A stretch of 64,000 bases of DNA from Patescibacteria group bacterium (GTDB lineage Bacteria > Patescibacteriota > Microgenomatia > UBA8517), in contig DASVCV010000012.1 in NCBI GenBank assembly GCA_036381415.1, positions 10,717 to 74,716 of the forward strand. The letters are read 5' to 3'. Positions within the stretch are counted from its first letter, which is position 1; each line of letters starts with the position of its first letter. The position numbers and the translations under genes are program-made. Under the pieces are notes generated by a model. The model had not been told where the DNA came from, did no database searches, and worked only from the letters and a program-made list of their open reading frames with translations. Shown piece after piece: positions 1 through 64,000 of the stretch.

Positions 1-1032
1 TATAAACATATTTAATACTCTACTTATATTTTTCCCCGATACATCTATAAAAACACCAACACTCTCATCCATTGCCTCTACAATCGCGCCCCTTCTTGAT
101 CCAACAACTGGTGTCCCACAAGAAAGAGATTCAATTATAACTCTTCCAAACCCTTCTTCATGAGTCGATGGAACAATAACAACGTCACTAGCCGAATAAT
201 ATATAGGCAAATATCTATTATCTATTTTACCTATAAAATTTAAATTTGAAAGTTTCGCTTGTGCATCTCTTACATCATCTGCCATTGGCCCATCCCCAAT
301 AATCAAAAACTCTACAGTTTTTGTTATCCTTGCAGCATCAATTAAATCCATAATACCTTTAACCGCAACAAGTCTGCCAACAAACAAGCAGTAAAATTTC
401 TTACCACTTAATCCCAACTTCTTTCTAGCCCTTAACTTATTAATAGGAGAGAAAATTTTCTGGTTGACCCAGTATGTAAAAACTGAAACCTTCTCGCTAT
501 TCACATTTAGGTCAAGAACTTCACTTTTTGACTGCTTTGAAAGAGTTAAGACATGGTTGCTTCCATTAAAAAGCTTTTGACAAAACTTCGAATATAATCC
601 TGATTCTGGAAAACGATAAATTGAATGAGTAGATACCACCACCTTTTTACCAAACAATTTTCCCATGACAACACCTATTGCTCCAGCAACTAAACCTTGT
701 GCATGTATTACTTTAATCTTACTTCTATTCCAAAAAATAAAGATAAAACTCATCATAAATAGTCCTGGTGCTAAGTAAACAAACTCCAATATTGGATATT
801 TTTCCAAAAGTAAAAATAAATTTGCCCTAATCCATGGAAACCTGTATATAACATATCCTTTTCCTCTCTCAATATATTTACCCCTTGCCCTAGTTACCAA
901 AGGCTGATAAGTCAAAACAAAAAACTTCAATCCCTTCTTAACTCCTTCATCAATTAAATCATCCAAATGAGTCTCTACCCCTCCTACATTTGGACGAAAG
1001 GGTGTAGTTAAAAGTAAAACTCTACCCTTCAT
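1..1032 (-). CDS. GT4 (group 1) glycosyltransferase; 5' end at 1032, 3' end truncated by the window edge
   Basis: Reverse translation gives MKGRVLLLTTPFRPNVGGVETH... and a C-terminal EEGFGRVIIESLSCGTPVV E-x7-E motif typical of GT4. The ATG overlaps the stop of the upstream gene. Confidence 0.7.
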   Translation of the reverse strand, partial: MKGRVLLLTTPFRPNVGGVETHLDDLIDEGVKKGLKFFVLTYQPLVTRARGKYIERGKGYVIYRFPWIRANLFLLLEKYPILEFVYLAPGLFMMSFIFIFWNRSKIKVIHAQGLVAGAIGVVMGKLFGKKVVVSTHSIYRFPESGLYSKFCQKLFNGSNHVLTLSKQSKSEVLDLNVNSEKVSVFTYWVNQKIFSPINKLRARKKLGLSGKKFYCLFVGRLVAVKGIMDLIDAARITKTVEFLIIGDGPMADDVRDAQAKLSNLNFIGKIDNRYLPIYYSASDVVIVPSTHEEGFGRVIIESLSCGTPVVGSRRGAIVEAMDESVGVFIDVSGKNISRVLNMFI

Positions 1033-1855
1033 CTAACCTCCCTCTAACATATCCTACCAACCCTCCAGCCATTTCACACCCAAACATATAAAACATTGCA
1101 ATACTTAATAGTGGATTACTTACCAACTTTCTCCATTTTTTATAAAAAACAGGTCTTAAAAAATAAATAGTTTTACTACTAACTAGAGGAATGTTTTGTT
1201 TTTTTAAATATTTGTGTGCAAGCTTGGCATAATAGAATTTTTTCCTAACTAAAGAATATAAAGAAGGTATTCTTTCATAATGGTAAATAACTGACCTGAC
1301 CCTATCTATTTTGTATCCCATTTTTCCAACACTCTCTGGCAACTCCCAATCTTCAGGCCCAGTAATCAACTCATCGTATCCTCCTGCTTTATTAAATGTG
1401 CTTTTCCTGAAAAATCGAGCAGCATCTGTTGTTGCATCACCTGACTCATTGTAAAAAGATCTCTCATAAGCTTTAACTCTCTCCCAAAAATTTGATGCAA
1501 GAGACTCTTCAGGAATCACAATTCCCCCTATCTCCTTATTACCTTCAATCTTTTTTACACACTCCGATAAAACATTTTCAGTTAGTTCCATGTCAGCATC
1601 CAAAAATAAAAGATACTCTCCACTGGCTTTCTTTGCCCCAAAATTTCTCTGCGCAGATCTTTCAGGACCATAGGTATAAACTTTTCTTGTAAATTTTTTA
1701 GCAATACCTAAAGTATTATCTCTAGATCTATTATCAACTACTATTATTTCCTTACTCGCGTCTTTCTGACCTTTTACACTTTGTAAAAGCCGCCCCAATA
1801 CCTTTTCCTCATTCTTAGTCGTAACTACCACAGAGATTAAGTTTTTCTTTTTCAT
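1022..1855 (-). CDS. GT2 family glycosyltransferase
   Basis: SVVVTTKNEE...VVDNRSRDNT...LFLDADM: GT2 N-terminal signature with a DxD-type motif. Confidence 0.8.
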   Translation of the reverse strand: MKKKNLISVVVTTKNEEKVLGRLLQSVKGQKDASKEIIVVDNRSRDNTLGIAKKFTRKVYTYGPERSAQRNFGAKKASGEYLLFLDADMELTENVLSECVKKIEGNKEIGGIVIPEESLASNFWERVKAYERSFYNESGDATTDAARFFRKSTFNKAGGYDELITGPEDWELPESVGKMGYKIDRVRSVIYHYERIPSLYSLVRKKFYYAKLAHKYLKKQNIPLVSSKTIYFLRPVFYKKWRKLVSNPLLSIAMFYMFGCEMAGGLVGYVRGRLDEG

Positions 1856-1909
1856 TGGCTAAATGATATCATAAATAAATTTACTCCTTGAGAGCAAAAC
1901 AGTAGAGTT

Positions 1910-2473
1910 ATGTCTTTAGCAAACATCACATCAAAACATAGAGGCAAATTAATAATAAAAGCCTACAAAAATAGCTTAAAGAAAAATCACAAAGTAATTG
2001 ATATTGGTTGCGGTAACGGAGTGATTACTACTCAATTAAAAGACTTCTTCAAATTTAAAGTAATCGGGTGTGACATTATAAACTATCTTTTAACCGACAT
2101 TCCATTTAGAAAAATGACTAAAGACAGTCAGATCCCCTTTCGCAATAAGTCCTTTGACATTTCCATGTTTAACGACGTCCTTCACCATATGCCAAAAGAA
2201 GTACAAATTAAAATGTTGAAAGAAGCATTAAGAGTAAGCAAAAAAGTTTTAATATTTGAAGTTCAGCCAACTATTTCAGGAACCATTTTTGATTTCATAT
2301 TAAATAAAATTCACAATTTTAATATGTATATTCCTTTTACTTTTAGAAAAACTGAGGATTGGGCAAAAGTATTTGAAAACTTAAATTGTAATTATAAAGT
2401 TATAACTGTTGATAGACCAACTTTTTACCCGTTTTCTCATGTTGCTTTCGTTTTGACAAAAACAAAGGACTAA
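1910..2473 (+). CDS. Class I SAM-dependent methyltransferase
   Basis: [12 protein letters not shown] glycine-rich SAM motif I; 187 aa; the 3' end overlaps a convergent gene. Confidence 0.7.
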
Positions 2474-4886
2474 CCTTTAATCTCCAAAACCCAATACCGC
2501 ACATCTTTGCCAACACCAACCCATGCTTAAAGGCTTTCATCTTAGATTTTCCAGCGACTCTCTTTTTGTAATGAACAGGCACTTCAATTATATCCAAGTT
2601 GTTTTCAGCAGCTCCAAACAATAAATCAAAGTCTCCCCATGATTTTCCACTCATTTTAACCTTCTTGTAATCACTTTTATATAAAGCTTTAGTACCACAA
2701 AGCGTATCTGTTATTCTTACACCTAAAAGCCAGGAAAATATCCAGCTAAAAACTAAATTTCCCACCAAATTAAGCTGTCTCATGGCTTGATCTTCCATTG
2801 GATAAATTAATCGGGTGCCATTTACAAAAGTTCCCAGCCCTTTTTCAAAAATATTAAAAAATCTCGGCAATTCCTCCGGAGGAACAGCCATATCTGCATC
2901 TAAAATCATTACGACATCCCCTTTAGAAGCATTCATCCCTTCCTTAACAGCCCAACCCTTACCTCTATTAGGTTTATACGAAACAAGCCTCAAGTTCTTA
3001 TACTTTCTCATCAATTGTTTAACTTCTCTTGCAGTCTTGTCCTTCGATCCATCGTCTACCACAATTATCTCAGTTCCCTTACCCATCTTAGGCACTCTAC
3101 TAATACAGTTTTTAATATTTTCCTCTTCATTAAAACAAGGAATAACAACTGAACAGCTAAGTTTTTTAGTAACTGCCAAATCCGCCTTGCTTGCAACAAT
3201 ATACTGCTCCAAGCAAAAACGATTTAGGAATGGGGTTTGCTGAACAACTGAATTAACCCATCTGCTGACAAAAGGTATGTGGACAGGAAATATTAATTTA
3301 TATCCACACTCTTCAACTTGATAACCTGATATATTTACAATATTTTTTAAATCCTGGAGTCTTAACCAATTCTTCTCACCTTCTGCCCTTTTTAAATTAA
3401 ACTTTTCTAAAACGGAAAAAACTTGTATCCATTTTGGGTTCAAGGAAGTAAGGATTATTTTTGATTTTGTTGTTGTATTATCTTTTAGTTTTTCAAGAAC
3501 AGTTTGGATATCTTCTAAATGATCAACTGAGTTCGGCATTATAACATAGTCAAAGCTACCTCCTATATTTATATTTTCGGGCTTGGAATTAATAAATTTA
3601 ATCTGTGAGTATCTTCTTTTTGCAGAAAGCATAATGTTCTCATCAGTATCAACACTTACAGCTTTCTTTGGATAAAGACTCGCTAGAATATCTCCCAACC
3701 CATACCCTACTTGCAATACATTTGCCCCTTCAGGAATAGACGATTTAAAAATCTGCCGCAATGAGTTATGGAAGTACCAGTTCTTTTCTCTCCAATAATC
3801 AAGACTCTTACTCATTGAAAAAGAAACAGCTTCTCTAGAAAACGCACTGTTTTTAACAATATCTTCAATCGTTGTATCAATATCATATTCATACTTCCAT
3901 TTAGGATAATGACCCTTAAACTTTTCTACAGAAGAAACATACCAAATATGGTCTCCAGTTCTATTTTCGTCTTTATATTCTGTAATTGCCTTTTTACCAC
4001 TGATATCTTCAATCTTTTTAATCGCCTCAATCATAGAAATGTTGGCAAATCTTGAACCTCCCATGTTATAAACCTCACCAATTCTTGGTTTTTGGTAAAA
4101 ATTATAAAAAGCATTTAGTAGATCATGGGAGTGGATATTATCTCTTACTTGCTTTCCTTTATACCCATATATAGTGTACTTACGTTCAGTTAAAATACAC
4201 TTAACTAAATAAGATAAAAATCCATGTTGCTCTGTACCTGCATGCCCAGATCCGGTAAGACACCCTCCCCTAAAAACACCAGTTGCTAAGTTAAAATATC
4301 TTCCATATTCCTGAACCATAAGATCCGCTGCTGCTTTTGAAACACCAAATAAAGAATGAGTGCTATTATCAATAGACATTGTTTCATCAATACCGTTTTT
4401 ATATTGATGTTTTGGACTAATCTCGTATCTAGTTTTTAATTCAATTAAGGGAAGTCTGTTAGGAGTATCTCCATAAACTTTATTTGTTGATGTATATATA
4501 AATACTCCATCAGAAGCATGACGCTTAAAACATTCAAGCAAATTTAATGTTCCATTGGCATTTACTCCAAAGTCAGTAAGAGGCTCCTTCGCAGCCCAGT
4601 CATGCGATGGCTGCGCAGCAGTGTGAATAATTAAATCAAACTTATGTTTTTCAAATATTTCTTCTAACTTATCAAAATCCCTTATATCATTCGAATAGTG
4701 AGAATAGTTTTTATATATCCTAAGAAGCTTTTTTACGTTTGGCTCAGTACTTCCTTCACTACCAAAGTAGTATTCCCTCATATTGTTGTCTATTCCAACT
4801 ACTTTGTACCCTAGATTAGAAAAAAAATGTACCGACTCAGATCCTATTAGTCCGCCTGATCCGGTAACTAAAATTGTCTTTGCCAT
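2400..4886 (-). CDS. Trifunctional fusion: NAD-dependent sugar epimerase (possibly CDP-paratose 2-epimerase-like), class I SAM methyltransferase, and GT2 glycosyltransferase (Dpm1-like)
   Basis: N-terminus [13 protein letters not shown] Rossmann fold plus [11 protein letters not shown] and HIWYVSS. Middle region [17 protein letters not shown] motif. C-terminus [37 protein letters not shown]. 828 aa. Confidence 0.75.
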
Positions 4887-4932
4887 TTCGGGTCCATATT
4901 ATATACTTACCAATTAGAAGTCAACTGTAAAT
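4887..4932. promoter_or_regulatory. Short divergent intergenic region (probable bidirectional promoter)
   Basis: 46 bp of AT-rich sequence between the divergently oriented 2400-4886 (-) and 4933-5946 (+) genes; it is the only place transcription of both could start. Confidence 0.4.
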
Positions 4933-5946
4933 ATGTCAAAAAAATATAAAATTATTGTTACTGGATCAACAGGTTTTGTAGGAAGAAGATTAATAAAACT
5001 TCTAGTTAAAAAATATAACAGCAAAGATATTCTTTGTCTAATCTGGGACCGAAATAGCAATCTTGAAAAATCAGGAAGAAAAATTCTCAAAGACCTAAAA
5101 CTCAACACAAAAAAAATTGATTTAGTAACAGGGCAGGGACTTAAAAACCTTCCCAAATCTCCAAAGCTCATTATTCATCTCGCAGCCAACACAGATACAA
5201 ATGAAAAGGATCACAGAGTAAACGACATAGGAGTTAAAAATCTACTAGATGCTTTTAGCCCCATAGCACCAGACACACATATTATCCACATTAGTACCAT
5301 GGTAGCAATGAGTGGAAGAAAAAATTGTTCTAAACCTTTCAGTGAATCAAACCCTCTTTCTCCAAACAATGAATATACTAGAACAAAAGCAAATGGAGAA
5401 AAAATCATACTGGAAAGACAAAAAAAAGAAAACTTCAGGCTAACGATTTTAAGACCAAACACTATTTATGGTAGCGGTATGAGACCAGATAGTCTTTTTG
5501 ATTTTGTTAAAAAACTTATCCTTAAAAAGTCACTACTTGCTAGACTTAATTGGCCAGGACTTTCAAGTCTTATCTGTGTTGATGATGTAGCTAAAGCAAT
5601 ACTTCTAGCTGTAAATAACCCCCCAAAACCTGGTAAGAACAATATTTTCTTCTTGCATGGAGAAAACATAACTCTTGCTGAAATAAGTCGCCAGCTTCAT
5701 CAAAAGCTAAACACTCCCTATAAAGTGATAGTAATGCCAAAATTATTTTGGAGCATGGCTTCTTTAGAAAGATATTTCATACCAATACTAGAAAAGGTAA
5801 CAAACCCAAAAACTTTCAACCTCGCCTGGAGGGCTTCACTAATAGTTGAAAATGTAATCTATTGTAATTCAACCAAAATGAAAAAAACATTTCCTACCTG
5901 GTCACCTAGAAAATTAAGTGAGGAAATAAAAAGGATAACTATTTAA
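4933..5946 (+). CDS. NAD-dependent epimerase/dehydratase family protein
   Basis: IIVTGSTGFVGRRL Rossmann motif; 337 aa; specificity not determinable. Confidence 0.7.
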   Translation: MSKKYKIIVTGSTGFVGRRLIKLLVKKYNSKDILCLIWDRNSNLEKSGRKILKDLKLNTKKIDLVTGQGLKNLPKSPKLIIHLAANTDTNEKDHRVNDIGVKNLLDAFSPIAPDTHIIHISTMVAMSGRKNCSKPFSESNPLSPNNEYTRTKANGEKIILERQKKENFRLTILRPNTIYGSGMRPDSLFDFVKKLILKKSLLARLNWPGLSSLICVDDVAKAILLAVNNPPKPGKNNIFFLHGENITLAEISRQLHQKLNTPYKVIVMPKLFWSMASLERYFIPILEKVTNPKTFNLAWRASLIVENVIYCNSTKMKKTFPTWSPRKLSEEIKRITI

Positions 5947-5948
5947 GC

Positions 5949-6947
5949 CTACTTGAAGTATTTTTCTTTTACCTGTTCCTCTATCCACTTATATGTCTCC
6001 CCCAAACCTTCCTCTAGAGATATCTTTGGCTCCCATTTAAGAACCTTCTTCAAACGAGTATTATCAGAATTTCTTCCTCTTACTCCTTGTGGTCCTTCAA
6101 TATGTTTAATTTTAATTTTCACTCCTGCAATATTTGCAACCAATTTAGCTAGGTCATTTATACTTATTAACCTATCTTGTCCTAAATTAAGTGGTTTATC
6201 ATAATCAGATCTCATCAGCTTGAAAATTCCTTCAGTGCAATCATCAATATAACAAAAAGATCTTGTCTGTTTTCCATCTCCCCATATTTCAATCTCAGGA
6301 TTACCGCTTAATTTTGCAAAAGCAACTTTTCTACACATAGCAGCAGGAGCTTTTTCTCTCCCACCCTCCCATGTCCCATGAGGACCAAAAATATTATGAA
6401 ATCTCACAATCCTAGTTTCAATTCCAAAATCCTGCTTATAATGTGTACACAACCTCTCCATCACAAGTTTTTCCCATCCATATGCATCTTGTGGAAAAGC
6501 TGGATAAGCATCATCTTCTTTTAGAGGAACAACCTTTGCTTTAGTTTGTTTAAATTCAGGGTACACACAAGCCGAAGACGTGTAGAAATACCTCTTAGCC
6601 CCATTTACTCTTGCTGCTTCAAGAGTATGGGTATTAATTAAAGAATTATTGCGAAGAATAATAGAATGATTTGATGAGATAAATCCCATCCCACCCATAT
6701 CAGCTGCCAAACCAAAAACCTCCTCAATTCCTCTCGTTGCCTGCAAGCAATTATCCCATCTTCTTAAGTCTAAAATTTCAAATTCATCAGCATCACTTTC
6801 TTTATACTCAGGATACTTAATATCTACTCCTCTAACCCAATATCCTTTTCCTTTTAAGTAAGTCACCAAATGGTGTCCAATAAATCCACCTGCTCCAGTT
6901 ACTAAAACTCTTTTTCTATTGTTCTCTGCTTTTTTCTTTTTTGGCAT
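5949..6947 (-). CDS. GDP-mannose 3,5-epimerase (GME)-like NDP-sugar epimerase
   Basis: Long collinear matches to plant GME as I recall it: LAADMGGMGFISSNHS, SSACVYPEFKQ, RFHNIFGPHGTWEGGREKAPAAMCRK, WGDGKQTRSF, GPQGVRGRNSDN. Confidence 0.75.
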   Translation of the reverse strand: MPKKKKAENNRKRVLVTGAGGFIGHHLVTYLKGKGYWVRGVDIKYPEYKESDADEFEILDLRRWDNCLQATRGIEEVFGLAADMGGMGFISSNHSIILRNNSLINTHTLEAARVNGAKRYFYTSSACVYPEFKQTKAKVVPLKEDDAYPAFPQDAYGWEKLVMERLCTHYKQDFGIETRIVRFHNIFGPHGTWEGGREKAPAAMCRKVAFAKLSGNPEIEIWGDGKQTRSFCYIDDCTEGIFKLMRSDYDKPLNLGQDRLISINDLAKLVANIAGVKIKIKHIEGPQGVRGRNSDNTRLKKVLKWEPKISLEEGLGETYKWIEEQVKEKYFK

Positions 6948-7007
6948 TGTGAAACATTATAATACCAATCTCTACAATTTGTAAAAGGCAAAAATAAAAA
7001 TTGAAAT

Positions 7008-8120
7008 TTACAAGCTTTTGAGCAAATTTAAACTTTTATTTTGAGCCGATTTCCAATCAAACTTCTTGCTCCACATAATCGCATTTTTTTGAAACTTGTT
7101 ATATTTATTTCTATTAGACATTAACTCAATACAATTCTTTGCTAATTTTTCCACATCTCCTTGAGAACACAACAATCCAGTCTTGTTATTAATTACCGAG
7201 TCTTTTACTCCACTTACGTTGTAGCCCACTACTGGCACACCCATTGAGTTTGCCTCAATATTTACCAATCCCCAACCTTCTCTTACAGAAGGGTTAAGCA
7301 TAATATCAGCTCTACCCAACAGCTCAAATTTTTTTTCCTCGCTAACAAACCCCCAAAATTTAATTATTCTATCTAGACTCAGCTCTTTAGCTCTTAACTT
7401 TAAAAATCTAAGATACTGCGTTTCACCTTTTCCTACAACCCAGAACTTACAATTATCTTTTAGTTTATTTATCAAACTAAATACCTCAATAGCCTCCTCA
7501 ATTCCTTTATCCTTAGACAAAGCGCCTAAATAAATAACTGTAGTTGCTTTTTCTCTTTTAAATTTTTTCTCTATCTTAGTAAAACCATTGTAAATTACTA
7601 CAATGTTCTTTTTTGGAATTCCCCACTTTTCTAAATCGTTCTTTGTTGATTGAGAAACAGTCATAAATAAAGTGCTTTTATATAAAAGCTTAAAAATGAA
7701 GGGCTCAAGCATTGTACCAACAACAAATGGAATTGTATTAAAAGGCCTTGGCCAAGGATTAAGTTTCCACACCTCCTTTGCAACTTCATGAATATACGCA
7801 ATCTTTTTGCCTCTAACAAAAATTGGGGTAAAAAATGGTATCCCATGAAACTGGTCAACCACTACATCATAGTTCTCATGTTTTTCAAGTATGTACCACA
7901 AAAAAGCAGCTACCTGAACACCAAAAACTTCTGATCCCCTCCTGATGATCTCCACCCCATCGACAATCTCCCTAACCTTTCCTCCACTAAAATAGGAGGT
8001 AAAAAGAGTGACCTCATGTCCTGCATTTACCCACCCCTTCGCATGCTCGTGGGTTGCAATTTCTGCTCCTCCAAAATGTGGATGTCCTGGACCTCTCCAG
8101 CTAAAAATAAGTATTCTCAT
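7008..8120 (-). CDS. GT4 (group 1) glycosyltransferase
   Basis: 370 aa; C-terminal EGWGLVNIEANSMGVPVVGYN E-x7-E motif; ATGA overlap with the upstream gene. Confidence 0.75.
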   Translation of the reverse strand: MRILIFSWRGPGHPHFGGAEIATHEHAKGWVNAGHEVTLFTSYFSGGKVREIVDGVEIIRRGSEVFGVQVAAFLWYILEKHENYDVVVDQFHGIPFFTPIFVRGKKIAYIHEVAKEVWKLNPWPRPFNTIPFVVGTMLEPFIFKLLYKSTLFMTVSQSTKNDLEKWGIPKKNIVVIYNGFTKIEKKFKREKATTVIYLGALSKDKGIEEAIEVFSLINKLKDNCKFWVVGKGETQYLRFLKLRAKELSLDRIIKFWGFVSEEKKFELLGRADIMLNPSVREGWGLVNIEANSMGVPVVGYNVSGVKDSVINNKTGLLCSQGDVEKLAKNCIELMSNRNKYNKFQKNAIMWSKKFDWKSAQNKSLNLLKSL

Positions 8121-8944
8121 CTTCCTTTAAACGTTAAGTAATGTGGAGTAATCCAAATACTTTTATTATCGCTCCTATAATATCGCTTTATTCTTAATCT
8201 ATAAAAGATTGCTAAAGTATCCCAAAACATCCAAAAAACAGTTCTTAAAAAACCCTTTGAAGTTAAAACAGATGCTCCTCCAAACTCCATTTTTAACTCA
8301 ATAGGAGCTTCGTATATTCTCTTAAATCCCAAGTAGTTTGCAACAGCAAGCATTTCTACATCAAATGCCCAAGCTTTAACTAATAATCTTGGTAAAGTCT
8401 TTTCTAACACTTTTCTTCTAAAGAATTTTAATCCAACCTGAGTATCTTTAATGTTAAGACCAAATAGCACTCTCACAAATATTTGGTACCCAAAAGATAA
8501 TATTCTTCTCTGCCATGGGTAGACAACTTTAGAAACAGGATGTCTTTTTGAACCTACTATTATGTCTGCCCTATACCACTCAAAATGTTCAAGAAGTAAA
8601 GATAAACTGTTGGGGTTTATATCAAAACCAGCATCAATAAATCCAATAATATCCCCTTTTGATTGGGCCATACCGTATTTAACAGCATGCCCTTTCCCCA
8701 AATTATTGTCATATCCAACTACCTTAATTTTTCTTCTATATCTTTTTGCTAACTTCTCAGCTTTTTCAAAAGTACCGTCGACTCTACCATCAACAACACA
8801 AATTATTTCATATGGATATCTCGTATCATCTAAAACATCCTTAACTCTCTTTAAACTTTTCTGTATTATTTTCTCTGCTTTATAAGCAGGAATGATTACT
8901 GATAAAAAAAGTGTCTCAGGCTTTTTTTGACCTCGCTTCTTCAT
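8117..8944 (-). CDS. GT2 family glycosyltransferase
   Basis: LSVIIPAYKAE..VVDGRVDGT..IDAGFD. The track start at 8950 is a TTG codon; the first ATG is at 8944. Confidence 0.8.
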   Translation of the reverse strand: MKKRGQKKPETLFLSVIIPAYKAEKIIQKSLKRVKDVLDDTRYPYEIICVVDGRVDGTFEKAEKLAKRYRRKIKVVGYDNNLGKGHAVKYGMAQSKGDIIGFIDAGFDINPNSLSLLLEHFEWYRADIIVGSKRHPVSKVVYPWQRRILSFGYQIFVRVLFGLNIKDTQVGLKFFRRKVLEKTLPRLLVKAWAFDVEMLAVANYLGFKRIYEAPIELKMEFGGASVLTSKGFLRTVFWMFWDTLAIFYRLRIKRYYRSDNKSIWITPHYLTFKGR

Positions 8945-10169
8945 ATCCAAAGTATATTAGCAGACTCATAAGAAGAAAAGAAGTTACGGCTAAGTTAACT
9001 TTCGCTATATTAAGAATTGAATCATGTATCCCAACAATAGCTAAAATCTGAATGAACGCAAAAATAACAACAAAAATAACAACTTTTGTCTTCCCAATAG
9101 ATAGATAGAAGGATGCTACTAAAGTAGAAAGACTAAATACTGCAGCAAACAATCCAAACCAAATCAAATTGCCAGAAGCAACTAAATACTTCTGTCCATA
9201 GAGAATGCCAATTGGCAAAGATGGGGTAAACAAATAAACAGCCAGTGCAATAAGTGACAAAACTGATGTCAATGCAAAACTTAGAAGAAATATTTGGATA
9301 TAATTCTCTCCTTTTGAGTGTTTCTTTGAAATCATAGGAAACATTACAGCACCTATTGGGCCTGAACCATAAAGAATTATTTTACCCACAGTAGAAAGTG
9401 CATCATATAAAGCAGCATCATTGGAATTAATAAAATGCTTAACTAATATTATATCTGTAGTTAAAAAAGAAGTTGAAGCAAGTGAAAACAAAAATACAGG
9501 CACCGTATACTTAAAGACATCTCCGCCAGCCTTAAAACTATATTTAAATTTAAAATTTTTGTAATCAGAAAGTAGTACCCATGTTATGAAAACTGAAAGA
9601 ATAGATGAAAGTAATATTCCCAGCACTCCACCCATAACTTCCAATCCAACAACTATTAATACCACACCAAAAACAACCCTACCCAGATATTCCAAATTAA
9701 TTGCAAAAACAAATTGTCCAAACTTAAGTAGTCCTTGAAGAAAGGATTTAAAAACAAGGGAGAAAAGGGCAAAGAATAATATTGGTCCAACTAAAACCAT
9801 TGTTTTTTCATCAATATGCAAAAAGTTCGATATAGAAGAAGTAGCTAATACAATGACAACTATTATTATTAATCCTAAAATTAACACTCTTCTTAAAAAC
9901 CATCCGAATATCCCCTTCACCTCATCTTTATCTTTTGCTTGTGAAACAAACTTAACAATAACTAACCCTATGAAATTAAACATTGCAGTAAATACTGCAA
10001 TTACAGAAATAACTGCTGCAAGGTCTGCATATAAAGACAAACTTAAAAATCTAGCAAGAATAATATGATATATAGAAGCAAAAAAGTTTGCTAAGTTTGT
10101 TCCAAGTATCATAACCGCACTACCAGCAAAAAAAGGATGTTTAACTACCTTTAGTATGTAAGATTTCAT
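8916..10169 (-). CDS. MOP-superfamily oligosaccharide flippase (Wzx-like polysaccharide biosynthesis protein)
   Basis: 417 aa; about 12 predicted TM helices; the architecture and position between glycosyltransferases are typical of Wzx-type flippases. Confidence 0.6.
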   Translation of the reverse strand: MKSYILKVVKHPFFAGSAVMILGTNLANFFASIYHIILARFLSLSLYADLAAVISVIAVFTAMFNFIGLVIVKFVSQAKDKDEVKGIFGWFLRRVLILGLIIIVVIVLATSSISNFLHIDEKTMVLVGPILFFALFSLVFKSFLQGLLKFGQFVFAINLEYLGRVVFGVVLIVVGLEVMGGVLGILLSSILSVFITWVLLSDYKNFKFKYSFKAGGDVFKYTVPVFLFSLASTSFLTTDIILVKHFINSNDAALYDALSTVGKIILYGSGPIGAVMFPMISKKHSKGENYIQIFLLSFALTSVLSLIALAVYLFTPSLPIGILYGQKYLVASGNLIWFGLFAAVFSLSTLVASFYLSIGKTKVVIFVVIFAFIQILAIVGIHDSILNIAKVNLAVTSFLLMSLLIYFGYEEARSKKA

Positions 10170-11269
10170 TTGGCTAAGCTTTCATATACAGCCAACGTGC
10201 CTTGGGCTGTGTTTTGCCAGGAGTATTTTTTAACAGCTTCTCTCCCACTATCAATATATTTATTTCTAAGTTTTTTGTCTTCAATAATTCTTTTGAACTT
10301 AGTTGCAAAATCCTCAGGTTTTTTAGCATCTGCAAAATAAGCACCATCTCCTGCAATTTCAACAAGTGCTTGAGTTCTAGATGCAACCACTGGCGTACCA
10401 CAGGTCAGTGCATCAACTACTGGTATTCCATACCCTTCATAATATGAAGGTTGACAGTAAATTGATGCGAGGTTGTAAATAGCTACCAAATCCTCATCAG
10501 GAACAAATCCTAATCTTTTTATATTCTTTGATTTGTCAAAAGCTTTTAATATCTGTTTAAAATGTGCAAGCTCTGGATGTGGTTTGTTTAAAACAAATCT
10601 AAACCAGTCCTTTAAACCTTTTATGTCATTTATTCCCATCCCTTGAGTTTCAATATCCATTGCTTGTTTTCCAGCAATAACCAAAGGAATATCTGCAATT
10701 TCACAAGCTTTAATTAAGGTTGGAATATTTTTATTGTAATTAACATCCCCAACGTATAAAACAAATTTGTCAGGTAAGCCATATTTTTCTCTAGCTTTAT
10801 TTAAGGTCTTCTGATCACCAATTTTTCTATAAATTGGCTTAGGTGCCAAATAAACTACATGTATTTTTTCTGGTCTTATTCCCAAAAATCTTACAATATC
10901 TTTCTTTGAAGTCTCAGAAATAGTAATTACTGCGTCTGCTCTTTTAACAAGAAACTTATTCAAATTAAATTTAATCTTTCCCTTTAATCCAGGTGGATAG
11001 TGCTTAGGATAAATTAGAGGAATTAAATCATGGATAGTAACTACTGTTTTTGTTTTTTTTATTAAAGGAAGGTTTACAAAAAAAGGATTAAAAAACTGAT
11101 AATGTGCAACATCAAATTTTGATAAGTCAGTTTTTGTAAAATCAACTGCTTCGACTTTTACCCCATTAAGCTTCTCCAAATGCTCTATAAGAAGCCTAGT
11201 ATGCACACCAATCCCTCTTACTGAGTGTCCTGATGTTAATGGTCCTGTATCAATTGCAACTTTAATCAT
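10166..11269 (-). CDS. GT4 (group 1) glycosyltransferase
   Basis: N-terminus MIKVAIDTGPL, C-terminus EGYGIPVVDALTCGTPVVAS. The track start at 11287 is TTG; the ATG at 11269 makes an ATGA overlap with the upstream stop. Confidence 0.75.
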   Translation of the reverse strand: MIKVAIDTGPLTSGHSVRGIGVHTRLLIEHLEKLNGVKVEAVDFTKTDLSKFDVAHYQFFNPFFVNLPLIKKTKTVVTIHDLIPLIYPKHYPPGLKGKIKFNLNKFLVKRADAVITISETSKKDIVRFLGIRPEKIHVVYLAPKPIYRKIGDQKTLNKAREKYGLPDKFVLYVGDVNYNKNIPTLIKACEIADIPLVIAGKQAMDIETQGMGINDIKGLKDWFRFVLNKPHPELAHFKQILKAFDKSKNIKRLGFVPDEDLVAIYNLASIYCQPSYYEGYGIPVVDALTCGTPVVASRTQALVEIAGDGAYFADAKKPEDFATKFKRIIEDKKLRNKYIDSGREAVKKYSWQNTAQGTLAVYESLAK

Positions 11270-12141
11270 AGTGCTTCTCCTGACCAATATTTAAAATAGG
11301 CAATTGGAAAATGAAATGCAGAAAATATTGACCAAACAAACCCTCTCATTCCATCCTCAAAGCCTTTATTTTTAATATATAAATTAACAAACACTGAAAA
11401 AGGCTTTAGGAATGAATAATAAATAAGTGAAAGGAAATTCTTTGATACCTTTTTCACTTTAAATTCTGCTGCGGTTAAACTTGTATATCTATTAGCTCTA
11501 GACAAGTATCTACTAAAGGTAGGTGAGTCATAATGCTCTAAATCATTAAACAGCCAAGCCACTTCTCCTTGTATTTTCATCTGTTCATGAACCGATTTTG
11601 CAGGCAAATATGCCTTTCCATTCTTAATAAGTCTAATAACAGCATCAGGATAAACTCCTGCATGAATAAGTGGTTTTCCTAAAAACATGTTTAGTCTTGG
11701 TATAAAAAATGCAACAATCTCACCCTTCTCACCTAATTTGCCATCTCTTTCTTCAATAATGCTTTGGTGCCTTTGAAATAATCTCCATTTCTTCATACTA
11801 CTTGGTCTTCTCCTACATATTTCCTCACTAGTCATATTAATCACTTCTTTAATTTCTTCTGCAAGTTCTTTTATAACTACCTCATCAGCATCCAATTGAA
11901 GTATCCAATCACCCTTTGCTTTCTCAATTGCCTTTTGTTTAGTTATATGGAAAACATCATGATGAGGCTCTTCATAAACCTTCGCGCCCAATCTTTTTGC
12001 AATCTCTGCTGTCTTATCAGTTGAATATTCATCAACAACAATAATCTCATCAGCTATATTCTTAACTGACTTCAGGCACCTTTCTATATTAGCTTCTTCA
12101 TTTCTGGTAGCAAGCACTACTGACAATTTCATCTTATCCAT
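11266..12141 (-). CDS. GT2 family glycosyltransferase (with a C-terminal extension)
   Basis: LSVVLATRNEEANI..VVDEYSTDKT..LDADE; paralogous to 37922-38686 and 41077-41979. The track start at 12156 is TTG; the first ATG is at 12141. Confidence 0.8.
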   Translation of the reverse strand: MDKMKLSVVLATRNEEANIERCLKSVKNIADEIIVVDEYSTDKTAEIAKRLGAKVYEEPHHDVFHITKQKAIEKAKGDWILQLDADEVVIKELAEEIKEVINMTSEEICRRRPSSMKKWRLFQRHQSIIEERDGKLGEKGEIVAFFIPRLNMFLGKPLIHAGVYPDAVIRLIKNGKAYLPAKSVHEQMKIQGEVAWLFNDLEHYDSPTFSRYLSRANRYTSLTAAEFKVKKVSKNFLSLIYYSFLKPFSVFVNLYIKNKGFEDGMRGFVWSIFSAFHFPIAYFKYWSGEAL

Positions 12142-12145
12142 ATTA

Positions 12146-13801
12146 CTAGTTTGCAACTATTTTAAAAACAGGCTTTCCATCAGGTCCATATATTACTCTT
12201 ACTATATTAGCTTCATTTGGAATCTCAGTATCCGTCCCCACAATTAAAGTATTTGGATTATCCACCTTTGCCTCATCAAATCTTATGGTTGAGAAATAAT
12301 ATTTATCAAAGTGGTTAACAGTTGAAAATCCAAATCCATCCCTAGGTGTAAGTGTATGCTCAGCCTGGAACTTAGCAGGCGAATACTTCATGTAGAAAAG
12401 AAAAAGTATATATGGCTGGTCATATCTATCAGTAACCAATATTTTCTGGTATGCACTCGTATGCCCTTGCACATAACTTACTAAGTCTTTTAATCCATAC
12501 TGAGATGAGAATGGATACTCCTTTGCCATATGCACATAATACATGTGTAAGTATCTTCCAAAATTAAGACAAATAGCTGCAACAACAACTATGTAGAATG
12601 CATTCCTTAAATTTGTTCTACTCACTCTTTTTCTAAACTGTGCAACAATGCACATCAGTCCAAACTCACTTAATATCACAAGAGGAATTATCATATTATG
12701 AGCACGTAATGCTCCAGGTGCCTGAAAAGTAAGTGCAGAAGCAACAGGAGCAACAATTAGCCACCACATAATTGTGGCATGCTCCTTCTTCAAATTCCTC
12801 ACAATTACAATTAACCCAATTCCTACAAGCACAACATCATATATATACATCTCTCCTGTTTCTGGAACTTTATTTCTTTGCACTTCATCTCCTGACAAAA
12901 ACAAAAACTCTCCCCAATAATGCTTTCCCCAATTTTCCAAGAATGCCAGCGAATAGTTAACTGCTTTATTATGAAGAGATTTTGCAAGTAAACTGCTTAT
13001 GTTTGAGTGTTCTCCTCTTTGTTCCTCTAGCCTTGATTTAGGTCCCGGATCTGCAAAAAGACCAACTCCAGCTGCTCTGGATAATGCTCCTCCCTTTGTC
13101 AGATCAAGTGCCAGAGGAAGTACAAGAACTAATCCAACTACTGCAGCAATAATAATTGTTCTCTTGCTCTTTAAAATATCTTTAAAATAAATTGCAAAAA
13201 GTCCAATTCCCAGTAGTGGAACAACAACTCTTGCAGCATGGTATGTATATAAAGCCAAAACAAAAGAAACTAGACACCCATAATAATACTTAGGTTTCTT
13301 TAAACCCTTTAGGAAAAGAAGAACTCCTAGGGATATAAAAAAGGTTGCTACATTTGCTTCCCATCCCCCTCTTGAAAAATGTATATGCCAGGGTGATATT
13401 GCAAGAAAAAAGCTTGCAACAAGTGATCCTTCTTCATCATCAAATAATTCCTTGACAAGCATATACACAAGTAGCACCGTGACTACCCCTAAAAACGCAG
13501 CTGGAGCCCGCACCGACATCTCGTTTAATCCAAAAAGCTTTACAAAAGGAACAACAATGTAGAAATAAAGACCAGGTTTATAATCATTAAATGACTGAAA
13601 GTGAATCGGCCAAGGGTTGCCATGTTCATCTTTTCCAGTTTGAATTAAAGAATAAGCATTGTAGCCAATTGCTGCTTCATCTGCATTAAGAGCAGGATAT
13701 GAATCAAGTTGATAAAACCTTAGAGTAAAAGCTAGAAGAACAATAAGTATAAGTGTTATTCTTCTTTTGTTTGATATTAATCCTAATAATCTTTCTTTCA
13801 T
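12146..13801 (-). CDS. PMT/GT39-like GT-C membrane glycosyltransferase (paralog A1); polyprenol-phosphate-sugar dependent by family
   Basis: Loop-1 motif NADEAAIGYNAYSLIQTGKDEHG..FQSFNDYKPGLYFY resembles the PMT DE(V)HFGKFASYY pattern; about 11 TM helices plus a C-terminal soluble domain. Confidence 0.7.
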   Translation of the reverse strand: MKERLLGLISNKRRITLILIVLLAFTLRFYQLDSYPALNADEAAIGYNAYSLIQTGKDEHGNPWPIHFQSFNDYKPGLYFYIVVPFVKLFGLNEMSVRAPAAFLGVVTVLLVYMLVKELFDDEEGSLVASFFLAISPWHIHFSRGGWEANVATFFISLGVLLFLKGLKKPKYYYGCLVSFVLALYTYHAARVVVPLLGIGLFAIYFKDILKSKRTIIIAAVVGLVLVLPLALDLTKGGALSRAAGVGLFADPGPKSRLEEQRGEHSNISSLLAKSLHNKAVNYSLAFLENWGKHYWGEFLFLSGDEVQRNKVPETGEMYIYDVVLVGIGLIVIVRNLKKEHATIMWWLIVAPVASALTFQAPGALRAHNMIIPLVILSEFGLMCIVAQFRKRVSRTNLRNAFYIVVVAAICLNFGRYLHMYYVHMAKEYPFSSQYGLKDLVSYVQGHTSAYQKILVTDRYDQPYILFLFYMKYSPAKFQAEHTLTPRDGFGFSTVNHFDKYYFSTIRFDEAKVDNPNTLIVGTDTEIPNEANIVRVIYGPDGKPVFKIVAN

Positions 13802-15489
13802 TTTAATATTTCTACAACTCTAAAAGCTGTCTTTCCATCTAAATATTTTATTTCCTTAATCAGTTTAAACCTGTTTGGATCACTTGAATCCTGTACGGGC
13901 ATTTTAATTGGATCTGCAACAATTAATTCACCTTTGTGCCCCTGGTCAGCTGACCAATCAATTGCACTAAATTCAATATTGTCTAATTTTTCAACCAATC
14001 CCACATCCCCCATTGGGCTTTCAGTTAAATGAGCCTGTGCTTGGTATTTAGCTGGGTCATACTTTTCAAAAAATAAAAAGTAAATATATGGCTGAGCATA
14101 GCTCTGTTCTACCTTTATTTTCTTGTAGTTTCCTTGTACTGGATAAACTGCTTCAACTATTTGTTTGTAGCCATATTCCCAATAAATAGAATCATGTTTA
14201 GGTAAATGTACAAAATAAGAGTCTAAATAGTAAACATAATTAGCAGTATATATAAGAGCAAGGGCAACAAAGATAATTCTATACCTGCTAATAAGTAAAT
14301 AAGCTCCATGAGCCATAATAATTACAAAAGGAATTACCATATTGAACGCCCTAACAGCATGCACCTGATCCCTAGATAATATCGAAGGAAGTGTAGCTAA
14401 AATAAGCCAAAGTCCTACAAATAAATTTTCCTTCTTTATCAACGAAGTCGGCAAAGCTTTGCTTAGCTTTCCCTTTACCATTGCCGCAAACCCAACTGCC
14501 ACTAAGAAGGCATCGCTAACCAAGAACATCCCCATATTAGGAGGTGAATGTCTTGGGTTAGTCCAATCCCCTTCAAAAAACAAAAATCTAACGGAAAAAT
14601 GATTAAAGAATCTGCCTAGCACTCCTCTTGCAAAATTAAGCCACTCGGGATGAAATAAGTAATAGGATAAGCTTCCTTTCACTTCTTGTCCTTCATCCAA
14701 AAAATCTTGTAAATATTTTTCAGGTCTGGGATTCGAAAAAACACTAAAGATAGCAAGCCTGCCAGTCTGCCCATTAAATAAACTTAGTATTATTGGTATA
14801 CAAACCAATACCCCAACAGCAATCGACTGCAAAATAACTTTTCTTTCTATTTTTAATAACTCCTTAAGGTACAAAACCAAAAGAAGTAAAACTACAATTC
14901 CTGTTGAAAGTTTTGCCCCTTGATATGCAGTAAGGGTTAAAGCAAAAAATACTGCTGAAAATATCAAGTATTTTCCCTTCTTGAAAGATTTGAAAAAAAA
15001 GTAAATACCAATAAGTGTAAGGGTCAAAGAAAGATTTATCTCCCAAGCACCTCTTGAAAAATGTATATGCCAGGAATTAATTGCTAAAAGAAAAGCTCCT
15101 AGAAGTGCAAGCTTTTCCTCTTTCCAAACTTCTTTAAGTACTAAATAAAGAAGTACTACTGCAAGTATCCCTGCTATTGCACTTGGGAGCCTTACTGCAA
15201 ACTCATTGAGCCCAAATATTAAAACTGAAGGAATTGCAGCATAAACATAAAGACCTGGTTTAAAATCTCCAAAAGACTTAAAAATAATTGGGAAAAGTGT
15301 TCCATACTCATCTCTTCCTGTTTTTAAAATTGAATAGGCATTGTATCCCAATGATGCTTCATCAGCAGTCAGATGAGGTGGAACATTACTTAGATTAACC
15401 AACCTCAAAACTGCAGCAAGAATAATTATCAAAAACAAGAACACAGTTATTTTTGATTTAATTTTCATAATATTTTTAATAAATAACAT
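13798..15489 (-). CDS. PMT/GT39-like GT-C membrane glycosyltransferase (paralog A2)
   Basis: TADEASLGYNAYSILKTGRDEYG..FKSFGDFKPGLYVY; 563 aa. Confidence 0.7.
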   Translation of the reverse strand: MLFIKNIMKIKSKITVFLFLIIILAAVLRLVNLSNVPPHLTADEASLGYNAYSILKTGRDEYGTLFPIIFKSFGDFKPGLYVYAAIPSVLIFGLNEFAVRLPSAIAGILAVVLLYLVLKEVWKEEKLALLGAFLLAINSWHIHFSRGAWEINLSLTLTLIGIYFFFKSFKKGKYLIFSAVFFALTLTAYQGAKLSTGIVVLLLLVLYLKELLKIERKVILQSIAVGVLVCIPIILSLFNGQTGRLAIFSVFSNPRPEKYLQDFLDEGQEVKGSLSYYLFHPEWLNFARGVLGRFFNHFSVRFLFFEGDWTNPRHSPPNMGMFLVSDAFLVAVGFAAMVKGKLSKALPTSLIKKENLFVGLWLILATLPSILSRDQVHAVRAFNMVIPFVIIMAHGAYLLISRYRIIFVALALIYTANYVYYLDSYFVHLPKHDSIYWEYGYKQIVEAVYPVQGNYKKIKVEQSYAQPYIYFLFFEKYDPAKYQAQAHLTESPMGDVGLVEKLDNIEFSAIDWSADQGHKGELIVADPIKMPVQDSSDPNRFKLIKEIKYLDGKTAFRVVEILK

Positions 15490-15497
15490 ATCCGTTT

Positions 15498-17192
15498 CTA
15501 GTTGCTATATATTTCAAAAGCTTTCTTTCCATCTAAAAAGTCATATGTTTTCAACAGCTTCCATCCTTTGGGATAATTACCAGGACTTGTAATAAGTAAG
15601 CACTTAGTTTTTGAGCAATCCACATTCTCCTTTTTACTCTCCAGTACAAATGTAGTCCCTTCTTTAGGAATTTGCCAGTCATTCACAAAGTAAAATTTAT
15701 CAAACCTATCCACCCAATACCAGTTGCTTTGGAAAAATCGGATTAGATTTGGATCATTTCTATATTTTTCCGGACTCCACCCTGAAAAGAAAAGAAGAAA
15801 TTCATGTGGTTCTCCATACTTCTTAGTCACTATAATCTTTTCATATTGAGAAGAGTTCTCATTTGCATAGCTATACACCTCTTTGTATCCGTATTGCCAA
15901 GCCCAAGAATAGTTATTTCTATAGCTGTTAGCATACACATTCAAATAATTTCCAAGCAATATAAACATAACTCCGCCAAACAGCAAGCTCACAAAAACTC
16001 TATACTTAGGCATTCTCTTTATAACCTCAACCAAACCAACTGCACTAAGTATTTGCGGAATAGGTAGCAATGTAGTTGCCCTAATAAGAGCAGATTCATC
16101 TTGTGTAATGGCTGCAGGAATAGGCGCCAGAATTAGCCATAATAATAGTAATCTCCAGTCTCTGTCTTTTATAGCCTTCTTGATCAAAATAAATAGTCCT
16201 AAATAAAAAAACGGCAATTCAGCCAGATATAAAACTCCATGATTTGGAACACTAAATTGATACTGAGTTCCACCTTTTAAAAACAAAAAGCTCGGAGAAA
16301 AATAATTTATATAGTTTCTTGCAAAATTAACTGAAAGATATGTGGCTTTGTTATATAAAAGCGACTTAAACGGCAGCTTTGAGCTATTACGCAAATCGTT
16401 TATTTGATTAATAGCTCCCTGATCAATCAAAAAAACTACATTAGACCTTGCCCTAGCTTGAGGATTTAAAAGAATAAAAGGCAGAGGTGCAAAAAACAAG
16501 AGTATGAAAGCAAATGAAACAACAATCTCTACACTTCTTCTAGAAATCTTCTGGATAAACTCCTTTCTATAAATCAAAAGTAAACCAACCAATATTAATG
16601 GCGAAAAAATTCTAGTTGAATGATATGAAAAAAGAGTCGAACCCAGAAATAAAAATGAAATAGGTGTAAACCATCTGTTCTTTTCTCTATTAAAAAAGAC
16701 AGCCATTGCAGTTGTCAGAAAAAATACAGACAAGTTGGACTGAAAAACTGCCCTTGATGGAAACAAAAGCCACGGATCAATTGCAGCAAAAAAAGAACCA
16801 ATAAGTGCAATTTTGCGGTTTTTTGTTATCCCAAGAGCAAGAAAATATACAGAAACAATTGTCAAAGTGCCTAAAAACGCATGTGGAAAGCGTATTGCAA
16901 CCTCATTAAGCCCAAAAACAGCTATAAAAGGAATTGTTAAGTAAAGATTAAGAGGAAGGGGATAGTCTCCATAAGCTCTAAAATTTGCAATTGGGAAAGC
17001 CTGACCCCACTCATCCTTGCCTGTCTTAAGGATAGAATAGGCATTATATCCATGGCTTACCTCATCCCAATTAAGGGAAGGTGGAACAAAATTTAAGTAA
17101 GAAAATCTTAAAACCGCTCCAAGCACCAATATTAGAACTAAATATTTATTTTTAAGTAAAAAGCCAATAATGTTATTTTTTATTTTCTTCAT
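15498..17192 (-). CDS. PMT/GT39-like GT-C membrane glycosyltransferase (paralog A3)
   Basis: NWDEVSHGYNAYSILKTGKDEWG. The track start at 17228 is TTG; the ATG at 17192 gives MKKIKNN. Confidence 0.7.
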   Translation of the reverse strand: MKKIKNNIIGFLLKNKYLVLILVLGAVLRFSYLNFVPPSLNWDEVSHGYNAYSILKTGKDEWGQAFPIANFRAYGDYPLPLNLYLTIPFIAVFGLNEVAIRFPHAFLGTLTIVSVYFLALGITKNRKIALIGSFFAAIDPWLLFPSRAVFQSNLSVFFLTTAMAVFFNREKNRWFTPISFLFLGSTLFSYHSTRIFSPLILVGLLLIYRKEFIQKISRRSVEIVVSFAFILLFFAPLPFILLNPQARARSNVVFLIDQGAINQINDLRNSSKLPFKSLLYNKATYLSVNFARNYINYFSPSFLFLKGGTQYQFSVPNHGVLYLAELPFFYLGLFILIKKAIKDRDWRLLLLWLILAPIPAAITQDESALIRATTLLPIPQILSAVGLVEVIKRMPKYRVFVSLLFGGVMFILLGNYLNVYANSYRNNYSWAWQYGYKEVYSYANENSSQYEKIIVTKKYGEPHEFLLFFSGWSPEKYRNDPNLIRFFQSNWYWVDRFDKFYFVNDWQIPKEGTTFVLESKKENVDCSKTKCLLITSPGNYPKGWKLLKTYDFLDGKKAFEIYSN

Positions 17193-18669
17193 ATTTAAAT
17201 TTCTTCCAGGTAGCTGCAACCAGCACAACTGCCAAAACGCTCACCCAATTTCCAACAGTTCTGACAGGTGTATCTGAAAAAACCGCCCCGTCTGCAGGAA
17301 TCAAACCATTTTTATCAGGTTGGTAATTCCAACCTGGAAAATAGTTTATATACTTTCCATCAGAAATCTTATCCGGTAGTTTATGGCCAAAGTTTGGCCA
17401 ATAATCATTAATTGATGCAAACCTTGATTCTGTCCAAAAAGCCCCGCTCTCCAAATCACTATCTGTAACACTCTTCCATATATCTGGTCTGAAAAAATTG
17501 TAGTTAAGAGCTATTGCAATTACCACAACGACAACAGCCATCCATACTCCAAATTTCCCTAAGTATTTTACAATCAGCCCTGAGGCAAGTGCGAAAGAAA
17601 AAACAGCAACACTCAAAAATCTCCATGGGAACTGAATATATTTCATAAACATTAAGTTGTTCCAAATAAATGTTGATTTATTATGAGTCAAGAAAAGTGC
17701 AAAAACTCCTATTAAAACTAAGGCCACAAAAATCTTTACATCCTTAGTAAATTTTCTCCTTAAGAGGACAATTAAACCAACAAGAAAAGGTAGAACCCAC
17801 TGTATCTGTCCAACTGATAAGCTAAGCCCATCATCAGTTCCCCATACAGATCCTCCATAACCCCAAAATCTGGAAACAAAAAGCTGCCCAATCGTTACAA
17901 AATTGGCTCTCCAATCAAAATATCCGCTTGTTGTAGAACCGATATCTACAAATTTTGATTCAAAAATAACCGGCAAAATATAAAACGCAGAAATTACAAA
18001 AGAAAAAAGTCCCGCAATTGCAAGGTATACAAATGGTTTTACATTTTTATATGTTAATAGCCTAAAGATTGTCCATCCTATTAAAAAGGGTAAAAATAAA
18101 ACAACTGACAAACTATGATTTAAGAGTAGAAGAGCAAAGAATAGACTAAACAGGACTAGATACGTCTTCTTCTTTGTAGACAAATAGTTTTCTATTTCTA
18201 AAATTATCAATGGAAAGAAAACAAAACTCATGCTCTCAGCCAGATCTCCCCTTACCCAGACATCAACTGCCCGGTATGGAGCATACAGATAAATAGCAGA
18301 TGACACTATCGCCGCCCAATCACTTTTCCAAATCTTTTTGGCCAGTAAAAACATTGCAAAAGCTGACATTACAAAGGATAAGGTAAAAGCAATTTTTAAA
18401 GAGTCTATTTTGCTAAAACCAACTAAATGAAATATTTCTCCAACTGCAAATGACACCTGTCCGTAAAAATTAAAAAGAGGCTCTCCATAACCAGCCCCCA
18501 CATCCTGCGCCCATCTGCATGGAATCTGTAAAGCTCTAAAGCACTTGTCTAGCTCAACCAAACGGATGTAGGGAAAATCCTGCATTGAGTAAATGCCAAA
18601 CTGGAGCATTCTCCAAAAAGCAGGGACAGATATAGCTAAAACAAGTAGAATTAAAAGTTTCTTTTTCAC
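17173..18669 (-). CDS. Polytopic membrane protein, putative GT-C (resembles the 'PTPS-related'/COG5617-type family)
   Basis: N-terminal motif LQIPCRWAQDVGAGYGEPLFNFY is shared with the N-terminal module of 46697-49711; about 12 TM helices; GTG start overlapping the upstream stop. Confidence 0.5.
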   Translation of the reverse strand: MKKKLLILLVLAISVPAFWRMLQFGIYSMQDFPYIRLVELDKCFRALQIPCRWAQDVGAGYGEPLFNFYGQVSFAVGEIFHLVGFSKIDSLKIAFTLSFVMSAFAMFLLAKKIWKSDWAAIVSSAIYLYAPYRAVDVWVRGDLAESMSFVFFPLIILEIENYLSTKKKTYLVLFSLFFALLLLNHSLSVVLFLPFLIGWTIFRLLTYKNVKPFVYLAIAGLFSFVISAFYILPVIFESKFVDIGSTTSGYFDWRANFVTIGQLFVSRFWGYGGSVWGTDDGLSLSVGQIQWVLPFLVGLIVLLRRKFTKDVKIFVALVLIGVFALFLTHNKSTFIWNNLMFMKYIQFPWRFLSVAVFSFALASGLIVKYLGKFGVWMAVVVVVIAIALNYNFFRPDIWKSVTDSDLESGAFWTESRFASINDYWPNFGHKLPDKISDGKYINYFPGWNYQPDKNGLIPADGAVFSDTPVRTVGNWVSVLAVVLVAATWKKFKYEENKK

Positions 18670-20291
18670 TTTGTTGATACAATATAATACGCCGGCGTCA
18701 GATTAGGATAATTCACTACAAAATCAATTTTTGCACTTGTAGGAAATTCAGATGGCTTCCCAACTAAGATAATATTTTTCAGCTTGCTGTCCACATTATA
18801 ATTAATATCTCGAAAAATATACTTTCCTATATTGTAGCTTCCCTGCTGGTCCACCCAACCATTAACTAATTCCCAATTCCTGCTTGCGCTCTGATACTCT
18901 CTAGGGTCTATTTTTTTATAAAAAGCTAAATAAATTTGAGGCTCTGAAACTGACTTTGAAATAATAACTTCCTTCTTTCCACCTTCTTCTTTAGATATAA
19001 AATCCACCACTTCTTTCGTTCCATATATCATACTAGGAGCATAAGAAACCCTCTGAGCATACACATACTTCTCAAAATTAAAAGCAAACGAAAGAAAAAC
19101 AACAATTACACTAGCAAACACAATTGCCTGCTTATAAAATCTAGGAAACTTAAGAACATATCTTCTATACAAATAGACTAACCCAAATGCCAATAAAATT
19201 TGCAGTGCAGGCATCATAAAAGCTACTCTGTTTGCAGCAAAACCAGGCCCTGTTGTTAAACTTGCAGGTATTGGACTTATTAATACCCAAAAAATAAATA
19301 GCCCTGCATTTTTAATTTGCCCACGGATTAATCCAACAATCAGTCCCACCAAAGATACAATGTCAAACAAGTACAATACCCCCACTCCTGGAACCATCCC
19401 ATAAGTTCCCTCATTTGGACCATTTGTAAAAAGAAACTGAGGAGAAAAGTAACTTAGGTAGTTTTTTGTAAAAGTTGTTGCAAGAGTAATAAGCTTATTA
19501 TTAAATGTTCTTGCCACTATATTTGCCTCTCCAGCCAAAATTGCCTGATACCGGTCCTGAGCAGACCATCCAGAAACCAAAGAAAAAATAGAAGATGAGG
19601 CAATCCTTGAGCTTCCAATTATATAAAAATAAACCGCTGAAGCTAAAAATAAAAACACTACCACACAAGCAAATAGAGTGTATTTTTCAATTTTTATCTC
19701 TTTTCTATAATTAAATATTAAGTATCCAACAATTAATGGAGTAAGCAATCTTGCCGTGTGATATGAAAACATATTAAGTCCAAAAACTAATGCACTCACA
19801 ACCAACAGCTTTGGCCTTTTAATACCTTCTATAAATAGAAGTATCCCCAGTGGTAAAAAAAATGTAGTTAGATTAGCTTCAAATGCCCCTCTTGAAAGCA
19901 TGATATGCCAAGGTGAAATTGCAACTAAGAATGAGGCAAGTAAAGCAGTTTTGTCTGTACTTAGCTTCTTAACTAGAAAATAGACAGCTACTAAAGCTAA
20001 ACTGCCAAGTACTGCATTAGGAAGTCTTGTAGCAGTTTCATTAAGTCCAAAAACTGCAATAAAAGGTATATCTAGATAGCTGTATAAAGGAAGCTTAGAA
20101 TCTCCAAATGATCTTAATATTAACGGAAAACTCACTCCCCACTGATCTTTTCCCGTTTTTAAAATTGAATAGGCATCATAACCAAACGAAGCTTCATCAG
20201 GAGTAAACCCAGCAGGTACACTATTTAATCCTATAACTCTAAGTAAGAATCCTAAAGATACAATTAATACTAAAATCCACTTTCGTGCCAC
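18666..20291 (-). CDS. PMT/GT39-like GT-C membrane glycosyltransferase (paralog A4)
   Basis: TPDEASFGYDAYSILKTGKDQWG..LRSFGDSKLPLYSY; apparent GTG start. Confidence 0.7.
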   Translation of the reverse strand: MARKWILVLIVSLGFLLRVIGLNSVPAGFTPDEASFGYDAYSILKTGKDQWGVSFPLILRSFGDSKLPLYSYLDIPFIAVFGLNETATRLPNAVLGSLALVAVYFLVKKLSTDKTALLASFLVAISPWHIMLSRGAFEANLTTFFLPLGILLFIEGIKRPKLLVVSALVFGLNMFSYHTARLLTPLIVGYLIFNYRKEIKIEKYTLFACVVVFLFLASAVYFYIIGSSRIASSSIFSLVSGWSAQDRYQAILAGEANIVARTFNNKLITLATTFTKNYLSYFSPQFLFTNGPNEGTYGMVPGVGVLYLFDIVSLVGLIVGLIRGQIKNAGLFIFWVLISPIPASLTTGPGFAANRVAFMMPALQILLAFGLVYLYRRYVLKFPRFYKQAIVFASVIVVFLSFAFNFEKYVYAQRVSYAPSMIYGTKEVVDFISKEEGGKKEVIISKSVSEPQIYLAFYKKIDPREYQSASRNWELVNGWVDQQGSYNIGKYIFRDINYNVDSKLKNIILVGKPSEFPTSAKIDFVVNYPNLTPAYYIVSTK

Positions 20292-21592
20292 AAATATATT
20301 ATACTTATCTTGTGTTCATAACTCCACCGGTTGAATTACAAGAAATACAACTCCTTAATCTATTCCATCTAGCTCTCACTCCTCTTGCCTTAAGGCTAAT
20401 AGGAATTATCTTTCGTGTATTAGGAAGTCTTCTTTTTAGTCTAGTTGCCTTTTATTTTGTAAAACCTAATAAACATAAAAACCTATTTCTTGCAGCAACT
20501 GGATTAATGTTTTTTCTATCACCCTGGGAAAGTCTTATTTCAACATTTTATCTTGTTCAGAGCATATTAATTTTCTTGCTTTTAGTTGTCCTTAAGTTTA
20601 AAAAAAGAATTCTATTAATCCCGCTTCTTTTAATTTCGATTTTCTTTTTATACAAAACATACGCTCCAACATATCTATTTACAAACAAATTATCTTCTTC
20701 AAACCTCTTAATAGAAATAAATGACAGACAAAAAGCTGATTATTTAATAGAGGGAAGAAAATTTGTAATCCCTCGTCCAATTAGGGGAGTTATTTATAAT
20801 AAACAGTTTCTAGCAGGTAACAAAATTCTAAACCAATTCATTTCCTTTTTTGATTTTGAACATCTTGTTTCTCCTCTTGATTCATATGAGTTAATAAGAT
20901 TAAGTGGGATTTCCCCAAAAGGAAACCTTCCTCTTTTTTATCTCTGGGATATTCCACTTGTTATTTATGGAGTGTATCTTCTGACTAAAGAGAATAAGAA
21001 CAATAAGAAGTATGTAATCTTTTTGTTTTTCATTTCACTTATCCCTTATATGATATTTGAGAAAAAACTTCTTCCCCAAACTGCATTTCTAACTTTAATT
21101 CCAATTCTCTTAATAGAACCCTTAGCCATTTACAAAATAATAAAACTAAAAAACAAAATTCCCCTTCTTTTAGTTTCTCTACTTTTTGCACTTAGCATCT
21201 TTAGCTACTACACAACTTTTTACTTCTCTCCACAAACCTACCAAAAACCAGAATCCTACCTGTATGAAGAAATCTCCAAATGGCTGTATAACAATTACGA
21301 CCCTAGTAAAACATATATTATCACTAACAAATTTGGTCCAACAGACAAGATGGTTTCATTCTATCTTCAAAAAACTTACAGCAATGTAAATTTTGAAGAG
21401 TTTGATCTATCAGAAAAAATTCCTCAAAAAAACACTTATTATGTTGGACTTGAAGGAGAATTTGTAGGACACGGCAAAAACCTGGAACAAAGAACACTCC
21501 CCGAGCATCTAAATATTGTTGATAAAATAACTGGACAGGAAGAACCAGTCTTTGAATATGGAAAGGAAATATGGATAGGATTATACAAATAA
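20285..21592 (+). CDS. N-terminally truncated PMT-like paralog (lacks TM1 and the DE loop); possible pseudogene or accessory subunit
   Basis: Aligns with the family from TM2 onward (LFLAATGLMFFLSPWES vs ALLGAFLLAINSWH; LFTNKLSSSN vs FLFFEGD). The ORF begins with GTG at the strand-switch point; the first ATG is at about 20503. Confidence 0.45.
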   Translation: MPQIYYTYLVFITPPVELQEIQLLNLFHLALTPLALRLIGIIFRVLGSLLFSLVAFYFVKPNKHKNLFLAATGLMFFLSPWESLISTFYLVQSILIFLLLVVLKFKKRILLIPLLLISIFFLYKTYAPTYLFTNKLSSSNLLIEINDRQKADYLIEGRKFVIPRPIRGVIYNKQFLAGNKILNQFISFFDFEHLVSPLDSYELIRLSGISPKGNLPLFYLWDIPLVIYGVYLLTKENKNNKKYVIFLFFISLIPYMIFEKKLLPQTAFLTLIPILLIEPLAIYKIIKLKNKIPLLLVSLLFALSIFSYYTTFYFSPQTYQKPESYLYEEISKWLYNNYDPSKTYIITNKFGPTDKMVSFYLQKTYSNVNFEEFDLSEKIPQKNTYYVGLEGEFVGHGKNLEQRTLPEHLNIVDKITGQEEPVFEYGKEIWIGLYK

Positions 21593-23127
21593 CTAATAAG
21601 TACGGATTAATTCTTATTTTGCTGTTGGCGTTCTGTCTTAGAGTAGCCTGGATAAGTAAGTCCCCTCCATCCCTTAATTGGGATGAAGCATCTTTTGGAT
21701 ATAATGCCTACTCAATTCTTAAAACTGGTAAGGATGAATTTGGAGTTAAACTCCCCATATTTCTTAGGTCCTTTGACGACTACAAACCAGCCCTTTATTC
21801 ATACCTTACAATTCCCTTCATATATCTATTGGGGCTAAATGAAGCTTCAGTCAGACTGGTTTCCGTTTTTTCAGGCACTTTCTCAGTGATATTTATATAT
21901 CTATTAGCAAAAGAGCTCTTTAAAAACAAATACATTGGGCTTCTTTCAGCTCTATCTATAGCAATTGAACCCTGGGCCATCCACTTTTCAAGAGCCGCCT
22001 TTGAAGCAAACCTTGCCCTCACATTAGTTTTAGGTGGTATCTACTTTTTACTAAAATCAAAACTAAAAGATAACTACGTAGTATTAGGAACCCTACTTCT
22101 TTCTTTATCTCTATATGCATACACCGCAAGCCGTATACTCATAATCCCCATTCTTTTAGTTTTTCTTGCCATTTATGGAAAAAATCTATTTAAAATCAGA
22201 AAAACTTTATATTTAATAATTATTTTTAACTTAATTCTAGTTCTTCCAATAATAATAACTAACATTGTCCACCCAGAAACCTTGTTTAGGTTATCCTCAA
22301 CATTTTTAATTTCAAGTTCCACCCCGGCAAGATTTCTTTCCTACTTCTCACCAATAAATTTATTTGTAAGAGGTTCTTCAGAGCCAACCCAACATATTCC
22401 AAACTTCGGAATGTTTTTTAGTTTTGAATTTTTCTTCTGGGTAATAGGAATCTATTTTCTCTTAAAAAAGTACACAAAAGAAAAAATTTTAATCTTTCTA
22501 ATTCTTGTAGCTCCAATTCCAGCTGCAATAACATGGAATTGGTTTTATCCTGCCCGAGTTCTACCTTTGTTTTCGCTTTTTTCAATTCTAATAGGATTAG
22601 GCTCATACCAGACAATAATTTATCTTGCCACAAAACCAAAAATTATTTTTGCTTTTTCAATTCTTGCTATTGCATTCCTTACTCTGTACAACCTTGCCAA
22701 TCTGGTAACCACACTCCGTTATCTACTTCCATACGAGGATAGAGGAAACTGGCAATATGGAATGAGAGAAATAGTCCAAGAAATTGCAAAGAATGAATCT
22801 AACTACAACACAATTGTTTTCGAAACAAGAAACGCCCAGCCCTTTATCTTTGTACTTTTCTATTCCAAGTATCCGCCTGATATGTATCAAAAACAGATAG
22901 AAAACACCGCCAAACTCCAAATCCCAAGGAAAAGCTTTGATTTTGGAAAATACATCTTTAGAGATGTTTACTGGCCAAATGACAAGAAAGACCAAAGAAC
23001 TCTTCTTGTTGCTCCAGATTCATCACTGCCACTAGATAAGGTAAAATCAAACTCAAATCTAAACCTCATTAAAGAAGTTAATGATTTTGAAGGAAACCTT
23101 CTGGCAAGAATAGTAGGACTTAGATAA
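21571..23127 (+). CDS. PMT/GT39-like GT-C membrane glycosyltransferase (paralog A5)
   Basis: NWDEASFGYNAYSILKTGKDEFG..LRSFDDYKPALYSY; 518 aa. Confidence 0.7.
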   Translation: MDRIIQITNKYGLILILLLAFCLRVAWISKSPPSLNWDEASFGYNAYSILKTGKDEFGVKLPIFLRSFDDYKPALYSYLTIPFIYLLGLNEASVRLVSVFSGTFSVIFIYLLAKELFKNKYIGLLSALSIAIEPWAIHFSRAAFEANLALTLVLGGIYFLLKSKLKDNYVVLGTLLLSLSLYAYTASRILIIPILLVFLAIYGKNLFKIRKTLYLIIIFNLILVLPIIITNIVHPETLFRLSSTFLISSSTPARFLSYFSPINLFVRGSSEPTQHIPNFGMFFSFEFFFWVIGIYFLLKKYTKEKILIFLILVAPIPAAITWNWFYPARVLPLFSLFSILIGLGSYQTIIYLATKPKIIFAFSILAIAFLTLYNLANLVTTLRYLLPYEDRGNWQYGMREIVQEIAKNESNYNTIVFETRNAQPFIFVLFYSKYPPDMYQKQIENTAKLQIPRKSFDFGKYIFRDVYWPNDKKDQRTLLVAPDSSLPLDKVKSNSNLNLIKEVNDFEGNLLARIVGLR

Positions 23128-23135
23128 TCCCATTA

Positions 23136-24401
23136 TTAATTTATTAAAGAGTTAATTTTCTTTGTAAGATGTATAAGCTTTATAAATACAATAAGGTTAA
23201 TAATCGAAAGCGCTGTCTTTACACTATCTATCTTTAAAAGGCTCTCCAGGAAGGAAAAAGGAGGTGCCCAAAACAAATGATATAGATTTAAAAGACTTAA
23301 AATAGACAAAATAATATAAGAAATTAAAATTTCTGGGAAAAATCCAAGAGAAATAGTAGCCAGCGGAAAAAAGGGATAAAGATACCTCTCATGAATTCTT
23401 GTAAAAAACAAAAACGTAGCCAAAGCAGTCAAACTTAAAGCATAGAAAATATACTTTTCTTCAAATTTATGTTTCTTTAGCCATAATATTAGTGTAAGTA
23501 CTATCCCGATAACCAAAAGATACCCCCAAATATGTGCTGACAAGCCAAAATAAATGTAAGAATCAAGAACTTTTCCAGGATCAACTATCCACCAGAAATT
23601 AAAGGCATTGGCAGTTAAATACCCAATCTCCCCTGGAAATATTCTTTGATTATATAAATTAAATAGCCAAACAGGTAAATCAAAAGCTGGGTGGAACCAA
23701 ATTGATATTCCAACTACGCATATTGCACATGCTGCAAATGCCCTCACCCACTCCTTTACTTCATATTTCTGCCAAATCATTACCACAAAAAGAATTGGCA
23801 GAAAGATAGACAAAGACCCTTTAAACAGTAAGCTCAAAACTATAAATATCATGGATAAAACTAGTTTCCTCTTCATTAGAAAAAGAATACTCACTAGTCC
23901 TAATAAATTTACAATTGGATCTGTTTGCCCCCAAACAGCAGAGTTATATAAAATAACAGGATTAAATAGCCACAAAGCACTCAAAATAAACCCCCTTCTT
24001 TCCATCTTCTTTTCTTTAAAGTACTTATAAATAAGCCATCCAATCCCAAGATCAGCTAAAACTGACGGAAGCTTAACCAACAAGGTCATTCCTTGTCTTT
24101 CCCAATACCAAATAAACTTTGATGGAAAAAATGAAATGCGATTATTTAGGAACCAGGAACTATTATCAACAAAACTCCAAATATTATTAGTAAAAGCAAA
24201 TAGAAGTATAGTTAAAGGCGGCTGGTTTGGTGCTGAATTAGGCCAATCAGTCCCTTCATAAAAATTAGCTAGTCCTCTCTCACTAGCTAACTTTCCCCAA
24301 GAAATATTGTTATTTAAATCCCCGTGGAATGCAATTGGGATTAAAAGGAGTCTTAATATAAAAGCAGCTAGTATTAATATAATAAATTTTTTGCTCTTCA
24401 T
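23136..24401 (-). CDS. Polytopic membrane protein, putative GT-C mannosyltransferase-like (DUF2029/GT87-like)
   Basis: KLPSVLADLGIGWLIYK and NPVILYNSAVWGQTD motifs are shared with the C-terminal module of 46697-49711. Confidence 0.45.
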   Translation of the reverse strand: MKSKKFIILILAAFILRLLLIPIAFHGDLNNNISWGKLASERGLANFYEGTDWPNSAPNQPPLTILLFAFTNNIWSFVDNSSWFLNNRISFFPSKFIWYWERQGMTLLVKLPSVLADLGIGWLIYKYFKEKKMERRGFILSALWLFNPVILYNSAVWGQTDPIVNLLGLVSILFLMKRKLVLSMIFIVLSLLFKGSLSIFLPILFVVMIWQKYEVKEWVRAFAACAICVVGISIWFHPAFDLPVWLFNLYNQRIFPGEIGYLTANAFNFWWIVDPGKVLDSYIYFGLSAHIWGYLLVIGIVLTLILWLKKHKFEEKYIFYALSLTALATFLFFTRIHERYLYPFFPLATISLGFFPEILISYIILSILSLLNLYHLFWAPPFSFLESLLKIDSVKTALSIINLIVFIKLIHLTKKINSLIN

Positions 24402-26134
24402 TTATTACAATATACACTTTTGTTGGGTGTGCTTGCACACTTTAATCCCGGATTAGTTTTGTAACCAATAAATATTGGCCGATGAATAGGATCATCAATT
24501 TCAAAAACCTTGGTTAAAAAATGCTCCTTAGCCTGTTTAGAAGATATAGATAGCTCATCCCCTACCAAAATTTGATTTTTGTATATATCTTTTTCCCAAA
24601 TTATCCCTCGAGTTTCAACATTTTCAAATTGATGGTATGGATCAAACTTAGTATTACTATAATAATTATATTTTATCGTTTGATCTATGTTTTTTTGATA
24701 AATTAAAGGATCAATCTTCATAAAAAATGCCAATTCAATATATGGTATTTTTATTCTTTGATCTTCAACAATGTAGTGCGTCTCAGAATCCTTTCTAATT
24801 AATTGGGACAACTCCTCAAAGCCAAAGCTAAAATCTCTAGCTTTCTCATTAATAAACAAAACAAAATAAGATCTCCAGAAAAATGACAAGGAAATAAACA
24901 AAAATAAAATAACAAATAAACTCTTTACTAATAATTTAGGTTTAAATTTGTTTAGAAACACCATAACTTCATTTATTCCAAACGCAATAATAAGGCTTAT
25001 TGGAAAAACAACAGGCATTGCTCTGTGGGTTGACAATGGATCCTTAGTTAATGCCGCAGGGATAGGTGAAAGAAGTAAAACTAATAATATAAATTTTGAA
25101 TAATCCTCTTTTCTCTTTTTCCAAAGATAAACTACCCCAATCAAATAAGGAACAACCATCCAAACATAAAAAGGTGTCATTTCTGGCATATCCAAATCAT
25201 TTGATAAAAACAAACTTCTTGGAGAAAAATAGTTTACATATTGAGAAAGAAACTCTCGTAAAAAAGATAATACAAAAGCAACTAATTTGGGAAAAATATT
25301 AATTTTTTCTGCCTGTGACAAAATTGCAGAAGAAGACATTAAATCAGACTTAGGAAAAAAAGCAGGTGTAAAAACTATCATTAAGTTAGGTATCTGAGTC
25401 AAAAACAATATTGCAAAAGAAATAATAATATTTTTATAATTTTCTTTTTTAAGTATCTTTTTCCTAAAAATAACAAAAAAGAAAAGAATTAAAGGAGGAA
25501 TAATAAATCTTTCGGTATAGGCAGCATAAAGAGAAAATGAAAGAAAAACTGCAGAAGGAATTAAGTAGATGCTCTTTTTAAGAGAAAGCCAAAGAAATAA
25601 AGAACCTGCACAAAAAAGAAAGAACGCTAGCGACACTTCATATCCAACCCTGCTTTGGAATACAAGCCAAGGAGTTACTGCAAAAAACAAACTTCCAACT
25701 AGTGAAATTTTAAGGTTCTTAAGGAAAAAATAAAATACAAAAATTGACAAAAACCCGCTTAATGATGCAACAATTCTTACTGCATATGGATTTAACCCCC
25801 ATATTTTTATAGGAAGTGTAGTTAAGTAAATATATAAAGGCGCATTATAAGAGCCATACATCCTAAAAACTATCGGCAAGAACTTTCCATATTCATCCTT
25901 GCCAGTTTGGAGAATACTGTAAGCATTATACCCATGAAGTGCTTCATCCACATAAAACCCTTTCGGAACAGATTCTAGCTTAACAAAAAAGATTATAAAT
26001 CCAATAACACCTAGAAGTGTTAATATCAAAACTGATACCCAATTTCTTTTAATTTTAAAGTGTTGCATAAATAATAGTTTGAACAAAGACCAATAAATAG
26101 CAAACAATAAATAACCCAACCACGATCCTTTCAT
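24398..26134 (-). CDS. PMT/GT39-like GT-C membrane glycosyltransferase (paralog A6)
   Basis: YVDEALHGYNAYSILQTGKDEYG..FRMYGSYNAPLYIY; 578 aa. Confidence 0.7.
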   Translation of the reverse strand: MKGSWLGYLLFAIYWSLFKLLFMQHFKIKRNWVSVLILTLLGVIGFIIFFVKLESVPKGFYVDEALHGYNAYSILQTGKDEYGKFLPIVFRMYGSYNAPLYIYLTTLPIKIWGLNPYAVRIVASLSGFLSIFVFYFFLKNLKISLVGSLFFAVTPWLVFQSRVGYEVSLAFFLFCAGSLFLWLSLKKSIYLIPSAVFLSFSLYAAYTERFIIPPLILFFFVIFRKKILKKENYKNIIISFAILFLTQIPNLMIVFTPAFFPKSDLMSSSAILSQAEKINIFPKLVAFVLSFLREFLSQYVNYFSPRSLFLSNDLDMPEMTPFYVWMVVPYLIGVVYLWKKRKEDYSKFILLVLLLSPIPAALTKDPLSTHRAMPVVFPISLIIAFGINEVMVFLNKFKPKLLVKSLFVILFLFISLSFFWRSYFVLFINEKARDFSFGFEELSQLIRKDSETHYIVEDQRIKIPYIELAFFMKIDPLIYQKNIDQTIKYNYYSNTKFDPYHQFENVETRGIIWEKDIYKNQILVGDELSISSKQAKEHFLTKVFEIDDPIHRPIFIGYKTNPGLKCASTPNKSVYCNK

Positions 26135-26819
26135 TAAGCACTTTTGAAACTTTTATCTTTTCATAGACATACTTTACTCCTGATAAAATTGATAAGAATA
26201 TAAATGGGAACAAAACAAATGGACCAATAGGGTTTGATTGTCCAATTAATCCAATCAAAAAAATTGGAATAGCAAAAGACAAGAAAAATATCTTTTTTTC
26301 TTTCTTGTAATCAAAATTTAAAAATCCTATTACAAAAAATGGAAGTAGAATATAAGGAAACTTCTCAAACTCCTTAAATCCTACTCTTTCATTAGGATGG
26401 TTTGAGAAAAAATATAAATTTAAACTCAATGCATCACTAACATTGTTTTTAATTCTATATATGGACAACAACCAGGGTTTGTTTTCAAACCAATTAGCAG
26501 TAGGTATCCATAAATTTTTATTAAATATTTTTATATACACAGGTGGATATTCTTTTAATCTTTGTATCTGGTACAGTTTTTCTTGATCACCCAACTGGAC
26601 TAAAGGAATAGTCTTAGTAGTTGCAAACTGAAATGCAATAAGAATAAGCATGCTAATAATAAAAATCTTATTTATTTTTTTCTCTTTTACGCTTTTATAT
26701 ATAAAAAATGTTGCAGCTAAGACAGCAGTAAATATAAAGAAATTAAAATGTAGTATTTTCCAAATCCAAATATTTGCAAAAAGAAAAATAAAAAATAATT
26801 TTAAATTAAGATTAGTCAT
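26055..26819 (-). CDS. Internal fragment related to the PMT-like family (loop plus FSP/FLF region plus about 4 TM); lacks the DE loop and the C-terminal domain
   Basis: LNLYFFSNHPNERVG..FPYILLPFFVIGFLNF parallels YFSPSFLFLKGG..LYLAELPFFYLGLFIL; overlaps the 24398-26134 start by 80 nt. Confidence 0.35.
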   Translation of the reverse strand: MTNLNLKLFFIFLFANIWIWKILHFNFFIFTAVLAATFFIYKSVKEKKINKIFIISMLILIAFQFATTKTIPLVQLGDQEKLYQIQRLKEYPPVYIKIFNKNLWIPTANWFENKPWLLSIYRIKNNVSDALSLNLYFFSNHPNERVGFKEFEKFPYILLPFFVIGFLNFDYKKEKKIFFLSFAIPIFLIGLIGQSNPIGPFVLFPFIFLSILSGVKYVYEKIKVSKVLNERIVVGLFIVCYLLVFVQTIIYATL

Positions 26820-26835
26820 AAATTCTAAACATGTC

Positions 26836-28614
26836 TTACCAGAGAGAAGGGAAGTTATCTGGTATTATCCCATCAGGATATTTTGTATTTCTTTCTACTT
26901 CAACCATATATTTAAACCTACTAGGAGGAACAGGAAGTGGAGTCGGCATCTTAGATAGAGGATAAAATTCAATCATTGAATAGGCAGCTACTCCATCAGG
27001 ATAGTAGAAAGTCTTGACGACCTTTGAATTTTGAGGAATCTCCTCCCCCTTACACACATACAAAACATTTAATTTGCCACTCTTAGGGCAGTTAAATGTC
27101 ATCTTAAAATAAATATTATCCAACCTATCTACCCTCTCCCATTTACTTTCAGATACTGGCTTTATGACAGCTCTTTTAAGAAACTCCTGAGGAGTTATTG
27201 CTCCATAGAAAAGGAAAAATATGTAATCATCATTGTTTACAGCAACGGCTTTATAATTATCTTTAATTGCTAATATTTCCTTAGTCATGCTCTCATTTAC
27301 AGCTTCTTTAAACCAAGGTCTGTCAGTTGGCTTTTGCACAAAAATTTGGTTCAAAGCATAAAAAGAACTTAGAAGTCCAAACACAAAAATTCCAGCTAAA
27401 ACAACTTTCTTAACATTTCCTTTAAATAAATTACCAATGCTTAAAAAGCCATATGCTGAAATAAGGCAAATTGGAACAATCATAATAGAAGCTCTGTGAA
27501 TATATGGCCCTCCATCAGTTAGAGATGCAGCTACAGGAGCAGCTAGAAGCCAAGCAAATACAATAATGCCACTTTTAAAGTCACTTTTAAATAGAAAAAG
27601 TAACCCGGCAGGCAAAAGTACAACTTCCACCAAAAGTAAAACTCCCATGTCAGGAATTCTTTCTTTAGAATCCATTGCTCCAGTAAAAAATAAAAATTGA
27701 GGGCTAAAATATCTAGCATAGCGATCTAAAAGTCCAACAGCTCCAATCTCATATTTATTATGTAAAAACCAGGTTAATCTTGGAGCAATTTTTACAGGAG
27801 AAACACCCGCCTGAAAGTAAATCTCTTCCAAATGGCTTGCCTCATCTGATGTCATACCACTCCAAATATCTGCTCCAGCTCTTCCTCTATTTTCGGCAGG
27901 GATGAAAGAAAGAAAAATTATTAAACCCAAAGCTGCTGCAAACCCAGCTAAAACTTTTCTTTGTACTTTTAAATTAGAATTTTTAATAAAAGATATTCCA
28001 ACTAATCCTAAAAGGAATAAGGGTATAAAAACTCTTTGAGCTCCATATGTAAAAGATGAAATTAAAAATAAAACAAAGGCTGTAGCAATAAGTATTCTTC
28101 GCTTTTTTATTTCTTTTGCATTCTTAAATTTAAACGCAGCAAAAAGAGCAACAACTGCTCCTGTGGTTAAAACCATAGCAATATGGTTTTCATACCCCAA
28201 CCTAGATTCAAGAATGCTCCATGGTGACAAAGCAGCAAGCCAGGAGGCAACAAGCCCCATTTTAGGATTTGAAAATATCAAAACAGCTAGTGCATATAAT
28301 AGTAATATGAGAATAACTCCAGATGCTGCATCCCAAAACCGAATCTCCACATTTTTCATTCCAAAAATAGCAGCAGGGATTGCATTTAAGTAGGCAAGTC
28401 CAGGATATTTAAAATCTCCAATAGATGCAAAATTAAGTGGAAGTACCTTGCCATACTCATCAGTTCCAAAATGAAGTAAGCTCCAACCGTAGTATCCAAA
28501 AGCAACTTCATCTCCATCTGGCGGAAACGGTAGAGTGGTAATTCTCCAGAAGCGGGTACCGACACCAACTAATACTGCAAGTATTAGTAAGATCTTAACC
28601 CAATTCATTTTCAT
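26836..28614 (-). CDS. PMT/GT39-like GT-C membrane glycosyltransferase (paralog A7, most divergent)
   Basis: DGDEVAFGYYGWSLLHFGTDEYG. The track start at 28620 is GTG; ATG codons lie at 28614 and 28608. Confidence 0.65.
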   Translation of the reverse strand: MKMNWVKILLILAVLVGVGTRFWRITTLPFPPDGDEVAFGYYGWSLLHFGTDEYGKVLPLNFASIGDFKYPGLAYLNAIPAAIFGMKNVEIRFWDAASGVILILLLYALAVLIFSNPKMGLVASWLAALSPWSILESRLGYENHIAMVLTTGAVVALFAAFKFKNAKEIKKRRILIATAFVLFLISSFTYGAQRVFIPLFLLGLVGISFIKNSNLKVQRKVLAGFAAALGLIIFLSFIPAENRGRAGADIWSGMTSDEASHLEEIYFQAGVSPVKIAPRLTWFLHNKYEIGAVGLLDRYARYFSPQFLFFTGAMDSKERIPDMGVLLLVEVVLLPAGLLFLFKSDFKSGIIVFAWLLAAPVAASLTDGGPYIHRASIMIVPICLISAYGFLSIGNLFKGNVKKVVLAGIFVFGLLSSFYALNQIFVQKPTDRPWFKEAVNESMTKEILAIKDNYKAVAVNNDDYIFFLFYGAITPQEFLKRAVIKPVSESKWERVDRLDNIYFKMTFNCPKSGKLNVLYVCKGEEIPQNSKVVKTFYYPDGVAAYSMIEFYPLSKMPTPLPVPPSRFKYMVEVERNTKYPDGIIPDNFPSLW

Positions 28615-28616
28615 CT

Positions 28617-30344
28617 TCACCTTCCGCTAAAAATATAAAATGCAGGAGCTCCTGAGGGATAGGCAATTGCTTTTATCAGCTTTAAATCCCCTGGTGTCCT
28701 TTCTGGCTCATGAATTAAGTCAACCTTAACCTCATTGGCAGTAGCTACATATAAAGTATTTTTATCTAGTAGCTTTCCAAATCCATACACTCCCTCACCA
28801 GCAACACTTGCTGTCCCAAAATAATATTTATCAATATAGGAAACATTTCCAAACCCCTTCACTTCAGTCTTCTTAAATGGATATCCTTCGTGCCATTTGG
28901 CAGGTGGATATGGGTAAAACCCTGCAAAAAATATCCAAGGAGGTTCAGAATATGTTGAAATTATAACTTTACTATAATTTCCTTCTACTTCTTTCATGGC
29001 ACTAATTGCTTCCTTAAATCCATAATGCCACATCCGCTCATTGTCCCAAGGGTTATGTACAAAGTATCCATGAAGGAAAAATATAATAGACACAACCCAA
29101 ACTGCTCCGTATACTAAAACTAAATATTTTCTATAATTCTTTTTTACTAATTTAATCCCTTCAACAATTCCATACGAAATTAAAATTACTAATGGAGGCA
29201 GTATTAGAATTAAGCGTGTTGAGTGTGTTCCACCATCACGGGTTAACGCCGAAGGAAGTACACCTGCTAATATCCAAAAACCAATCAAGGCTTTTAATCT
29301 TTTGTTTTTAGTCTTTACAAAAAACAAAAACAGTCCAGCAACAAGCGGAATTGCTTCTAATTTATAAAACTGACCAATCTCTTGTATTGAGTGCCTTGAG
29401 TTAGGATCTCCAGTATTAAATAAATAATCAGCACCTAATGCCTGGAAATAGTTTCTGGTAATAACTGTTCCAATGATAGTAAATTTATTGTGTAACAACC
29501 TGTCTATTATCGTTGGGTTCACTCCTATTTGAGTTTCTCCCCTCATTAAAGCATCTCTTTGTCTAGCAAAACCTACCTCAGACTCAATTGTAGGATCAGT
29601 AAAAATACCTATATAATCAAATCTTGCCGTTCCTCCTCCAAACATTGTGCTAAATGCAATTGGAACACCAACAATAAGTCCTGCTATGGCTGTATAAACA
29701 AGTTGCCTTCTAGGAAGTGAAAATATCTCTTTTCTCCAAACTAATGTTAAAAATACAATTAAAAACGGTGTAAATAATTTGGCAGTGCTGTAAATCCACG
29801 GGGTAAGACAAAAACAAACTGCAGCAAGCCACATCCATTTTCCATTCTTTAGACCCTTAAAAAAGAAATACAAGCCTAACATTAAAAAAAACAAAAGCTC
29901 AGTAACTTCAAACCCAGCCCTGCTGTACTGAAAATGCCATGGGGAAAAAGTAAGTACCAGTGCTGAAAGAAGTGCCAGCTTTTCACTTTTAAACAACTCC
30001 TTTACTAAAAGGTAAAATGCCCAAATCCCTAAAACTCCAAAAATAACTGCAGGAAGCCTTACCCCATAAGGACTAATTCCAAATAAAGCTACCGTAGGTA
30101 CTGCACTATATAAATAAAGAGGAGTTCTCCACTCAGCTAGTGAATTAAAATGAAGAGGGAGTATATTCCCAGAGTAATCTTTTCCAGTTTTTAAAAATGA
30201 ATAAGCCTGATACCCCAAGTCCACTTCATCTCCAAACAAAGAAACAGGCACTTTTGTTATATTCCAAAACCTTAGAATAAAGGCTAAAGCAAGAATTGCA
30301 ATTAAAATGTGAATAGGTTTTATCTTTTTGACTATTTTTTCCAT
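28617..30344 (-). CDS. PMT/GT39-like GT-C membrane glycosyltransferase (paralog A8)
   Basis: FGDEVDLGYQAYSFLKTGKDYSG..FNSLAEWRTPLYLY; 575 aa. Confidence 0.7.
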   Translation of the reverse strand: MEKIVKKIKPIHILIAILALAFILRFWNITKVPVSLFGDEVDLGYQAYSFLKTGKDYSGNILPLHFNSLAEWRTPLYLYSAVPTVALFGISPYGVRLPAVIFGVLGIWAFYLLVKELFKSEKLALLSALVLTFSPWHFQYSRAGFEVTELLFFLMLGLYFFFKGLKNGKWMWLAAVCFCLTPWIYSTAKLFTPFLIVFLTLVWRKEIFSLPRRQLVYTAIAGLIVGVPIAFSTMFGGGTARFDYIGIFTDPTIESEVGFARQRDALMRGETQIGVNPTIIDRLLHNKFTIIGTVITRNYFQALGADYLFNTGDPNSRHSIQEIGQFYKLEAIPLVAGLFLFFVKTKNKRLKALIGFWILAGVLPSALTRDGGTHSTRLILILPPLVILISYGIVEGIKLVKKNYRKYLVLVYGAVWVVSIIFFLHGYFVHNPWDNERMWHYGFKEAISAMKEVEGNYSKVIISTYSEPPWIFFAGFYPYPPAKWHEGYPFKKTEVKGFGNVSYIDKYYFGTASVAGEGVYGFGKLLDKNTLYVATANEVKVDLIHEPERTPGDLKLIKAIAYPSGAPAFYIFSGR

Positions 30345-31120
30345 AATCGAGAAATTTTAATGACTAGATTAATAATATAGTATCCAGTAAGTCCGTGGTA
30401 GGTCTTGCTGCTTTTAACTAAAAAATCCATCTTTCCACCACTTGCTCCATGGTAGTGAATTATTTGAGAGGAAGGTACATAGTAAACTTTCAATCCCATC
30501 CTTCTTACTTTTCTGCAATAGTCTAGATCCTCAAAATACATAAAATATCTTTCATCCAAAAACCCTACTTCACCAATTGCCCGAGGCGTAAGTAGAAATG
30601 CAGCACCAACAACCGACTCAACCTCAACAGGGTCATCCCCCTTTGGTGCATATTTATCTAAAATCTTTTTACCAAACCAATAATGCATTACTGCTCTGTA
30701 AATAGTAGGGAGTCTAAAAACAGAAGATTGTATAGACCTGTCAGGATTTAAAAGTCTTGCTCCAACTACACCTGCAAAACTTTTTCCACTCGCAAACTTA
30801 TATAAATTATATATTGAATCTTTCTTTACCTTTGTATCAGAATTAAGAAGAAGAACATATCTCCCATGTGCAGATTTAATTCCAATATTATTAGCCTTCG
30901 AAAATCCTAAATTTACTTCGTTTTCAATAATTCTTAATTTTGCACCCAGCCTCTTAGCTGATTTATATTTTTCAAAAGCTTCTACCGACTCATCACCTGA
31001 TGCATTATCAACTACAACAATTTCATAACGAACCTTAACATCTGAACTTAAAATGGATTTAAGACACTCCAAAGTAAGCTTTTTTGTGTTAAAGTTAACA
31101 ATTATTATAGATAAATCCAT
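30332..31120 (-). CDS. GT2 family glycosyltransferase
   Basis: LSIIIVNFNTKK..VVDNASGDES..LLLNSDT. Confidence 0.8.
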   Translation of the reverse strand: MDLSIIIVNFNTKKLTLECLKSILSSDVKVRYEIVVVDNASGDESVEAFEKYKSAKRLGAKLRIIENEVNLGFSKANNIGIKSAHGRYVLLLNSDTKVKKDSIYNLYKFASGKSFAGVVGARLLNPDRSIQSSVFRLPTIYRAVMHYWFGKKILDKYAPKGDDPVEVESVVGAAFLLTPRAIGEVGFLDERYFMYFEDLDYCRKVRRMGLKVYYVPSSQIIHYHGASGGKMDFLVKSSKTYHGLTGYYIINLVIKISRLWKK

Positions 31121-31155
31121 TTATTGCATATTTCCCAACTTGGCAACAAACTTTC

Positions 31156-32637
31156 TTACTGCCTTCCTATTATAAGTGATGTTGAATCTCCCATATATTT
31201 CCAAACTTCCTGTTGGTTATTAATAATTCTTGTATTCAAAAATACCGACACCAAAAACAATGTTAAAAGCATGCCACTTTGAATGAATTGTACTTTTCTC
31301 GTCCTTGTAATAAAAGAAATAGACATAACACCAATAACAACAAGTATAAATAGTCTGTACTGAAAAATATAGGGAACCCAATTATATATTCCAATTCCCC
31401 AAAACAAACTTGTTGAAAAAGCAGTAAACAAAAACAATATACCTGTAAAAAAATCAGGCTTGAAAATTATTTCAACAATTAGATAACCTGCAGCAATTAA
31501 AAGAAATGGATATAAAGGCAGTCTGTACCATCCAAAATCCTCTCCTCCAAAAAACATAAGACCAATTAGATATGAAAATACTGGAATCATCAGTGCCTTA
31601 TGTTTGTTCTCTTTTGCAAAAGCAAGAATAAACAAAGCCATCCAACCAAAAAATATCCACCCATCAAGAAATATTTTTGTTACTCTGGGAATTAATATTT
31701 TGGTTAAAAGAAGCGTAGGACCTGCAAAAAACCTGGTTCCATTGTAAATAGCTGCTGCAACAAAAGTGTTTTTATCATAAAAAAATCCGTAAGCTGTATA
31801 AATAACTAGAGATGCCACTCCCGCTCCCAAAAAATAAAGAGCCATCCTTTTGTTTCTAATAATCCAAATAAAATAACCAATTCCAATAAGAGCTGCAGAT
31901 AACCCAAACAACTTAACAAGAGGTGCAGCAAATGAAATCATAAGTGCCATTACAACAAGATAGTTCTTCTTAGTTCTTCTGTAGTACTCAAGAAGAACAA
32001 CTTCCAAAAGAAGCATTAAGGTTAAAACATTTTCAGGCAATGCAAGTCTTGATCCAAAAATAACAGTTGGAACAGTAGCATAAATTAACCCGGAAACAAC
32101 TGCAACCTTCTTTCCATACCATAGGTAAGAAAGTATAATAACTAGCAAAGTCGAAAAAGTTCCATAGAGTACGAAAGGCTTCCTTATCAAACTTAAAGTA
32201 ACTTCCGAAAATTCCCTAATACCACCAAGGTATGCAGGCATTCCAACAATAATTCCACCCAAAGGCGGATGCTCTAAATAAGGACTGACAATATCAAAAT
32301 GAGATTTATATCCTTCTAAGCTTATTTCCTTTGTCAAACTAATTGGTTTAGGAAAGCTGCCGTAATTTTCCAAAGTCGGAACAATATTATTCACACTTAT
32401 CTTTGTACCGACAAGATCAAGCTTAGAGTCCTTCACAATCGCCCCTTTATAAACTGTCAAGAATGACCACGATGTTGGGACACCACTTCTTAATAAGGAT
32501 AAACCTAGCCAGGAGGAAGCATATTCATCAAAGGTATCTGCAACTGGAGGATAACTCCAATAATATTTATTTCGGTAGACAAAAGAAACAACCAAACAAA
32601 TTAATGCTAAGAATACAAAAATACCTTTTTTACTCAT
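31156..32637 (-). CDS. Polytopic membrane protein, PMT_2/ArnT-like putative GT-C
   Basis: First-loop DEYASSWLGLSLLRSG acidic DE motif; about 12 TM helices. Confidence 0.5.
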   Translation of the reverse strand: MSKKGIFVFLALICLVVSFVYRNKYYWSYPPVADTFDEYASSWLGLSLLRSGVPTSWSFLTVYKGAIVKDSKLDLVGTKISVNNIVPTLENYGSFPKPISLTKEISLEGYKSHFDIVSPYLEHPPLGGIIVGMPAYLGGIREFSEVTLSLIRKPFVLYGTFSTLLVIILSYLWYGKKVAVVSGLIYATVPTVIFGSRLALPENVLTLMLLLEVVLLEYYRRTKKNYLVVMALMISFAAPLVKLFGLSAALIGIGYFIWIIRNKRMALYFLGAGVASLVIYTAYGFFYDKNTFVAAAIYNGTRFFAGPTLLLTKILIPRVTKIFLDGWIFFGWMALFILAFAKENKHKALMIPVFSYLIGLMFFGGEDFGWYRLPLYPFLLIAAGYLIVEIIFKPDFFTGILFLFTAFSTSLFWGIGIYNWVPYIFQYRLFILVVIGVMSISFITRTRKVQFIQSGMLLTLFLVSVFLNTRIINNQQEVWKYMGDSTSLIIGRQ

Positions 32638-33542
32638 GCTCTCTCAAACATTGCAAAAATCGCTTCATCAGAAATCTTAGCCTCTTTTTTTTCTCTCGCT
32701 CTAAGTTTTCCAACTAACTTGAGCTTCTTTAAAGCCATTATAAAAATCCTAATATACCCAGGATGTTTAATAATCCTATTAAGCAATCCCTTTATATGCT
32801 TCCTAAAAAGTCTTCTGCTTGTTAAATTTTTCCATATAAAAAGAAGTTGGTTTCTTTCTCTAATACCCGACACATAATCCTTAGGAAGTTTACCCACTGT
32901 AGATTCATGTTCATGAACAACCACTGCATTTGGCTCCCACAAAATTCTATATCCTCTTTTATGTGCTCTATATCCCAAATCCACATCTTCCCAATAAAAA
33001 GGTGAAAGAAGTGCTTCATCAAATCCTTTTAATTCCATCCAAACACTTCGTCTCATAACTGCACTTCCACCACTTGCCCAAAAAGACTCTGTTGCCACAC
33101 TTGCCTCAGGCCTTCCACTGTGTTCAATAAACCCATCCTTGAAACTCCCTCCTGCAGGACCATATCCTTTTTCATGAAGTGAAACTGCAAAAACTTTTTC
33201 ATCATCAAAGTGACCTATTACATTCTCTAAAAAATCTTTGCTAGGAATAACATCACTGTTAAGAAGGCAAATTAACTCTCCTTTGGCACTTCTTACTCCA
33301 GTGTTAACAGCTGAAGCAAATCCTCTATTTTCTTTGTGAACAACAATTCTAATTTGGTCTTCATAACTCTTTTTCAAAAAGCTTACTGACTCATCAGTTG
33401 AAGCATCATCAATCACTATAATTTCCAAAATATGATTCTTCTTGTTATTTTTTGCTGCAACTAGGCTAGGAGCATTTTTCCTAAGCAGCTCTATCCCATT
33501 CCAATTTGGTATTACAACACTTACTGTAATATTTTTATTCAT
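32634..33542 (-). CDS. GT2 family glycosyltransferase
   Basis: VSVVIPNWNGIELL..VIDDASTDES..LLNSDV; ATGA overlaps on both sides. Confidence 0.8.
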   Translation of the reverse strand: MNKNITVSVVIPNWNGIELLRKNAPSLVAAKNNKKNHILEIIVIDDASTDESVSFLKKSYEDQIRIVVHKENRGFASAVNTGVRSAKGELICLLNSDVIPSKDFLENVIGHFDDEKVFAVSLHEKGYGPAGGSFKDGFIEHSGRPEASVATESFWASGGSAVMRRSVWMELKGFDEALLSPFYWEDVDLGYRAHKRGYRILWEPNAVVVHEHESTVGKLPKDYVSGIRERNQLLFIWKNLTSRRLFRKHIKGLLNRIIKHPGYIRIFIMALKKLKLVGKLRAREKKEAKISDEAIFAMFERA

Positions 33543-34219
33543 TTTCTTACCTTTACTAAATGAAGCATCCCTAATATAAACTTCTTGCTCACTTCAACTT
33601 TTAGACCTGATTTAGCAACTACTTTATCTAGCGGATTTTTGCTAGAAAACGATTGAACATGGCAATCTTTCCAAATTCTTGCCCACCAAAATCTTGTTAT
33701 AAATCCCCAAATAATATTAAAAAGAAAATTGTCAGAAGGAACAAGAAACACTGCATATCCACCTTTTTTAAGTATTCTTTTTATTTCTAAAAAAACCTTT
33801 TCCGGTTCAAACACATGCTCTAAAACTTCTAAGGCAAATACAGCATCAAAAGTATTTGAGTCAAAATTAAGTTTGTGAGCATCCCCAACCTGAAACTTAA
33901 GTTCTTTATACTTTTTCCAGTGGTTATTTGCCCAATCAACTGATGCTTTTAATACATCAATTCCAATAATCTTGCCAGCGTGTGATTTATCTAGAATCAC
34001 TTTGGTAAACATCCCATCAGCACTTCCTATATCAAGTATTTTTCCACCAGTTGGCTCAATCACCCTTCCCACTTCATCAAACCTTCTTTTGTGCCAATAT
34101 CTCTGGAACAGATTCCTCTTAATAGACTGAAAATACCAGTCAGGAGGAACATTCTCATGTAAAGCTGCTGCATCAACTACATTCTTGTGTTTTACCATGT
34201 TTTTTACTTTGCTTGCCAT
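33539..34219 (-). CDS. Class I SAM-dependent methyltransferase
   Basis: ILDIGSADGMFT SAM motif I; 226 aa. Confidence 0.7.
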   Translation of the reverse strand: MASKVKNMVKHKNVVDAAALHENVPPDWYFQSIKRNLFQRYWHKRRFDEVGRVIEPTGGKILDIGSADGMFTKVILDKSHAGKIIGIDVLKASVDWANNHWKKYKELKFQVGDAHKLNFDSNTFDAVFALEVLEHVFEPEKVFLEIKRILKKGGYAVFLVPSDNFLFNIIWGFITRFWWARIWKDCHVQSFSSKNPLDKVVAKSGLKVEVSKKFILGMLHLVKVRK

Positions 34220-34223
34220 TTTT

Positions 34224-36593
34224 CTATATAACTATTCTTTTTCTAGCCAAAAACACCACCAGCCCAACTATAACAGAAACACCAGAAATTTTTAAGCCAT
34301 TAAAAAATGATTCAGGCTTATACACCATTTCAACAGTATGCTTACCTTCAGAAACCGAGATTGCCCTAAAAGCAAAATCTGCTCTTAGTATTTTTGTCTC
34401 TTTTCCATCAACATATGCTTTCCACCCCGGATAATAAGTATCTGAAACGAATAAAAAACCGTCTTTGGTACTCTGAACGCTATACATACTTTCATTCTCG
34501 TTGTAACTAACAACTTCTACTTTATCGCTAGTTGCACCACCTGATATTCCAACCTGAACCGGCTCCTCAAAAATAATCTTTTTCCCCAATGGAAAATTAC
34601 TCTCAAGAAGAGACATCATTGCAACTTTTTCATCTTTCTCAACTTCCCAATCATGTACCACAAAAGCTCTCGGCAAAACTTCTCTATTCTCCAAAATCGT
34701 CACACTCTTATCAGTAAAAACAGAGGTAAACCTTTTCTTGTCATATAAACTACCCGTCTTTATAAATAAATACTTCATATTCATTAAATTTGTAAGTTTG
34801 GAGGTTGGATTACTTACTATTCCAAACCTATCTTGCGGAGTGCCATTTGAATTGCCGCTATTAACAGCAGCTATAAATTTGGCCTCAACCAATGGATAAA
34901 CTGCCTCATAACCTCCAAGGAATTCAATTTTATAAGGTACATTTAAATTAACCGATGTAATATCTCCTCCCGAAACTCTAAATGGAACTCCTTTCCCCTT
35001 TTCTTTAATCAAAAAGTCCCAAACAGGAGTTGTAGGATAAACTATATCCTTTGAAACAAAGGGACTAAATTTCCAGCCAAACCTAAAAAGCTCCACTATC
35101 ATCAGTACAAAAAGTAAAAGCACTCCAATTTTTCTTAGGTTTTTAAATCTTTGCATTACAAACAAAAGACCTCCCACCATAACCAAAACAACCCCTGGAA
35201 ATACTAAGTTCCTAAGACCAACAGTATATTTTGGCGTGCCCCTAAGCAAAGATAATTCTGGATTACCCTTGGTCGTCTGGTAAAGATAGAATGTAATTAG
35301 GATATAGATAACAATTACTAACAAGGGAATAATAAGGGGAAGAACAACTTTTACCTTTTGTTTCACGGAAAGTAAAATATCTACTCCAAAACCAGCACCA
35401 ACAGAGACTGCAAGGATAAACAAAGACAATGACTTATAAAAAACTCCAGCTTTAAGCCCTAATACATTCCTATCCCACAGAAATACTGAAATAGGATTTT
35501 GGAAAGCTAGGATTAACGACAAAACTAATGATAACCACAGAAACTTAACTTCTCTTCTTTTTACATTTCTGAGCCCAACTACAGCCAGTGTAAACGCTAC
35601 TATCCCTACATATCCAATAGTACCTAGATAATTTTTTGGCCCCCAATAATTTTGCGTTGCATGGTTTCCAAAATAGTCAGGAGCAAACAATGTAATTACT
35701 TCCTTAGGGAATAAAAACACCCATTCATATGTTAACGACTCAACATTCCTCTGTGAGTAAGTAACCAACTCATTTGCAGGAAGAACCTGGAAAGCCGCCA
35801 ATCCAATTCCCAAAGCCACAAATATACTCAAAAATAACGATTTTAAAACCCACTTTTTATCTCCCCAAATCCGCACCAACCAAAGTATCCCCATCCCCAT
35901 CAATGTATATAAAACTATCTGAGGATAACCAGAAAAAATCTGTAGGCACAAAGATATTGAAATGCCCACACCATACTTATACTTTTTCGTAATCAAAAAT
36001 TGGTCCTCAAAATACAAAATAAGCGGAAGAAATGCGGTAGCAAGTGCATGAGCATTCCACTGCGACCAAATGATGAAAAATCCAGAAAACGCAAATGAAA
36101 ATGATCCAATTAAACTTCCCAATTTTGAGGCTTTCCAGTGTCGAAGAAGAATATAGCAAAATACAAAACCTACAATATGTTGCAACACAACCTGCCAACT
36201 CCAAGCAGTCACATTATTAAACAAAAGGTAAAGAATATTGGTCGGAGAAAATGGCGCTGATTGAAAATCAGCCAAAAGCGGAGTCCCTTGCAATAAATAT
36301 GGATTCCAGAGTGGCCATTGGTTGGACTTAAGAAGATCTACTCCTAATATTCGTAAAGGATAAGTAAAAGAAATTGAATCAGACACAATCGGGTTTTTCA
36401 CTGGCACCCCTGTTGAATATCCCCATTTATAATCAGACCATGGGAGATATGCACCAACCAGTAAATCCGCAGGAACAGGAACAAACCCCCTTAATACCAC
36501 TTTCCAGAAAAATATAAAAACAAGTCCAATTATCACAACCAGTGGAGTTAACTTATTAAATAAGTGAAAGTAGTTCTTTTTCAAATCTTTCAT
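34224..36593 (-). CDS. YfhO-family membrane protein (putative GT-C glycosyltransferase)
   Basis: 789 aa; the N-terminus (PVPADLLVGAYLPW..WPLWNPYLLQGTPLLADFQSAPFSP) resembles YfhO N-terminal motifs; many TM helices plus a C-terminal extracytoplasmic domain. Confidence 0.55.
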   Translation of the reverse strand: MKDLKKNYFHLFNKLTPLVVIIGLVFIFFWKVVLRGFVPVPADLLVGAYLPWSDYKWGYSTGVPVKNPIVSDSISFTYPLRILGVDLLKSNQWPLWNPYLLQGTPLLADFQSAPFSPTNILYLLFNNVTAWSWQVVLQHIVGFVFCYILLRHWKASKLGSLIGSFSFAFSGFFIIWSQWNAHALATAFLPLILYFEDQFLITKKYKYGVGISISLCLQIFSGYPQIVLYTLMGMGILWLVRIWGDKKWVLKSLFLSIFVALGIGLAAFQVLPANELVTYSQRNVESLTYEWVFLFPKEVITLFAPDYFGNHATQNYWGPKNYLGTIGYVGIVAFTLAVVGLRNVKRREVKFLWLSLVLSLILAFQNPISVFLWDRNVLGLKAGVFYKSLSLFILAVSVGAGFGVDILLSVKQKVKVVLPLIIPLLVIVIYILITFYLYQTTKGNPELSLLRGTPKYTVGLRNLVFPGVVLVMVGGLLFVMQRFKNLRKIGVLLLFVLMIVELFRFGWKFSPFVSKDIVYPTTPVWDFLIKEKGKGVPFRVSGGDITSVNLNVPYKIEFLGGYEAVYPLVEAKFIAAVNSGNSNGTPQDRFGIVSNPTSKLTNLMNMKYLFIKTGSLYDKKRFTSVFTDKSVTILENREVLPRAFVVHDWEVEKDEKVAMMSLLESNFPLGKKIIFEEPVQVGISGGATSDKVEVVSYNENESMYSVQSTKDGFLFVSDTYYPGWKAYVDGKETKILRADFAFRAISVSEGKHTVEMVYKPESFFNGLKISGVSVIVGLVVFLARKRIVI

Positions 36594-37581
36594 ATGAATA
36601 CTTTAAAGCATCCTTTTTACCACTTATCACCATTTTTCTTGTCAGCTTAGGATCCTCCATCAATTTGATAGTTTTAGATATCAGTCCTTCCTCACTTTTC
36701 CACAAATACCCATTCTCGCCATTTACTATTACCTCTTTGTGTCCACCTGCCTCATATACTAGGGCAACTGCCCCTGAAGCCATTGCCTCAACTGTTGTAA
36801 TACCAAAATGTTCCACTTTTTCAGGTTCTTTTAATTCATCAACTCCATAACCACTAGCACTCCAAAAAAACATAGCAGTGGAATAAAGTTTCTTAATTTC
36901 ATTAAATGAAGGACTTTGAATAATTTTTATTGGATAATTTCGAGATCTTTCTTTTAGATTTTCTATATACTCCTTTGCACCAATCTCAGCCCCTCCCGCC
37001 AAAACTAATTTCCATCCTTTTCCCTGTGTATCAAAGAATCTTTTAAAACAGCTAACCAAAATGTCCTGTCTTTTTGCTTGAAGTAATCCTGAAAATCTTC
37101 CAACAGAAAGTATTACATTCTCCTTTTTCTTTGGCCTAAATTGACTAACCGAAACAGGAGGGTATAAAACCACACTATTTATTCCAAACTCCTTGTCTAT
37201 AATTTTCTTAGTAAAATTAGAATTACAAATTACTTTTGAAATTCTAAAAAGCTTCATTCTAGAAAGAAGCGTTCTTCCCCCAACATTCTTAAAAGGAACT
37301 TGAAAATGAAGAAAATTTTTTCTTGCTTGAAGCGTTGGAATGCTTCCATCAGATACCCAAAAACAAACATCATATCCATCACCCCTTTTAACACTATCTA
37401 CTATATTAATTCCTTCTAAATCTACTCCAAATCTTCCCTGAAGTTCATTTTTTAAATTTGAGTCCTTCCACTCAACATCAACTGCATATCCATTTTTTGC
37501 CAAAACCTGTGCAACAGAAATAGCATATCTTTCTCCTCCTCCTAATGTGTCCCAGTAAGGATTTACAATTGCTGCCTTCAT
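36556..37581 (-). CDS. GT4 (group 1) glycosyltransferase
   Basis: EHFGITTVEAMASGAVALV E-x7-E motif; 341 aa. Confidence 0.75.
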   Translation of the reverse strand: MKAAIVNPYWDTLGGGERYAISVAQVLAKNGYAVDVEWKDSNLKNELQGRFGVDLEGINIVDSVKRGDGYDVCFWVSDGSIPTLQARKNFLHFQVPFKNVGGRTLLSRMKLFRISKVICNSNFTKKIIDKEFGINSVVLYPPVSVSQFRPKKKENVILSVGRFSGLLQAKRQDILVSCFKRFFDTQGKGWKLVLAGGAEIGAKEYIENLKERSRNYPIKIIQSPSFNEIKKLYSTAMFFWSASGYGVDELKEPEKVEHFGITTVEAMASGAVALVYEAGGHKEVIVNGENGYLWKSEEGLISKTIKLMEDPKLTRKMVISGKKDALKYSYERFEKELLSLI

Positions 37582-37925
37582 TTGATCCTAGCCAAAGGAT
37601 ATCATATAATGATCGCTATATGAAAGACAGGTTGCCAGAAATGTATGGAGGGCAAAAACAAGATAACTCCTCAGATCTTCTAAAAAGACAAAAAGTGGAT
37701 ATAGGAATTCTAGGTGCATCAGCACTAGCTTTGGTAACATCCCTTGCAGCAGGTGGAACAAGTGCATCAACTAAAGACCAATTGTTGCTGCTTTCCTCTG
37801 CAGGATCTATTTTTGTAGGATCTTCTGCAGCTTTTCTTGCAATAATTAACGACCCCAAAACAAGACAAACTGTAGATAAATTAGTAGACCGTTTTATCTC
37901 CTCAACTGACAACAAAAAATATTAA
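37545..37925 (+). CDS. Hypothetical small membrane protein (true start probably an internal Met, about 37618 or about 37642)
   Basis: It is the only ORF filling the 340-bp gap between minus-strand genes; it has two hydrophobic segments (IGILGASALALVTSLAAGG, AGSIFVGSSAAFLAII); a competing antisense ORF exists. Confidence 0.3.
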   Translation: MCPSKDLQLLPSFDPSQRISYNDRYMKDRLPEMYGGQKQDNSSDLLKRQKVDIGILGASALALVTSLAAGGTSASTKDQLLLLSSAGSIFVGSSAAFLAIINDPKTRQTVDKLVDRFISSTDNKKY

Positions 37926-38686
37926 TTCTTAGAAGTTTGTTGCTGCATCTCCCAAAGCTTGGCATATGACACAAATCTGCTAAACACTTGATATATTATT
38001 TCAATGATTCCAACTGGCCCATCCAAAAACCCAAGTTTAATAATCCCTCTATACCAAAACTCTCTAAACATGGCAGTCATGAATCTAATAACATTCATTG
38101 GAGGGTGATTTGCCTCAAACATAAGCCTTGCTTCAATTTCAGACCATTTATTAGTTTTCTCAACCATTTCAGTTAAAGACCTATGAGTTATATGAATAAA
38201 TGGTTCTTTAAGTTTCCCAACCTCACCCTCAATTTCAGGTTGCTCGTGCACCTCACCTCTATAACCTTTTACTTTCTCTTTTCTTAAAAGTCTTAAAACA
38301 TAATCAGGCCACCAACCTCCATGCCTCATCTCGTGACCTAAAAACACATTTCTTCTTGGAATAGCATATGCACTAAAGCCACCGGATTCCTCTATGGTCT
38401 TTCTAATTTCATCTTTTAACCCAGGTGTCACTCTTTCATCAGCATCAACAAATAATATCCAATCATTACTAACAAGCTTTAAAGCATAATTTCTCCATTC
38501 AGAGTAATTTTTCCCTTTTAAGTATGAAACAACCTTAACTCCATGCTTTTTTACAATCTCTTTTGTTGCATCATTTGATCCTGTATCAATTACTATTACT
38601 TCATCTGCCCACCCGACAGACTCCAAACACTCTCCAATCATTTTTTCTTCATTTTTAGCAATAATTAAAACAGATAGCTTGTTCAT
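37922..38686 (-). CDS. GT2 family glycosyltransferase
   Basis: LSVLIIAKNEEKMI..VIDTGSNDAT..VDADE; paralog of 11266-12141. Confidence 0.8.
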   Translation of the reverse strand: MNKLSVLIIAKNEEKMIGECLESVGWADEVIVIDTGSNDATKEIVKKHGVKVVSYLKGKNYSEWRNYALKLVSNDWILFVDADERVTPGLKDEIRKTIEESGGFSAYAIPRRNVFLGHEMRHGGWWPDYVLRLLRKEKVKGYRGEVHEQPEIEGEVGKLKEPFIHITHRSLTEMVEKTNKWSEIEARLMFEANHPPMNVIRFMTAMFREFWYRGIIKLGFLDGPVGIIEIIYQVFSRFVSYAKLWEMQQQTSKN

Positions 38687-40155
38687 TTAATACGCTCCTC
38701 TACATTAACATCATGATATTTGTCGCTTGCTACTACAACCCCTAAATCCTTCTCTGCCTTCTTTTTCCATTCATCTAGTCTGTACCCTGCATCCGGATCT
38801 CTCTCCCATAAATCAAACATAACTCTCTCAGTACTTTTGCTAGGCAAATATCCATATTTACTTTGACCATACCACAAAAATACATAATCCCAAGGTTCAT
38901 CCTTAAAATATGGAATTGTATAAATCCAAAGTCCAAATGGCTTGCCTTCCGCTTTTGTGTAAACAAAGTCCACAGCCTTCTTTCTATCCTCCAATGTAAT
39001 TAAGCTATTTGTTCCAATAGGTATAAGTGCATGTGAAGGTTCACTAAAAAACTTCAAATCATTTGAAATATTAAATTTTGCAAATAAAAATAAAATTATA
39101 ATAGCTGGTAATATAAACATTGGTTTTTTAATAAAGTAAGAAAAAGACCCTGCAGTAAAAAGCACAACAAGCGGGAGTATTCCTAAATAGAAAAAGTCAG
39201 CAGTTCCTCTTTTATAAAAAAGAAGCCCAACTAAAGGAATAACAAAAATTAAAACTAAAAATCTTATTCCTTTTTCTTTCTTCCTTAAAAGAAGAATTAC
39301 TCCTACAACTGTTGACCCAATCACAACTCCAGTAAATAAATTATTCCCATATGAGAAAAAATTAACAATCTCTCTAGAGAGCACTCCCAAACTATCTCCA
39401 ACTTTAGAAGAAATCCCCAACCCATTAGTACCAAAAACCATTTTTACAATACTTTTAGTAACCAAAAACGAATGCCTTAAATCAAAAAGAAATAATGGAA
39501 TGCTTGGGACTAAAAATGTTCCAACTGAAATACTAAATATCTTTTTGTTTTCCAAAAAATAATTTCTTTGTCTAAAAAATAAAACTGCCATTAGCGGTAC
39601 AAAGAAAAACCCAATAGCTCCATTAAGCTGTATTATTATTCCTGCAGTTAATGTAGCAAGAGGCCATAAATAATTTTTCTTCTCCATTTCAATCTTTACC
39701 AAAAAGAAGTAGAAAAGAATAGCAAAAAAAGAAATAGGTGTTACATTTGAAACCCATCTTGAGTAGCTAATAGTAAGTAAGGAAAAACCCCAGATAATAG
39801 CTGCAATTAATCCTGCTAAATCAGACTTAAAAAGTTTCTTTGCAGTTTTAAAAAGAAAAAATATGCCTACTACATCAAGAATTACCATAAACATGCTCAC
39901 TCCAACTGGATCCCCTCTAAATAGTGCATAAACAGGTGCCAAAAAGTAATAAAAGAATGCTCCATGAAACACCCCTTCAACATCAGTTGGATGTCCTAAA
40001 AGAACAAAATGATGGTCATGCCATATATTCCAAATTCCTAGTGCATGAAGCCCTTGATCATAGTGAAAAAGAAGATCAGTATCTATTCTATAAAGCCTAA
40101 GAATTGCTGAAGCAGTAATTACTAGAATAAGTAAGATTTTAACTACCCTATTCAT
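38683..40155 (-). CDS. PMT-like GT-C membrane glycosyltransferase, subfamily B (B1)
   Basis: YDQGLHALGIWNIWHDHHFVLLGHPT..GAFFYY resembles the PMT DE../HPPLG loop. The track start at 40227 is TTG; the ATG at 40155 gives MNRVVKILL. Confidence 0.6.
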   Translation of the reverse strand: MNRVVKILLILVITASAILRLYRIDTDLLFHYDQGLHALGIWNIWHDHHFVLLGHPTDVEGVFHGAFFYYFLAPVYALFRGDPVGVSMFMVILDVVGIFFLFKTAKKLFKSDLAGLIAAIIWGFSLLTISYSRWVSNVTPISFFAILFYFFLVKIEMEKKNYLWPLATLTAGIIIQLNGAIGFFFVPLMAVLFFRQRNYFLENKKIFSISVGTFLVPSIPLFLFDLRHSFLVTKSIVKMVFGTNGLGISSKVGDSLGVLSREIVNFFSYGNNLFTGVVIGSTVVGVILLLRKKEKGIRFLVLIFVIPLVGLLFYKRGTADFFYLGILPLVVLFTAGSFSYFIKKPMFILPAIIILFLFAKFNISNDLKFFSEPSHALIPIGTNSLITLEDRKKAVDFVYTKAEGKPFGLWIYTIPYFKDEPWDYVFLWYGQSKYGYLPSKSTERVMFDLWERDPDAGYRLDEWKKKAEKDLGVVVASDKYHDVNVEERIK

Positions 40156-41071
40156 TTCTAAAGCTTCCCTTCCCAAACTTGCCTCCGTAAAAGTCCGACA
40201 CTCCTCTCTTCTGCCACTTCCTTCCAACCAGCATAAACTTAATACTCTCTCTTATAAGTGCCACTCTTGCCCTAATAGGTGCATACTTCATTCCAAACAT
40301 AAGTCTATTTCTAGTTATAAAATAATCATTTAAATTGCTTCCAATTCCTGAGGACTGTGACACTTTATGCCAAACAATTGCTTTTGGTGCATATTTTACC
40401 TTCCATCCTTTTTTCTTTAATCTTAATGACAAATCAGCATCTTCTAAATACAAAAAATACTTTTCATCAAACATTCCAACTTCTCTAATTGCCTGTGAAG
40501 ATAAAAACATACATGCTCCTGTTGCAAATCCAGTATTTGAAATATTTTGAAACTGCCCGCTGTCAACTTCATCCACTCCTCTATTTTCTCCATACACATT
40601 CTTCCAATCAATTTTTCCACCTGCATACCAAACCACTTTCCCTAACTCATTTTTCTTATACCTGTCTTTATGAAATTCAAATCCTTCAGCAAAATAAATC
40701 TTTGGACTAACTGCCCCAACCTTTTCTTTCTTTGCCACCTTCAAAAGTTCTGTTATTAAATTTTTATCAACAATTGTGTCATTGTTAAGAATCATTACAT
40801 AATCAGCTCCACTTTCTAATGCATACTTAATGCCTACATTATTTCCACCAGCAAATCCCAGATTAGTAGTTGTAGTAACCAGTCTAAAATCAATTTCGCG
40901 AAACACAAGCTTCCTTAATTTTTCTACTGAATCATCAGTGGAGCCGTTATCTACAACTATCACTCCAAGCCCACAATCTTTCACATTTAATTTTTTGATG
41001 CTTTCAAGACATGCGAGAGTATCATCTATTCCATTCCAGTTAAGTATTATTATGAAGACTTTTGGTAGCAT
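40148..41071 (-). CDS. GT2 family glycosyltransferase
   Basis: VFIIILNWNGIDDT..VVDNGSTDDS..ILNNDT. Confidence 0.8.
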   Translation of the reverse strand: MLPKVFIIILNWNGIDDTLACLESIKKLNVKDCGLGVIVVDNGSTDDSVEKLRKLVFREIDFRLVTTTTNLGFAGGNNVGIKYALESGADYVMILNNDTIVDKNLITELLKVAKKEKVGAVSPKIYFAEGFEFHKDRYKKNELGKVVWYAGGKIDWKNVYGENRGVDEVDSGQFQNISNTGFATGACMFLSSQAIREVGMFDEKYFLYLEDADLSLRLKKKGWKVKYAPKAIVWHKVSQSSGIGSNLNDYFITRNRLMFGMKYAPIRARVALIRESIKFMLVGRKWQKRGVSDFYGGKFGKGSFRNE

Positions 41072-41076
41072 GAATA

Positions 41077-41979
41077 TTATCTAAGCTTAAACTTCCTCTT
41101 AAATTTGTTTATTACTCCACCTTCATTTTTTACTAGTGCGTCTGCTTGCCAGTAATTAACTTCAGATTGTGATTCATTAATAGCTCCAATTACTTCATGG
41201 ACGCTTATTTTCTTCTCTTCAAACTGTTCCTTCTGCCAAATCTTTAAATAGACAACCAATTCTGAAAATCCTTGTAATAGTGATAAAGATAATCCGTGTA
41301 GTCCATCTTTATATCCCTCACCTGCAAAATACCTGCTTACAAATTCAGCAGTTGGTTTAGATATTAAGTCCTTCCACTCAAATTTATAATCCTTTGCCTT
41401 AAGATCAGCCTGTACTGAAGTATATCTATTCATTCTTGATATATACTGTTCTATAGATTCATAGTGGTGATGAACTATTGCAAATTCCTCTTTATCACCT
41501 AAATCAATTCCTCTCCCCTCAGTAGTAGGCACCCCATGAATAATCTCATTCCAAAACACTTTTCCATTCTTAAAAAAGCGGATATTATAATCAGGCCACC
41601 ATCTAGCTCTTGTTACCCACTTTCCAAATACCACATTTTTCCTAGGAATCCTTACATAATCAGCTTCATTGTTATTAACAATCTCTTTAAGCCTCTCACT
41701 TAAGCTATGAGGAACCTCCTCATCAGGATCTAAAATTAAAAGCCAGTTGCCTTCTTCTGCTTTAGATATTCCAAAGTTCCTTACAGGCTCAACATAATTG
41801 ACTAAATCATGCTTAAAAACCCTAGCTCCATACTTTTTAGCAACAGCTGAAATTTTAGACTCCCCGCTCATATCAACAATTACAATTTCACCCACCAAAC
41901 CCTTAATTGAAGCTAAAGCCTGGGGTAAGTACTTTTCCTCTCCAGCTACAGTTGTAATAATGGCTGATACGTTTTTCAC
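41077..41979 (-). CDS. GT2 family glycosyltransferase
   Basis: VSAIITTVAGEEKYL..LDPDE; GTG start; related to 11266-12141 and 37922-38686. Confidence 0.7.
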   Translation of the reverse strand: MKNVSAIITTVAGEEKYLPQALASIKGLVGEIVIVDMSGESKISAVAKKYGARVFKHDLVNYVEPVRNFGISKAEEGNWLLILDPDEEVPHSLSERLKEIVNNNEADYVRIPRKNVVFGKWVTRARWWPDYNIRFFKNGKVFWNEIIHGVPTTEGRGIDLGDKEEFAIVHHHYESIEQYISRMNRYTSVQADLKAKDYKFEWKDLISKPTAEFVSRYFAGEGYKDGLHGLSLSLLQGFSELVVYLKIWQKEQFEEKKISVHEVIGAINESQSEVNYWQADALVKNEGGVINKFKRKFKLR

Positions 41980-41983
41980 TATA

Positions 41984-43735
41984 CTATTTTATCACTTTAT
42001 AGATGATCACCTCTGAATTTTCAAAAATATTGTCTAGTCCCAAACCTTTCTCATTTAGATTTATGTTTTGAGCCTTAACCAGATAAATATATGTAATATT
42101 ATTATTACTTAAAAACTTCACAGCTTCACCCCGGTCTAAAGTTTCAAAAAACTTCGCCACAACATCTCTTCTTTCTTTCCAATCAAATCCCATAATATCC
42201 AAATTCCCATCGCTTCCATCATCTTCCAAAAATACCTGCTTATTAGACAATGCGGCTACATAGCTTGTTGACGCATACAAATAGAGTGGCCTTGGAGGAT
42301 TATTTATTGCTCTATCTGCCGCCTCTTTATCAAATGGAAATGTCAGGACCACACCATCTTCTTGTTTTGAAAGAAAACTTAATGCCGATAGTTCATCTAT
42401 AGAAACCTTTGCCGGTGGACGACCAGGTATGTAGTTGTTAACCAAAGTCGACAGAGACGTAGGAACAGTAAAAAGCACAATCAAAACCGAAAGAAAAATA
42501 ACCAAACTTCTTCTATTTTTCTTGCTAAATAAATCTCCAATAAATATTCCACCCAAAACTCCTGCAAAAACTAAGGAATAATAAAAAAACTGTATGGTAT
42601 TCCAAGCTGTGGACTTTTGAAGAAATAAGGTTGGAATTGCTACTCCACCAAAAATAACAACTATAAAAAACACATCAAAAGAATCTAAGCTTTTCAGCCT
42701 TTTAACTATCTTGTTTGCCACATAAACGGACCCTAGCAACCTACTACTCATATTTCCAATCCAAAAAATTACAAAAGCAAACAGATAGGCCAGTATAAAT
42801 TTACTAAGGACACCTTGGCTTTTATAACTAGCCATAGCTTCAGCAAGTTTTGGCCAATTTAACCTGTCATAACTTGCAACCATAGACTCCAAAAACCAAA
42901 ACGGCTGAAATATAAAAGGAAAAGTAGAGTTTCTACTAAAAATAGCAAAAACAATTAAAGATACTGCTGTTGAACCTACAAACAACTTAATAAAGTTGGT
43001 TTTTTTCTCCCTAAACAATTCATACAATCCTGCCACAAAAAGCCCACCGAGTACCAATATCCCCGCATATGCCTTAATCTCAAATAGTGAACCAAATAAG
43101 AATATTCCAAACAAATAGTTTAAAAGCGTAAATTTAGTTTTGATTTTCCAAATCAAGATCAATCCTAAAAAAATAACAAGTACAGAAAGTGCAAGAGGCG
43201 GGTTTACTAGTGTTGAAACGGCCTGCTGTCCCCAAAAAGTAGATTCACCTCCAAAATTTTTATCTCTCAAAAAAGTTATTATCCACCCAAGATCTCCACC
43301 AAAGTAAACAAAAAAAATCGCCCAAAGCGCTTGCGCACTCCCTTTCCATTTTTTAACAAAAACATAAACAAACGCCCCTATCAGGATAGCCATAACTGGA
43401 GGGGCAATTTGAAAATAAAGTTGAAAAGCAGGGATACTAGTTAGTCTATGAACTACTGCAATCAATAAATCAAAACCAATATGATAATTTTGTATCATAT
43501 GTCCTGCAAATACAGGCATCTCCAAACTTCCTTTAGAAAGAGAATTAATTAAAGCCAAATGCCAAATTCCATCATGTCCGTTTGCTCCCCAAAATCCCAT
43601 CCCAAATGAATAAATTACTCCGCTTTTTACCATGGTAATACACCACGAAATAGATCCTAATACTATTAGAAGTAAGGCTTTTTTATCCTTTGCTAAACTA
43701 CCTTGAGAAAATTTCTTTAAAGCTCCTTTTAGCAT
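41984..43735 (-). CDS. Polytopic membrane protein with a C-terminal extracytoplasmic domain (possible GT-C or polymerase/ligase-like); unknown family
   Basis: About 13 TM helices followed by a soluble tail of about 150 aa. The track start at 43741 is TTG; the ATG at 43735 gives MLKGALKKF. Confidence 0.45.
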   Translation of the reverse strand: MLKGALKKFSQGSLAKDKKALLLIVLGSISWCITMVKSGVIYSFGMGFWGANGHDGIWHLALINSLSKGSLEMPVFAGHMIQNYHIGFDLLIAVVHRLTSIPAFQLYFQIAPPVMAILIGAFVYVFVKKWKGSAQALWAIFFVYFGGDLGWIITFLRDKNFGGESTFWGQQAVSTLVNPPLALSVLVIFLGLILIWKIKTKFTLLNYLFGIFLFGSLFEIKAYAGILVLGGLFVAGLYELFREKKTNFIKLFVGSTAVSLIVFAIFSRNSTFPFIFQPFWFLESMVASYDRLNWPKLAEAMASYKSQGVLSKFILAYLFAFVIFWIGNMSSRLLGSVYVANKIVKRLKSLDSFDVFFIVVIFGGVAIPTLFLQKSTAWNTIQFFYYSLVFAGVLGGIFIGDLFSKKNRRSLVIFLSVLIVLFTVPTSLSTLVNNYIPGRPPAKVSIDELSALSFLSKQEDGVVLTFPFDKEAADRAINNPPRPLYLYASTSYVAALSNKQVFLEDDGSDGNLDIMGFDWKERRDVVAKFFETLDRGEAVKFLSNNNITYIYLVKAQNINLNEKGLGLDNIFENSEVIIYKVIK

Positions 43736-45188
43736 CTTCAATTAAAGAGGCGCCTATTATTGCAACCATCAATACTCCATATACAACAACTCCAACACTT
43801 GCCAAAATCCAAATGGAGTAGAAATTTACAGGAAGTGCTCCTCTTAAAATAATAAGAACAGTTCCCATAAGAAGTGTTGCAATACCTGGCTTGACTACAG
43901 CATCGTTAACTGAAAAGTTAACATATTTCTTTGCAATAAATATTGCTACAACCGAAGAAGCTCCAACCAAAGCATATCCTAATGCTGCTCCATCTACTCC
44001 ATATAACTTGGCTAGTACTGGAATGAAAACCCAAGTAAGAACTGTCCACATAATCATTAAATAAAATGTAATTCTGATTTTTCCAATAGCATTTAATAGA
44101 TTAGTAAGTTGGGTAGTAGCTGCTGCAAACATGAAATTGATAGAAACAAAAGTTAGTGGCACAAGTGCAGGAAGCCACTGATTATATCTTGGAATAACTT
44201 CTACTATTAATGGAGCAAGAATAACTAGTCCAACCAAACTTGGAAAAACAAGAAAACAGATAAAAAAGATAGATCTTGTCACACTTCGCTCTAAATGTCC
44301 CTTAGCATCCTGCATTCTAGAAAATGCTGGAAACGTAACTTTTGTAACTGTATCCATAAAAAATGTTAGTGGATATCTTGCAAACTTCTGAGCAGTACCT
44401 AAAAACCCAATACCAACAGGCCCCAATATTCCACCCAACACCAAAGTCATCCCGTCATCTTTTAAAGCAGCAAGCAGAGTATTTATTTGGTATGGAATTC
44501 CAAACTTAAATAACCCTGACAAAGTCTTTTTTGAAAATGCAATTCCAGGCTTCCAAGGTTGAAGTATATATATTGTTACTAATCCAACAACATCTCGAAT
44601 TATTACAGCAATAGTAAAACTTTTAATTCCATAACCCCTTATGGCCAAAAATACCAAGATCACATAATAAATTACTTGCTCAAGAATTTGTGGGAAAGTA
44701 AGTTTCACAAATTCCAGCTTTCTCTCCAAGAGTATTGACGGAATGCTTTTAAGTGAAGATAGTAAGAATGAAAAGGCCAAAGCATATAACAGAACTACCC
44801 CATCTTGGCTTAAATGATATTGCCTTGTAAAAAATGGACTAAGAAGAACTACTATTCCAATAATAGCTAAAACCAAAACCTGCTGGACAAAAAACGTTGT
44901 TCTTAAATCAGTCTCAGTTAATTTTTCTTTCTTTTGAATTAAAGCCGCAGCCAGCCCTATATCAGAAAAATAATTTAGGAAATTAATAACAGCATTCAGT
45001 ATAAAAAACACACCTAACTCAGTTGGGGCTAAATAGGCCCACATAAGACCTGAAGCTACAAATGCAACTACCTGTAGAAAAAAAGTTCTCCCAGTAAGAA
45101 CCACCACACCACGCACCGAGCGTGCTTTAACAGTCTCAAGAGTAATCTCACTAGTTGGGTCTAAATGCTCTCTTTCTAATTCATCCAC
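43698..45188 (-). CDS. MOP-superfamily oligosaccharide flippase (Wzx-like)
   Basis: 496 aa; about 12-14 TM helices; apparent GTG start. Confidence 0.6.
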   Translation of the reverse strand: MDELEREHLDPTSEITLETVKARSVRGVVVLTGRTFFLQVVAFVASGLMWAYLAPTELGVFFILNAVINFLNYFSDIGLAAALIQKKEKLTETDLRTTFFVQQVLVLAIIGIVVLLSPFFTRQYHLSQDGVVLLYALAFSFLLSSLKSIPSILLERKLEFVKLTFPQILEQVIYYVILVFLAIRGYGIKSFTIAVIIRDVVGLVTIYILQPWKPGIAFSKKTLSGLFKFGIPYQINTLLAALKDDGMTLVLGGILGPVGIGFLGTAQKFARYPLTFFMDTVTKVTFPAFSRMQDAKGHLERSVTRSIFFICFLVFPSLVGLVILAPLIVEVIPRYNQWLPALVPLTFVSINFMFAAATTQLTNLLNAIGKIRITFYLMIMWTVLTWVFIPVLAKLYGVDGAALGYALVGASSVVAIFIAKKYVNFSVNDAVVKPGIATLLMGTVLIILRGALPVNFYSIWILASVGVVVYGVLMVAIIGASLIEDAKRSFKEIFSR

Positions 45189-45203
45189 CCCTAAATTGTA
45201 GCA

Positions 45204-46718
45204 TTAAAATACCTTTACTGTGAGCTCAAAAACATCTTTATTTTTATATGCAGCCATTGGCACTCCACCCAAATCTTCATAATAAACCATTATGTTTTTC
45301 CCCTTATATAATAGATTAATTGCATCTTGTCCATTAAGAATAAAAAATGCCTGTTTTGAACTACTTCCCCACTCACTAGAAATAAAAGGATAGTCAGGAT
45401 CATTCCTTAGATAAAGAATTGAACCATAGGGTAATTCTGGATACTTTGCTTGTATTTGACTGATAATCTGCTTTGCATAATCTCCCCTGGTCTTTGCCCA
45501 ATAAGTAGATTGTGCAAGTTGTGATGTAGATAGTGAAAGGCAGATAAGACCAGCAACGAACAGCATAACTAAAATCAATCCAATCTTTGTTTTTTTCTTT
45601 AGTAAATCATATGCACTAAATACAATATAAAAAACCACTCCCCAAAAGGCAGGAAGTGAAACTGCAAGGTAATAAGCAGATTTGTGAAGGGGAAGTAAGG
45701 CTAAAGGTAAAATACTTGCAGGAAACCAAATAAGAAGTAAAAGAAAGTTTCTATTAGATAATAATTTTATTTTCTTTACTACTATATAAAAAATAGAAGT
45801 AGCAATTACTATAACTGAATAAAAAAATGTAGGAAATATTACTCTGTAATAGTTGCTCCAATATTTTAAAAGATTTGGATTTAGTTTTAAGCCAGACCCA
45901 ACAAAATCAATTAAGCTTTCAGGAAGTCCAACTGCCCACACAATATACCAAGAAAATGTATTTGCAATTGTCTTCAAATTAAAAACAGGATGGTACTGTA
46001 CTTCTCCCTCTGAAAATCCAATTACTTTTACTTCTAAATAAAGATAGATTAAAGAAAAACCAAGTGGAATCAAATATCCTCTTACTGATTTTAATATATT
46101 GTTTATATTAATTTTATCCCAACTACTTACATCCAAAAATAGAATCACAGGAATAAGTGCAATTGAAGTCTCATGACTAGCAAGTGCCAAAAAGAAAGTT
46201 AGAAAAGAAATTAATTTCCATTTTAGTATTCTTTTTTCTAAATATTTTAAATACAAAAGTACTGTTAGAAGTACAAAAAAAGTAGCTCCCAGTGCTTGTA
46301 CTCCTCCTGCAAGATAATAAAGAATACTCACATTAGCTCCGCTTATTCCAACCATCAAAGAAACTAAATAAGACAACGATTTTCTTTTAAATAGTTTGTT
46401 CATTAAAAGATATGTAAGTGCTATGTTTGAAAAAAGAAGTACAAACTGCAAAATCCTAAAAGGAAGTGCGTTTAGTCCAAACAAATTGTAAAAGTTTAAA
46501 TAGAGAAGCTCTCTAAATATTGGTCTATAAAAAGCAATTCCACGCTCGCTAAAAGGATGAAATCCAAATAAATAAACAAGTCCTTTACTTCCAGCTTCCT
46601 GTGCAACTCTAAAATGGAAAAAATCATCCCCGCTAAAGTAAGTAGTAAGAACAGGCAGATAAAAAAGAAGAGTAACTAAAAATATGGGAAGTAGTATTAA
46701 GAAAGTCTTCTTGTACAT
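45204..46718 (-). CDS. Polytopic membrane protein, putative GT-C (unknown family)
   Basis: 504 aa; N-terminal loop FSGDDFFHFRVAQEAG has acidic residues after TM1; many TM helices. Confidence 0.4.
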   Translation of the reverse strand: MYKKTFLILLPIFLVTLLFYLPVLTTYFSGDDFFHFRVAQEAGSKGLVYLFGFHPFSERGIAFYRPIFRELLYLNFYNLFGLNALPFRILQFVLLFSNIALTYLLMNKLFKRKSLSYLVSLMVGISGANVSILYYLAGGVQALGATFFVLLTVLLYLKYLEKRILKWKLISFLTFFLALASHETSIALIPVILFLDVSSWDKININNILKSVRGYLIPLGFSLIYLYLEVKVIGFSEGEVQYHPVFNLKTIANTFSWYIVWAVGLPESLIDFVGSGLKLNPNLLKYWSNYYRVIFPTFFYSVIVIATSIFYIVVKKIKLLSNRNFLLLLIWFPASILPLALLPLHKSAYYLAVSLPAFWGVVFYIVFSAYDLLKKKTKIGLILVMLFVAGLICLSLSTSQLAQSTYWAKTRGDYAKQIISQIQAKYPELPYGSILYLRNDPDYPFISSEWGSSSKQAFFILNGQDAINLLYKGKNIMVYYEDLGGVPMAAYKNKDVFELTVKVF

Positions 46719-49711
46719 TTGATATAAGAAATAACATTAGCCAAAGACAAAATCTTAATAAGCAAAAACCCATTATCTGTAAATGGCCTTCCTATTTCAT
46801 CAGAACTCCTTCTATAGAAAGCCCAGATTAGATTTAAAAATAAAGTTATATTTATAAGTACCAAGTAAACAGCCAGCTTTGGTTTAGTAAAAATAAGTAT
46901 AACTAAAGGAGCAAATGCTGCAAAGAAGTATCTCTCAAGCATTCCAGTCATAAATAGAAAACTTCCTAATCCAATCGTAAATATTCCTACAACAACTGAC
47001 AAAAGATTGTTCTTTTGTTTTGAAATCCACTTAAATGTAAACACATTTATAACAAGATAGAATAATAAGCCCCACAAGTTGGCTGGAATTAAAAAGTATC
47101 TTGAAAAATCAAAATCACGGTCAATTTTTGCAAAAATAGTCCAGAAATTAAATGCTGAGTTGGAAATTTTTTGTATTCCTTTTGACCCGGGTAAAATATT
47201 ATTAAAAATATATTTAGTACTAAAACCAAATAAATCCCCATTCGCAAAAGGATTTGTGGTTATATAAAAAATAACAACAGATATGACAAGGCCAACCAAT
47301 ATTTGTTTCCTACTCACCTTAAATCTCCAAAGCAAAAACAAAAACAAAGGTCCAAAAACAATCCAGGTTGGCTTTATATAGATACTAATAAATAAAAGGG
47401 GGATTGCAAGCCATGCTTTTTTTGATGCCAATAACACAAATGATCCTAATCCAAAAATAGCAATTACACTCTCAGTTTGTCCCCAAACTCCAGCAAGAAA
47501 TATTGTTACAGGATTTAAAAGATAAAAAGATGCGGCTAAAGCTGCTTTTTTAGAATCTTTTGTTAAATCTTTAACTACTTTAAAAATAAGGGCACCTAAT
47601 CCAACATCAGCTAGTATTACAGGAAGTTTTAAAAGTAAATTGTATCCACTCGAGTAGAAATCAATTATAAAAGAAGACGGGGGAATCTTAATTTTATTGT
47701 GTAACTGAGAAAGCACATACTTTGAGTCAAACATTTTACCCAAATATCCATACATTAAAGAAGATAGAGGGGGATAGGTTGGTCTTGAAAACTCCCAACT
47801 AGTATCCGTATAGAAATTCTTTGTACCTATCTTTTCAAACTTTGCTCCCCACTCTCCAACTGCATTTAAATCACCATTAATATTAAAATCTCCATAGGGA
47901 AGTAGACTATACCTAATAATCACTCCCAAAACTACTGCTCCTGCAAAAACTAATCTAACTGAAAATTTTAAGCTTTTTTTTTTACTCTTATTCTTACCCT
48001 TAAGTTTATTTTCTCTGATATTTCTAACAATTAATATCGCAAGTATTACCCAAGTAACAAGTGAAATTATATTCCCTAAGGTTCTTGGCAATGTATCATA
48101 TAGTCTTACATACACTTGATGCACCCCTTTTGGAACATTTACATATATTCTTCCCCATTTCTCTTCCTTTGCAGTCTTAACTTGTGCTTCAGTTCCATCT
48201 ATAAATACTCTCCAATTTGGAAACTGAAATATATTAATTCTAACTAATCCGTAATCAGTTACTACATTTGCATTAAATGTAGCCCAATTAGTACTTTCCT
48301 TTGGACTTGTAATTTCGCCTTTGCCATCTATAAACTCAGCCAAAATCCTCTGTGGACTATTTGGCGCCATTTCAGCAGTAATTGGAAGGTAATCATAAAT
48401 GCCAGCTGTCTGCTGTAAATCCCATGCAAGACCGCTAAACTTTTCATGATCAGTTAGAGGTCCTAAATGTCCATGTTCTGGTAGGAAATAATTCCAGTTC
48501 CAAACAATAAGTCCAACTGCCAAAATACCTGCAATATATATTCCTATTTTTTTAGGCAAAAGTGTAGGAAGTATTCCTGCCAAAAAAGAGAAGCAAAAAA
48601 TAACAATTGTTAAAAATCTCCAAGGGAACTGGACATAGTTTAAAGTCTTAAACATCTGCCAGATAGGCGTTGATTTTGAGTGGATCATAAAAGCCGCAAA
48701 CCAACCTCCAACAAACAAAAGTAAAACCATAAGTGTCACATCATCTATTTTTCTTTTCTTAAGTGTTCTTAAACCAACAATGGCAAGCACTACTAAAGAA
48801 AGTATCCAGTGAAGCTGTCCAATCTGGAATGGCATTCCATCATTTGGCCCCCAAATAGAAGGACCATATCCCCAGAAGCGTGAAGTCAAAATCTGCCCCA
48901 CAGTTGCAAAATGAGCAGTGTACTCATAATAACCCTGAATAAGGCTGTTAGCATGTGTATATTTCTGCTCAACTACTACAGGAATTGTAAAAAATGCCAC
49001 CAAACCAAATGCCAAAATTCCGCTAACTATAAGAGGAAGTATTTTTCTCCAACCATTTCTTCTAACAACCCAAAGTAAACACCAGAGAGAAAACAAAGGT
49101 GCAAATATCATAGCCATTAAATTGTGCGACGTAAGAAGTCCTGCCCAAGCAAGACCAAGACCCACAATCCATCCAAACCTCTTACCCTTTGCAGTTATAA
49201 GTTTATATGAAGTCCAAAAAATTAATGGAAACCAAGTTAGTGCCCATGCTTCATTCATAGCTCCCCTTACATAGATATCAACTGAATGGTATGGAGCCCA
49301 AACATAAAAAATAGCTGCAATAATTCCGCCATATTTGCCAAAAAATTCTTTTCCCAAAAAGTACATTGTCACACTTGATGTGACAAAAGCTAAAATAAAC
49401 ACAAGCTTTATAGTATCTACAAAAGATACTCCAAATAGTCTAATCGCCTCCCCTATTAAATAGGGAAGGGGTGGGTAAAAATTAAATAAAGGAAAACCAA
49501 ATCCATATCCCATATCAGGAACCCATCTGCATGGAATCTGAAGAGACAAAAAGCACTTCTCCATTTCAAGTTGCCTCATCATCTGAAGATCATCATGCAT
49601 GTTGAAATATCCAGATCCAATAAGTCCTTTGCCAGCTAATATCCCCACAAAGATAACGATAAGAAGCGGTACAAAACCAGGATTAGAAATAATTTTTCGA
49701 ATAAACTTCAT
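46697..49711 (-). CDS. 1004-aa fusion of two GT-C-like membrane modules ('PTPS-related'-like N-terminal module plus DUF2029-like C-terminal module)
   Basis: N-terminus LQIPCRWVPDMGYGFGFPLFNFY matches 17173-18669; C-terminus KLPVILADVGLGALIFK..NPVTIFLAGVWGQTE matches 23136-24401; the two modules are joined by a Lys-rich linker. Confidence 0.6.
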   Translation of the reverse strand: MKFIRKIISNPGFVPLLIVIFVGILAGKGLIGSGYFNMHDDLQMMRQLEMEKCFLSLQIPCRWVPDMGYGFGFPLFNFYPPLPYLIGEAIRLFGVSFVDTIKLVFILAFVTSSVTMYFLGKEFFGKYGGIIAAIFYVWAPYHSVDIYVRGAMNEAWALTWFPLIFWTSYKLITAKGKRFGWIVGLGLAWAGLLTSHNLMAMIFAPLFSLWCLLWVVRRNGWRKILPLIVSGILAFGLVAFFTIPVVVEQKYTHANSLIQGYYEYTAHFATVGQILTSRFWGYGPSIWGPNDGMPFQIGQLHWILSLVVLAIVGLRTLKKRKIDDVTLMVLLLFVGGWFAAFMIHSKSTPIWQMFKTLNYVQFPWRFLTIVIFCFSFLAGILPTLLPKKIGIYIAGILAVGLIVWNWNYFLPEHGHLGPLTDHEKFSGLAWDLQQTAGIYDYLPITAEMAPNSPQRILAEFIDGKGEITSPKESTNWATFNANVVTDYGLVRINIFQFPNWRVFIDGTEAQVKTAKEEKWGRIYVNVPKGVHQVYVRLYDTLPRTLGNIISLVTWVILAILIVRNIRENKLKGKNKSKKKSLKFSVRLVFAGAVVLGVIIRYSLLPYGDFNINGDLNAVGEWGAKFEKIGTKNFYTDTSWEFSRPTYPPLSSLMYGYLGKMFDSKYVLSQLHNKIKIPPSSFIIDFYSSGYNLLLKLPVILADVGLGALIFKVVKDLTKDSKKAALAASFYLLNPVTIFLAGVWGQTESVIAIFGLGSFVLLASKKAWLAIPLLFISIYIKPTWIVFGPLFLFLLWRFKVSRKQILVGLVISVVIFYITTNPFANGDLFGFSTKYIFNNILPGSKGIQKISNSAFNFWTIFAKIDRDFDFSRYFLIPANLWGLLFYLVINVFTFKWISKQKNNLLSVVVGIFTIGLGSFLFMTGMLERYFFAAFAPLVILIFTKPKLAVYLVLINITLFLNLIWAFYRRSSDEIGRPFTDNGFLLIKILSLANVISYIKCTRRLS
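47974..47983. repeat. T10 homopolymer (A10 on the coding strand) inside 46697-49711, encoding KKK in the interdomain linker
   Basis: Read directly: agc followed by ten T then actc; it is the longest homopolymer I noticed in the window. Confidence 0.85.
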
Positions 49712-49738
49712 GTTAATTATATTATCACGTTGAATGCT

Positions 49739-51316
49739 CTACTTCCCAGAGTCAACCAATTCAAATAAATAAAGTGTCTCTCTAGGCCCTAAGTTTTTAT
49801 ATTCCTTTGCATTTTTATCTAGTCTAAATGCTTTAGGATAAGCTGCTATTAACCTTAGTCCTTTTGACTCAGGATTTGTAAACTTCAATCTGTCATTATT
49901 AACAACCAAATAAGTAAAGTTTCCACTCCTTTTTGAATTAACTAAGTTTGAAGGAACTTTATCTAAATCAAGTCCCACTCCAACAACTGTAAGATTAGGA
50001 ATCTCATTTAAATAAATTTGAAGTCCATCAGGCAAAGTACCAAATAATCCTTCAGTCCCAACAACTATTCCTTTGCCAGGATTTTGAGAGTGAACTCCTT
50101 TTATATAATCACTCACCTCTTTAATCCCAGTCCCGCTTGTCCACTCTTCTAAATACCCACTTCTTTCACTAGAAGGAATTGGTGCTACCTCTATATTAGT
50201 TGCAAATAAGTAATCAATTCTTAATGAATTTATAACTAGGAATATAAAAACAATTGTAAGTATCTTTGTATAGATTTTGTTCCTTTCCAAAAAGGCACTA
50301 GCCAAAAGCATATAAAAAGGAGGAAGAGTATATAAAATATATCTAGCTGTAAAAACCTTTCCAAATTCGCTTGTTGCAAGAAGTGGAACTATAAACCAGG
50401 CAAAAATTAATACCACTTCCCATTTATGTTTCCTTACTGTTGTAAAAATTCCTGGAAAGAAAAAGAGTGTAAGAAGTCCTGGCCCCCAAGCCATAAACCA
50501 ATCAGTGAATACTTCTTTAAAGTGAAATGTAAATGGATCCCACCAGCCACTCCCAAACAAATGGCTTATTGGATAAACATAGTCCATATTCCTTATTGTT
50601 ATAAATTGAGAGTTAGGACCCAATCTTAAAATTCCATACATTCCATATCCAATAACATAGGTAACCAACAATAACCCAACTAAATGAAATACATGAGTTA
50701 GAACATCCATTCTCTTCTTTGGCCACTTTGAAACGACAAGCGTTAAAGGAAGCAGCACTGCAAAAAATAATGCTGGAGATTTAGTAAGAAGTGCTCCACC
50801 TAAACTAAACCCGGTTAGCATTGCCATATCCAATCTTTTTGTTTTGGCAGTAATAATTCCCAATAGTAGTGTCCACATACCAAACATAGTTAAAAGTGAA
50901 TCCACAAGTGCCATCCTGTCAAAAAAGAAAGAGAAAGGAACAATGGCTGTCATAAAAGAAGCTATTAAAGCCACCTTTTTTGATTTAAACAATGAATATG
51001 AAATTCCAAATGTTGCAGCAATTGTTCCAATTCCACTAAATACCGAAATAACTCTTCCCAAAAACAAAGGATCAAAACGTTTATTCATCAAAAACATAAG
51101 TATCCACATATAAAAGGGCTGTTTGCCGTCTGACAAAGGCAAAAACCTTAATGTATTATCAGCTGCCATTACTTGAGACCATCTTATGTAAATTGCTTCA
51201 TCTGCAAACACCGGCATGGAAGTTAAGTGGTATATCCTAATTAGAAATGCAAAAAGAAGTATTAAAAAAAGAATTATCCCTGTCTTTTTCCAATTAATCA
51301 AAAACTTTTTAACCAT
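49739..51316 (-). CDS. PMT_2/ArnT-like GT-C membrane glycosyltransferase
   Basis: First loop MPVFADEAIYIRWSQ (DE motif); 12 or more TM helices. Two ATG starts are possible (51346 MHLAG.. or 51316 MVKKFL..). Confidence 0.6.
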   Translation of the reverse strand: MVKKFLINWKKTGIILFLILLFAFLIRIYHLTSMPVFADEAIYIRWSQVMAADNTLRFLPLSDGKQPFYMWILMFLMNKRFDPLFLGRVISVFSGIGTIAATFGISYSLFKSKKVALIASFMTAIVPFSFFFDRMALVDSLLTMFGMWTLLLGIITAKTKRLDMAMLTGFSLGGALLTKSPALFFAVLLPLTLVVSKWPKKRMDVLTHVFHLVGLLLVTYVIGYGMYGILRLGPNSQFITIRNMDYVYPISHLFGSGWWDPFTFHFKEVFTDWFMAWGPGLLTLFFFPGIFTTVRKHKWEVVLIFAWFIVPLLATSEFGKVFTARYILYTLPPFYMLLASAFLERNKIYTKILTIVFIFLVINSLRIDYLFATNIEVAPIPSSERSGYLEEWTSGTGIKEVSDYIKGVHSQNPGKGIVVGTEGLFGTLPDGLQIYLNEIPNLTVVGVGLDLDKVPSNLVNSKRSGNFTYLVVNNDRLKFTNPESKGLRLIAAYPKAFRLDKNAKEYKNLGPRETLYLFELVDSGK

Positions 51317-51317
51317 A

Positions 51318-52067
51318 TTAAACTTGATATTTCCCGCTAAGTGCATTTATTCTTACCTTTATTAATCCCTTAAACCCATCCCAGGAGTCTTTAATTGGAC
51401 TCACTTCTTTTCTTAATCCCTTTTCATGCCAATCAACTGGCACTTCAGCAACTTTTAATCCTAGCTTTCTTGCAATATATAAAATCTCAAGATCAAAACC
51501 AGCATTCACTGCCGCCCCTTTAATGCGTGCCGTATCATTAAAAACTTTCATTCTCTTAAATATTTCATGAGCTTTTTCCTTCTTAAAAGCTTTAAATCCA
51601 CACTGAGTATCTTTATATGGAAGATTAAGAATTAATTTTCTTAAAATCATAAATCCGTAAGCCATTAACTTTCTTACCATTGGATAACCTTCTCTTCCAT
51701 GCCTTGATCCAATTACTCCATCATATCCACTCTCAAATTTAGGAAAGAACTTCTCAATTTCTCTCAAAGGTGTTGCCTGGTCCATATCAGAAAATAAAAT
51801 TATTTCTCCTTCTGCTTTTAACATCCCGGCAATTACAGTTCCTGCTTTTCCTCTGTGTGGTTCTTCATAGAAAGTAAAATTTTTGTGGCTTTTGGCATAG
51901 CTGGAAAGAAGAGTTGGTGTTTCATCAGTTGATCCATCATCAACCAAAAGTACATTCCAAATATATTTTTGCTTCTTTAAATACTCATTAACCTCATCCA
52001 AAACTCCATTCTGGATATTTTTAACTTCATTGTATGCTGGAATTACTACTGATAATTTGTACTTCAT
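51318..52067 (-). CDS. GT2 polyprenol-phosphate sugar synthase (Dpm1/GtrB-like)
   Basis: LSVVIPAYNEVKNI..LVDDGSTDET..FSDMDQ..DTQCGFKAFKKE, typical of dolichyl/undecaprenyl-phosphate hexosyltransferases. Confidence 0.75.
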   Translation of the reverse strand: MKYKLSVVIPAYNEVKNIQNGVLDEVNEYLKKQKYIWNVLLVDDGSTDETPTLLSSYAKSHKNFTFYEEPHRGKAGTVIAGMLKAEGEIILFSDMDQATPLREIEKFFPKFESGYDGVIGSRHGREGYPMVRKLMAYGFMILRKLILNLPYKDTQCGFKAFKKEKAHEIFKRMKVFNDTARIKGAAVNAGFDLEILYIARKLGLKVAEVPVDWHEKGLRKEVSPIKDSWDGFKGLIKVRINALSGKYQV

Positions 52068-52072
52068 ATATC

Positions 52073-53623
52073 TTATTTGTCTATATTAAATCTAACCCTT
52101 CTTTGCACACTCACCCCTCCAAATTTTACCTCTTCTTGAATACTTCCGATACCAGCTTGTCTAACCATCCAAGATTGAAGCCTTTCGGGATGGGGTGGAT
52201 CAGTCTCAAATACTGTATAAAGTAAACTAACGTGTTTATCTAGCTTCATGTTGCATAAATCCACTCCACACCTTTTAGTTGCCTGCCAAACAAATAAGTA
52301 GTTATAAGAATAAGGAATAACTGGCGGAACATAGCTATCAAAATTAAACTCCCTTCCTCCAGCATCTTTAAAAGCCCAATCAACTGCTTGAAGTTCATTA
52401 CCCATTGCAACAGTAGTAGGACCATCAACACCAGAAACTACATAATTTCTATCTAGGAGTAAATTCTGCTGGAAAAAGACAATCAAAAATAATGCTGGGA
52501 TTACAAATCTTGCCCTGCCTTGCACAAAATTCACAACCAATATTGAGAATACTAAAACAAATATAAAGTAATACCCTGTAAAGTAGTAATCATAGACATT
52601 CCCAAAATTTCCCTGGAAGAAAAACATACCAATTAAAGGAGAAACAAGTAAAAGTAAAATCACTTTAAAATATTTGTTAGCCCAAAGACTTCTCCAGTTA
52701 ATTAGAAGTGATGCAAACATAAAAGCAGTTGCAACCAATTTTCCTTTTTCACCACTTGGATTAATTTTAGACATAAATACATCCTGATAAAAAGGAACTC
52801 TAATCTTTACCATTTCCCAGAAAGAAACCTTAAAAGATTTGTCTGTAAATAAAAACTTGGCAATTGCAGTTCTTAAAATACCCTGATGAATAAGATCAAA
52901 AATAATTTGTGGGACAAATGCAAAAAAAATTAGAAAAATGCTTGCAATCATTATTTTCTTACTACCAAGATTGCGTCTTTGCCAGATTGCAAAAATAACT
53001 ACAGCAGGAAAGTAAAAAACTTCAGCTGCACTTCCAAACTGCATTGCCATACCAATTAAAAACCCAATAGCAAGCCAAGCCCACTTTTTTCCTTCCATCG
53101 CCAAAAACATACTAAAAATAAGTAACATGCTAATTAAAAGCATTGGAGTGGGATTTGATAGCCAACGGGAGGCCAAAAGTAAATAATATGATAATCCTGC
53201 AATTGCTGCAGCAAATACACCAGTTGACCTATCTGCCACTTTAGAAGCAATAATGTAAACAAATACAACAGCTACAAGTGTTGTTAACGAAAGAAAAACC
53301 GCTGGAAATCCAGGATCTCCACCACCAATTAAATAAAAAGGGGCAATTAGCCAGTAATACCAAGGTCCACGAAATATTCCAGCTATCCCAGTAGTAGGTC
53401 CAATTAAAAACATTTTTCCCTTGTGCCAGAAATCCCAAATTACCTGCGCATCTCTTCCTTGGTCATAATAGAACCCTAGAAGCTGGTCTACTCTATAAAC
53501 CCTAAAAAATAAGGCAGCAATTAAAACTATAAAAAGTAAAATATAGATAACATGATGATCTTTTACTTCTCTTTTAAATCTTCCCATCCACTCTTTTATG
53601 TTCCCTTTTATTTTCTTAATCAT
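52073..53623 (-). CDS. PMT-like GT-C membrane glycosyltransferase, subfamily B (B2)
   Basis: YDQGRDAQVIWDFWHKGKMFLIGPTTGIAGIFRGPWYYW parallels B1 and B3. Confidence 0.6.
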   Translation of the reverse strand: MIKKIKGNIKEWMGRFKREVKDHHVIYILLFIVLIAALFFRVYRVDQLLGFYYDQGRDAQVIWDFWHKGKMFLIGPTTGIAGIFRGPWYYWLIAPFYLIGGGDPGFPAVFLSLTTLVAVVFVYIIASKVADRSTGVFAAAIAGLSYYLLLASRWLSNPTPMLLISMLLIFSMFLAMEGKKWAWLAIGFLIGMAMQFGSAAEVFYFPAVVIFAIWQRRNLGSKKIMIASIFLIFFAFVPQIIFDLIHQGILRTAIAKFLFTDKSFKVSFWEMVKIRVPFYQDVFMSKINPSGEKGKLVATAFMFASLLINWRSLWANKYFKVILLLLVSPLIGMFFFQGNFGNVYDYYFTGYYFIFVLVFSILVVNFVQGRARFVIPALFLIVFFQQNLLLDRNYVVSGVDGPTTVAMGNELQAVDWAFKDAGGREFNFDSYVPPVIPYSYNYLFVWQATKRCGVDLCNMKLDKHVSLLYTVFETDPPHPERLQSWMVRQAGIGSIQEEVKFGGVSVQRRVRFNIDK

Positions 53624-54618
53624 ATTTTTCCTTCTTTCTCCTTCATAAGCTCTTTTGCAGTATCTAACACTTTCTCTACAGCTTTTTCAAATGGCAAATC
53701 TAAAATCTTTGCAGCAGCTGCCCACCTGTGTCCACCTCCACCAAGCTTTGCTGCAATTTTAGACACATCCACTCCGGTCCTAGATCTAAAACTTACATCC
53801 AATCTTTTATCTTCTCCAATCATCACAATTCCAATCTTGCTTCCAGACACACTTTGAAATATTAAATCTGCAATTTCACTTTTAGCTCCAACTGGTCTTT
53901 CATATTTTTTGTATATCTCAAACTTCGTAGCCGACCAAGCAATTCCACTCTCCTCATCTATTTTCAAATTATTTAGAACCTCAACCCAAAACTTAATTGT
54001 TAATAATTCATAACTTTGAAACAGATTTAAAATTATTGTTTCTCTATCAGCTCTTTTTGTCATTAAATCAGCAACCACTACAAAAGTACTCTCCTTAGTT
54101 TCTCTAAACCTTAACCCTCCTGTATCTCCCATCACACCTGTTAATAGTGAAGTAGAAAGATTCGCATCCATGTTTATTCCCCAACCTCTAAAAAGCCAAA
54201 ATAAAATCTCGCAGTTTGATGGAGAACTCTCATCAACCATATTAATTTTCCCAAATTTTTCATTTGTTTCATGGTGATCAATCACAATAATAGGAATTGA
54301 AGGGATGCTGACTTTTTTATTTCCAGTAACTCTTTCCCAGCTTGCAGAATCTAAAACTACAAAAAGATCCCAAGCAGTAAAATCAAACTTTTCATAGTCT
54401 ACTATCTCTATATCTTTCGTTTCTTTTAAAAAAGAAAGATTTTTAGGAATTGGACTTGGGCTTACTATTTTTGCTTCCTTTCCTAACCCCTTCACAAAAT
54501 GCAAAAACGAAACTGCACTTCCAACACTGTCTGCATCACAATTAGCATGACAATTAATAAGAACTTTTTCTGATTTTTTTACTTCATCCAAAATTTCCTG
54601 TGAGTGAGGATAATTCAT
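53620..54618 (-). CDS. nrnA: DHH-family phosphoesterase (NrnA-like nanoRNase/pAp phosphatase)
   Basis: DHH motif VIDHHETN and DHHA1 GGGGHRWAAAAK; ATGA overlap on the upstream side and an adjacent stop/start on the downstream side. Confidence 0.7.
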   Translation of the reverse strand: MNYPHSQEILDEVKKSEKVLINCHANCDADSVGSAVSFLHFVKGLGKEAKIVSPSPIPKNLSFLKETKDIEIVDYEKFDFTAWDLFVVLDSASWERVTGNKKVSIPSIPIIVIDHHETNEKFGKINMVDESSPSNCEILFWLFRGWGINMDANLSTSLLTGVMGDTGGLRFRETKESTFVVVADLMTKRADRETIILNLFQSYELLTIKFWVEVLNNLKIDEESGIAWSATKFEIYKKYERPVGAKSEIADLIFQSVSGSKIGIVMIGEDKRLDVSFRSRTGVDVSKIAAKLGGGGHRWAAAAKILDLPFEKAVEKVLDTAKELMKEKEGKI

Positions 54619-54619
54619 T

Positions 54620-56173
54620 TCACTTATTGTGGCCTAACTTATAAACAATAACTCCTGATACTTCCCATTGGTCAAGTATTTTGCTCCAGCCAAAGTTGGC
54701 AATCCATGCAGAAGGATCATGGGTTGGGTCACACTTTTCCTTAGGTTTCTCACAAACCACAAATAACTGATCAGTAACTGTGTAGGCCACTGCATTTGGG
54801 TCAGTATCTACTACCTTTGCTCCCCATACCTGGAAAAAGTACTGATACACATCTCTATTATTTCTTTCAGAAATAGTTGCAATATTAAACCTTTGTCCAT
54901 TTGCCCTATCCCTTATAAAAGCTGCAATATCTTGTGATCTTTTAAGCTGATTGTTTGGTCCAACATTCAAAGCACTATTTGAAAAATTAGCATAAGCTAA
55001 AATCAAAAACCCAATTACAAGTAATATTTTTACAATATTATTTTTATATAGCTTCTGATAAATAGCTCCAGTAAGAATAAATGGAACAGCAAAAACAAAT
55101 CCGTAATAGTGATCAAAAATATTTTGTTTATACAATCCAAATCCAAGTAGTGCAAATCCCATCCACACAATAAGAAGATAAAATGCACTCCCCAATTTTT
55201 TTCTTTTTGTAAGAACAAGAAAAGCGCAAATTCCTGTTACAATAATTGTCGTCCACTTCCCAACCTCAACATCCCTCCCTGCTATTAGTCTTGCATTTAT
55301 ATCTTCAAATCTTGGATACATCTTTGGAATTGCATTCCAGGGTTTAATTGAAACTGTATCTTGTCTTACAGTAAAGAACTGCTTTATTGCATTAAAGTTT
55401 TGCCAATTATGTCTAATATCAAAGATAAGAAGGGGAGACATCAAAATTGCAAAAGCAGCTACCCCCCAAATAGTATTCATAATTAATTTTCTTTTCTCTT
55501 TTTTATCCTTCTTGGCCTGCCAAAAAGTAAGAAGCCACAAAATTCCCATTACAGGAATAAGCGCCAGTCCTAAGTAGTGTGACTGCACAACAAATGCAAA
55601 AGAAATCCCAGCTAGAATTAAAAGTCTTAATTCTTTCTTACTCCACACTCTCCACATTAAATAAATTGAAGCCAATGCAAAAAAAGGCATGATGTTGGGG
55701 TTCCAAGAAGATCTTGAATAAATTACAACTGTAGGACTGATAGCATAAAAAAATGCTGCAAAAAAAGCTGCAATGCCTCCAAACCACTCTCTTGCTACCC
55801 ACCAAACCAAAAATATAGTTAAAACTCCAAGCAAAGCAACCATTACAGCTGGCCCAACAGGCGAGTAGTTGGCAATTAAAAGTGGAATTGCCATCATGTA
55901 GTAGTAAAGAGGACCTAAATACATATTTCCAATTGAAGTTCCAGGTCCAATTAATGGAGGATGCGCCTCTACCCAAAGACGCCTTACTATAATCACATCT
56001 CTTCCTTCATCTCCCAAAAAAGTCATGTATTGATCAATTTTGTAAAGTCTTAGAAATGCACCAACCAAAATAATTAAAACTAATAAAACTGTTTCCTTTG
56101 GGTGATCTTTAACCCATCCCTTAGTTTTTTTAAATATCTGATTTATCCTTTTACCTAATTCAATTTTTGCCAT
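54620..56173 (-). CDS. PMT-like GT-C membrane glycosyltransferase, subfamily B (B3)
   Basis: GDEGRDVIIVRRLWVEAHPPLIGPGTSIGNMYLGPLYYY; HPPL as in eukaryotic PMT loop 1. Confidence 0.6.
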   Translation of the reverse strand: MAKIELGKRINQIFKKTKGWVKDHPKETVLLVLIILVGAFLRLYKIDQYMTFLGDEGRDVIIVRRLWVEAHPPLIGPGTSIGNMYLGPLYYYMMAIPLLIANYSPVGPAVMVALLGVLTIFLVWWVAREWFGGIAAFFAAFFYAISPTVVIYSRSSWNPNIMPFFALASIYLMWRVWSKKELRLLILAGISFAFVVQSHYLGLALIPVMGILWLLTFWQAKKDKKEKRKLIMNTIWGVAAFAILMSPLLIFDIRHNWQNFNAIKQFFTVRQDTVSIKPWNAIPKMYPRFEDINARLIAGRDVEVGKWTTIIVTGICAFLVLTKRKKLGSAFYLLIVWMGFALLGFGLYKQNIFDHYYGFVFAVPFILTGAIYQKLYKNNIVKILLVIGFLILAYANFSNSALNVGPNNQLKRSQDIAAFIRDRANGQRFNIATISERNNRDVYQYFFQVWGAKVVDTDPNAVAYTVTDQLFVVCEKPKEKCDPTHDPSAWIANFGWSKILDQWEVSGVIVYKLGHNK

Positions 56174-56850
56174 AATTTGATTAAATCAGTAATACTTTTG
56201 AGAACTACTTTCATATCTGCTCCTGTCTGCTTCCCAAACTTTCTTGGATAATGATGTACTCCAACCTCAGCAAATCTGTACCCTTTTCTTTTTGCTTTAG
56301 TTAGCATCTCAATTTTAGTTACCTTTTCTTCTCCCACTAAAGGTTGAATAGAATCAAACACTTCTTTCTTTATTACCCAAAACCCACATGAATAATCTTT
56401 TATGGTAAGTCCAAAAATAACTCTTGGGAAAATTCTCCATCCCCATGTAAAAACCTTTCTCATAAATGGATCTGCTCTATGAAGTCTGTAGCCCAAAATT
56501 AAATCCGCTTTGTCTGTATACTCTAAAAACTTTGTAATTTCTCCAAAATCAAACTGTCCATCACTGTCTGCAAAAGCAACCCAGGGATATTTTGCATTTC
56601 TGTATCCTGTCTTCAATGCTCCTCCATATCCAGCATTAGCTTGGTTTACAACCTTAATTCTCTTGTCCTTTTTAGCTAAGGCTTCTGCTATTTCCCTTGT
56701 TCTATCTTTAGATCCATCATTAACAACAATAATTTCCCACTTATTTGCAACCTTCTCTAAAACCTCTTTAGCAGATGTAACTGTAGTTTTTATATTTCCC
56801 TCCTCATTGTAGGCTGGAAAAAATACTGAAAGTGAATCTATTTTTGCCAT
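56155..56850 (-). CDS. GT2 polyprenol-phosphate sugar synthase (Dpm1/GtrB-like)
   Basis: LSVFFPAYNEEGNI..VVNDGSKDRT..FADSDGQ..DYSCGFWVIKKE. Confidence 0.75.
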   Translation of the reverse strand: MAKIDSLSVFFPAYNEEGNIKTTVTSAKEVLEKVANKWEIIVVNDGSKDRTREIAEALAKKDKRIKVVNQANAGYGGALKTGYRNAKYPWVAFADSDGQFDFGEITKFLEYTDKADLILGYRLHRADPFMRKVFTWGWRIFPRVIFGLTIKDYSCGFWVIKKEVFDSIQPLVGEEKVTKIEMLTKAKRKGYRFAEVGVHHYPRKFGKQTGADMKVVLKSITDLIKLWQKLN

Positions 56851-56905
56851 TTGTCATCAAAGTCTAGCATAAAATAAGCCTAGCGTGCTAATATTTGATA
56901 GTTCC

Positions 56906-58054
56906 ATGAAAAAATTAACAAATATTGTCCCCATCCTCTTTTTAGCCATAATTCCAACTCTTTTAATCTGGCTCCCTTTCTTTTTGAGGCTAGATAATAT
57001 TGCAAATGTACCTTTAGCTAAAAATGGAATGGCTACAATTGTTGCAAACTATGATGGCCCTCTTTATTTAATTGTTGCTAAAACTCTCTATAATCTTCCT
57101 CAAATTGCTCAAAATTATCAGTTTCCACTTCCGCTTGAGTATTACGCAGCCCACTTTCCACTCTTTCCTCTTCTTATTAGGCTATTTTCTCCTGTCTTTG
57201 GATATCCCTACTCAATGCTGTTTCTTACAGTTGCCTCATCCTTCCTTGCCCTCTTCTTCTTCCACAAACTAATTTTAAAATATGTTAAACCCCATGATGC
57301 TCTTTGGATTACCCTTGTCTTTGCCCTCTTTCCAGGCAGATGGCTGGTGGTTAGATCAGTTGGCTCTCCAGAGCCCCTTTTTGTAGCTGCAATTATTGCA
57401 TCTCTTTACTACTTTACCGAAAAAAAGTATCTGTATGCAGCTTTCTGGGGAGTAGTAGCACAATTAACAAAATCCCCAGCTATTCTGTTGTTTATTGCAT
57501 ACTTAGGATCAATTGCAGCTCCCCAACTAAACAATATTATTACTGGCAAATTCAAAAAGATTAATTTAAAACCTCTTGCTATAGTTGCCATCCCCCTTTC
57601 CCTTCTTGCCGTCTTTTACTTTTTTGGTTTAAAAACAACCTTTAATGATTTTCTTGCCTACTTCCACTCAGGTGACAATATTCATCTTCTTTTTCCACCT
57701 TTCCAGATCTTTAACTATTCTGCACCTTGGGTAGGAACATTTTGGCTAGAAGAAGTACTATTTATATACCTATTTGGAGCAGCAACAGTAGCAACATTCA
57801 TTAAAAGAAAAGAATACACACTTGCATGGTTTACTGGAATATTTTTCACCTCTCTTCTTTTTGTATCGCACCGAGACTTACTAAGATATGCTCTTCCTTT
57901 AGTACCTTTTACTTTCGTAGCATTTCATAAATACTTAACTATGAAGGAATTTAAATACATTTTTGCCCTTCTTATCATCCCCACCTATTTATTTGCTCTT
58001 GCCTTCATTTCCCAAAATGTAATGCCAATTGCAAACTGGGGACCATTCCTATAA
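56906..58054 (+). CDS. Polytopic membrane protein, possible GT-C (DUF2029-like)
   Basis: About 11 TM helices; loose pattern match to 23136-24401 (LFPGRWLVVRSVGSPEPLFVAAIIAS vs LFNPVILYNSAVWGQTDPIVNLLGLVS). The track start at 56885 is GTG; the ATG is at 56906. Confidence 0.35.
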   Translation: MKKLTNIVPILFLAIIPTLLIWLPFFLRLDNIANVPLAKNGMATIVANYDGPLYLIVAKTLYNLPQIAQNYQFPLPLEYYAAHFPLFPLLIRLFSPVFGYPYSMLFLTVASSFLALFFFHKLILKYVKPHDALWITLVFALFPGRWLVVRSVGSPEPLFVAAIIASLYYFTEKKYLYAAFWGVVAQLTKSPAILLFIAYLGSIAAPQLNNIITGKFKKINLKPLAIVAIPLSLLAVFYFFGLKTTFNDFLAYFHSGDNIHLLFPPFQIFNYSAPWVGTFWLEEVLFIYLFGAATVATFIKRKEYTLAWFTGIFFTSLLFVSHRDLLRYALPLVPFTFVAFHKYLTMKEFKYIFALLIIPTYLFALAFISQNVMPIANWGPFL

Positions 58055-58093
58055 ATCTTCTAGGCTTGCAACCTCTGCTATAATTATATCTAC

Positions 58094-58522
58094 ATGAGTC
58101 CTGACAGGGGATTTTTCCATATAGCTCAAAACTGGAGAGTAAGAAACGAAAGGCTAACACTAACTGGCAAAGAATGTTCGCATTGCGGCTCTAAGATATT
58201 TCCTCCTAGGCCGATTTGTCCTACTTGTGATTATGAAGTAGAGGGAGAATTCCTTGGAATGGGAACTTTAAAAGTAGCACTTTCCCACATTAAATCTTCT
58301 AAAAGACAAATTGAATTTTGCATTTCTATTGTTAAGGATAATGTAGAAATGACTATTAATTTAAATGGTAAGTCACACACTCTTGGACTAAAAGCTGGAA
58401 TGCAGATTCCTGTCTTTGTAAGAAAATCAAGAAACGGAGGAGATCCTTATTATAGTTTTGATCTTAACCAACCAGCTTCTGAAGCCAACCAAGACCTGGG
58501 ATCTTCCAAGTCTTCCAAATAA
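58094..58522 (+). CDS. Zn-ribbon/OB-fold protein (DUF35/COG1545-like)
   Basis: CSHCGSKIFPPRPICPTCDY matches the C-x2-C..PPR..CP-x-C rubredoxin-like ribbon of DUF35; the 3' end overlaps a convergent gene by 59 nt. Confidence 0.5.
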   Translation: MSPDRGFFHIAQNWRVRNERLTLTGKECSHCGSKIFPPRPICPTCDYEVEGEFLGMGTLKVALSHIKSSKRQIEFCISIVKDNVEMTINLNGKSHTLGLKAGMQIPVFVRKSRNGGDPYYSFDLNQPASEANQDLGSSKSSK

Positions 58523-59633
58523 GAATATTGTAGGCTGCATAGTTATATGGAAGTACAAAAAATCCAACAGCAATTATAAGCATAATCTGCCTATACTGAT
58601 TCCCAAATAATTTGGTTCCTACTCCAACTACCACTGCCTGAATTAAAATTGCCCCCAATGATGTAAAGTTAAATTGCAAAAACTTGACTATTAACTTGCC
58701 AACAGAAGTAATCTTTCTTTCTGAAAATGTCCAAAAATTATTTAACGTAAAGTTTGAAATAATAGCAAGCTCAGCTCCAAGTGCTGCTGCAATTGCAGTT
58801 GCAAGTCCCAATCTATAAAAAACTTCTAAACCGCCTGCATTAATTAAATATCCAATAAAACCTACTGTTGCAAACTTGAAAAATCTAAGTATTTTTGGAT
58901 TATGTATTTGGAAAAGAAAAATGACTTTAAGGCTTTCAATCATTTCATTTTTAATAATCTTAGATTCCCCAGCTGTCCTTGCCATAAAAGTAATTGGAAC
59001 CTCAGCTACCTTAGCACCATTATTAAGGCATGCTGCCAAAATATGTAGTTTATATGCAAAACTGTTTGAGTAAAGGTGATCCAAATCAACTTTATCTAAA
59101 ACTCCCTTTACCTTAGTTAATTTAAAACCAGTTGTAAGATCATGAACACCAAATCTTAAAAGTCCTACTCTTGCAATTAAATTTCCCACAACACTTAAAA
59201 ACTTTCTGTTAAATCCCCACTCCTTTGGAATTGACCCGCCTGGTATGTATCTTGATCCAATAATATATTCATAACCTTCGTCAATTTTCTCAACTAGTCT
59301 GTGCATCTCATCAGGCCTGTGTTGAAAATCTCCATCAAATTCCATCACATAGTCAGCATTCATTTCTTTCATGGCATATTTAAATCCTTTAGCATATGCC
59401 TTCCCTAATCCTTCTTTTTTAGGATTTAGAAGAAGATGCACCCATTTATATTTCTTTGCATAGTCTCTTACTACCTCATATGTTTTATCAGGTGAAGTAT
59501 CATCAACTACCAACAATTCCATTTTATGAGACAAAGACTTTTCTATCTTTGGAAACTCATCAGCCAAAGCTTCAATCATTTTGGAGATATTATCCCTCTC
59601 ATTATAAGTAGGGATTACAACGACAACTTTCAT
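58464..59633 (-). CDS. GT2 polyprenol-phosphate sugar synthase fused to a C-terminal GtrA-like 4-TM domain
   Basis: VVVIPTYNERDNI..VVDDTSPDKT..EFDGDFQ..TTGFKLTK, then FFKFATVGFIGYLINAGGLEVF (GtrA-like). The track start at 59654 is GTG; the ATG is at 59633. Confidence 0.75.
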   Translation of the reverse strand: MKVVVVIPTYNERDNISKMIEALADEFPKIEKSLSHKMELLVVDDTSPDKTYEVVRDYAKKYKWVHLLLNPKKEGLGKAYAKGFKYAMKEMNADYVMEFDGDFQHRPDEMHRLVEKIDEGYEYIIGSRYIPGGSIPKEWGFNRKFLSVVGNLIARVGLLRFGVHDLTTGFKLTKVKGVLDKVDLDHLYSNSFAYKLHILAACLNNGAKVAEVPITFMARTAGESKIIKNEMIESLKVIFLFQIHNPKILRFFKFATVGFIGYLINAGGLEVFYRLGLATAIAAALGAELAIISNFTLNNFWTFSERKITSVGKLIVKFLQFNFTSLGAILIQAVVVGVGTKLFGNQYRQIMLIIAVGFFVLPYNYAAYNILIWKTWKIPGLGWLQKLVG

Positions 59634-59634
59634 T

Positions 59635-60195
59635 TTATTGTTGATTAGCAGCACTCATTAAGAAGGTGGGCAATAAAGCTACAAATGCAAATGCAAGGAT
59701 AATAGACAAAAGAGTAATTATCACTGCAGGAACTGCAAAAACAAGAATTGATTTCTTCATACTAAATTTATGCATCACAGTTCCCCCGATTACAAAAATA
59801 ACTAACGCATAAATAGATCCAGCAAGAGGACCTATGATTGGAATAAAATTAAGTAATGGCTTAGGAGTATTTGAATACACATATAACTGATATGTGTTCA
59901 CAAAGGTTCCTGTACCTCCAAAGATCTTTGCCCAAACATGAATAATTGCAATTACTATAAAAATAAGTAGAAGTGTAAGTATATAAACTACAACTAAGGC
60001 AGGAATATTTAAACCCTTGCCTCCCTGAAGAACAACTGCTGCCAAAGTTTGCAATATTGTGCCAACCAAAGATAAAACTGCATAATAGATAAATGCATCC
60101 TTAATACCGTCTTCCTTCTTTGCTCCCTCAAAAAATATCTTTGGCTTTGTAAGAACCAATTTTGCTTTTTTTACAATTTCTTTCACAAATTCCAT
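59635..60195 (-). CDS. Small polytopic membrane protein (Yip1-domain-like)
   Basis: 186 aa; a cytosolic N-terminus followed by about 5 TM helices. Confidence 0.4.
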   Translation of the reverse strand: MEFVKEIVKKAKLVLTKPKIFFEGAKKEDGIKDAFIYYAVLSLVGTILQTLAAVVLQGGKGLNIPALVVVYILTLLLIFIVIAIIHVWAKIFGGTGTFVNTYQLYVYSNTPKPLLNFIPIIGPLAGSIYALVIFVIGGTVMHKFSMKKSILVFAVPAVIITLLSIILAFAFVALLPTFLMSAANQQ

Positions 60196-60236
60196 ATCTT
60201 AGAATATAATAACACTAGCGTATAAGAAATCAAACT

Positions 60237-60902
60237 ATGAAAATACAAATACTAACTTTATTTCCTAACATGTTTGTTGGTCCTTTTGATGAATCAATAA
60301 TTAAAAGAGCAAAAGACAAAAAGCTAGTAAATATTGAAATAAAAGACTTAAGATCTTGGGGGTTAACTGAAAGAAAAACTGTAGATGATAGACCATATGG
60401 AGGTGGAGTTGGAATGGTCATGATGGTAGAACCTATCTACAATGCTTTAAAAGACCTAAAAACCAAAGATACTACAGTAATACTTCTTACTCCTCAAGGA
60501 AAAGTATTTAATCAAAGTATTGCAAAAGATCTATCTAAACAAAAAGATATTATTTTAATCTGCGGCCACTATGAAGGGTTTGATGAAAGAATAAGAAGTC
60601 TTGTTGATGAAGAAATATCAGTTGGAGACTTTGTACTAACAGGAGGAGAACTTCCTGCAATGCTTATTGCAGATACAATTGTAAGACTTATTCCAGGAGT
60701 GTTGGAAAAGGAAGATGCTGTAAAATTTGAATCTTTCTCAGATAATCTTCTTGAGTACCCTCAATACACTCGTCCTGAAGATTTTAAAGGAATGACAGTT
60801 CCCAAAGTTCTTCTTTCAGGCAATCACAAAGAAATTGAAAACTGGAGAAAAGAAGAGTCTCTCAAAAAAACAAAGAAAAATAGATCGGACCTTCTGAAAT
60901 GA
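60237..60902 (+). CDS. trmD: tRNA (guanine37-N1)-methyltransferase TrmD
   Basis: MKIQILTLFPNMF..RPYGGGVGMVMMVEPI..ICGHYEGFDERI..TGGELPAMLIADTIVRLIPGVL: canonical TrmD motifs across the full length. Confidence 0.95.
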   Translation: MKIQILTLFPNMFVGPFDESIIKRAKDKKLVNIEIKDLRSWGLTERKTVDDRPYGGGVGMVMMVEPIYNALKDLKTKDTTVILLTPQGKVFNQSIAKDLSKQKDIILICGHYEGFDERIRSLVDEEISVGDFVLTGGELPAMLIADTIVRLIPGVLEKEDAVKFESFSDNLLEYPQYTRPEDFKGMTVPKVLLSGNHKEIENWRKEESLKKTKKNRSDLLK

Positions 60903-60903
60903 A

Positions 60904-61911
60904 CTATTTTTGCCCAGTCTTTGAATAAAGTTTTTCTGCTTTATTCTTCAATGGTCTCCACCACCACTCATTATCTTTATACCAATCAACAGTCTTTATC
61001 AGCCAATCAGAAAAGGTATATTTTGGTTTCCACCCCAACTCGGTTGTAATCTTTCTCCAATCAACAGCATATCTCCTATCATGCCCCTTCCTATCTTGAA
61101 CAAATTTTATCCATGATGAATCTTTCCTAAAAATACCAAGGAGCATATTAGCAACTTCTAAATTGCTAATATCTTTTGTTAAACCTCCAACAACATATGT
61201 TTCTCCTACTTTTCCTTTTTTTATAACCTTTTCAATCGCTCTCACATGGTCCTCTACATAGAGCCAATCTCGAATATTTAGCCCATCTCCATATACTGGC
61301 AGCTTTTGACCATCTATTAGATTAGTAATCAAACGTGGTAGGAATTTCTCTGGATCTTGGTATGGACCAAAATTGTTAGAACAATTGGTTATTGTCACAC
61401 CAAGTCCATATGTAAAAAAATAAGCTCTCACTAGATGATCAGCAGCAGCTTTACTTGCAGAATATGGACTTCTAGGATTATATAAAGTATTCTCATTAAA
61501 TTTCTTTTTAGAATTTAAATCTAAACTTCCAAAAATTTCATCAGTTCCCACAAAATGAAATCTCTTAACTTTATTCTGACATGCTGAGTCTAAAAGTATT
61601 TGAGTTCCCAAGACATTTGTTTTTATAAACACTCCAGGTCCAACAATAGATCTGTCAACATGACTTTCAGCAGCAAAGTGCACAACAATGTCTACACCTT
61701 TCATTGCCTTATCAACAATTTTTCGATCACAAATATCGCCTTTAATAAACAAATAACCTTTCTTCTTTGAAAAATCTTTCGTAGAAGTTAAATGTCCAGC
61801 ATATGTAAGCTTATCTAAATTAACAATCTTATCCTGAGGATATTTATCTAACCAATATCTAATAAAATTAGACCCTATAAACCCAGCCCCTCCTGTTACC
61901 AAAATCTTCAT
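60904..61911 (-). CDS. rfbB: dTDP-glucose 4,6-dehydratase
   Basis: MKILVTGGAGFIGSNF..HFAAESHVDRSI..YSASKAAADHLVRAY..NCSNNFGPYQ..RDWLYVEDH: RmlB signature. Confidence 0.9.
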   Translation of the reverse strand: MKILVTGGAGFIGSNFIRYWLDKYPQDKIVNLDKLTYAGHLTSTKDFSKKKGYLFIKGDICDRKIVDKAMKGVDIVVHFAAESHVDRSIVGPGVFIKTNVLGTQILLDSACQNKVKRFHFVGTDEIFGSLDLNSKKKFNENTLYNPRSPYSASKAAADHLVRAYFFTYGLGVTITNCSNNFGPYQDPEKFLPRLITNLIDGQKLPVYGDGLNIRDWLYVEDHVRAIEKVIKKGKVGETYVVGGLTKDISNLEVANMLLGIFRKDSSWIKFVQDRKGHDRRYAVDWRKITTELGWKPKYTFSDWLIKTVDWYKDNEWWWRPLKNKAEKLYSKTGQK

Positions 61912-62174
61912 TTATTGTTTTTGTGTTCTACTATTTTTACTTTGAAGACAAATTCATCGCCTGGTTTAATTTCTCCTAAATCAGAAACTTCTATCTCGTT
62001 AGACCCATTTTCCTGTGTGTGAATAAACAACTGATACCGATGTCCTTTTGAAGATAGTTTTCCATTAAGAGCTGTACCAAACTGTTCCGGGTCATACTCA
62101 ATTTCAATTGGAACTTCTTTAGGACCAGCCATATTTACAGTAATATTTATTATACACGAGCTTGCAAGTCTCAA
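61908..62174 (-). CDS. Hypothetical small protein (probable start at the internal ATG giving MAGPKEV, about 62132)
   Basis: ORF only; its stop overlaps the rfbB start (ATGA). Confidence 0.35.
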   Translation of the reverse strand: MRLASSCIINITVNMAGPKEVPIEIEYDPEQFGTALNGKLSSKGHRYQLFIHTQENGSNEIEVSDLGEIKPGDEFVFKVKIVEHKNNK

Positions 62175-62184
62175 AAACTATAAG

Positions 62185-62688
62185 TTAGGTATGTTTGTCA
62201 GCTACAGATGAAGCTCCCCATGAATCAGGTTTCGTCTTTGCTACAAATCCATTTCCGCTTACCATTCCAACAACTTCCTTAATCATTTCCCTAGTTTTTC
62301 CTATTGGCCCTACATCAATATGAATCTCTAAATCATATTTAGCAGGAGTAACCTGGCTTCTAAGTGCTGGAACAAGCTCATGTGCAGTCTCAAGTGACCT
62401 TGTAGTCTCATTGTAGATTTTTTCCCTTAAAACAGGTGCCCTCATTACTTTATCTTTCTTCCAAAAATACCTTGCCCCTTTGCCTTTTCTGTGAATTACA
62501 ATAGCTGTTACAAAATCACACTCGCCTTTTCCATTGTTGTATTTAATCTGAGAGTCAGTTCCAATAACTAAGCTGTAGAAACTTCCTGGCTCTTCACTCA
62601 CAAAGTTAGAAATCTCTTTTAACATTTTTCTCACAGTCAAACTCCCTTTGGAAGGGCTATAAAATCCATTTTTGTCTAAATCAACCAT
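62185..62688 (-). CDS. YkuK/DUF458-like RNase H-fold protein
   Basis: LVIGTDSQ motif characteristic of the DUF458/YkuK family; 167 aa. Confidence 0.5.
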   Translation of the reverse strand: MVDLDKNGFYSPSKGSLTVRKMLKEISNFVSEEPGSFYSLVIGTDSQIKYNNGKGECDFVTAIVIHRKGKGARYFWKKDKVMRAPVLREKIYNETTRSLETAHELVPALRSQVTPAKYDLEIHIDVGPIGKTREMIKEVVGMVSGNGFVAKTKPDSWGASSVADKHT

Positions 62689-62732
62689 GCCTAATTATAC
62701 CATGGTTTGAAGCTAAAAATGCCCTCTCGGAG

Positions 62733-63002
62733 TTACCTTAAAAGTAGAGTCACTCCAATTACAAAACCAAGCAATGCAAAGGCTAAATACTCAATTATCA
62801 CTGCAATTGTTAAATCATCATGAATAAGGTGGTGCACCACTCCCCAGGTAACATAGGCACTCGCCGCTGCTGCAAGTGCTGAAACCTGCACAGCTTTGTT
62901 AAATGAAAACAGTACAAAAATAACAGCAGTAATTAAAAACACCCCATATAAAGAGGCAATATGTGGAAGGTGTTTAATAGCTCTTTCAAAACTTTTTGTC
63001 AT
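62733..63002 (-). CDS. Hypothetical small membrane protein (2-3 TM)
   Basis: 89 aa; hydrophobic segments LYGVFLITAVIFVLF and IIEYLAFALLGFVIGVTLLL. Confidence 0.4.
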   Translation of the reverse strand: MTKSFERAIKHLPHIASLYGVFLITAVIFVLFSFNKAVQVSALAAAASAYVTWGVVHHLIHDDLTIAVIIEYLAFALLGFVIGVTLLLR

Positions 63003-63030
63003 AAGTAAAACTTATACTTAACTTTGTTAA

Positions 63031-63939
63031 TCATAGTATTTGTCCTACCTTAGCAATAATTAGTATTGCCAAAATCATCCCCAAAAAGGCAAAGTGTGCG
63101 TAAGCTCTTCCTCCTGCTCTTACCAGTCTTTTCTTCTCAATAACAAAGGTATCAACTACCAAAGCTATAATTAAAACTGAAATTACTCCTAAAGATATGC
63201 TTCTAGTTATGTTAAATGGTGAAACCTGAAGTTGAGGTGAAGTAGCAGCAACTGCTGGTGTTGCAGTAGGCAAGACAGTTGGGTTAACAGTTGGAAGTGG
63301 CGTTGCAGCCTTTACTTGTCCAACAATAGGAGCAACTGTTGGTTCAGCTTTTGCAACAGGTTGTACTGGAATGGTATCAGCCATTTTAGTTCCAAAAAAC
63401 TGAACTATTATGGTAGTATCTACTCCCGCTAGTTTTCCATCTACTACTCCAATTCCTATTTCTCTGTATTTGCTGGATAGCATATTCTCCCTGTGTGAGG
63501 AAGAGGCCATCCATGCATCCACCGCACTTGCTGGATCTGAAAAATCTCTTGCCAAATTTTCTCCAGCGTATCTATAGTCATACCCAAAATCTCCAAAAAA
63601 CTTCCATGGTTGTATTCCATCAGGTGAAACATGAGCCCAATAGCCTTTATTAATCATGTCAGTTCCCTTAGCAAGAGCAGCCTGATCAAGAGTTTTATTC
63701 TCAACTAGAGGAGAAAGTCCATTTTCTTGTCTTTTTAAATTAGTAAGTCTAATTACTTCACTTGGAGATATGTTTGCTGCAAATCCTAAAACCAGTCCCT
63801 TTTTTGCAGCAAAATTAACAGCGATCTGAACAGAAAGTAGTGTAAGTACTATGAAAAAAATGGATGTGGAATGAAGGATTTTAGCCTTGTGTCCATTAGA
63901 ATGTCTGGGTATAAAAAAGTGAGCAGGATTAAGGTTCAT
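63031..63939 (-). CDS. Membrane-anchored CAP (SCP/PR-1) domain protein with a Pro/Thr/Val-rich linker
   Basis: CAP motifs YWAHVSPDG, GENLARDF, HRENMLSSKYREIGIGVV; N-terminal signal anchor; linker KAEPTVAPIVGQVKAATPLPTVNPTVLPTATPAVAATSPQ; C-terminal TM segments. Confidence 0.7.
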   Translation of the reverse strand: MNLNPAHFFIPRHSNGHKAKILHSTSIFFIVLTLLSVQIAVNFAAKKGLVLGFAANISPSEVIRLTNLKRQENGLSPLVENKTLDQAALAKGTDMINKGYWAHVSPDGIQPWKFFGDFGYDYRYAGENLARDFSDPASAVDAWMASSSHRENMLSSKYREIGIGVVDGKLAGVDTTIIVQFFGTKMADTIPVQPVAKAEPTVAPIVGQVKAATPLPTVNPTVLPTATPAVAATSPQLQVSPFNITRSISLGVISVLIIALVVDTFVIEKKRLVRAGGRAYAHFAFLGMILAILIIAKVGQIL

Positions 63940-64000
63940 TGCTCACTCATTATCTATTTGATTGCACTTTCAGTCAACAGGATCAGCATATACCACCAAC

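Follow-up and report, generated by a model that had tools for sequence, protein, structure and literature searches.

Within a glycosylation gene cluster of a Patescibacteria genome, one pair of overlapping genes runs against its surroundings, and the first of the two resembles a glycosyltransferase that has lost its beginning. Is the pair the scar of an inversion that clipped a gene, or does the short gene encode a protein in its own right? The window we analysed (64,000 nucleotides of contig DASVCV010000012.1, assembly GCA_036381415.1) contains a minus-strand run of ∼51 kb (5949-56850), and ORF1 and ORF2 are the sole long plus-strand ORFs within it (Table 1). A preliminary description had correctly singled out this plus-strand block, although it gave the run as 25 kb. 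It proposed that a breakpoint of an inversion fell within a PMT-like gene, leaving either a decaying pseudogene or a catalytically dead accessory subunit. We find that ORF1 is intact and that purifying selection maintains it.

Table 1. Coordinates of ORF1, ORF2 and adjoining features in the window.
Feature	Position	Strand	Description
Divergent neighbour	18666..20291	-	Full-length PMT_2 paralog, 541 aa, GTG start 20291; Pfam PMT_2 3.6e-15; N terminus conserved among orthologous neighbours
ORF1, maximal frame	20285-21592	+	Long ORF in the window
Upstream part of maximal ORF1	20285..20311	+	Takes in the start codon of the divergent neighbour (20289-20291) and the intergenic region of 20 bp
Divergent intergenic region	20292..20311	.	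Candidate -10-like boxes, read from sequence and compared across loci
ORF1, probable true extent	20312..21592	+	426 aa, GTG start, stop 21590-21592; reduced GT-C-like membrane protein
TPPVELQE	20321..20344	+	Remnant of the beginning of the first outer loop
Four transmembrane helices	20381..20662	+	Residues 24-117; TM2-TM4 plus one more, with the family-wide SPW kink
Large outer loop	20663..20947	+	Residues 118-212; TM7-TM8-equivalent; most conserved motifs of the subfamily
Second transmembrane block	20948..21295	+	Residues 213-328, AF2 helices; WD/EIPL and FEKK (alignments A2, A4)
C-terminal alpha/beta outer domain	21296..21589	+	Residues 329-426; homologue of the paralogs' C-terminal domain
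Shine-Dalgarno-like GGAAAGGAAA and ORF2 ATG	21560..21573	+	Within the conserved EYGKEIW codons at the end of ORF1
ORF2	21571-23127	+	518 aa, canonical ArnT/PMT_2-type GT-C glycosyltransferase with TM1 and DE loop
Convergent neighbour	23136..24401	-	421-aa polytopic membrane protein

ORF1 is a very divergent homologue of the PMT_2/ArnT-like GT-C paralogs, from TM2 to the C terminus. Pairwise BLASTP against the paralogs is marginal (E 0.39 to 2e-5), and Pfam gives no match, the PMT_2 and PMT models failing even at E<=1. Profile comparison connects them: an alignment of ORF1 orthologues matches the window paralogs with 97.6% probability (hhalign, E 4.5e-12, 369 columns), and an HMM of those paralogs finds ORF1 at E 3e-15. 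MAFFT alignments of 70 and 69 sequences pair R28 of ORF1 (residue numbers are those of the 426-aa form) with R95 of ORF2, an invariant residue at the start of TM2, and P71-W72 with P134-W135; the match thus begins at TM2, as had been proposed. The AF2 model of ORF1 (pLDDT 85.9, pTM 0.85) has GT-C enzymes as all five of its best PDB matches (ALG12, two PglB entries, ArnT and DPY19), with weak Foldseek E-values (0.04-0.4); the multiple alignment behind it consisted mostly of canonical sequences, a bias towards the GT-C fold.

The AF2 helices of the first membrane block span residues 24-50, 56-79, 81-95 and 99-117. In the outer loop that follows, the motifs EINxRQK, R..YNK, SFFDFE, SPxDSY and LSGxSPKGN are invariant or nearly so (A2, A4). 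The C-terminal domain is delineated by hhalign, which reaches residue 419, and by AF2 strands at 334-425. At the other end of the protein, Q10 occupies the column of the hallmark Asp (D38 of ORF2), and E11 (20342-20344) is the retained Glu (E39), at least 90% conserved (alignments A4 and A5). The earlier statement that the DE loop is missing thus goes too far: some 40-50 loop residues are deleted and the Asp is a Gln, but the PP and the Glu are kept. TM1 is absent, as described. No hydrophobic segment precedes the PP..E motif, and an in-frame TAA (20240-20242) blocks upstream extension.

The true start of ORF1 is probably GTG 20312, rather than 20285. NCBI annotates the 426-aa protein from this codon; GTG 20285 is merely the first possible start of the maximal frame, 9 codons further out. 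The start context AAATATATTATACTTAyCTT-GTG-TTC is common to the window and an orthologous locus (L003); there, the ORF1-like start is preceded, at a distance of 7 codons, by an in-frame TAA that corresponds to a CAA codon in the window. The stretch 20285-20311 is probably not translated. With ORF1 starting at GTG 20312, the divergent starts (20291 on the minus strand, 20312 on the plus strand) would lie ∼20 bp apart without overlap, instead of coinciding as the preliminary description had it. The codons TYL (20303-20311) give a weak match (E 3e-4) to the end of TM1 of orthologues and are possibly a vestige of it. The intergenic region carries TATACT on the plus strand (20300-20305), 6 nt ahead of GTG 20312, and TATAAT on the minus strand (20303-20298), 6 nt ahead of GTG 20291; TATACT likewise stands 6 nt before the start codon at L003, L001 and L007. 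A consensus scan of the region found no full sigma-70 promoter, and from their sequence we would regard these boxes as candidate -10-like elements.

ORF1 has many relatives. Seven close orthologues (41-49% identity, 404-463 aa) have 55 invariant columns and no disruptions, and an exhaustive profile search returned 212 cluster representatives at E<=1e-3, 116 of which also pass E<=1e-10. The subfamily matches no Pfam or NCBIfam model, and all homologues with a traceable source come from Patescibacteria or unclassified metagenomes. Its ancestor was a full-length GT-C. Long forms, at 500-585 aa, persist, and among 112 scored representatives the architecture is short in 62, long in 44 and mixed in 6. 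The short architecture, which includes ORF1, has lost a two-helix hairpin and most of loop 1, including the part with G43, Y44, D55, P62 and Y78. TM1 is additionally lost in the clade of the window protein, P0002 and P0132.

The residue losses extend beyond the short forms. In the canonical set, D38, E39, D55, R95, R141, R240 and R329 (ORF2 numbering) are 97-100% conserved, and none of 39-60 canonical relatives departs from R141 or R329. The ORF1-like subfamily varies at D38 and has Thr in place of R141 and Thr or Ser in place of R329, in long and short forms alike. The DE motif is a hallmark of GT-C enzymes, and Pmt1 R138 is essential (PMC8698208; PMC7801869). By alignment and literature analogy, rather than by structural superposition, R141 and R329 would correspond to phosphate-binding residues of solved enzymes.

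Could this still be a clipped and decaying gene? Such a reading would account for a plus-strand block standing alone in a long minus-strand run, for the loss of TM1 and most of loop 1, for the lack of a Pfam match, and for the ORF1-like proteins evolving faster than their ORF2-like partners. It is nevertheless refuted by synteny, and we give it next to no credence. In 10/10 related loci exactly one ORF1-like gene, its frame intact, lies immediately upstream of a canonical ORF2-like gene and overlaps it, and in 7/9 other loci the plus-strand pair diverges from a minus-strand PMT_2 gene across gaps of 10-27 bp. The short form is itself conserved at orthologous loci, and the same TM1-less N terminus is found in three proteins that are only 44-45% identical. 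One locus, L004, shows gene-for-gene synteny with the window; where the window has ORF1, it carries a long form of 575 aa, likewise on the plus strand, that possesses TM1 and a 'TIDEAQ' loop. The orientation is therefore older than the truncation. The convergent neighbour is also kept at the same position in L004, L007, L009, L010 and L011 (37-58% identity); its product has no Pfam match and only a weak NCBIfam match, to 'cell surface glycopolymer formation protein'. Moreover, a recent inversion would flip the third-codon-position GC skew, and the plus-strand values for ORF1 (-0.31) and ORF2 (-0.37) have the sign and size of those for the flanking minus-strand genes (-0.17 to -0.56), which counts against inversion. 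We also searched for the traces suggested in the preliminary description: no inverted repeats flank the block, and tblastn found no orphan N-terminal remnant. The plus-strand orientation of ORF1 and ORF2 is an old, conserved trait of this cluster type, not an inversion scar. It is very improbable, too, that the absence of TM1 is an artefact, with an N-terminal piece hidden by a miscalled start, a frameshift or misassembly. Gene callers do mis-set starts in this family (at L010, a call of 476 aa becomes 530 aa with TM1 from GTG 4430), and the maximal ORF1 frame is longer than the annotated one. However, its extra codons form no transmembrane helix, the blocking TAA lies inside the coding region of the neighbour, and no in-frame upstream start restores TM1 and the DE loop. 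The other upstream frames contain no TM1- or DE-like peptide, the start position is shared by P0002 and P0132, and at L003 a stop precedes the start by 7 codons.

A more substantial alternative, possible though in our judgement rather unlikely, is that the ORF1-like proteins are still enzymes. The loop-1 Glu or Asp and the outer loop with EINxRQK, YNK and FFDFE would then form a remodelled active site, and each protein would work independently in the glycan pathway of ORF2, at a step preceding or following it; the two genes would be neighbours because of pathway order rather than a complex. In 99/112 representatives the DE site has kept one acidic residue, and the outer loop has many invariant polar residues, features that would indeed be compatible with an enzyme whose active site has changed; the xNK motif is retained in 107/112, and the topology is coherent at every length form. 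DE-motif mutants of M. tuberculosis Pmt retain reduced activity, according to work cited in PMC8698208. By contrast, ArnT and S. coelicolor Pmt lose function even when the Asp is changed to Glu or Asn (PMC8698208). ORF1-like proteins do not conserve the hallmark Asp, both Arg residues are replaced throughout the subfamily, and the short forms lack the conserved part of loop 1. Strict overlapping pairs at all ten loci are also tighter than pathway order requires.

We favour, with somewhat better than even confidence, the explanation that ORF1 and ORF2 form a heteromeric complex in which ORF1 is the non-catalytic partner, or at least a non-canonical one. Its starting point is the accessory subunit of the preliminary description, an alternative with which the evidence is consistent; catalytic inactivity, physical partnership and the role of the loop are what we infer. 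ORF2 (Pfam PMT_2 3.5e-10; AF2 pLDDT 93.3) overlaps ORF1 by 22 nt, and the overlap is 16-25 nt at other loci. Its TM7-TM8 loop is shortened and lacks the HNK motif. Indeed, the loop from R240 to Y258 measures 18-41 aa in 8/8 ORF2-like partners and the (H/N/Y)NK motif is missing in 7/8, whereas most other paralogs have a loop of 44-63 aa and the motif. The complementarity is imperfect, because the L010 partner is an exception that keeps 'ENK' and because one paralog class (for example, 24398-26134) is likewise without HNK, yet has no ORF1-like neighbour. Across loci, identity of the ORF1-like proteins to the window copy (23-46%) tracks that of the ORF2-like proteins (36-58%).

In such a complex, ORF2 would supply the DE active site, and the outer loop and C-terminal domain of ORF1 would contribute substrate binding. 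The ORF1 loop would stand in for its counterpart in the ORF2-like partners, which is shortened or degenerate. Loss of TM1 leaves ORF1 with an acidic N-terminal tail able to sit outside the membrane, so that the remaining topology is preserved. It counts against this arrangement that GT-C active sites normally form within one protomer.

How would a partnership of ORF1 with ORF2 compare with known systems? Among the closest are the ArnT/PMT_2-type GT-C enzymes (Pfam PF13231; CAZy GT83/GT39-like), such as C. metallidurans ArnT (PDB 5ezm/5f15). ORF1 shares their membrane core from TM2, with the SPW kink, the Arg at the start of TM2, a loop of xNK/YFSP type and the C-terminal outer domain; ArnT has the highest TM-score (0.44) among its top fold matches and is the best Foldseek match of ORF2 (5f15, E 2.3e-9). 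ORF1 differs in lacking TM1, most of loop 1 and the two-helix hairpin, in having Gln for the hallmark Asp and in the replacement of two invariant Arg residues. A GT-C-like fold serving as a non-catalytic subunit is found in PIG-U of the GPI transamidase (PDB 7wld chain U), which is among the fold matches of ORF2. PIG-U is a non-glycosyltransferase subunit that presumably binds the lipid-linked glycan. However, it is eukaryotic, it has no specific sequence relationship to ORF1, and its partners are unrelated proteins rather than paralogous active GT-Cs.

Adjacent paralogous GT-C genes encode a heterodimer in the mycobacterial arabinosyltransferase EmbA-EmbB (PDB 7bvc/7bvf), also among the ORF2 fold matches. 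Both Emb subunits are catalytically competent, are much larger and retain the DD/DE motif (D281/D282 are listed for 7bvf; PMC7801869). Pmt1-Pmt2 and POMT1-POMT2 (PDB 6p25) are obligate heterodimers of paralogous GT-Cs, and we would expect ORF1 and ORF2 to cooperate too. Pmt1 and Pmt2 both keep the invariant DE motif and active site, which ORF1 does not, and they have MIR domains, which ORF1 and ORF2 lack. PMTs are obligate dimers in which the MIR domains of Pmt1/Pmt2, inserted on the luminal side between TM7 and TM8, contact the other subunit and act in trans (PMC12705809), a precedent for the role we propose for the ORF1 loop.

ORF1, the reduced GT-C-like gene, is intact and conserved. The preliminary description had taken it for a PMT-like gene clipped by an inversion with a breakpoint inside it, and thus for a decaying pseudogene or a catalytically dead accessory subunit. 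The inversion and pseudogene ideas are refuted, and every test proposed for the inversion came out against it. The reading frame is intact in ten of ten loci, and the seven ORF1 orthologs (404-463 aa, 41-49% identity) share 55 invariant columns; synonymous sites are saturated at this level of protein identity. Nine other loci were gathered starting from orthologs of ORF1 or of ORF2, the canonical ArnT/PMT_2-type gene that follows it; a locus search seeded with the ORF1-ortholog alignment gave two genome loci only. Each of the nine carries a single ORF1-like gene, followed directly by an ORF2-like canonical GT-C gene. It is the outcome of a bona fide short subunit that is supported, by conservation of the short form at orthologous loci.

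The block is not found in the opposite orientation in syntenic genomes. The pair remains divergent from a minus-strand PMT_2 gene in seven of the nine other loci, with a gap of 10-27 bp, and several other loci have a conserved minus-strand gene of about 420 aa after the pair, as in the window. At one related locus, L004, synteny with the window holds gene for gene, and the ORF1 slot is taken by a 575-aa long form in the same plus orientation. This long form is 38% identical over ORF1 residues 59-434 and has TM1, a 'TIDEAQRAYFSFSIF' loop and two extra helices. The orientation is therefore older than the reduction.

Nor is there a local flip in strand skew. At third codon positions, plus-strand GC skew measures -0.31 in ORF1 and -0.37 in ORF2; the 20 minus-strand genes that flank the block span -0.17 to -0.56. 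Because the sign is the same in plus- and minus-strand genes, skew in the window tracks the replication strand and not the coding strand, and the ORF1/ORF2 block is fully equilibrated; the two genes would therefore be head-on with replication. The window is AT-rich (GC about 34%), and its plus-strand GC skew is negative in all 2-kb bins (window 1-64000: -0.08 to -0.38). An inverted-repeat search found none at the block boundaries, only paralog-homology arms (19870-19922 versus 21961-22013) and short AT-rich chance pairs. A tblastn search for a remnant of the lost N-terminus, with long-form and canonical N-termini as queries, returned the N-termini of intact paralogs only.

Coordinates of the features discussed (window positions)
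Feature	Position	Strand	Remarks
ORF1, maximal ORF	20285-21592	+	435 aa
ORF2	21571-23127	+	518 aa
ORF2 Shine-Dalgarno-like GGAAAGGAAA and ATG	21560-21592 region	+	within EYGKEIW, the last conserved motif of ORF1
Divergent intergenic region	20292-20311		20 bp; TATACT 6 nt before GTG 20312; other-strand TATAAT 6 nt before GTG 20291
Polytopic membrane protein	23136-24401	-	421 aa; no Pfam match; weak NCBIfam match, 'cell surface glycopolymer formation protein'
Second divergent PMT_2 paralog class	24398-26134	-	544-578 aa; orthologs in loci L007 and L010
Glycosylation cluster, one very large cluster spanning nearly the whole window	2400-56850		single minus-strand run 5949-56850 apart from ORF1/ORF2

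The pair was rightly described as the sole plus-strand interruption of a minus-strand run: ORFs of at least 150 aa on the minus strand are unbroken over 5949-56850 except for ORF1 and ORF2. Patescibacteria (CPR) have tiny genomes, yet give over large clusters to surface glycosylation. The window encodes PMT_2-type and YfhO/PTPS_related GT-C proteins, many GT2 and GT4 enzymes, sugar epimerases and methyltransferases, with roughly 20 membrane GT-C-type genes in its 64 kb. About 14 proteins of the cluster match PMT_2 or the HMM of the window paralogs, alongside four YfhO/PTPS_related membrane proteins, at least 11 GT2, four GT4 and two Polysacc_synt flippases; its GT-C genes frequently adjoin GT2 genes. 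The 421-aa gene is also the convergent neighbour of the ORF2-like gene in five other loci. Its stop lies 8 bp from that of ORF2 in the window; at the other loci that cover both ends, the two genes overlap 3' to 3' by 8-50 bp. Adjoining it, in a conserved arrangement, is the second paralog class, which has no Pfam match, matches the paralog HMM at E 4e-96 and lacks the HNK loop motif. Loci L004 and L008 lie on CAZOVJ010000001.1 (484,806 bp), a record titled 'uncultured Gammaproteobacteria bacterium'. That label is probably wrong: gene order there follows the Patescibacteria window, and also a Candidatus Woesebacteria genome (L009), gene for gene.

ORF1 is homologous by descent to GT-C/PMT_2 proteins, but it lacks the defining catalytic features and fails the Pfam model, and it is therefore not filed as an active PMT_2 or ArnT enzyme. 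Its homology to the paralogs required profile methods, pairwise BLASTP being marginal (E 0.39 to 2e-5). The ORF1-ortholog alignment matched that of seven window paralogs in hhalign (97.6%, E 4.5e-12) over 369 columns, reaching into the C-terminal domain, and the paralog HMM matched ORF1 itself (E 3e-15, 48 bits). ORF1 thus has the significant profile similarity across the membrane core that marks the GT-C/PMT clan. Pfam gave no match for ORF1 at E<=0.01, PMT_2 (PF13231) and PMT (PF02366) included, and these two models matched none of 13 ORF1-subfamily members, long or short, at E<=1. NCBIfam gave no match for ORF1, and PDB sequences searched with the ortholog profile gave nothing relevant.

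The AF2 model of ORF1 (pLDDT 85.9, pTM 0.85) has about eight membrane helices, a large outer loop and a C-terminal alpha/beta domain. Its best five matches in the PDB are all GT-C enzymes, but weak; the control model of ORF2 (pLDDT 93.3) matched ArnT at E 2e-9. The topology of ORF1 is coherent, with two acidic and no basic residues in the N-terminal tail and a basic KPNKHK loop after the first helix.

Alignment to the family from TM2 onward, as the preliminary description had it, holds. In alignments with 39-60 canonical relatives, R28 of ORF1 (426-aa numbering) shares a column with R95 of ORF2, the invariant Arg that opens TM2, and P71-W72 with P134-W135. We adopted this MAFFT register, since both groups have the PW motif and the Arg almost universally. 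The N-terminal register of hhalign, with ORF1 residue 10 opposite ORF2 116, is at odds with BLASTP and two large MAFFT alignments, and was dropped. It pairs 'LALTPLALRL' of ORF1 with 'AIEPWAIHFSR' of the paralogs (20285-20400 versus 21916-22000), one helical hairpin out of register. In these proteins, successive helices are so alike that profile alignment can go astray at the N-terminus.

TM1 is indeed missing from ORF1. An in-frame TAA (20240-20242) lies upstream, within the coding sequence of the divergent neighbour, and the residues before the PP..E motif form no membrane helix. The proposed start at GTG 20285, where the divergent neighbour begins, is merely the first possible one; NCBI annotates ORF1 as a hypothetical protein of 426 aa starting at GTG 20312. 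The 20 bp 5' of 20312 (AAATATATTATACTTATCTT) are near-identical to the region 5' of the ortholog GTG in locus L003; L003 also has an in-frame TAA seven codons upstream of that GTG, and the orthologs P0002 and P0132 start where the 426-aa form starts. About 20 bp thus separates the starts of the two divergent genes, which do not overlap. A TATACT box 6 nt before the start codon recurs in L003, L001 and L007, and a sigma-70 consensus scan of 20100-20500 found no full promoter and no -35/-10 pair. Judged only by the conserved -10-like boxes, ORF1 and its divergent neighbour may have back-to-back promoters that yield leaderless mRNAs. Start sites in the ORF1 family seem often to be mis-called. The ORF1-like gene of L010 (4430-6022, plus strand) has a database start at 4592 (476 aa); from GTG 4430, which is 20 bp from the start of the divergent neighbour, it encodes 530 aa with TM1 and a 'PPLSVENAE' loop.

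What has become of the catalytic features? The DE motif is a hallmark of GT-C enzymes, its first Asp was present in all GT-C glycosyltransferases found in the homology search of the cited study, and Asp-to-Glu or Asp-to-Asn replacement abolished function in ArnT and in S. coelicolor Pmt; R138 of Pmt1 is also essential (PMC7801869, PMC8698208). Canonical relatives conserve D38, E39, G43, Y44, D55, P62, Y78, R95, R141, Y184, R240, F265, R329 and G344 (ORF2 numbering) at 97-100%. The D-E/D-D motif after TM1 is absent from ORF1. The claim that ORF1 lacks the DE loop is nevertheless only partly right: some 40-50 residues of loop 1 are deleted and the Asp is Gln (R, S or W in close orthologs), but the prolines and the Glu are kept (TPPVELQE). 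The deletion removes the region with G43, Y44, D55, P62, Y78 and two juxtamembrane helices, leaving a spacing of 16 residues between E11 and R28 compared with 55 in ORF2, and a single short helix (residues 9-18) as loop 1 of the AF2 model. R141 and R329 are both Thr in ORF1, and R240 is deleted or Lys depending on the alignment; by alignment and analogy, these three arginines may correspond to phosphate-binding residues such as R138 of Pmt1 and R375 of PglB.

Reduction varies across the subfamily. An exhaustive profile search retrieved 212 cluster representatives at E<=1e-3; 121 near-full-length members were aligned, and 112 could be scored for architecture. Long forms (44 of 112) have a loop 1 of 33-55 residues and a two-helix hairpin after the PW motif, short forms (62) have a loop 1 of 8-22 residues and no hairpin, and six are mixed. 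In 12 of the 112, fewer than 15 residues precede the Glu column; these may be TM1-less forms, with the count blurred by mis-called starts. Locus L012 encodes a 461-aa form without TM1 and DE in a different genomic context.

ORF1 and ORF2 are co-encoded and co-inherited GT-C paralogs, as expected of a heteromeric pair. The genes are adjacent and overlap by 16-25 nt in all of the ten loci that make up this count, the most distant members (for example short-form P0143, with no contig on record) falling outside it. Identity to the window copy co-varies between ORF1-like and ORF2-like genes across loci. The two genes are coupled: the GGAAAGGAAAT-ATG of ORF2 is embedded in the conserved EYGKEIW codons of ORF1. 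The protein-level conservation of EYGKEIW may partly reflect these overlapping translation signals.

The outer loops also differ. In all eight full-length ORF2-like partners the R240-YFSP loop is shortened to 18-41 residues, and seven of the eight lack its (H/N/Y)NK motif, the L010 partner keeping 'ENK'; in most other paralogs the loop has 44-63 residues and the motif is present. In ORF1-like proteins the equivalent loop is the most conserved region. By the helix counts of both AF2 models, the R240-YFSP loop would be the TM7-TM8 equivalent. PMTs carry their MIR domain here, and in Pmt1-Pmt2 that domain works in trans on the opposite subunit (PMC12705809); the DUF1736 loop of TMTC proteins, at the same position, is considered critical for catalysis and donor binding (PMC7801869). 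We infer that ORF1 is probably no longer a canonical transferase and would act as the partner of ORF2; in support, the loop is shortened and motif-poor in one partner and most conserved in the other. The loop complementarity is imperfect, as the second paralog class also lacks HNK, and in GT-C enzymes the active site normally lies within a single protomer.

The main rival to a partner role sees ORF1-like proteins as enzymes whose site has been remodelled, a reading that we consider possible but on balance doubtful. An acidic residue occupies one of the two DE columns in 99 of the 112 subfamily members, and the xNK motif of the large outer loop is present in 107; E39, R95 and PW are kept in the subfamily, long forms included, D38 is variable, and R141 and R329 are replaced. 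The partner role has a more specific form, which we rate lower still, as unlikely: two GT-C paralogs would have degenerated in complementary ways, so that ORF1-like and ORF2-like proteins form an obligate heterodimer. In such a heterodimer ORF2 would have kept the DE catalytic loop and lost the TM7-TM8 outer loop with its HNK motif; ORF1 would have lost the catalytic loop (and TM1 too in the window's clade) and kept and sharpened the outer loop, to be supplied in trans. If this holds, ORF1 would be the first bacterial pseudo-GT-C subunit to be described, and a glycosyltransferase active or substrate site would be shared between a live and a dead paralog.

ORF1 is a new, uncharacterised variant of GT-C-type protein. 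Literature searches on Patescibacteria/CPR with GT39 or PMT_2, and on catalytically inactive GT-C heterodimers, found nothing relevant. The subfamily is widespread (212 cluster representatives) and matched by no Pfam or NCBIfam model, and its genes, now labelled 'hypothetical protein' and often with mis-called starts, call for corrected annotation. Because it lacks hallmark catalytic residues yet is strictly paired with a canonical enzyme, these sequences suggest that pseudo-enzyme partners may serve Patescibacteria to vary or regulate the specificity of their glycosyltransferases. The eukaryotic parallels are PMT heterodimers and PIG-U, a GT-C-like non-catalytic subunit. By analogy, ORF1 would work most like one of the non-identical halves of a PMT heterodimer, and its role may resemble that of PIG-U. 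Unlike either, ORF1 is bacterial and reduced, and its strict pairing is with a live paralog.

Follow-up and report, generated by a model that had tools for sequence, protein, structure and literature searches.

One base of a poly-A run joins two GT-C glycosyltransferase modules in an open reading frame of a Patescibacteria locus

The 64-kb stretch of DNA analysed here (hereafter the window) carries an open reading frame of 1004 codons in which two different GT-C modules, referred to as N and C, follow one another. This ORF is probably a recent fusion of two neighbouring genes which in Woesebacteria-type Patescibacteria are conserved as a tightly coupled pair, and a real recent fusion is the most likely of the readings that we considered. 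A single base within a homopolymer of ten decides whether the two modules are fused.

Two GT-C modules in one polypeptide

The coordinates proposed for the ORF by an earlier, sequence-only reading were exact; the frame starts with ATG and runs without interruption. Besides a basic linker, the protein has about 20 hydrophobic stretches, which are putative membrane segments, and it is divided as follows.

46697..49711, minus strand: fused ORF (N-module, linker and C-module), 1004 aa, syntenic with two ORFs in the relatives L001 and L002
48023..49711, minus strand: N-module, aa 1-563, GT-C fold
47951..48022, minus strand: linker, aa 564-587 (NIRENKLKGKNKSKKKSLKFSVRL), delimited by hydropathy and charge count
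47974..47983, minus strand: A10 homopolymer (T10 on the plus strand), codons K577-K579 and the first base of S580
46697..47950, minus strand: C-module, aa 588-1004 and stop, compact GT-C fold
17173..18669, minus strand: stand-alone N paralogue, 498 aa
23136..24401, minus strand: stand-alone C paralogue, 421 aa

Each half had been said to resemble a separate gene of the window, and this was borne out by an all-against-all BLASTP of the 49 window ORFs of at least 150 aa, in which each half has exactly one paralogue at E<1e-5. Residues 34-451 align with 17173-18669 (36% identity, E 1e-83) and residues 593-933 with 23136-24401 (30% identity, E 2e-38); judged from these alignments, both homologies are far beyond chance. 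The motifs first picked out by eye (LQIPCRW, GYG, PLFNFY, KLP.ILAD, NP and WGQT) correspond to invariant or near-invariant columns of the two family alignments.

The N-module is a PF10131/YfhO-like GT-C glycosyltransferase with an outer beta-sandwich domain. It consists of a transmembrane bundle (aa 1-405), an extracytoplasmic beta-sandwich (aa 458-537) and a final transmembrane helix from about aa 541, which brings the chain back to the cytoplasm. Structurally it superposes on solved GT-C enzymes, the nearest being Pmt4, AftA, AglB and STT3. It keeps every family-invariant residue, and its first outer loop contains the invariant positions D41, E49, C53, C61, R62, W63 and D66. The acidic residues D41, E49 and D66, invariant in 17 sequences including the 17173-18669 paralogue, are candidate catalytic residues. 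The only Pfam threshold passed by the N-module is that of PF10131 (PTPS_related; 31.9 bits for the fusion, gathering threshold 26.4). With PF09586 (YfhO), the threshold of 28.5 bits was reached neither by the fusion (18.1) nor by the stand-alone paralogue (21.4), whose match to PF10131 (20.0 bits) is also below cutoff.

The C-module belongs to the compact GT-C glycosyltransferases with an ALG6/ALG3/PimE type of fold. Its AF2 model (pLDDT 80, pTM 0.85) retrieved with Foldseek ALG6 (6snh, E 4.6e-6, TMq 0.66), then ALG3, PIG-U, PimE and GPI mannosyltransferase I; ALG3, PimE and GPI mannosyltransferase I are structural matches at E<1e-3, and sequence identity to these structural matches is 14-18%. 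For compact GT-C enzymes of this type the JGI label is 'Gpi18-like mannosyltransferase'. Unlike ALG6, ALG3 and PimE (GT87), neither the C-module nor any of 12 aligned relatives has a Pfam match at E<1, GT87 (PF09594) and Alg6_Alg8 (PF03155) included; these two domains are confined to the remote C-family relatives P0258, P0315, P0171 and P0182. No sequence match of the C-module to PDB chains was found. Its first outer loop contains an invariant G613-D614 (G36-D37 of the module, invariant in 13 sequences) and W-G, followed further on by KLP..D, NP, WGQ and ERY. In ALG6 and PimE the catalytic base lies in the first outer loop (PMC12041525), and the invariant Asp of the C-module stands at the place of that base. 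The sequence-only reading was right that two different GT-C modules are joined, and its remark that neither family is well characterized is fair, since N passes PF10131 alone and C has no Pfam model at all.

One could suppose an accidental read-through fusion without functional meaning, with one of the modules, in all likelihood C, inactive or decaying. The fusion is indeed unique to one genome, and C is dispensable in some lineages (L003-L006). However, none of the 36 family-invariant columns has been lost from C, every pairwise dN/dS for C falls within 0.09-0.125, and a coherent membrane topology is preserved, so that we regard this explanation as very improbable. Purifying selection acts on N and C alike (dN/dS 0.05-0.125, with dS of at least 1).

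Gene order in relatives and the link between the two families

In the two closest relatives (88% and 78% identity), the slot of the fusion is occupied by two ORFs, of 588 and 418 aa in L001 and of 582 and 439 aa in L002. Perfect synteny with these two loci rules out a chimeric assembly join as the source of the fusion. Among the species-representative Woesebacteria/Patescibacteria loci with upstream DNA available, the C orthologue is directly preceded by an N-family gene of the same strand in 12/12, and the same order is found in L007-L010. The two genes of these pairs are separated by at most 18 nt or overlap by up to 41 nt, and every C gene among them has an ATG start; this ATG is lost only in the clade formed by the window, L001 and L002. 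The association is asymmetric: N occurs without C in L003-L006, and C orthologues always follow N.

This adjacency of orthologues supports a functional link between the two families. The same conclusion had been drawn from the presence of fused and split forms in one locus; the conclusion stands, and the argument used for it is weak. The two stand-alone genes of the window do exist as described, but they are paralogues and not neighbours, and with about 19 GT-C modules in the locus their co-presence says little. A distance of 4.5 kb and three intervening genes, two of which are on the opposite strand, separate them, and relatives of the 23136-24401 type do not adjoin N-family genes in L026 and L027.

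Domain fusion was reportedly used as an indicator of functional linkage (the Rosetta-stone inference) by Marcotte and Enright in 1999. As in such cases, the composite protein has parts that are separate in other genomes, the orthologues of N and C being distinct genes in L007-L010 and L013-L025. Unlike in such cases, the split genes are already immediate operon neighbours, so the fusion adds little beyond the conserved gene order. It has also occurred only once and hangs on one base. Searches of collections with about 15 billion proteins yielded no N+C fusion, and the exact 1004-aa protein is not on record. The C family does take part in other fusions, including a C-C tandem (P0258), GT2+C (P0210, P0273), C+PMT (P0292) and C+PIG-U-like (P0315). 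Like the window protein, these show the proneness of the family to join other glycosyltransferase modules; unlike it, none combines a PF10131-type module with C.

The surroundings of the ORF contain GT2 genes, a GT2-GtrA fusion, two flippases and many GT-C genes, among which the nearest neighbours are the following.

51318..52067, minus strand: GT2 glycosyltransferase, 249 aa (PF00535, 91 bits), position conserved in L001-L006 and L009
49739..51346, minus strand: PMT_2-type GT-C gene directly upstream of the fusion (PF13231, 38.2 bits), position conserved in relatives
45204..46718, minus strand: PMT_2-like GT-C gene directly downstream (PF13231, 21.2 bits, below cutoff), overlapping the end of the fusion by 22 nt and present only in the window/L001/L002 clade
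43698..45188, minus strand: Wzx-like flippase (Polysacc_synt_3; PF13440, 180 bits)

In most close relatives the flippase directly follows the N gene or the N-C pair; one additional gene intervenes in L001, L002 and L006, and two genes on the opposite strand do so in L007. The GT2 gene at 51318..52067 is a candidate maker of a lipid-linked sugar donor. A three-component scheme of extracytoplasmic glycosylation has been described for YfhO and other GT-C enzymes (PMC5836110; PMC11127046), and the GT2 enzymes, flippases and many GT-C genes of the locus fit it. Bacillus subtilis YfhO and Listeria GtlB, the latter in three-component teichoic-acid glycosylation, are examples (PMC5836110). The N-module resembles these enzymes by its GT-C fold, its PF10131 match and its weak YfhO match, and its locus contains GT2 enzymes and flippases, of which the rest of such systems consists. 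It differs from them in scoring below the YfhO threshold, in having an extra C-terminal membrane helix and in being fused to a second GT-C module. To our knowledge, teichoic acids are not known in Patescibacteria.

The poly-A run at the junction

The linker contains 10 K/R and one acidic residue in 24 residues, is flanked by two hydrophobic helices and is predicted to be cytoplasmic. It derives from the former Lys-rich tail of the N gene and the former Lys-rich head of the C gene. The A10 run within it is the sole run of at least 9 bases in the window; at the matching place L001, L002 and L012 have A9, which puts the modules in frames one base apart. For one nearest relative, the A9 is confirmed by a second assembly (L012). 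Fused and split states thus differ by one homopolymer base. When one A is deleted from the window run, an immediate stop arises (GCT TAA) and N ends in ...NKSKKKA*.

Under the favoured reading of a recent fusion, the C gene has lost its ATG in the window/L001/L002 clade, and a poly-A run coding for Lys is now the place where the two frames meet. Ten A's, the number read in the window, make the Lys-rich tail of N continuous with the Lys-rich head of C in a single polypeptide. The catalytic loops of both modules would lie outside the cell membrane, and the modules may perform two steps on one extracytoplasmic surface glycan or glycoconjugate, C acting on or after the product of N. Judging from the gene context, the donors could be polyprenyl-phosphate sugars, which the GT2 enzymes encoded nearby would make and which would then be exported across the membrane. 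Fusion would then set a 1:1 ratio and proximity of the two enzymes.

The fused frame would be spurious if the window assembly contained a homopolymer-length error, the true run being A9, with two ORFs and C in the -1 frame. The A9 of L001, L002 and L012, the unmatched fused protein, the stop produced by one A fewer and the location of the junction in the only long run of the window all speak for such an error. With A9, however, the C-module is left without an ATG, a GTG or a conserved TTG to start from, and yet it is strongly conserved, so that the split reading would need a non-standard expression of C. The TTG start called for C in L001 reads TTA both in L002 and in the window, and the one called in L002 sits in a lineage-specific insert; in both relatives the C frame opens exactly inside the A run. 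No other broken gene was seen in the 64 kb. Moreover, long homopolymers are miscalled too short more often than too long, which as a general matter would favour errors in the A9 records over an error in the window. A single independent assembly is available for the strain (L030); it is 100% identical over 1.85 kb and ends before the junction. A frameshift or assembly error had been named beforehand as what would undo the fusion; its chimeric form is excluded as stated above, and its form as a miscounted A10 is a serious alternative, although we consider it unlikely.

A different possibility, which we entertain tentatively and consider rather unlikely, is that selection has kept the A9/A10 run as a slippery site, from which the clade makes both the N enzyme alone and the N-C double enzyme. 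The routes would be transcriptional slippage, -1 ribosomal frameshifting on A-AAA-AAA or heritable phase variation, and the length of the run in the DNA, A9 or A10, would decide the default product. Several features are in line with this. A run of at least nine A/T lies where the frames meet and is conserved in 3/3 clade members despite a dS of at least 1. Runs of at least 9 bases are rare in about 300 kb of related loci, the Lys tails of N-only orthologues are encoded by interrupted codons, and in the window pure AAAAAAAAA encodes just one of 12 KKK triplets, the one at the join, against 3 expected. The C frame of L001 and L002, opening inside the run, has a dN/dS of about 0.1. Stops follow closely behind the run in both other frames of the window, so A9 or A11 transcripts would yield N alone.

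Precedents are Shigella mxiE, in which a one-base slip fuses two ORFs, and Thermus thermophilus dnaX, with an A9 run (PMC1088944). The junction resembles them by its nine or ten A's exactly at the meeting point of the frames, by the nearby stops in the other frames and by the downstream C ORF of the A9 relatives, which has no start of its own; it differs in that the window DNA is itself in frame, the comparison being made here from sequence alone. Against a maintained site, only three lineages carry it, AAA is the commoner Lys codon (63%), and chance retention is estimated at roughly 0.02-0.1. No stable RNA structure was found downstream of the run (z about 0), although slippage needs none. 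C could also be expressed in L001 and L002 by TTG initiation or by termination-reinitiation. The A9/A10 difference itself is seen only between lineages separated by a dS of about 1 or more. We know of no recoding or phase variation of this kind described in Patescibacteria or for a GT-C pair.

Significance of the fusion

For genome scans, the lesson is that a fusion call which hinges on one homopolymer base should not be used as stand-alone evidence. The finding is a modest curiosity unless the run proves to be a deliberate slippage site. Should slippage or phase variation really operate there, a step of surface-glycan synthesis would be tuned or switched, and the run would represent a new way to set the ratio of single to double glycosyltransferase. 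If the fusion is real, it argues on physical grounds that a GT-C of the PF10131/YfhO-like kind and an unclassified one of the ALG6/PimE-like kind function as a unit, a conclusion to which the gene order conserved across Woesebacteria already points. In this group of uncultivated bacteria with unknown surface glycans, it would also offer one polypeptide for structural and biochemical study of two consecutive extracytoplasmic glycosylation steps.

The fused ORF and its glycan-synthesis locus

The ORF at 46697-49711 (-) is an unbroken frame of 1004 codons starting with ATG, composed of an N-terminal module (N, aa 1-563), a linker and a C-terminal module (C, aa 588-1004). When the 49 ORFs with 150 aa or more were compared all against all by BLASTP, each half had a single paralogue in the window: aa 34-451 matched the product of 17173-18669 (36% identity, E 1e-83) and aa 593-933 that of 23136-24401 (30% identity, E 2e-38). 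The homology of both halves to these genes, proposed in the sequence-only reading, was therefore borne out, well above chance.

The window (34% G+C) is almost wholly a glycan-synthesis locus, and related loci belong to MAGs of Candidatus Woesebacteria and other Patescibacteria.

Features of the glycan-synthesis locus
46697-49711 (-), 17173-18669 and 23136-24401: two N-type and two C-type modules
12146-30344 and 38683-56173: at least 13 PMT/PMT_2-type GT-C genes, paralogues of 500-600 aa each
34224-36593: one YfhO gene
20285-21592, 24398-26134, 31156-32637 and 41984-43741: membrane proteins of similar size, no Pfam match
58464-59654 (-): one GT2-GtrA fusion, GT2 joined to a GtrA/DPMS transmembrane domain (PF00535 + PF04138)
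2400-4886 (-): 828-aa three-domain ORF, a further fusion within the locus: NAD-dependent epimerase/dehydratase (aa 5-342), methyltransferase domain (about aa 386-483) and GT2 (aa 579-708)
60237-60902: trmD at the locus flank, with a Yip1-domain membrane protein (59635-60195, -) and a CAP/SCP-domain protein (63031-63939, -) as neighbours
Elsewhere in the window: about 14 GT2 genes, 3 GT4 genes, two Wzx-like flippases, sugar-nucleotide epimerases/dehydratases and methyltransferases

The GT-C array is unusually dense in extracytoplasmic glycosyltransferases. The architecture of the GT2-GtrA protein resembles that of polyprenyl-phosphate sugar synthases, making it a candidate donor supplier for the GT-C enzymes. 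Two same-strand ORF pairs overlap by 80 nt, 24398-26134 with 26055-26819 (at 26055-26134) and 38683-40227 with 40148-41071 (at 40148-40227, with a TTG start); both overlaps are probably over-extended start calls.

Predicted fold and topology of the two modules

With 31.9 bits, the N-half scored above the PF10131 threshold of Pfam (26.4 bits); its match to YfhO was weak. Pfam gave no match for the C-half. PDB sequence searches with both family profiles returned no useful match and no solved structure for either family. AlphaFold models made from small family alignments reached a pLDDT of 80 and a pTM of 0.85 for each module. In the predicted N structure, a bundle within the membrane (aa 1-405) is followed by a beta-sandwich on the outside (aa 458-537) and a final membrane helix (from aa 541). 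C was modelled as a compact membrane protein made up entirely of helices, closest by structure comparison to ALG6 (E 4.6e-6, TMq 0.66), followed by ALG3, PIG-U, PimE and GPI-mannosyltransferase I. On this evidence both modules have the GT-C fold, and they represent two different families. Family-invariant residues are kept in both, including the invariant acidic residues of the first outer loop (D41/E49/D66 in N, D614 in C). An assignment of the modules to distinct GT-C subclasses (A and B) was dropped, as the PimE paper (PMC12041525) assigns ALG6, ArnT, PglB and PimE alike to GT-C_A.

The linker (aa 564-587, NIRENKLKGKNKSKKKSLKFSVRL) runs from the last helix of N to the first helix of C and contains 10 K/R and one acidic residue. 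By the positive-inside rule, this charge would place the linker in the cytoplasm. With a cytoplasmic linker, the beta-sandwich and the catalytic loops of both modules would be extracytoplasmic. The head-to-tail fusion is topologically possible because N has an extra last helix.

A conserved N-C gene pair in related loci

L001 (GCA_040960765.1) and L002 (SRR25508617), the closest relatives, have two ORFs in the syntenic slot, of 588 and 418 aa and of 582 and 439 aa, respectively, and N orthologues at a greater distance (66-72% identity) are not accompanied by a C gene there. The C orthologue is directly preceded, on the same strand, by an N-family gene in all 12 species-representative loci that were recovered through the C orthologue and have upstream DNA, as well as in four further loci (L007-L010). 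N and C are separated by at most 18 nt or overlap by up to 41 nt, and C starts there with ATG followed by a Lys/Arg-rich head. These arrangements show that N and C, in that order, form a conserved and tightly coupled pair of genes, which is joined in the window ORF. The functional link between the two families, which had been proposed from the coexistence of fused and split forms in one locus, has better support in this adjacency of orthologues than in the original argument from the in-window copies, which was abandoned. These copies are 4.5 kb apart, with three intervening genes, two of them on the opposite strand, and 23136-type relatives do not lie beside N genes in two other loci (L026, L027). 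Moreover, one extra N-type and one extra C-type gene carry little weight in a locus with about 19 GT-C modules.

Several side observations were made in these loci. In seven Woesebacteria loci (L014, L015, L017, L020-L023, approximately 1-4950), three tandem N paralogues, with 24-50% identity to the window N-module, precede one C gene. The window (45204-47980), L001 and L002 share the C gene and the next PMT_2-like gene (window 45204-46718), and both are missing from the otherwise syntenic loci L003-L006, whose N orthologues show 66-72% identity. Gain or loss of the two genes as one unit is possible. In L001 (6001-7767), the N orthologue P0001 carries an 11-residue insert, SLASPAGKLIT, after the equivalent of window aa 172. 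Five records (L015, L018, L019, L021, L024) are titled 'uncultured Gammaproteobacteria bacterium' yet contain the same N-C locus as the Woesebacteria/Patescibacteria records, and these titles look like mislabels.

When the whole ORF was searched against 5.8 billion proteins, the best 120 matches were all of about 570-590 aa, covered the N-half only and did not exceed 88% identity; matches to the C-half were all stand-alone proteins of 418-472 aa. Exhaustive scanning of 1.84 billion representatives likewise gave stand-alone C relatives, and the few longer ones were C-C, GT2+C, C+PMT or C+PIG-U-like proteins, among them P0258 (961 aa), a tandem of two C-type modules which had been considered as a second N+C fusion. 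No N+C fusion was seen in any of these database searches, and exact look-up found neither the 1004-aa protein nor its upstream neighbour on record. A query spanning the junction (aa 480-700) gave zero matches and missed even known N-only relatives, so that this absence is uninformative. Further members of the clade formed by the window, L001 and L002 were sought in JGI metagenomes with a degenerate DNA pattern for PYGDFNINGD, which found none, and by a protein-based metagenome scan, which returned only relatives of about 30% identity.

The poly-A junction and the meaning of the fusion

In the window the modules are joined through AGT AAA AAA AAA AGC, a Lys-coding run of ten A (47974-47983), the sole run of at least 9 bases in 64 kb. 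L001 and L002 have nine A at the equivalent place, a state backed for L002 by a second assembly (L012). Their C frame opens right within the run (G-TAA-AAA-AAA-AGT), and their frames would fuse with one A more. Regarding the concern that a frameshift or assembly error had created the fusion, chimeric misassembly was ruled out, the gene order flanking the ORF being the same as in L001 and L002; the frame itself rests on one homopolymer base. A miscall of the tenth A, the locus being split as in the relatives, is rather improbable in our view. The same strain is present in sequencing run SRR25158368. L030, a Logan contig that matches the window at 100% identity, ends 82 codons short of the ORF end, the junction lying outside it. 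Conversely, the nine A of the relatives could possibly be the miscall, with all three loci fused, which would strengthen the fusion explanation.

The ATG of C has been lost in the window/L001/L002 clade only. The TTG start called in L001 is TTA in both the window and L002, and that called in L002 lies within its own insert. The dN/dS of C is 0.09-0.125 at dS 1-2.9 in every pair, including L001 against L002, which denotes purifying selection, so that L001 and L002 must express C as well. These selection data oppose a meaningless accident with one module decaying, which we regard as very improbable.

The run could also be a maintained slippery or phase-variable site yielding both N alone and N-C, as in the slippage precedents of Thermus dnaX and Shigella mxiE (PMC1088944). 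Few long A or T runs occur across about 300 kb of related loci, and the Lys-rich tails of N-only orthologues use interrupted codons. Pure poly-A encodes only the junction triplet among the 12 KKK triplets of the window, where codon usage would predict about 3. No stable or frameshift-stimulating RNA structure was found downstream of the run (z -0.6 to +0.3). We consider such a site unlikely.

The explanation that we favour, with somewhat better than even confidence, is a real and recent fusion of the coupled pair into a double GT-C enzyme, which would use lipid-linked sugar donors to carry out two steps on one and the same extracytoplasmic glycan. The overall scheme would be a three-component extracytoplasmic glycosylation system (PMC5836110, PMC11127046). 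The data show the homology, the fold, the conserved adjacency, the lost ATG, the selection and the make-up of the junction, and we infer donor type, acceptor, order of action and benefit of the fusion; C acting after N is suggested since N is found without C, and never C without N.

Fusions of glycosyltransferase modules, GT-C included, are common, and the N+C combination appears new, being unseen in all searches of this analysis. The fusion finding is real and its interpretive weight small, because gene order already links the families and the fusion turns on one base. It would become more noteworthy if read-level or RNA data revealed poly-A slippage or phase variation.

Follow-up and report, generated by a model that had tools for sequence, protein, structure and literature searches.

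The type III DPMS of Pyrococcus furiosus is a described architecture with a solved structure (PDB 5MLZ), in which one polypeptide carries a GT2 domain, interface helices and a GtrA-like four-helix transmembrane (TM) domain (PMC5526996, PMC12992685). The GtrA-GtrB-Gtr(type) O-antigen glucosylation systems and other three-component systems combine a GT2 lipid-phosphate sugar synthase with GT-C enzymes in clustered genes; MOP/MATE flippases serve three-component systems (PMC11127046). In actinobacterial Ppm1-Pmt O-mannosylation and PPM-dependent lipomannan assembly, a polyprenyl-phosphate mannose synthase feeds PMT-family and other GT-Cs (PMC5882110). ArnC and ArnT are an undecaprenyl-phosphate L-Ara4FN synthase and a lipid A transferase.

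We compared these systems with a gene block from an uncultured, ultra-small (CPR) Patescibacteria group bacterium (GTDB Patescibacteriota; Microgenomatia; UBA8517), whose nearest named relatives are Ca. Woesebacteria. The window analyzed is a stretch of 64,000 nt (assembly GCA_036381415.1, contig DASVCV010000012.1, positions 10,717-74,716, forward strand), and all coordinates are window positions. The block at 49739-60195 encodes three predicted lipid-sugar synthases (GT2) and four predicted membrane GT-C enzymes. An earlier sequence-only reading had listed the three GT2 and three PMT_2-type GT-C open reading frames; all six were found where it had placed them, on the minus strand.

The DPMS-like gene and its Gpi18-like neighbor

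The gene at 58464-59633 (minus strand) encodes a type III-like polyprenyl-phosphate mannose synthase, with a GT2 catalytic domain and a GtrA/DPMS-type four-helix TM domain. The reading frame as listed reaches a GTG at 59654 (396 aa), and the ATG at 59633 gives 389 aa; the ATG is the most likely start, since existing records contain precisely the 389-aa product but no 396-aa form. Pfam searches of 58464-59654 detected Glycos_transf_2 (98.5 bits) and, at residues 260-380, GtrA_DPMS_TM (53.8 bits; cutoff 26.1). The protein aligned with Pyrococcus DPMS 5MLZ over residues 6-345 (E = 1e-48), with 34% identity over 337 aa. It has kept E12, D39, D89, D91, Q93, H94, SRY116-118, R131, S135, K178, R202, K208, N248 and N277, including every residue that is named for DPMS as contacting the donor, metal, mannose or phosphate (PMC5526996). 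Judged from its sequence, the enzyme most likely makes polyprenyl-phosphate mannose. It differs from PfDPMS in being bacterial (CPR) rather than hyperthermophilic archaeal, in its motif (DGDFQHRP against DADxQHPP), in a 1-residue insertion in TMH4, in not conserving the proposed F338 gate, and in its lipid, presumably a bacterial polyprenyl phosphate instead of dolichyl phosphate. The same reading frame had been proposed as a GtrB-GtrA fusion. Its C-terminal domain does match the GtrA family (PF04138), but the fusion is not noteworthy in itself, the architecture having been solved, described and named in Pfam (GtrA_DPMS_TM) before; GT2 plus GtrA_DPMS_TM occurs in many bacterial phyla. Among solved structures, the TM domain matched that of DPMS only. 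E. coli GtrB (YfdH) aligned with the DPMS-like enzyme over 128 residues only (39 bits), and it matches all three block synthases less well than ArnC or PfDPMS does.

A fourth GT-C-fold glycosyltransferase lies at 56906-58054 on the plus strand (382 aa from M8), convergent with the DPMS-like gene and divergent from GT2-231; it was absent from the earlier list. The JGI annotation is Gpi18-like mannosyltransferase, a name also carried by its homologues, a few of which match PMT_2. A Pfam search of the protein itself gave no match. In a Foldseek search of the PDB with its AF2 model (pLDDT 82.9, pTM 0.87), the best 41 matches were all GT-C-fold proteins (TMq about 0.5), with ALG9, ALG6, STT3/PglB, GPI-MT-I, PIG-U, ArnT, PMT and PimE among the matches, and hhalign against a profile of the window GT-Cs gave E = 1.7e-4 (probability 50%). 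The modeled structure identifies the 382-aa protein as having a GT-C fold.

Short GT2s and PMT_2-type GT-Cs

GT2-231 (231 aa; 56155-56850, minus strand; Pfam Glycos_transf_2, 112 bits) was most similar to ArnC (E = 7e-15 over residues 2-216). The best 25 Foldseek matches of its model (pLDDT 88.8) were exclusively the polyprenyl-phosphate glycosyltransferases ArnC, DPMS and GtrB (TMq 0.64-0.83). The DxDxQ motif and equivalents of R117, R131, K178 and R202 are present, and H94 is replaced by F. GT2-249 (249 aa; 51318-52067, minus strand; Glycos_transf_2, 91 bits) had DPMS (6e-13), GtrB and ArnC as its best PDB matches. It keeps the R117 and R131 equivalents and has DMDQ in place of DxDxQ, A for S135 and D for K178. 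Fusions occur among GT2-249 homologues: P0383 (45% identity) also contains a PMT_2 GT-C, and P0450 contains GtrA_DPMS_TM. A protein from a Halobacteriales archaeon joins GT2, GtrA_DPMS_TM, PMT and PMT_4TMC.

The nearest solved relatives of both short GT2s are thus DPMS, GtrB and ArnC, with alignments of about 200 residues. NCBIfam models added full-length likeness to PpgS and a halobacterial dolichyl-phosphate hexose transferase, at equivalog scores far below the cutoffs (for GT2-231 against ArnC, 68 bits vs. 529). Processive and other GT2s were matched only over the N-terminal ∼100 residues, and the remaining GT2s of the window only over the N-terminal half; none of the three block GT2s resembles a processive synthase. 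The idea that lipid-linked monosaccharide synthases feed GT-C transferases fits the evidence in its general logic: neither a grouping with processive synthases nor a C-terminal domain unlike GtrA, the two outcomes named beforehand as contrary to it, was found. The number of synthases did not stand, as the window holds five DPMS/ArnC-like GT2 domains instead of three, the extra two being at 8117-8950 and in the C-terminal domain of 2400-4886.

No TM helix was predicted in GT2-231 or GT2-249, and we found no small GtrA-like, DPM3-like or GacJ-like partner reading frame for them and no stand-alone GtrA gene in the window. Human DPM1, PpgS and the soluble catalytic domain of actinobacterial Ppm1 are also TM-less synthases of this class. 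The block differs from the Gtr systems in having no separate GtrA gene, in its short synthases without the two C-terminal TM helices of GtrB, in its many GT-Cs instead of one and in not being prophage-borne; like them, it contains a GtrA-family TM module, here within one synthase.

Both short GT2 genes run into a GT-C gene, as had been claimed. The stop of GT2-231 overlaps the start of GT-C-517 (54620-56173, minus strand; PMT_2 45.9 bits, PMT 35.6 bits) by 19 nt (56155-56173). GT2-249 overlaps GT-C-535 (49739-51346, minus strand; PMT_2 38.2 bits, PMT 27.8 bits) by 29 nt when the latter is taken to start at its first ATG (51346); the alternative ATG at 51316 lies at TAA-T-ATG, 1 nt past the GT2-249 stop. 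The wider claim that all three GT2s sit beside the listed GT-Cs was correct for these two pairs; the DPMS-like gene adjoins none of the three. Nor does GT-C-516 (52073-53623, minus strand; PMT_2 55.6 bits) follow a GT2 gene: it is preceded, with a 4-nt overlap, by an NrnA-like DHH/DHHA1 phosphoesterase gene (53620-54618, minus strand; Pfam DHH and DHHA1; NCBIfam NrnA 87 bits, under the cutoff), which is embedded in the operon and probably has no share in the chemistry of glycosylation. One-to-one pairing is restricted to GT2-231/GT-C-517, GT2-249/GT-C-535 and DPMS/Gpi18-like GT-C.

PMT_2 scored above gathering for GT-C-535, GT-C-516 and GT-C-517, and PF02366 PMT for GT-C-535 and GT-C-517. The Asp of the DE motif in loop 1 (D55 in GT-C-517) is invariant in 13 GT-C paralogues of the window, whose profile matched PMT1 6P25 (5.5e-6), STT3 and ArnT; direct sequence searches of solved structures with the window GT-Cs gave no match. 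The many GT-Cs recall PimE, MptA, MptB and the Emb/Aft enzymes, and as in the Ppm1-Pmt system the host lacks an outer membrane. Unlike that system, the window has no Lnt-like Ppm2/D1 partner, its GT-Cs reach PMT only at the Pfam and profile level, and PMT_4TMC was not detected in them. As for the ArnC-ArnT pair, GT2-231 matched ArnC best in both sequence and structure, and the profile and fold searches with the window GT-Cs returned ArnT among others; however, GT2-231 lacks the TM helices of ArnC, ArnA/B/D are absent from the gene context, and the monoderm CPR cell has no lipid A.

Conservation and genomic setting

Adjacency by itself is weak evidence in this window, because it contains at least 18 GT-C-like genes. 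The pairing is nevertheless more than chance, since relatives have the same pairs of orthologues in the same order. Four Microgenomates-type contigs keep the order DPMS, Gpi18-like, GT2-231 to GT-C-517, GT-C-516, GT2-249 to GT-C-535, with proteins 37-94% identical to those of the window. The GT-C-517 orthologue (45-67% identity) always directly follows that of GT2-231, with overlaps of 19, 25, 4 and 19 nt. In L002, the GT-C-535 orthologue (60% identity) stands directly after that of GT2-249. The GT-C-516 orthologue (37-49% identity) is in the same position in four relatives, and the Gpi18-like one in 4 of 4. The slot of the DHH gene is variable, with DHH in L005 and L091, a different 179-aa gene in L002 and no gene in L092.

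A gene for a Yip1-domain polytopic membrane protein (59635-60195, minus strand; 186 aa; Pfam Yip1 62.3 bits; ∼4 hydrophobic segments) lies directly upstream of the DPMS-like gene and is transcribed in the same direction; it also precedes the DPMS orthologue in L001-L005 and not in L091 or L092. The next gene downstream of the block in the same operon (46697-49711, minus strand) encodes a 1004-aa YfhO/PTPS_related-type GT-C with two polytopic halves and ∼17 hydrophobic segments (PTPS_related 31.9 bits, YfhO weak), with a counterpart in the same place in L002 and L003. A Wzx-like MOP-family flippase, one of two MOP-family proteins in the island, is encoded at 43698-45188 (minus strand; Polysacc_synt_3 180 bits; ∼13 hydrophobic segments). 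The island is also rich in sugar-modifying enzymes, in Wzx flippases and in glycosyltransferases of the conventional GT2 and GT4 kinds.

Proposed pathway and alternatives

Domain content, fold, catalytic and phosphate-binding residues, orthologous pairing and natural fusions are observed; from these we infer which lipid the short GT2s use as acceptor, which sugars are involved, how these are flipped and what finally accepts them. On the cytoplasmic face, the three GT2s would each load polyprenyl phosphate with a single sugar, using a nucleotide sugar as donor. The DPMS-like enzyme would be anchored by its own GtrA/DPMS-type four-helix domain, possibly flipping its own product, with the Gpi18-like GT-C as the probable consumer. 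GT2-231 and GT2-249, each translationally coupled to its own PMT_2-type GT-C (517 and 535 aa), would probably be held at the membrane surface by amphipathic helices lying in the interface, and may be docked on their GT-C partners. Translocation may be carried out by the DPMS TM domain, by the Wzx-like MOP protein of the operon, a candidate for moving lipid-linked sugars or oligosaccharides across, or by another flippase. The GT-Cs would then pass the sugars on to an acceptor outside the cytoplasm, which may be Ser/Thr of a protein or a glycan of the wall or on a lipid.

The short GT2s could instead be ordinary cytoplasmic enzymes that lengthen an oligosaccharide on polyprenyl diphosphate or act on some other acceptor; the GT-Cs would then draw their donors from another source, such as the DPMS-like enzyme alone. 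Their lack of TM helices, the low equivalog scores, the departure of GT2-249 from the DxDxQ, S135 and K178 pattern and the numerous conventional glycosyltransferases and Wzx flippases of the island would suit such a role. We consider it improbable: the full-length likeness to DPMS, ArnC, GtrB, PpgS and the halobacterial transferase, the Foldseek matches of GT2-231, the retained phosphate-binding arginines (R117 and R131), the conserved coupling to specific GT-Cs and the GT2-GT-C and GT2-GtrA fusions among homologues all argue for lipid-phosphate synthases. If all three are synthases, they might still make one sugar, such as polyprenyl-phosphate mannose or glucose, as paralogues that differ in the GT-C partner they serve or in the conditions under which they act. 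All three share the phosphate-binding arginines, the nucleotide-binding D39 and the first Asp of DxD, sugar specificity is not readable from sequence, and one-to-one translational coupling suggests private supply lines over chemical diversity. Against this, the three are only 26-31% identical and differ at exactly the PfDPMS sugar-contact positions (H94 is H, F and T, and K178 is K, K and D, in the DPMS-like enzyme, GT2-231 and GT2-249, respectively), each orthologue group is kept separately across relatives, and sugar-modifying enzymes abound in the island. A single sugar is thus unlikely in our view; three different ones are plausible, a reading with which the contact residues are compatible without demonstrating it.

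Whether the GtrA-like TM domain of the DPMS-like protein flips lipid or only anchors the enzyme, flipping being left to Wzx-like MOP proteins or other scramblases, is more evenly balanced. The proposed gate F338 was not aligned in the window protein, the TM domain showed no pairwise similarity to E. coli GtrA/YfdG, and the two MOP proteins belong to a family that serves three-component systems (PMC11127046). On the other side, N248, N277 and an N341 equivalent of the polar pocket are kept, thousands of homologues have retained the TM domain, and GtrA_DPMS_TM is also found fused to the GT2-249 homologue. We regard a pure anchor as a serious possibility, though not the reading we favor.

The glycosylation logic of the block, synthases of lipid-linked sugars supplying GT-Cs, is already well known and not new. 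In this CPR bacterium, comparison of sequences makes it probable that 49739-60195 represents the conserved core of a large island devoted to cell-surface glycosylation, in which the synthases would feed the GT-Cs.

Gene calls and junctions in the block

All six ORFs of the sequence-only reading were present where it had placed them, on the minus strand. Pfam identified the two short glycosyltransferases GT2-249 (51318-52067, 249 aa) and GT2-231 (56155-56850, 231 aa) as Glycos_transf_2 proteins, and the third GT2 ORF (58464-59654, 396 aa as listed) as Glycos_transf_2 joined to GtrA_DPMS_TM at residues 260-380. Both GT-C-535 (49739-51346, 535 aa) and GT-C-517 (54620-56173, 517 aa) matched PMT_2 and PMT, and GT-C-516 (52073-53623, 516 aa) matched PMT_2. 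The description of the block needed amending: a plus-strand GT-C gene at 56906-58054 had been overlooked, and the product of the third GT2 ORF is best read from ATG 59633, because the exact 389-aa sequence is on record and the 396-aa form was not found by exact-sequence look-up. This product is called DPMS-389 (58464-59633) below. The same kind of look-up found no record for the 249-aa product.

The last 19 nt of GT2-231 are also the first 19 nt of GT-C-517. At the GT2-249/GT-C-535 junction there is either a 29-nt overlap or, in the alternative, a GT-C-535 ATG one base after the GT2-249 stop. A DHH/DHHA1 NrnA-like phosphoesterase gene (53620-54618, minus strand) lies between two GT-C genes with 4-nt and 1-nt junctions. 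A crude hydropathy scan indicated no TM segments in GT2-231 and GT2-249 and 7-8 in each listed GT-C. A scan for promoters and terminators was uninformative, with fewer matches than in shuffled sequence.

Two other genes border DPMS-389. A Yip1-domain membrane protein gene (59635-60195, minus strand) ends 1 nt ahead of the DPMS start, or overlaps it; its position is kept in contigs L001-L005 and not in L091 and L092. On the opposite strand lies a 142-aa ORF (58094-58522, plus strand) whose product has a rubredoxin-like zinc ribbon of the zf-ChsH2 family (27.4 bits); the ORF and the 3' end of the DPMS gene share 59 nt. A gene call for it exists in the identical contig L001. The 94%-identical L002 has none in the corresponding gap, which measures only 170 nt, and the ORF may be specific to the lineage, or spurious.

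A type-III DPMS-like enzyme and two putative short synthases

DPMS-389 aligned with Pyrococcus furiosus DPMS (PfDPMS; PDB 5MLZ) at E = 1e-48 over residues 6-345, which comprise the catalytic domain, the interface helices and TM helices 1-3, with 34% identity over 337 aa. When the TM domain alone was searched against the PDB, the DPMS TM domain was the sole match (E = 3e-9). The GtrA family profile PF04138 was covered over its full length (positions 1-117 of 117) with 53.8 bits against a cutoff of 26.1, which bears out the earlier claim that the C-terminal domain of 58464-59654 is GtrA-like. BLASTP of this domain against E. coli GtrA/YfdG gave no alignment.

Functional residues of PfDPMS have been assigned as E12, D39 (guanine), D89, D91, Q93, H94, R117, R131, S135, K178, R202 and K208 (PMC5526996; PfDPMS numbering is used throughout). 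DPMS-389 keeps all 12, and all but D39 are invariant in an alignment with six CPR homologues. The lipid-phosphate contacts R117/R131/S135 are R, R and S. Because the mannose and guanine contacts are completely conserved, the product of DPMS-389 is very probably polyprenyl-phosphate mannose.

The combination of a catalytic domain with a GtrA-like TM domain is named type-III DPMS in PMC12992685, which gives it a formal motif definition and states that, so defined, it is found in archaea alone. Motif 1 is 89-DADxQHPP-96 (x = L, F or Y); the further features are SRY116-118, R131, S135 and K178 (KIL), a TM polar pocket with N248 and N277, and the gating F338. The exact DADxQHPP is absent from DPMS-389, which reads DGDFQHRP, with D89, D91, Q93, H94 and P96 kept, A90 changed to G and P95 to R. 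Its second motif is present: SRY, R131, S135 and K178 are all found and are invariant in the CPR homologues, with KIL reading KLH. In the pocket, N248 and N277 are invariant and an equivalent of N341 is present (YNY). The F338 gate did not align; with archaeal type-III-order sequences, not PfDPMS TMH4, as the reference, DPMS-389 has V in that column after a 1-residue insertion.

The GT2-GtrA fusion highlighted by the sequence-only reading is real; its architecture, however, is established, widespread and already annotated. A word-index search with DPMS-389 returned 6,925 matches at E ≤ 1e-10. PF04138 was found in 120 of the 120 matches listed and PF00535 as well in 119, the exception being a 238-aa fragment; JGI names proteins of this type "dolichol-phosphate mannosyltransferase". 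Of the matches listed in a scan of species genomes in GTDB, more than 20 were bacterial loci in which the match ran through the TM domain; they belong to Acidobacteriota, Paenibacillus, Actinomycetota, Caulobacteraceae, Spirochaetales and several CPR groups, among others. The proteins of Acidobacteriota and Paenibacillus foliorum (loci L009, L018 and others of the scan) carry the exact DADLQHPP, R117, R131, S135, K178, N248 and N277 and a GtrA-like TM domain; their residues 116-118 are SRH and SRF, not SRY.

Judged by their residues, the Acidobacteriota and Paenibacillus foliorum proteins are at odds with the archaea-only statement (PMC12992685). A near-complete type-III residue set in bacteria, with the exact DADLQHPP in Acidobacteriota and Paenibacillus, qualifies the 2026 claim of a restriction to hyperthermophilic archaea. 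We regard near-canonical type-III DPMS in bacteria as a mildly interesting point. Among the papers searched, none dealt with GT-C expansion or with DPMS in CPR bacteria.

The three GT2s scored 91-112 bits against PF00535, and their DxD-type motifs are DGD, DSD and DMD. The solved relatives of GT2-249 are DPMS (6e-13), GtrB and ArnC, and that of GT2-231 is ArnC (7e-15 over residues 2-216). Alignments to DPMS or ArnC extend over 165-216 residues in the short GT2s and 340 residues in DPMS-389, so that the acceptor half and the interface helices are covered. Among NCBIfam models, the halobacterial dolichyl-phosphate hexose transferase and AglJ matched the whole domain of both short GT2s, as did ArnC and PpgS for GT2-231, with all scores of the short GT2s far under the equivalog cutoffs. 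For the AF2 model of GT2-231 (pLDDT 88.8), the 25 best Foldseek matches were all structures of ArnC, DPMS or GtrB, at TMq 0.64-0.83 (0.76-0.83 to ArnC/DPMS, 0.64-0.80 to GtrB), in keeping with the GT-A fold of this class.

Kinship with processive synthases was considered and rejected for the short GT2s: NCBIfam PgaC, TuaG, CelA and similar models aligned over the N-terminal ~100 residues only, as did the chondroitin synthase match. The result that would have spoken against the earlier reading, a grouping of the GT2s with processive synthases, was thus not obtained: the processive models align only N-terminally and the full-length relatives are DPMS, ArnC and GtrB. By similarity the three GT2s go with the polyprenyl-phosphate class, as that reading had proposed. 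All-against-all BLAST of the window's GT2 domains also grouped five of them (GT2-231, GT2-249, DPMS-389, 8117-8950 and the C-terminal domain of 2400-4886), with alignments of ~130-240 residues to one another and to PfDPMS or ArnC; the remaining seven gave weak, partial matches to this group over ~100 N-terminal residues.

One rival reading is that the short GT2s are not lipid-phosphate synthases. At the PfDPMS positions, both proteins keep R117 and R131. GT2-231 also keeps DxDxQ, K178 and R202, and has F for H94 and T for S135; GT2-249 has DMDQ in place of DxDxQ, T for H94, A for S135, D for K178 and K for R202. We favor lipid-linked monosaccharides as the predicted products of the short GT2s. 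The three synthases might also all make the same sugar; the sugar-contact positions vary among DPMS-389, GT2-231 and GT2-249, donors are not identifiable from them, and the pattern is compatible with different donors for the three enzymes. A further rival takes the GtrA-like TM domain of DPMS-389 for an anchor only. This domain would provide the membrane attachment of the enzyme, and it also holds the pocket residues N248 and N277; the pocket of type-III DPMS has been proposed to be able to flip Dol-P-Man (PMC12992685).

GT-C transferases and the surrounding glycosylation island

The three listed GT-Cs scored 38-56 bits against PMT_2 (cutoff 26.1), and phmmer searches of GT-C-535, GT-C-516 and GT-C-517 against the PDB gave no direct match. 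A profile was built from 13 window paralogues, which are only 15-23% identical to its first member. It contains one invariant Asp, D55 in the first extracytoplasmic loop, and matched yeast PMT1 (5.5e-6), STT3 (4e-4) and ArnT (6e-4) in the PDB. On this profile similarity the listed GT-Cs are PMT/ArnT-like; none can be shown to be a Pmt orthologue, since Pfam detected no PMT_4TMC domain (PF16192) in them.

The overlooked plus-strand gene 56906-58054 directly adjoins the DPMS gene, and JGI calls its homologues "Gpi18-like mannosyltransferase". It had no Pfam match, its profile found nothing in the PDB, and hhalign against the GT-C profile was borderline (probability 50%). Only the AF2 model (pTM 0.87) and Foldseek settled the matter: the top 41 Foldseek matches were all GT-C-fold proteins, namely ALG9, ALG6, STT3/PglB, GPI-MT-I, PIG-U, ALG12, ArnT, DPY19, PMT, AftA, EmbA and PimE, with probabilities of 0.6-1.0 (≥0.87 for all but one), TMq of ~0.35-0.53 and modest E-values of 5e-3 and above. 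As modeled, the protein has a GT-C fold.

The window as a whole forms a glycosylation island with at least 18 GT-C-like genes, of which 14 are of PMT_2 type, three of YfhO/PTPS type and one Gpi18-like, and there are two further partial GT-C matches. The PMT_2-type gene at 24398-26134 was invisible to Pfam and was recognized by hhalign against the paralogue profile (E = 8e-49). Between 12146 and 49711 the density of GT-C genes is exceptional, with most paralogues 15-23% identical, and 46697-49711 encodes a 1004-aa protein with two polytopic halves. Such a density is mildly interesting in what should be a small genome, as CPR genomes generally are. The window also encodes two Wzx-like MOP flippases, GT4 enzymes, conventional GT2s, methyltransferases and sugar-nucleotide epimerases/dehydratases. 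Its G+C content is ~34%, the minus strand carries nearly all of the genes, and each 2-kb interval has a negative GC skew (-0.08 to -0.375). The skew and the one-strand gene bias agree with the compositional disparity between strands that has been described in some Microgenomates genomes (PMC7143001).

Two other proteins of the five-domain GT2 group are encoded on the minus strand of the island. The 828-aa product of 2400-4886 combines an NAD-dependent epimerase/dehydratase (1-342), a SAM methyltransferase (~382-525) and a DPMS/ArnC-like GT2 (from ~579), and may make a modified sugar and load it onto a lipid carrier in a single polypeptide. The 277-aa GT2 encoded at 8117-8950, just downstream of the Wzx-like flippase gene 8916-10169, is 35% identical to GT2-231 and has a whole-domain PpgS-like match. 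As DAG replaces DxD and K replaces R117, its catalysis may be atypical.

Conserved coupling and proposed hand-over of lipid-linked sugars

We compared four related contigs, with identities to the window of 52-94% for DPMS, 39-90% for the Gpi18-like protein and 51-90% for GT2-231. The order was the same in all four: DPMS, the Gpi18-like GT-C on the opposite strand, GT2-231 and, directly after it, the GT-C-517 orthologue, with GT2-231/GT-C overlaps of 19, 25, 4 and 19 nt. After the GT-C-517 orthologue, two of these contigs have the DHH gene and another has a different gene, of 179 aa; further on come the GT-C-516 orthologue, another GT-C and then the GT2-249 orthologue. In L002 the GT-C-535 orthologue stands directly after that of GT2-249. 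Best-hit analysis indicated that the GT-C partners in the relatives are orthologous and not arbitrary GT-Cs. Where named, homologues of the three searched proteins came from Ca. Woesebacteria, the Microgenomates group or Patescibacteria. GT2-231 itself is 100% identical to a Patescibacteria protein in NCBI, and the block accordingly belongs to a Microgenomates-type CPR bacterium.

Natural fusion proteins speak for a functional connection of synthase with GT-C. Most of the cluster representatives akin to GT2-249 are stand-alone proteins of ~250 aa; one (P0383, 821 aa, 45% identity) has the GT2 fused to a PMT_2/PTPS_related GT-C, and another (P0450) has GtrA_DPMS_TM fused to GT2. By analogy with P0383, we infer that the TM-less short GT2s may dock on their coupled GT-C. 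The genome scan also yielded a 1106-aa protein from a Halobacteriales archaeon MAG (L015:9992-13312) with GT2, GtrA_DPMS_TM, PMT and PMT_4TMC; a single polypeptide thereby joins a DPMS to a GT-C that resembles protein O-mannosyltransferases.

The evidence best supports a mechanism already known, in which a polyprenyl-phosphate sugar synthase would feed a GT-C transferase, and this part of the earlier interpretation is supported; its GT2-GtrA fusion is not new. The logic is that of the Gtr systems, ArnC/ArnT and Ppm1/Pmt, and has been reviewed for three-component systems (PMC11127046). A three-component Gtr-type system has a separate small flippase gene (GtrA, SMR or MATE) next to the synthase and the GT-C, whereas the block contains no such gene. 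A search of the window found no stand-alone GtrA-like small ORF, nor is there a small partner ORF for the TM-less GT2-231 and GT2-249. The only flippase candidates are the fused TM domain of DPMS-389 and the Wzx-like MOP genes at least 5 kb away. Flipping might proceed through the TM pocket of DPMS, as PMC12992685 considers possible, through MOP proteins or through other factors. Candidates for the final acceptors are surface proteins and glycans, either of the wall or lipid-linked.

A bolder reading would make each pair a self-contained unit: the TM-less synthases would dock on their coupled GT-Cs, the pair would make, translocate and consume the lipid sugar without a dedicated flippase, and the DPMS-like enzyme would flip its own product via the GtrA-like pocket. 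It is suggested by the conserved stop/start overlap, the orthologue-specific pairing, the GT2-GT-C and DPMS-PMT fusions and the lack of a GtrA/DPM3/GacJ-type partner gene, and we think it improbable. If true, such units would explain how reduced genomes run at least 18 GT-C enzymes and would be relevant to an old open question, the passage of polyprenyl-phosphate sugars across membranes. That TM-less synthases show a conserved coupling to particular GT-Cs, and that fusions occur, is in itself mildly interesting.

Microgenomates-type CPR bacteria appear dependent on host contact and, to our knowledge, their cell surface is essentially unstudied. The findings leave the known logic of synthase and GT-C systems unchanged. 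They assign likely roles to a gene block conserved in Microgenomates-type CPR bacteria, and they make the coupled GT2/GT-C pairs and the natural fusions tractable objects for work on the passage of lipid-linked sugars from synthase to transferase.
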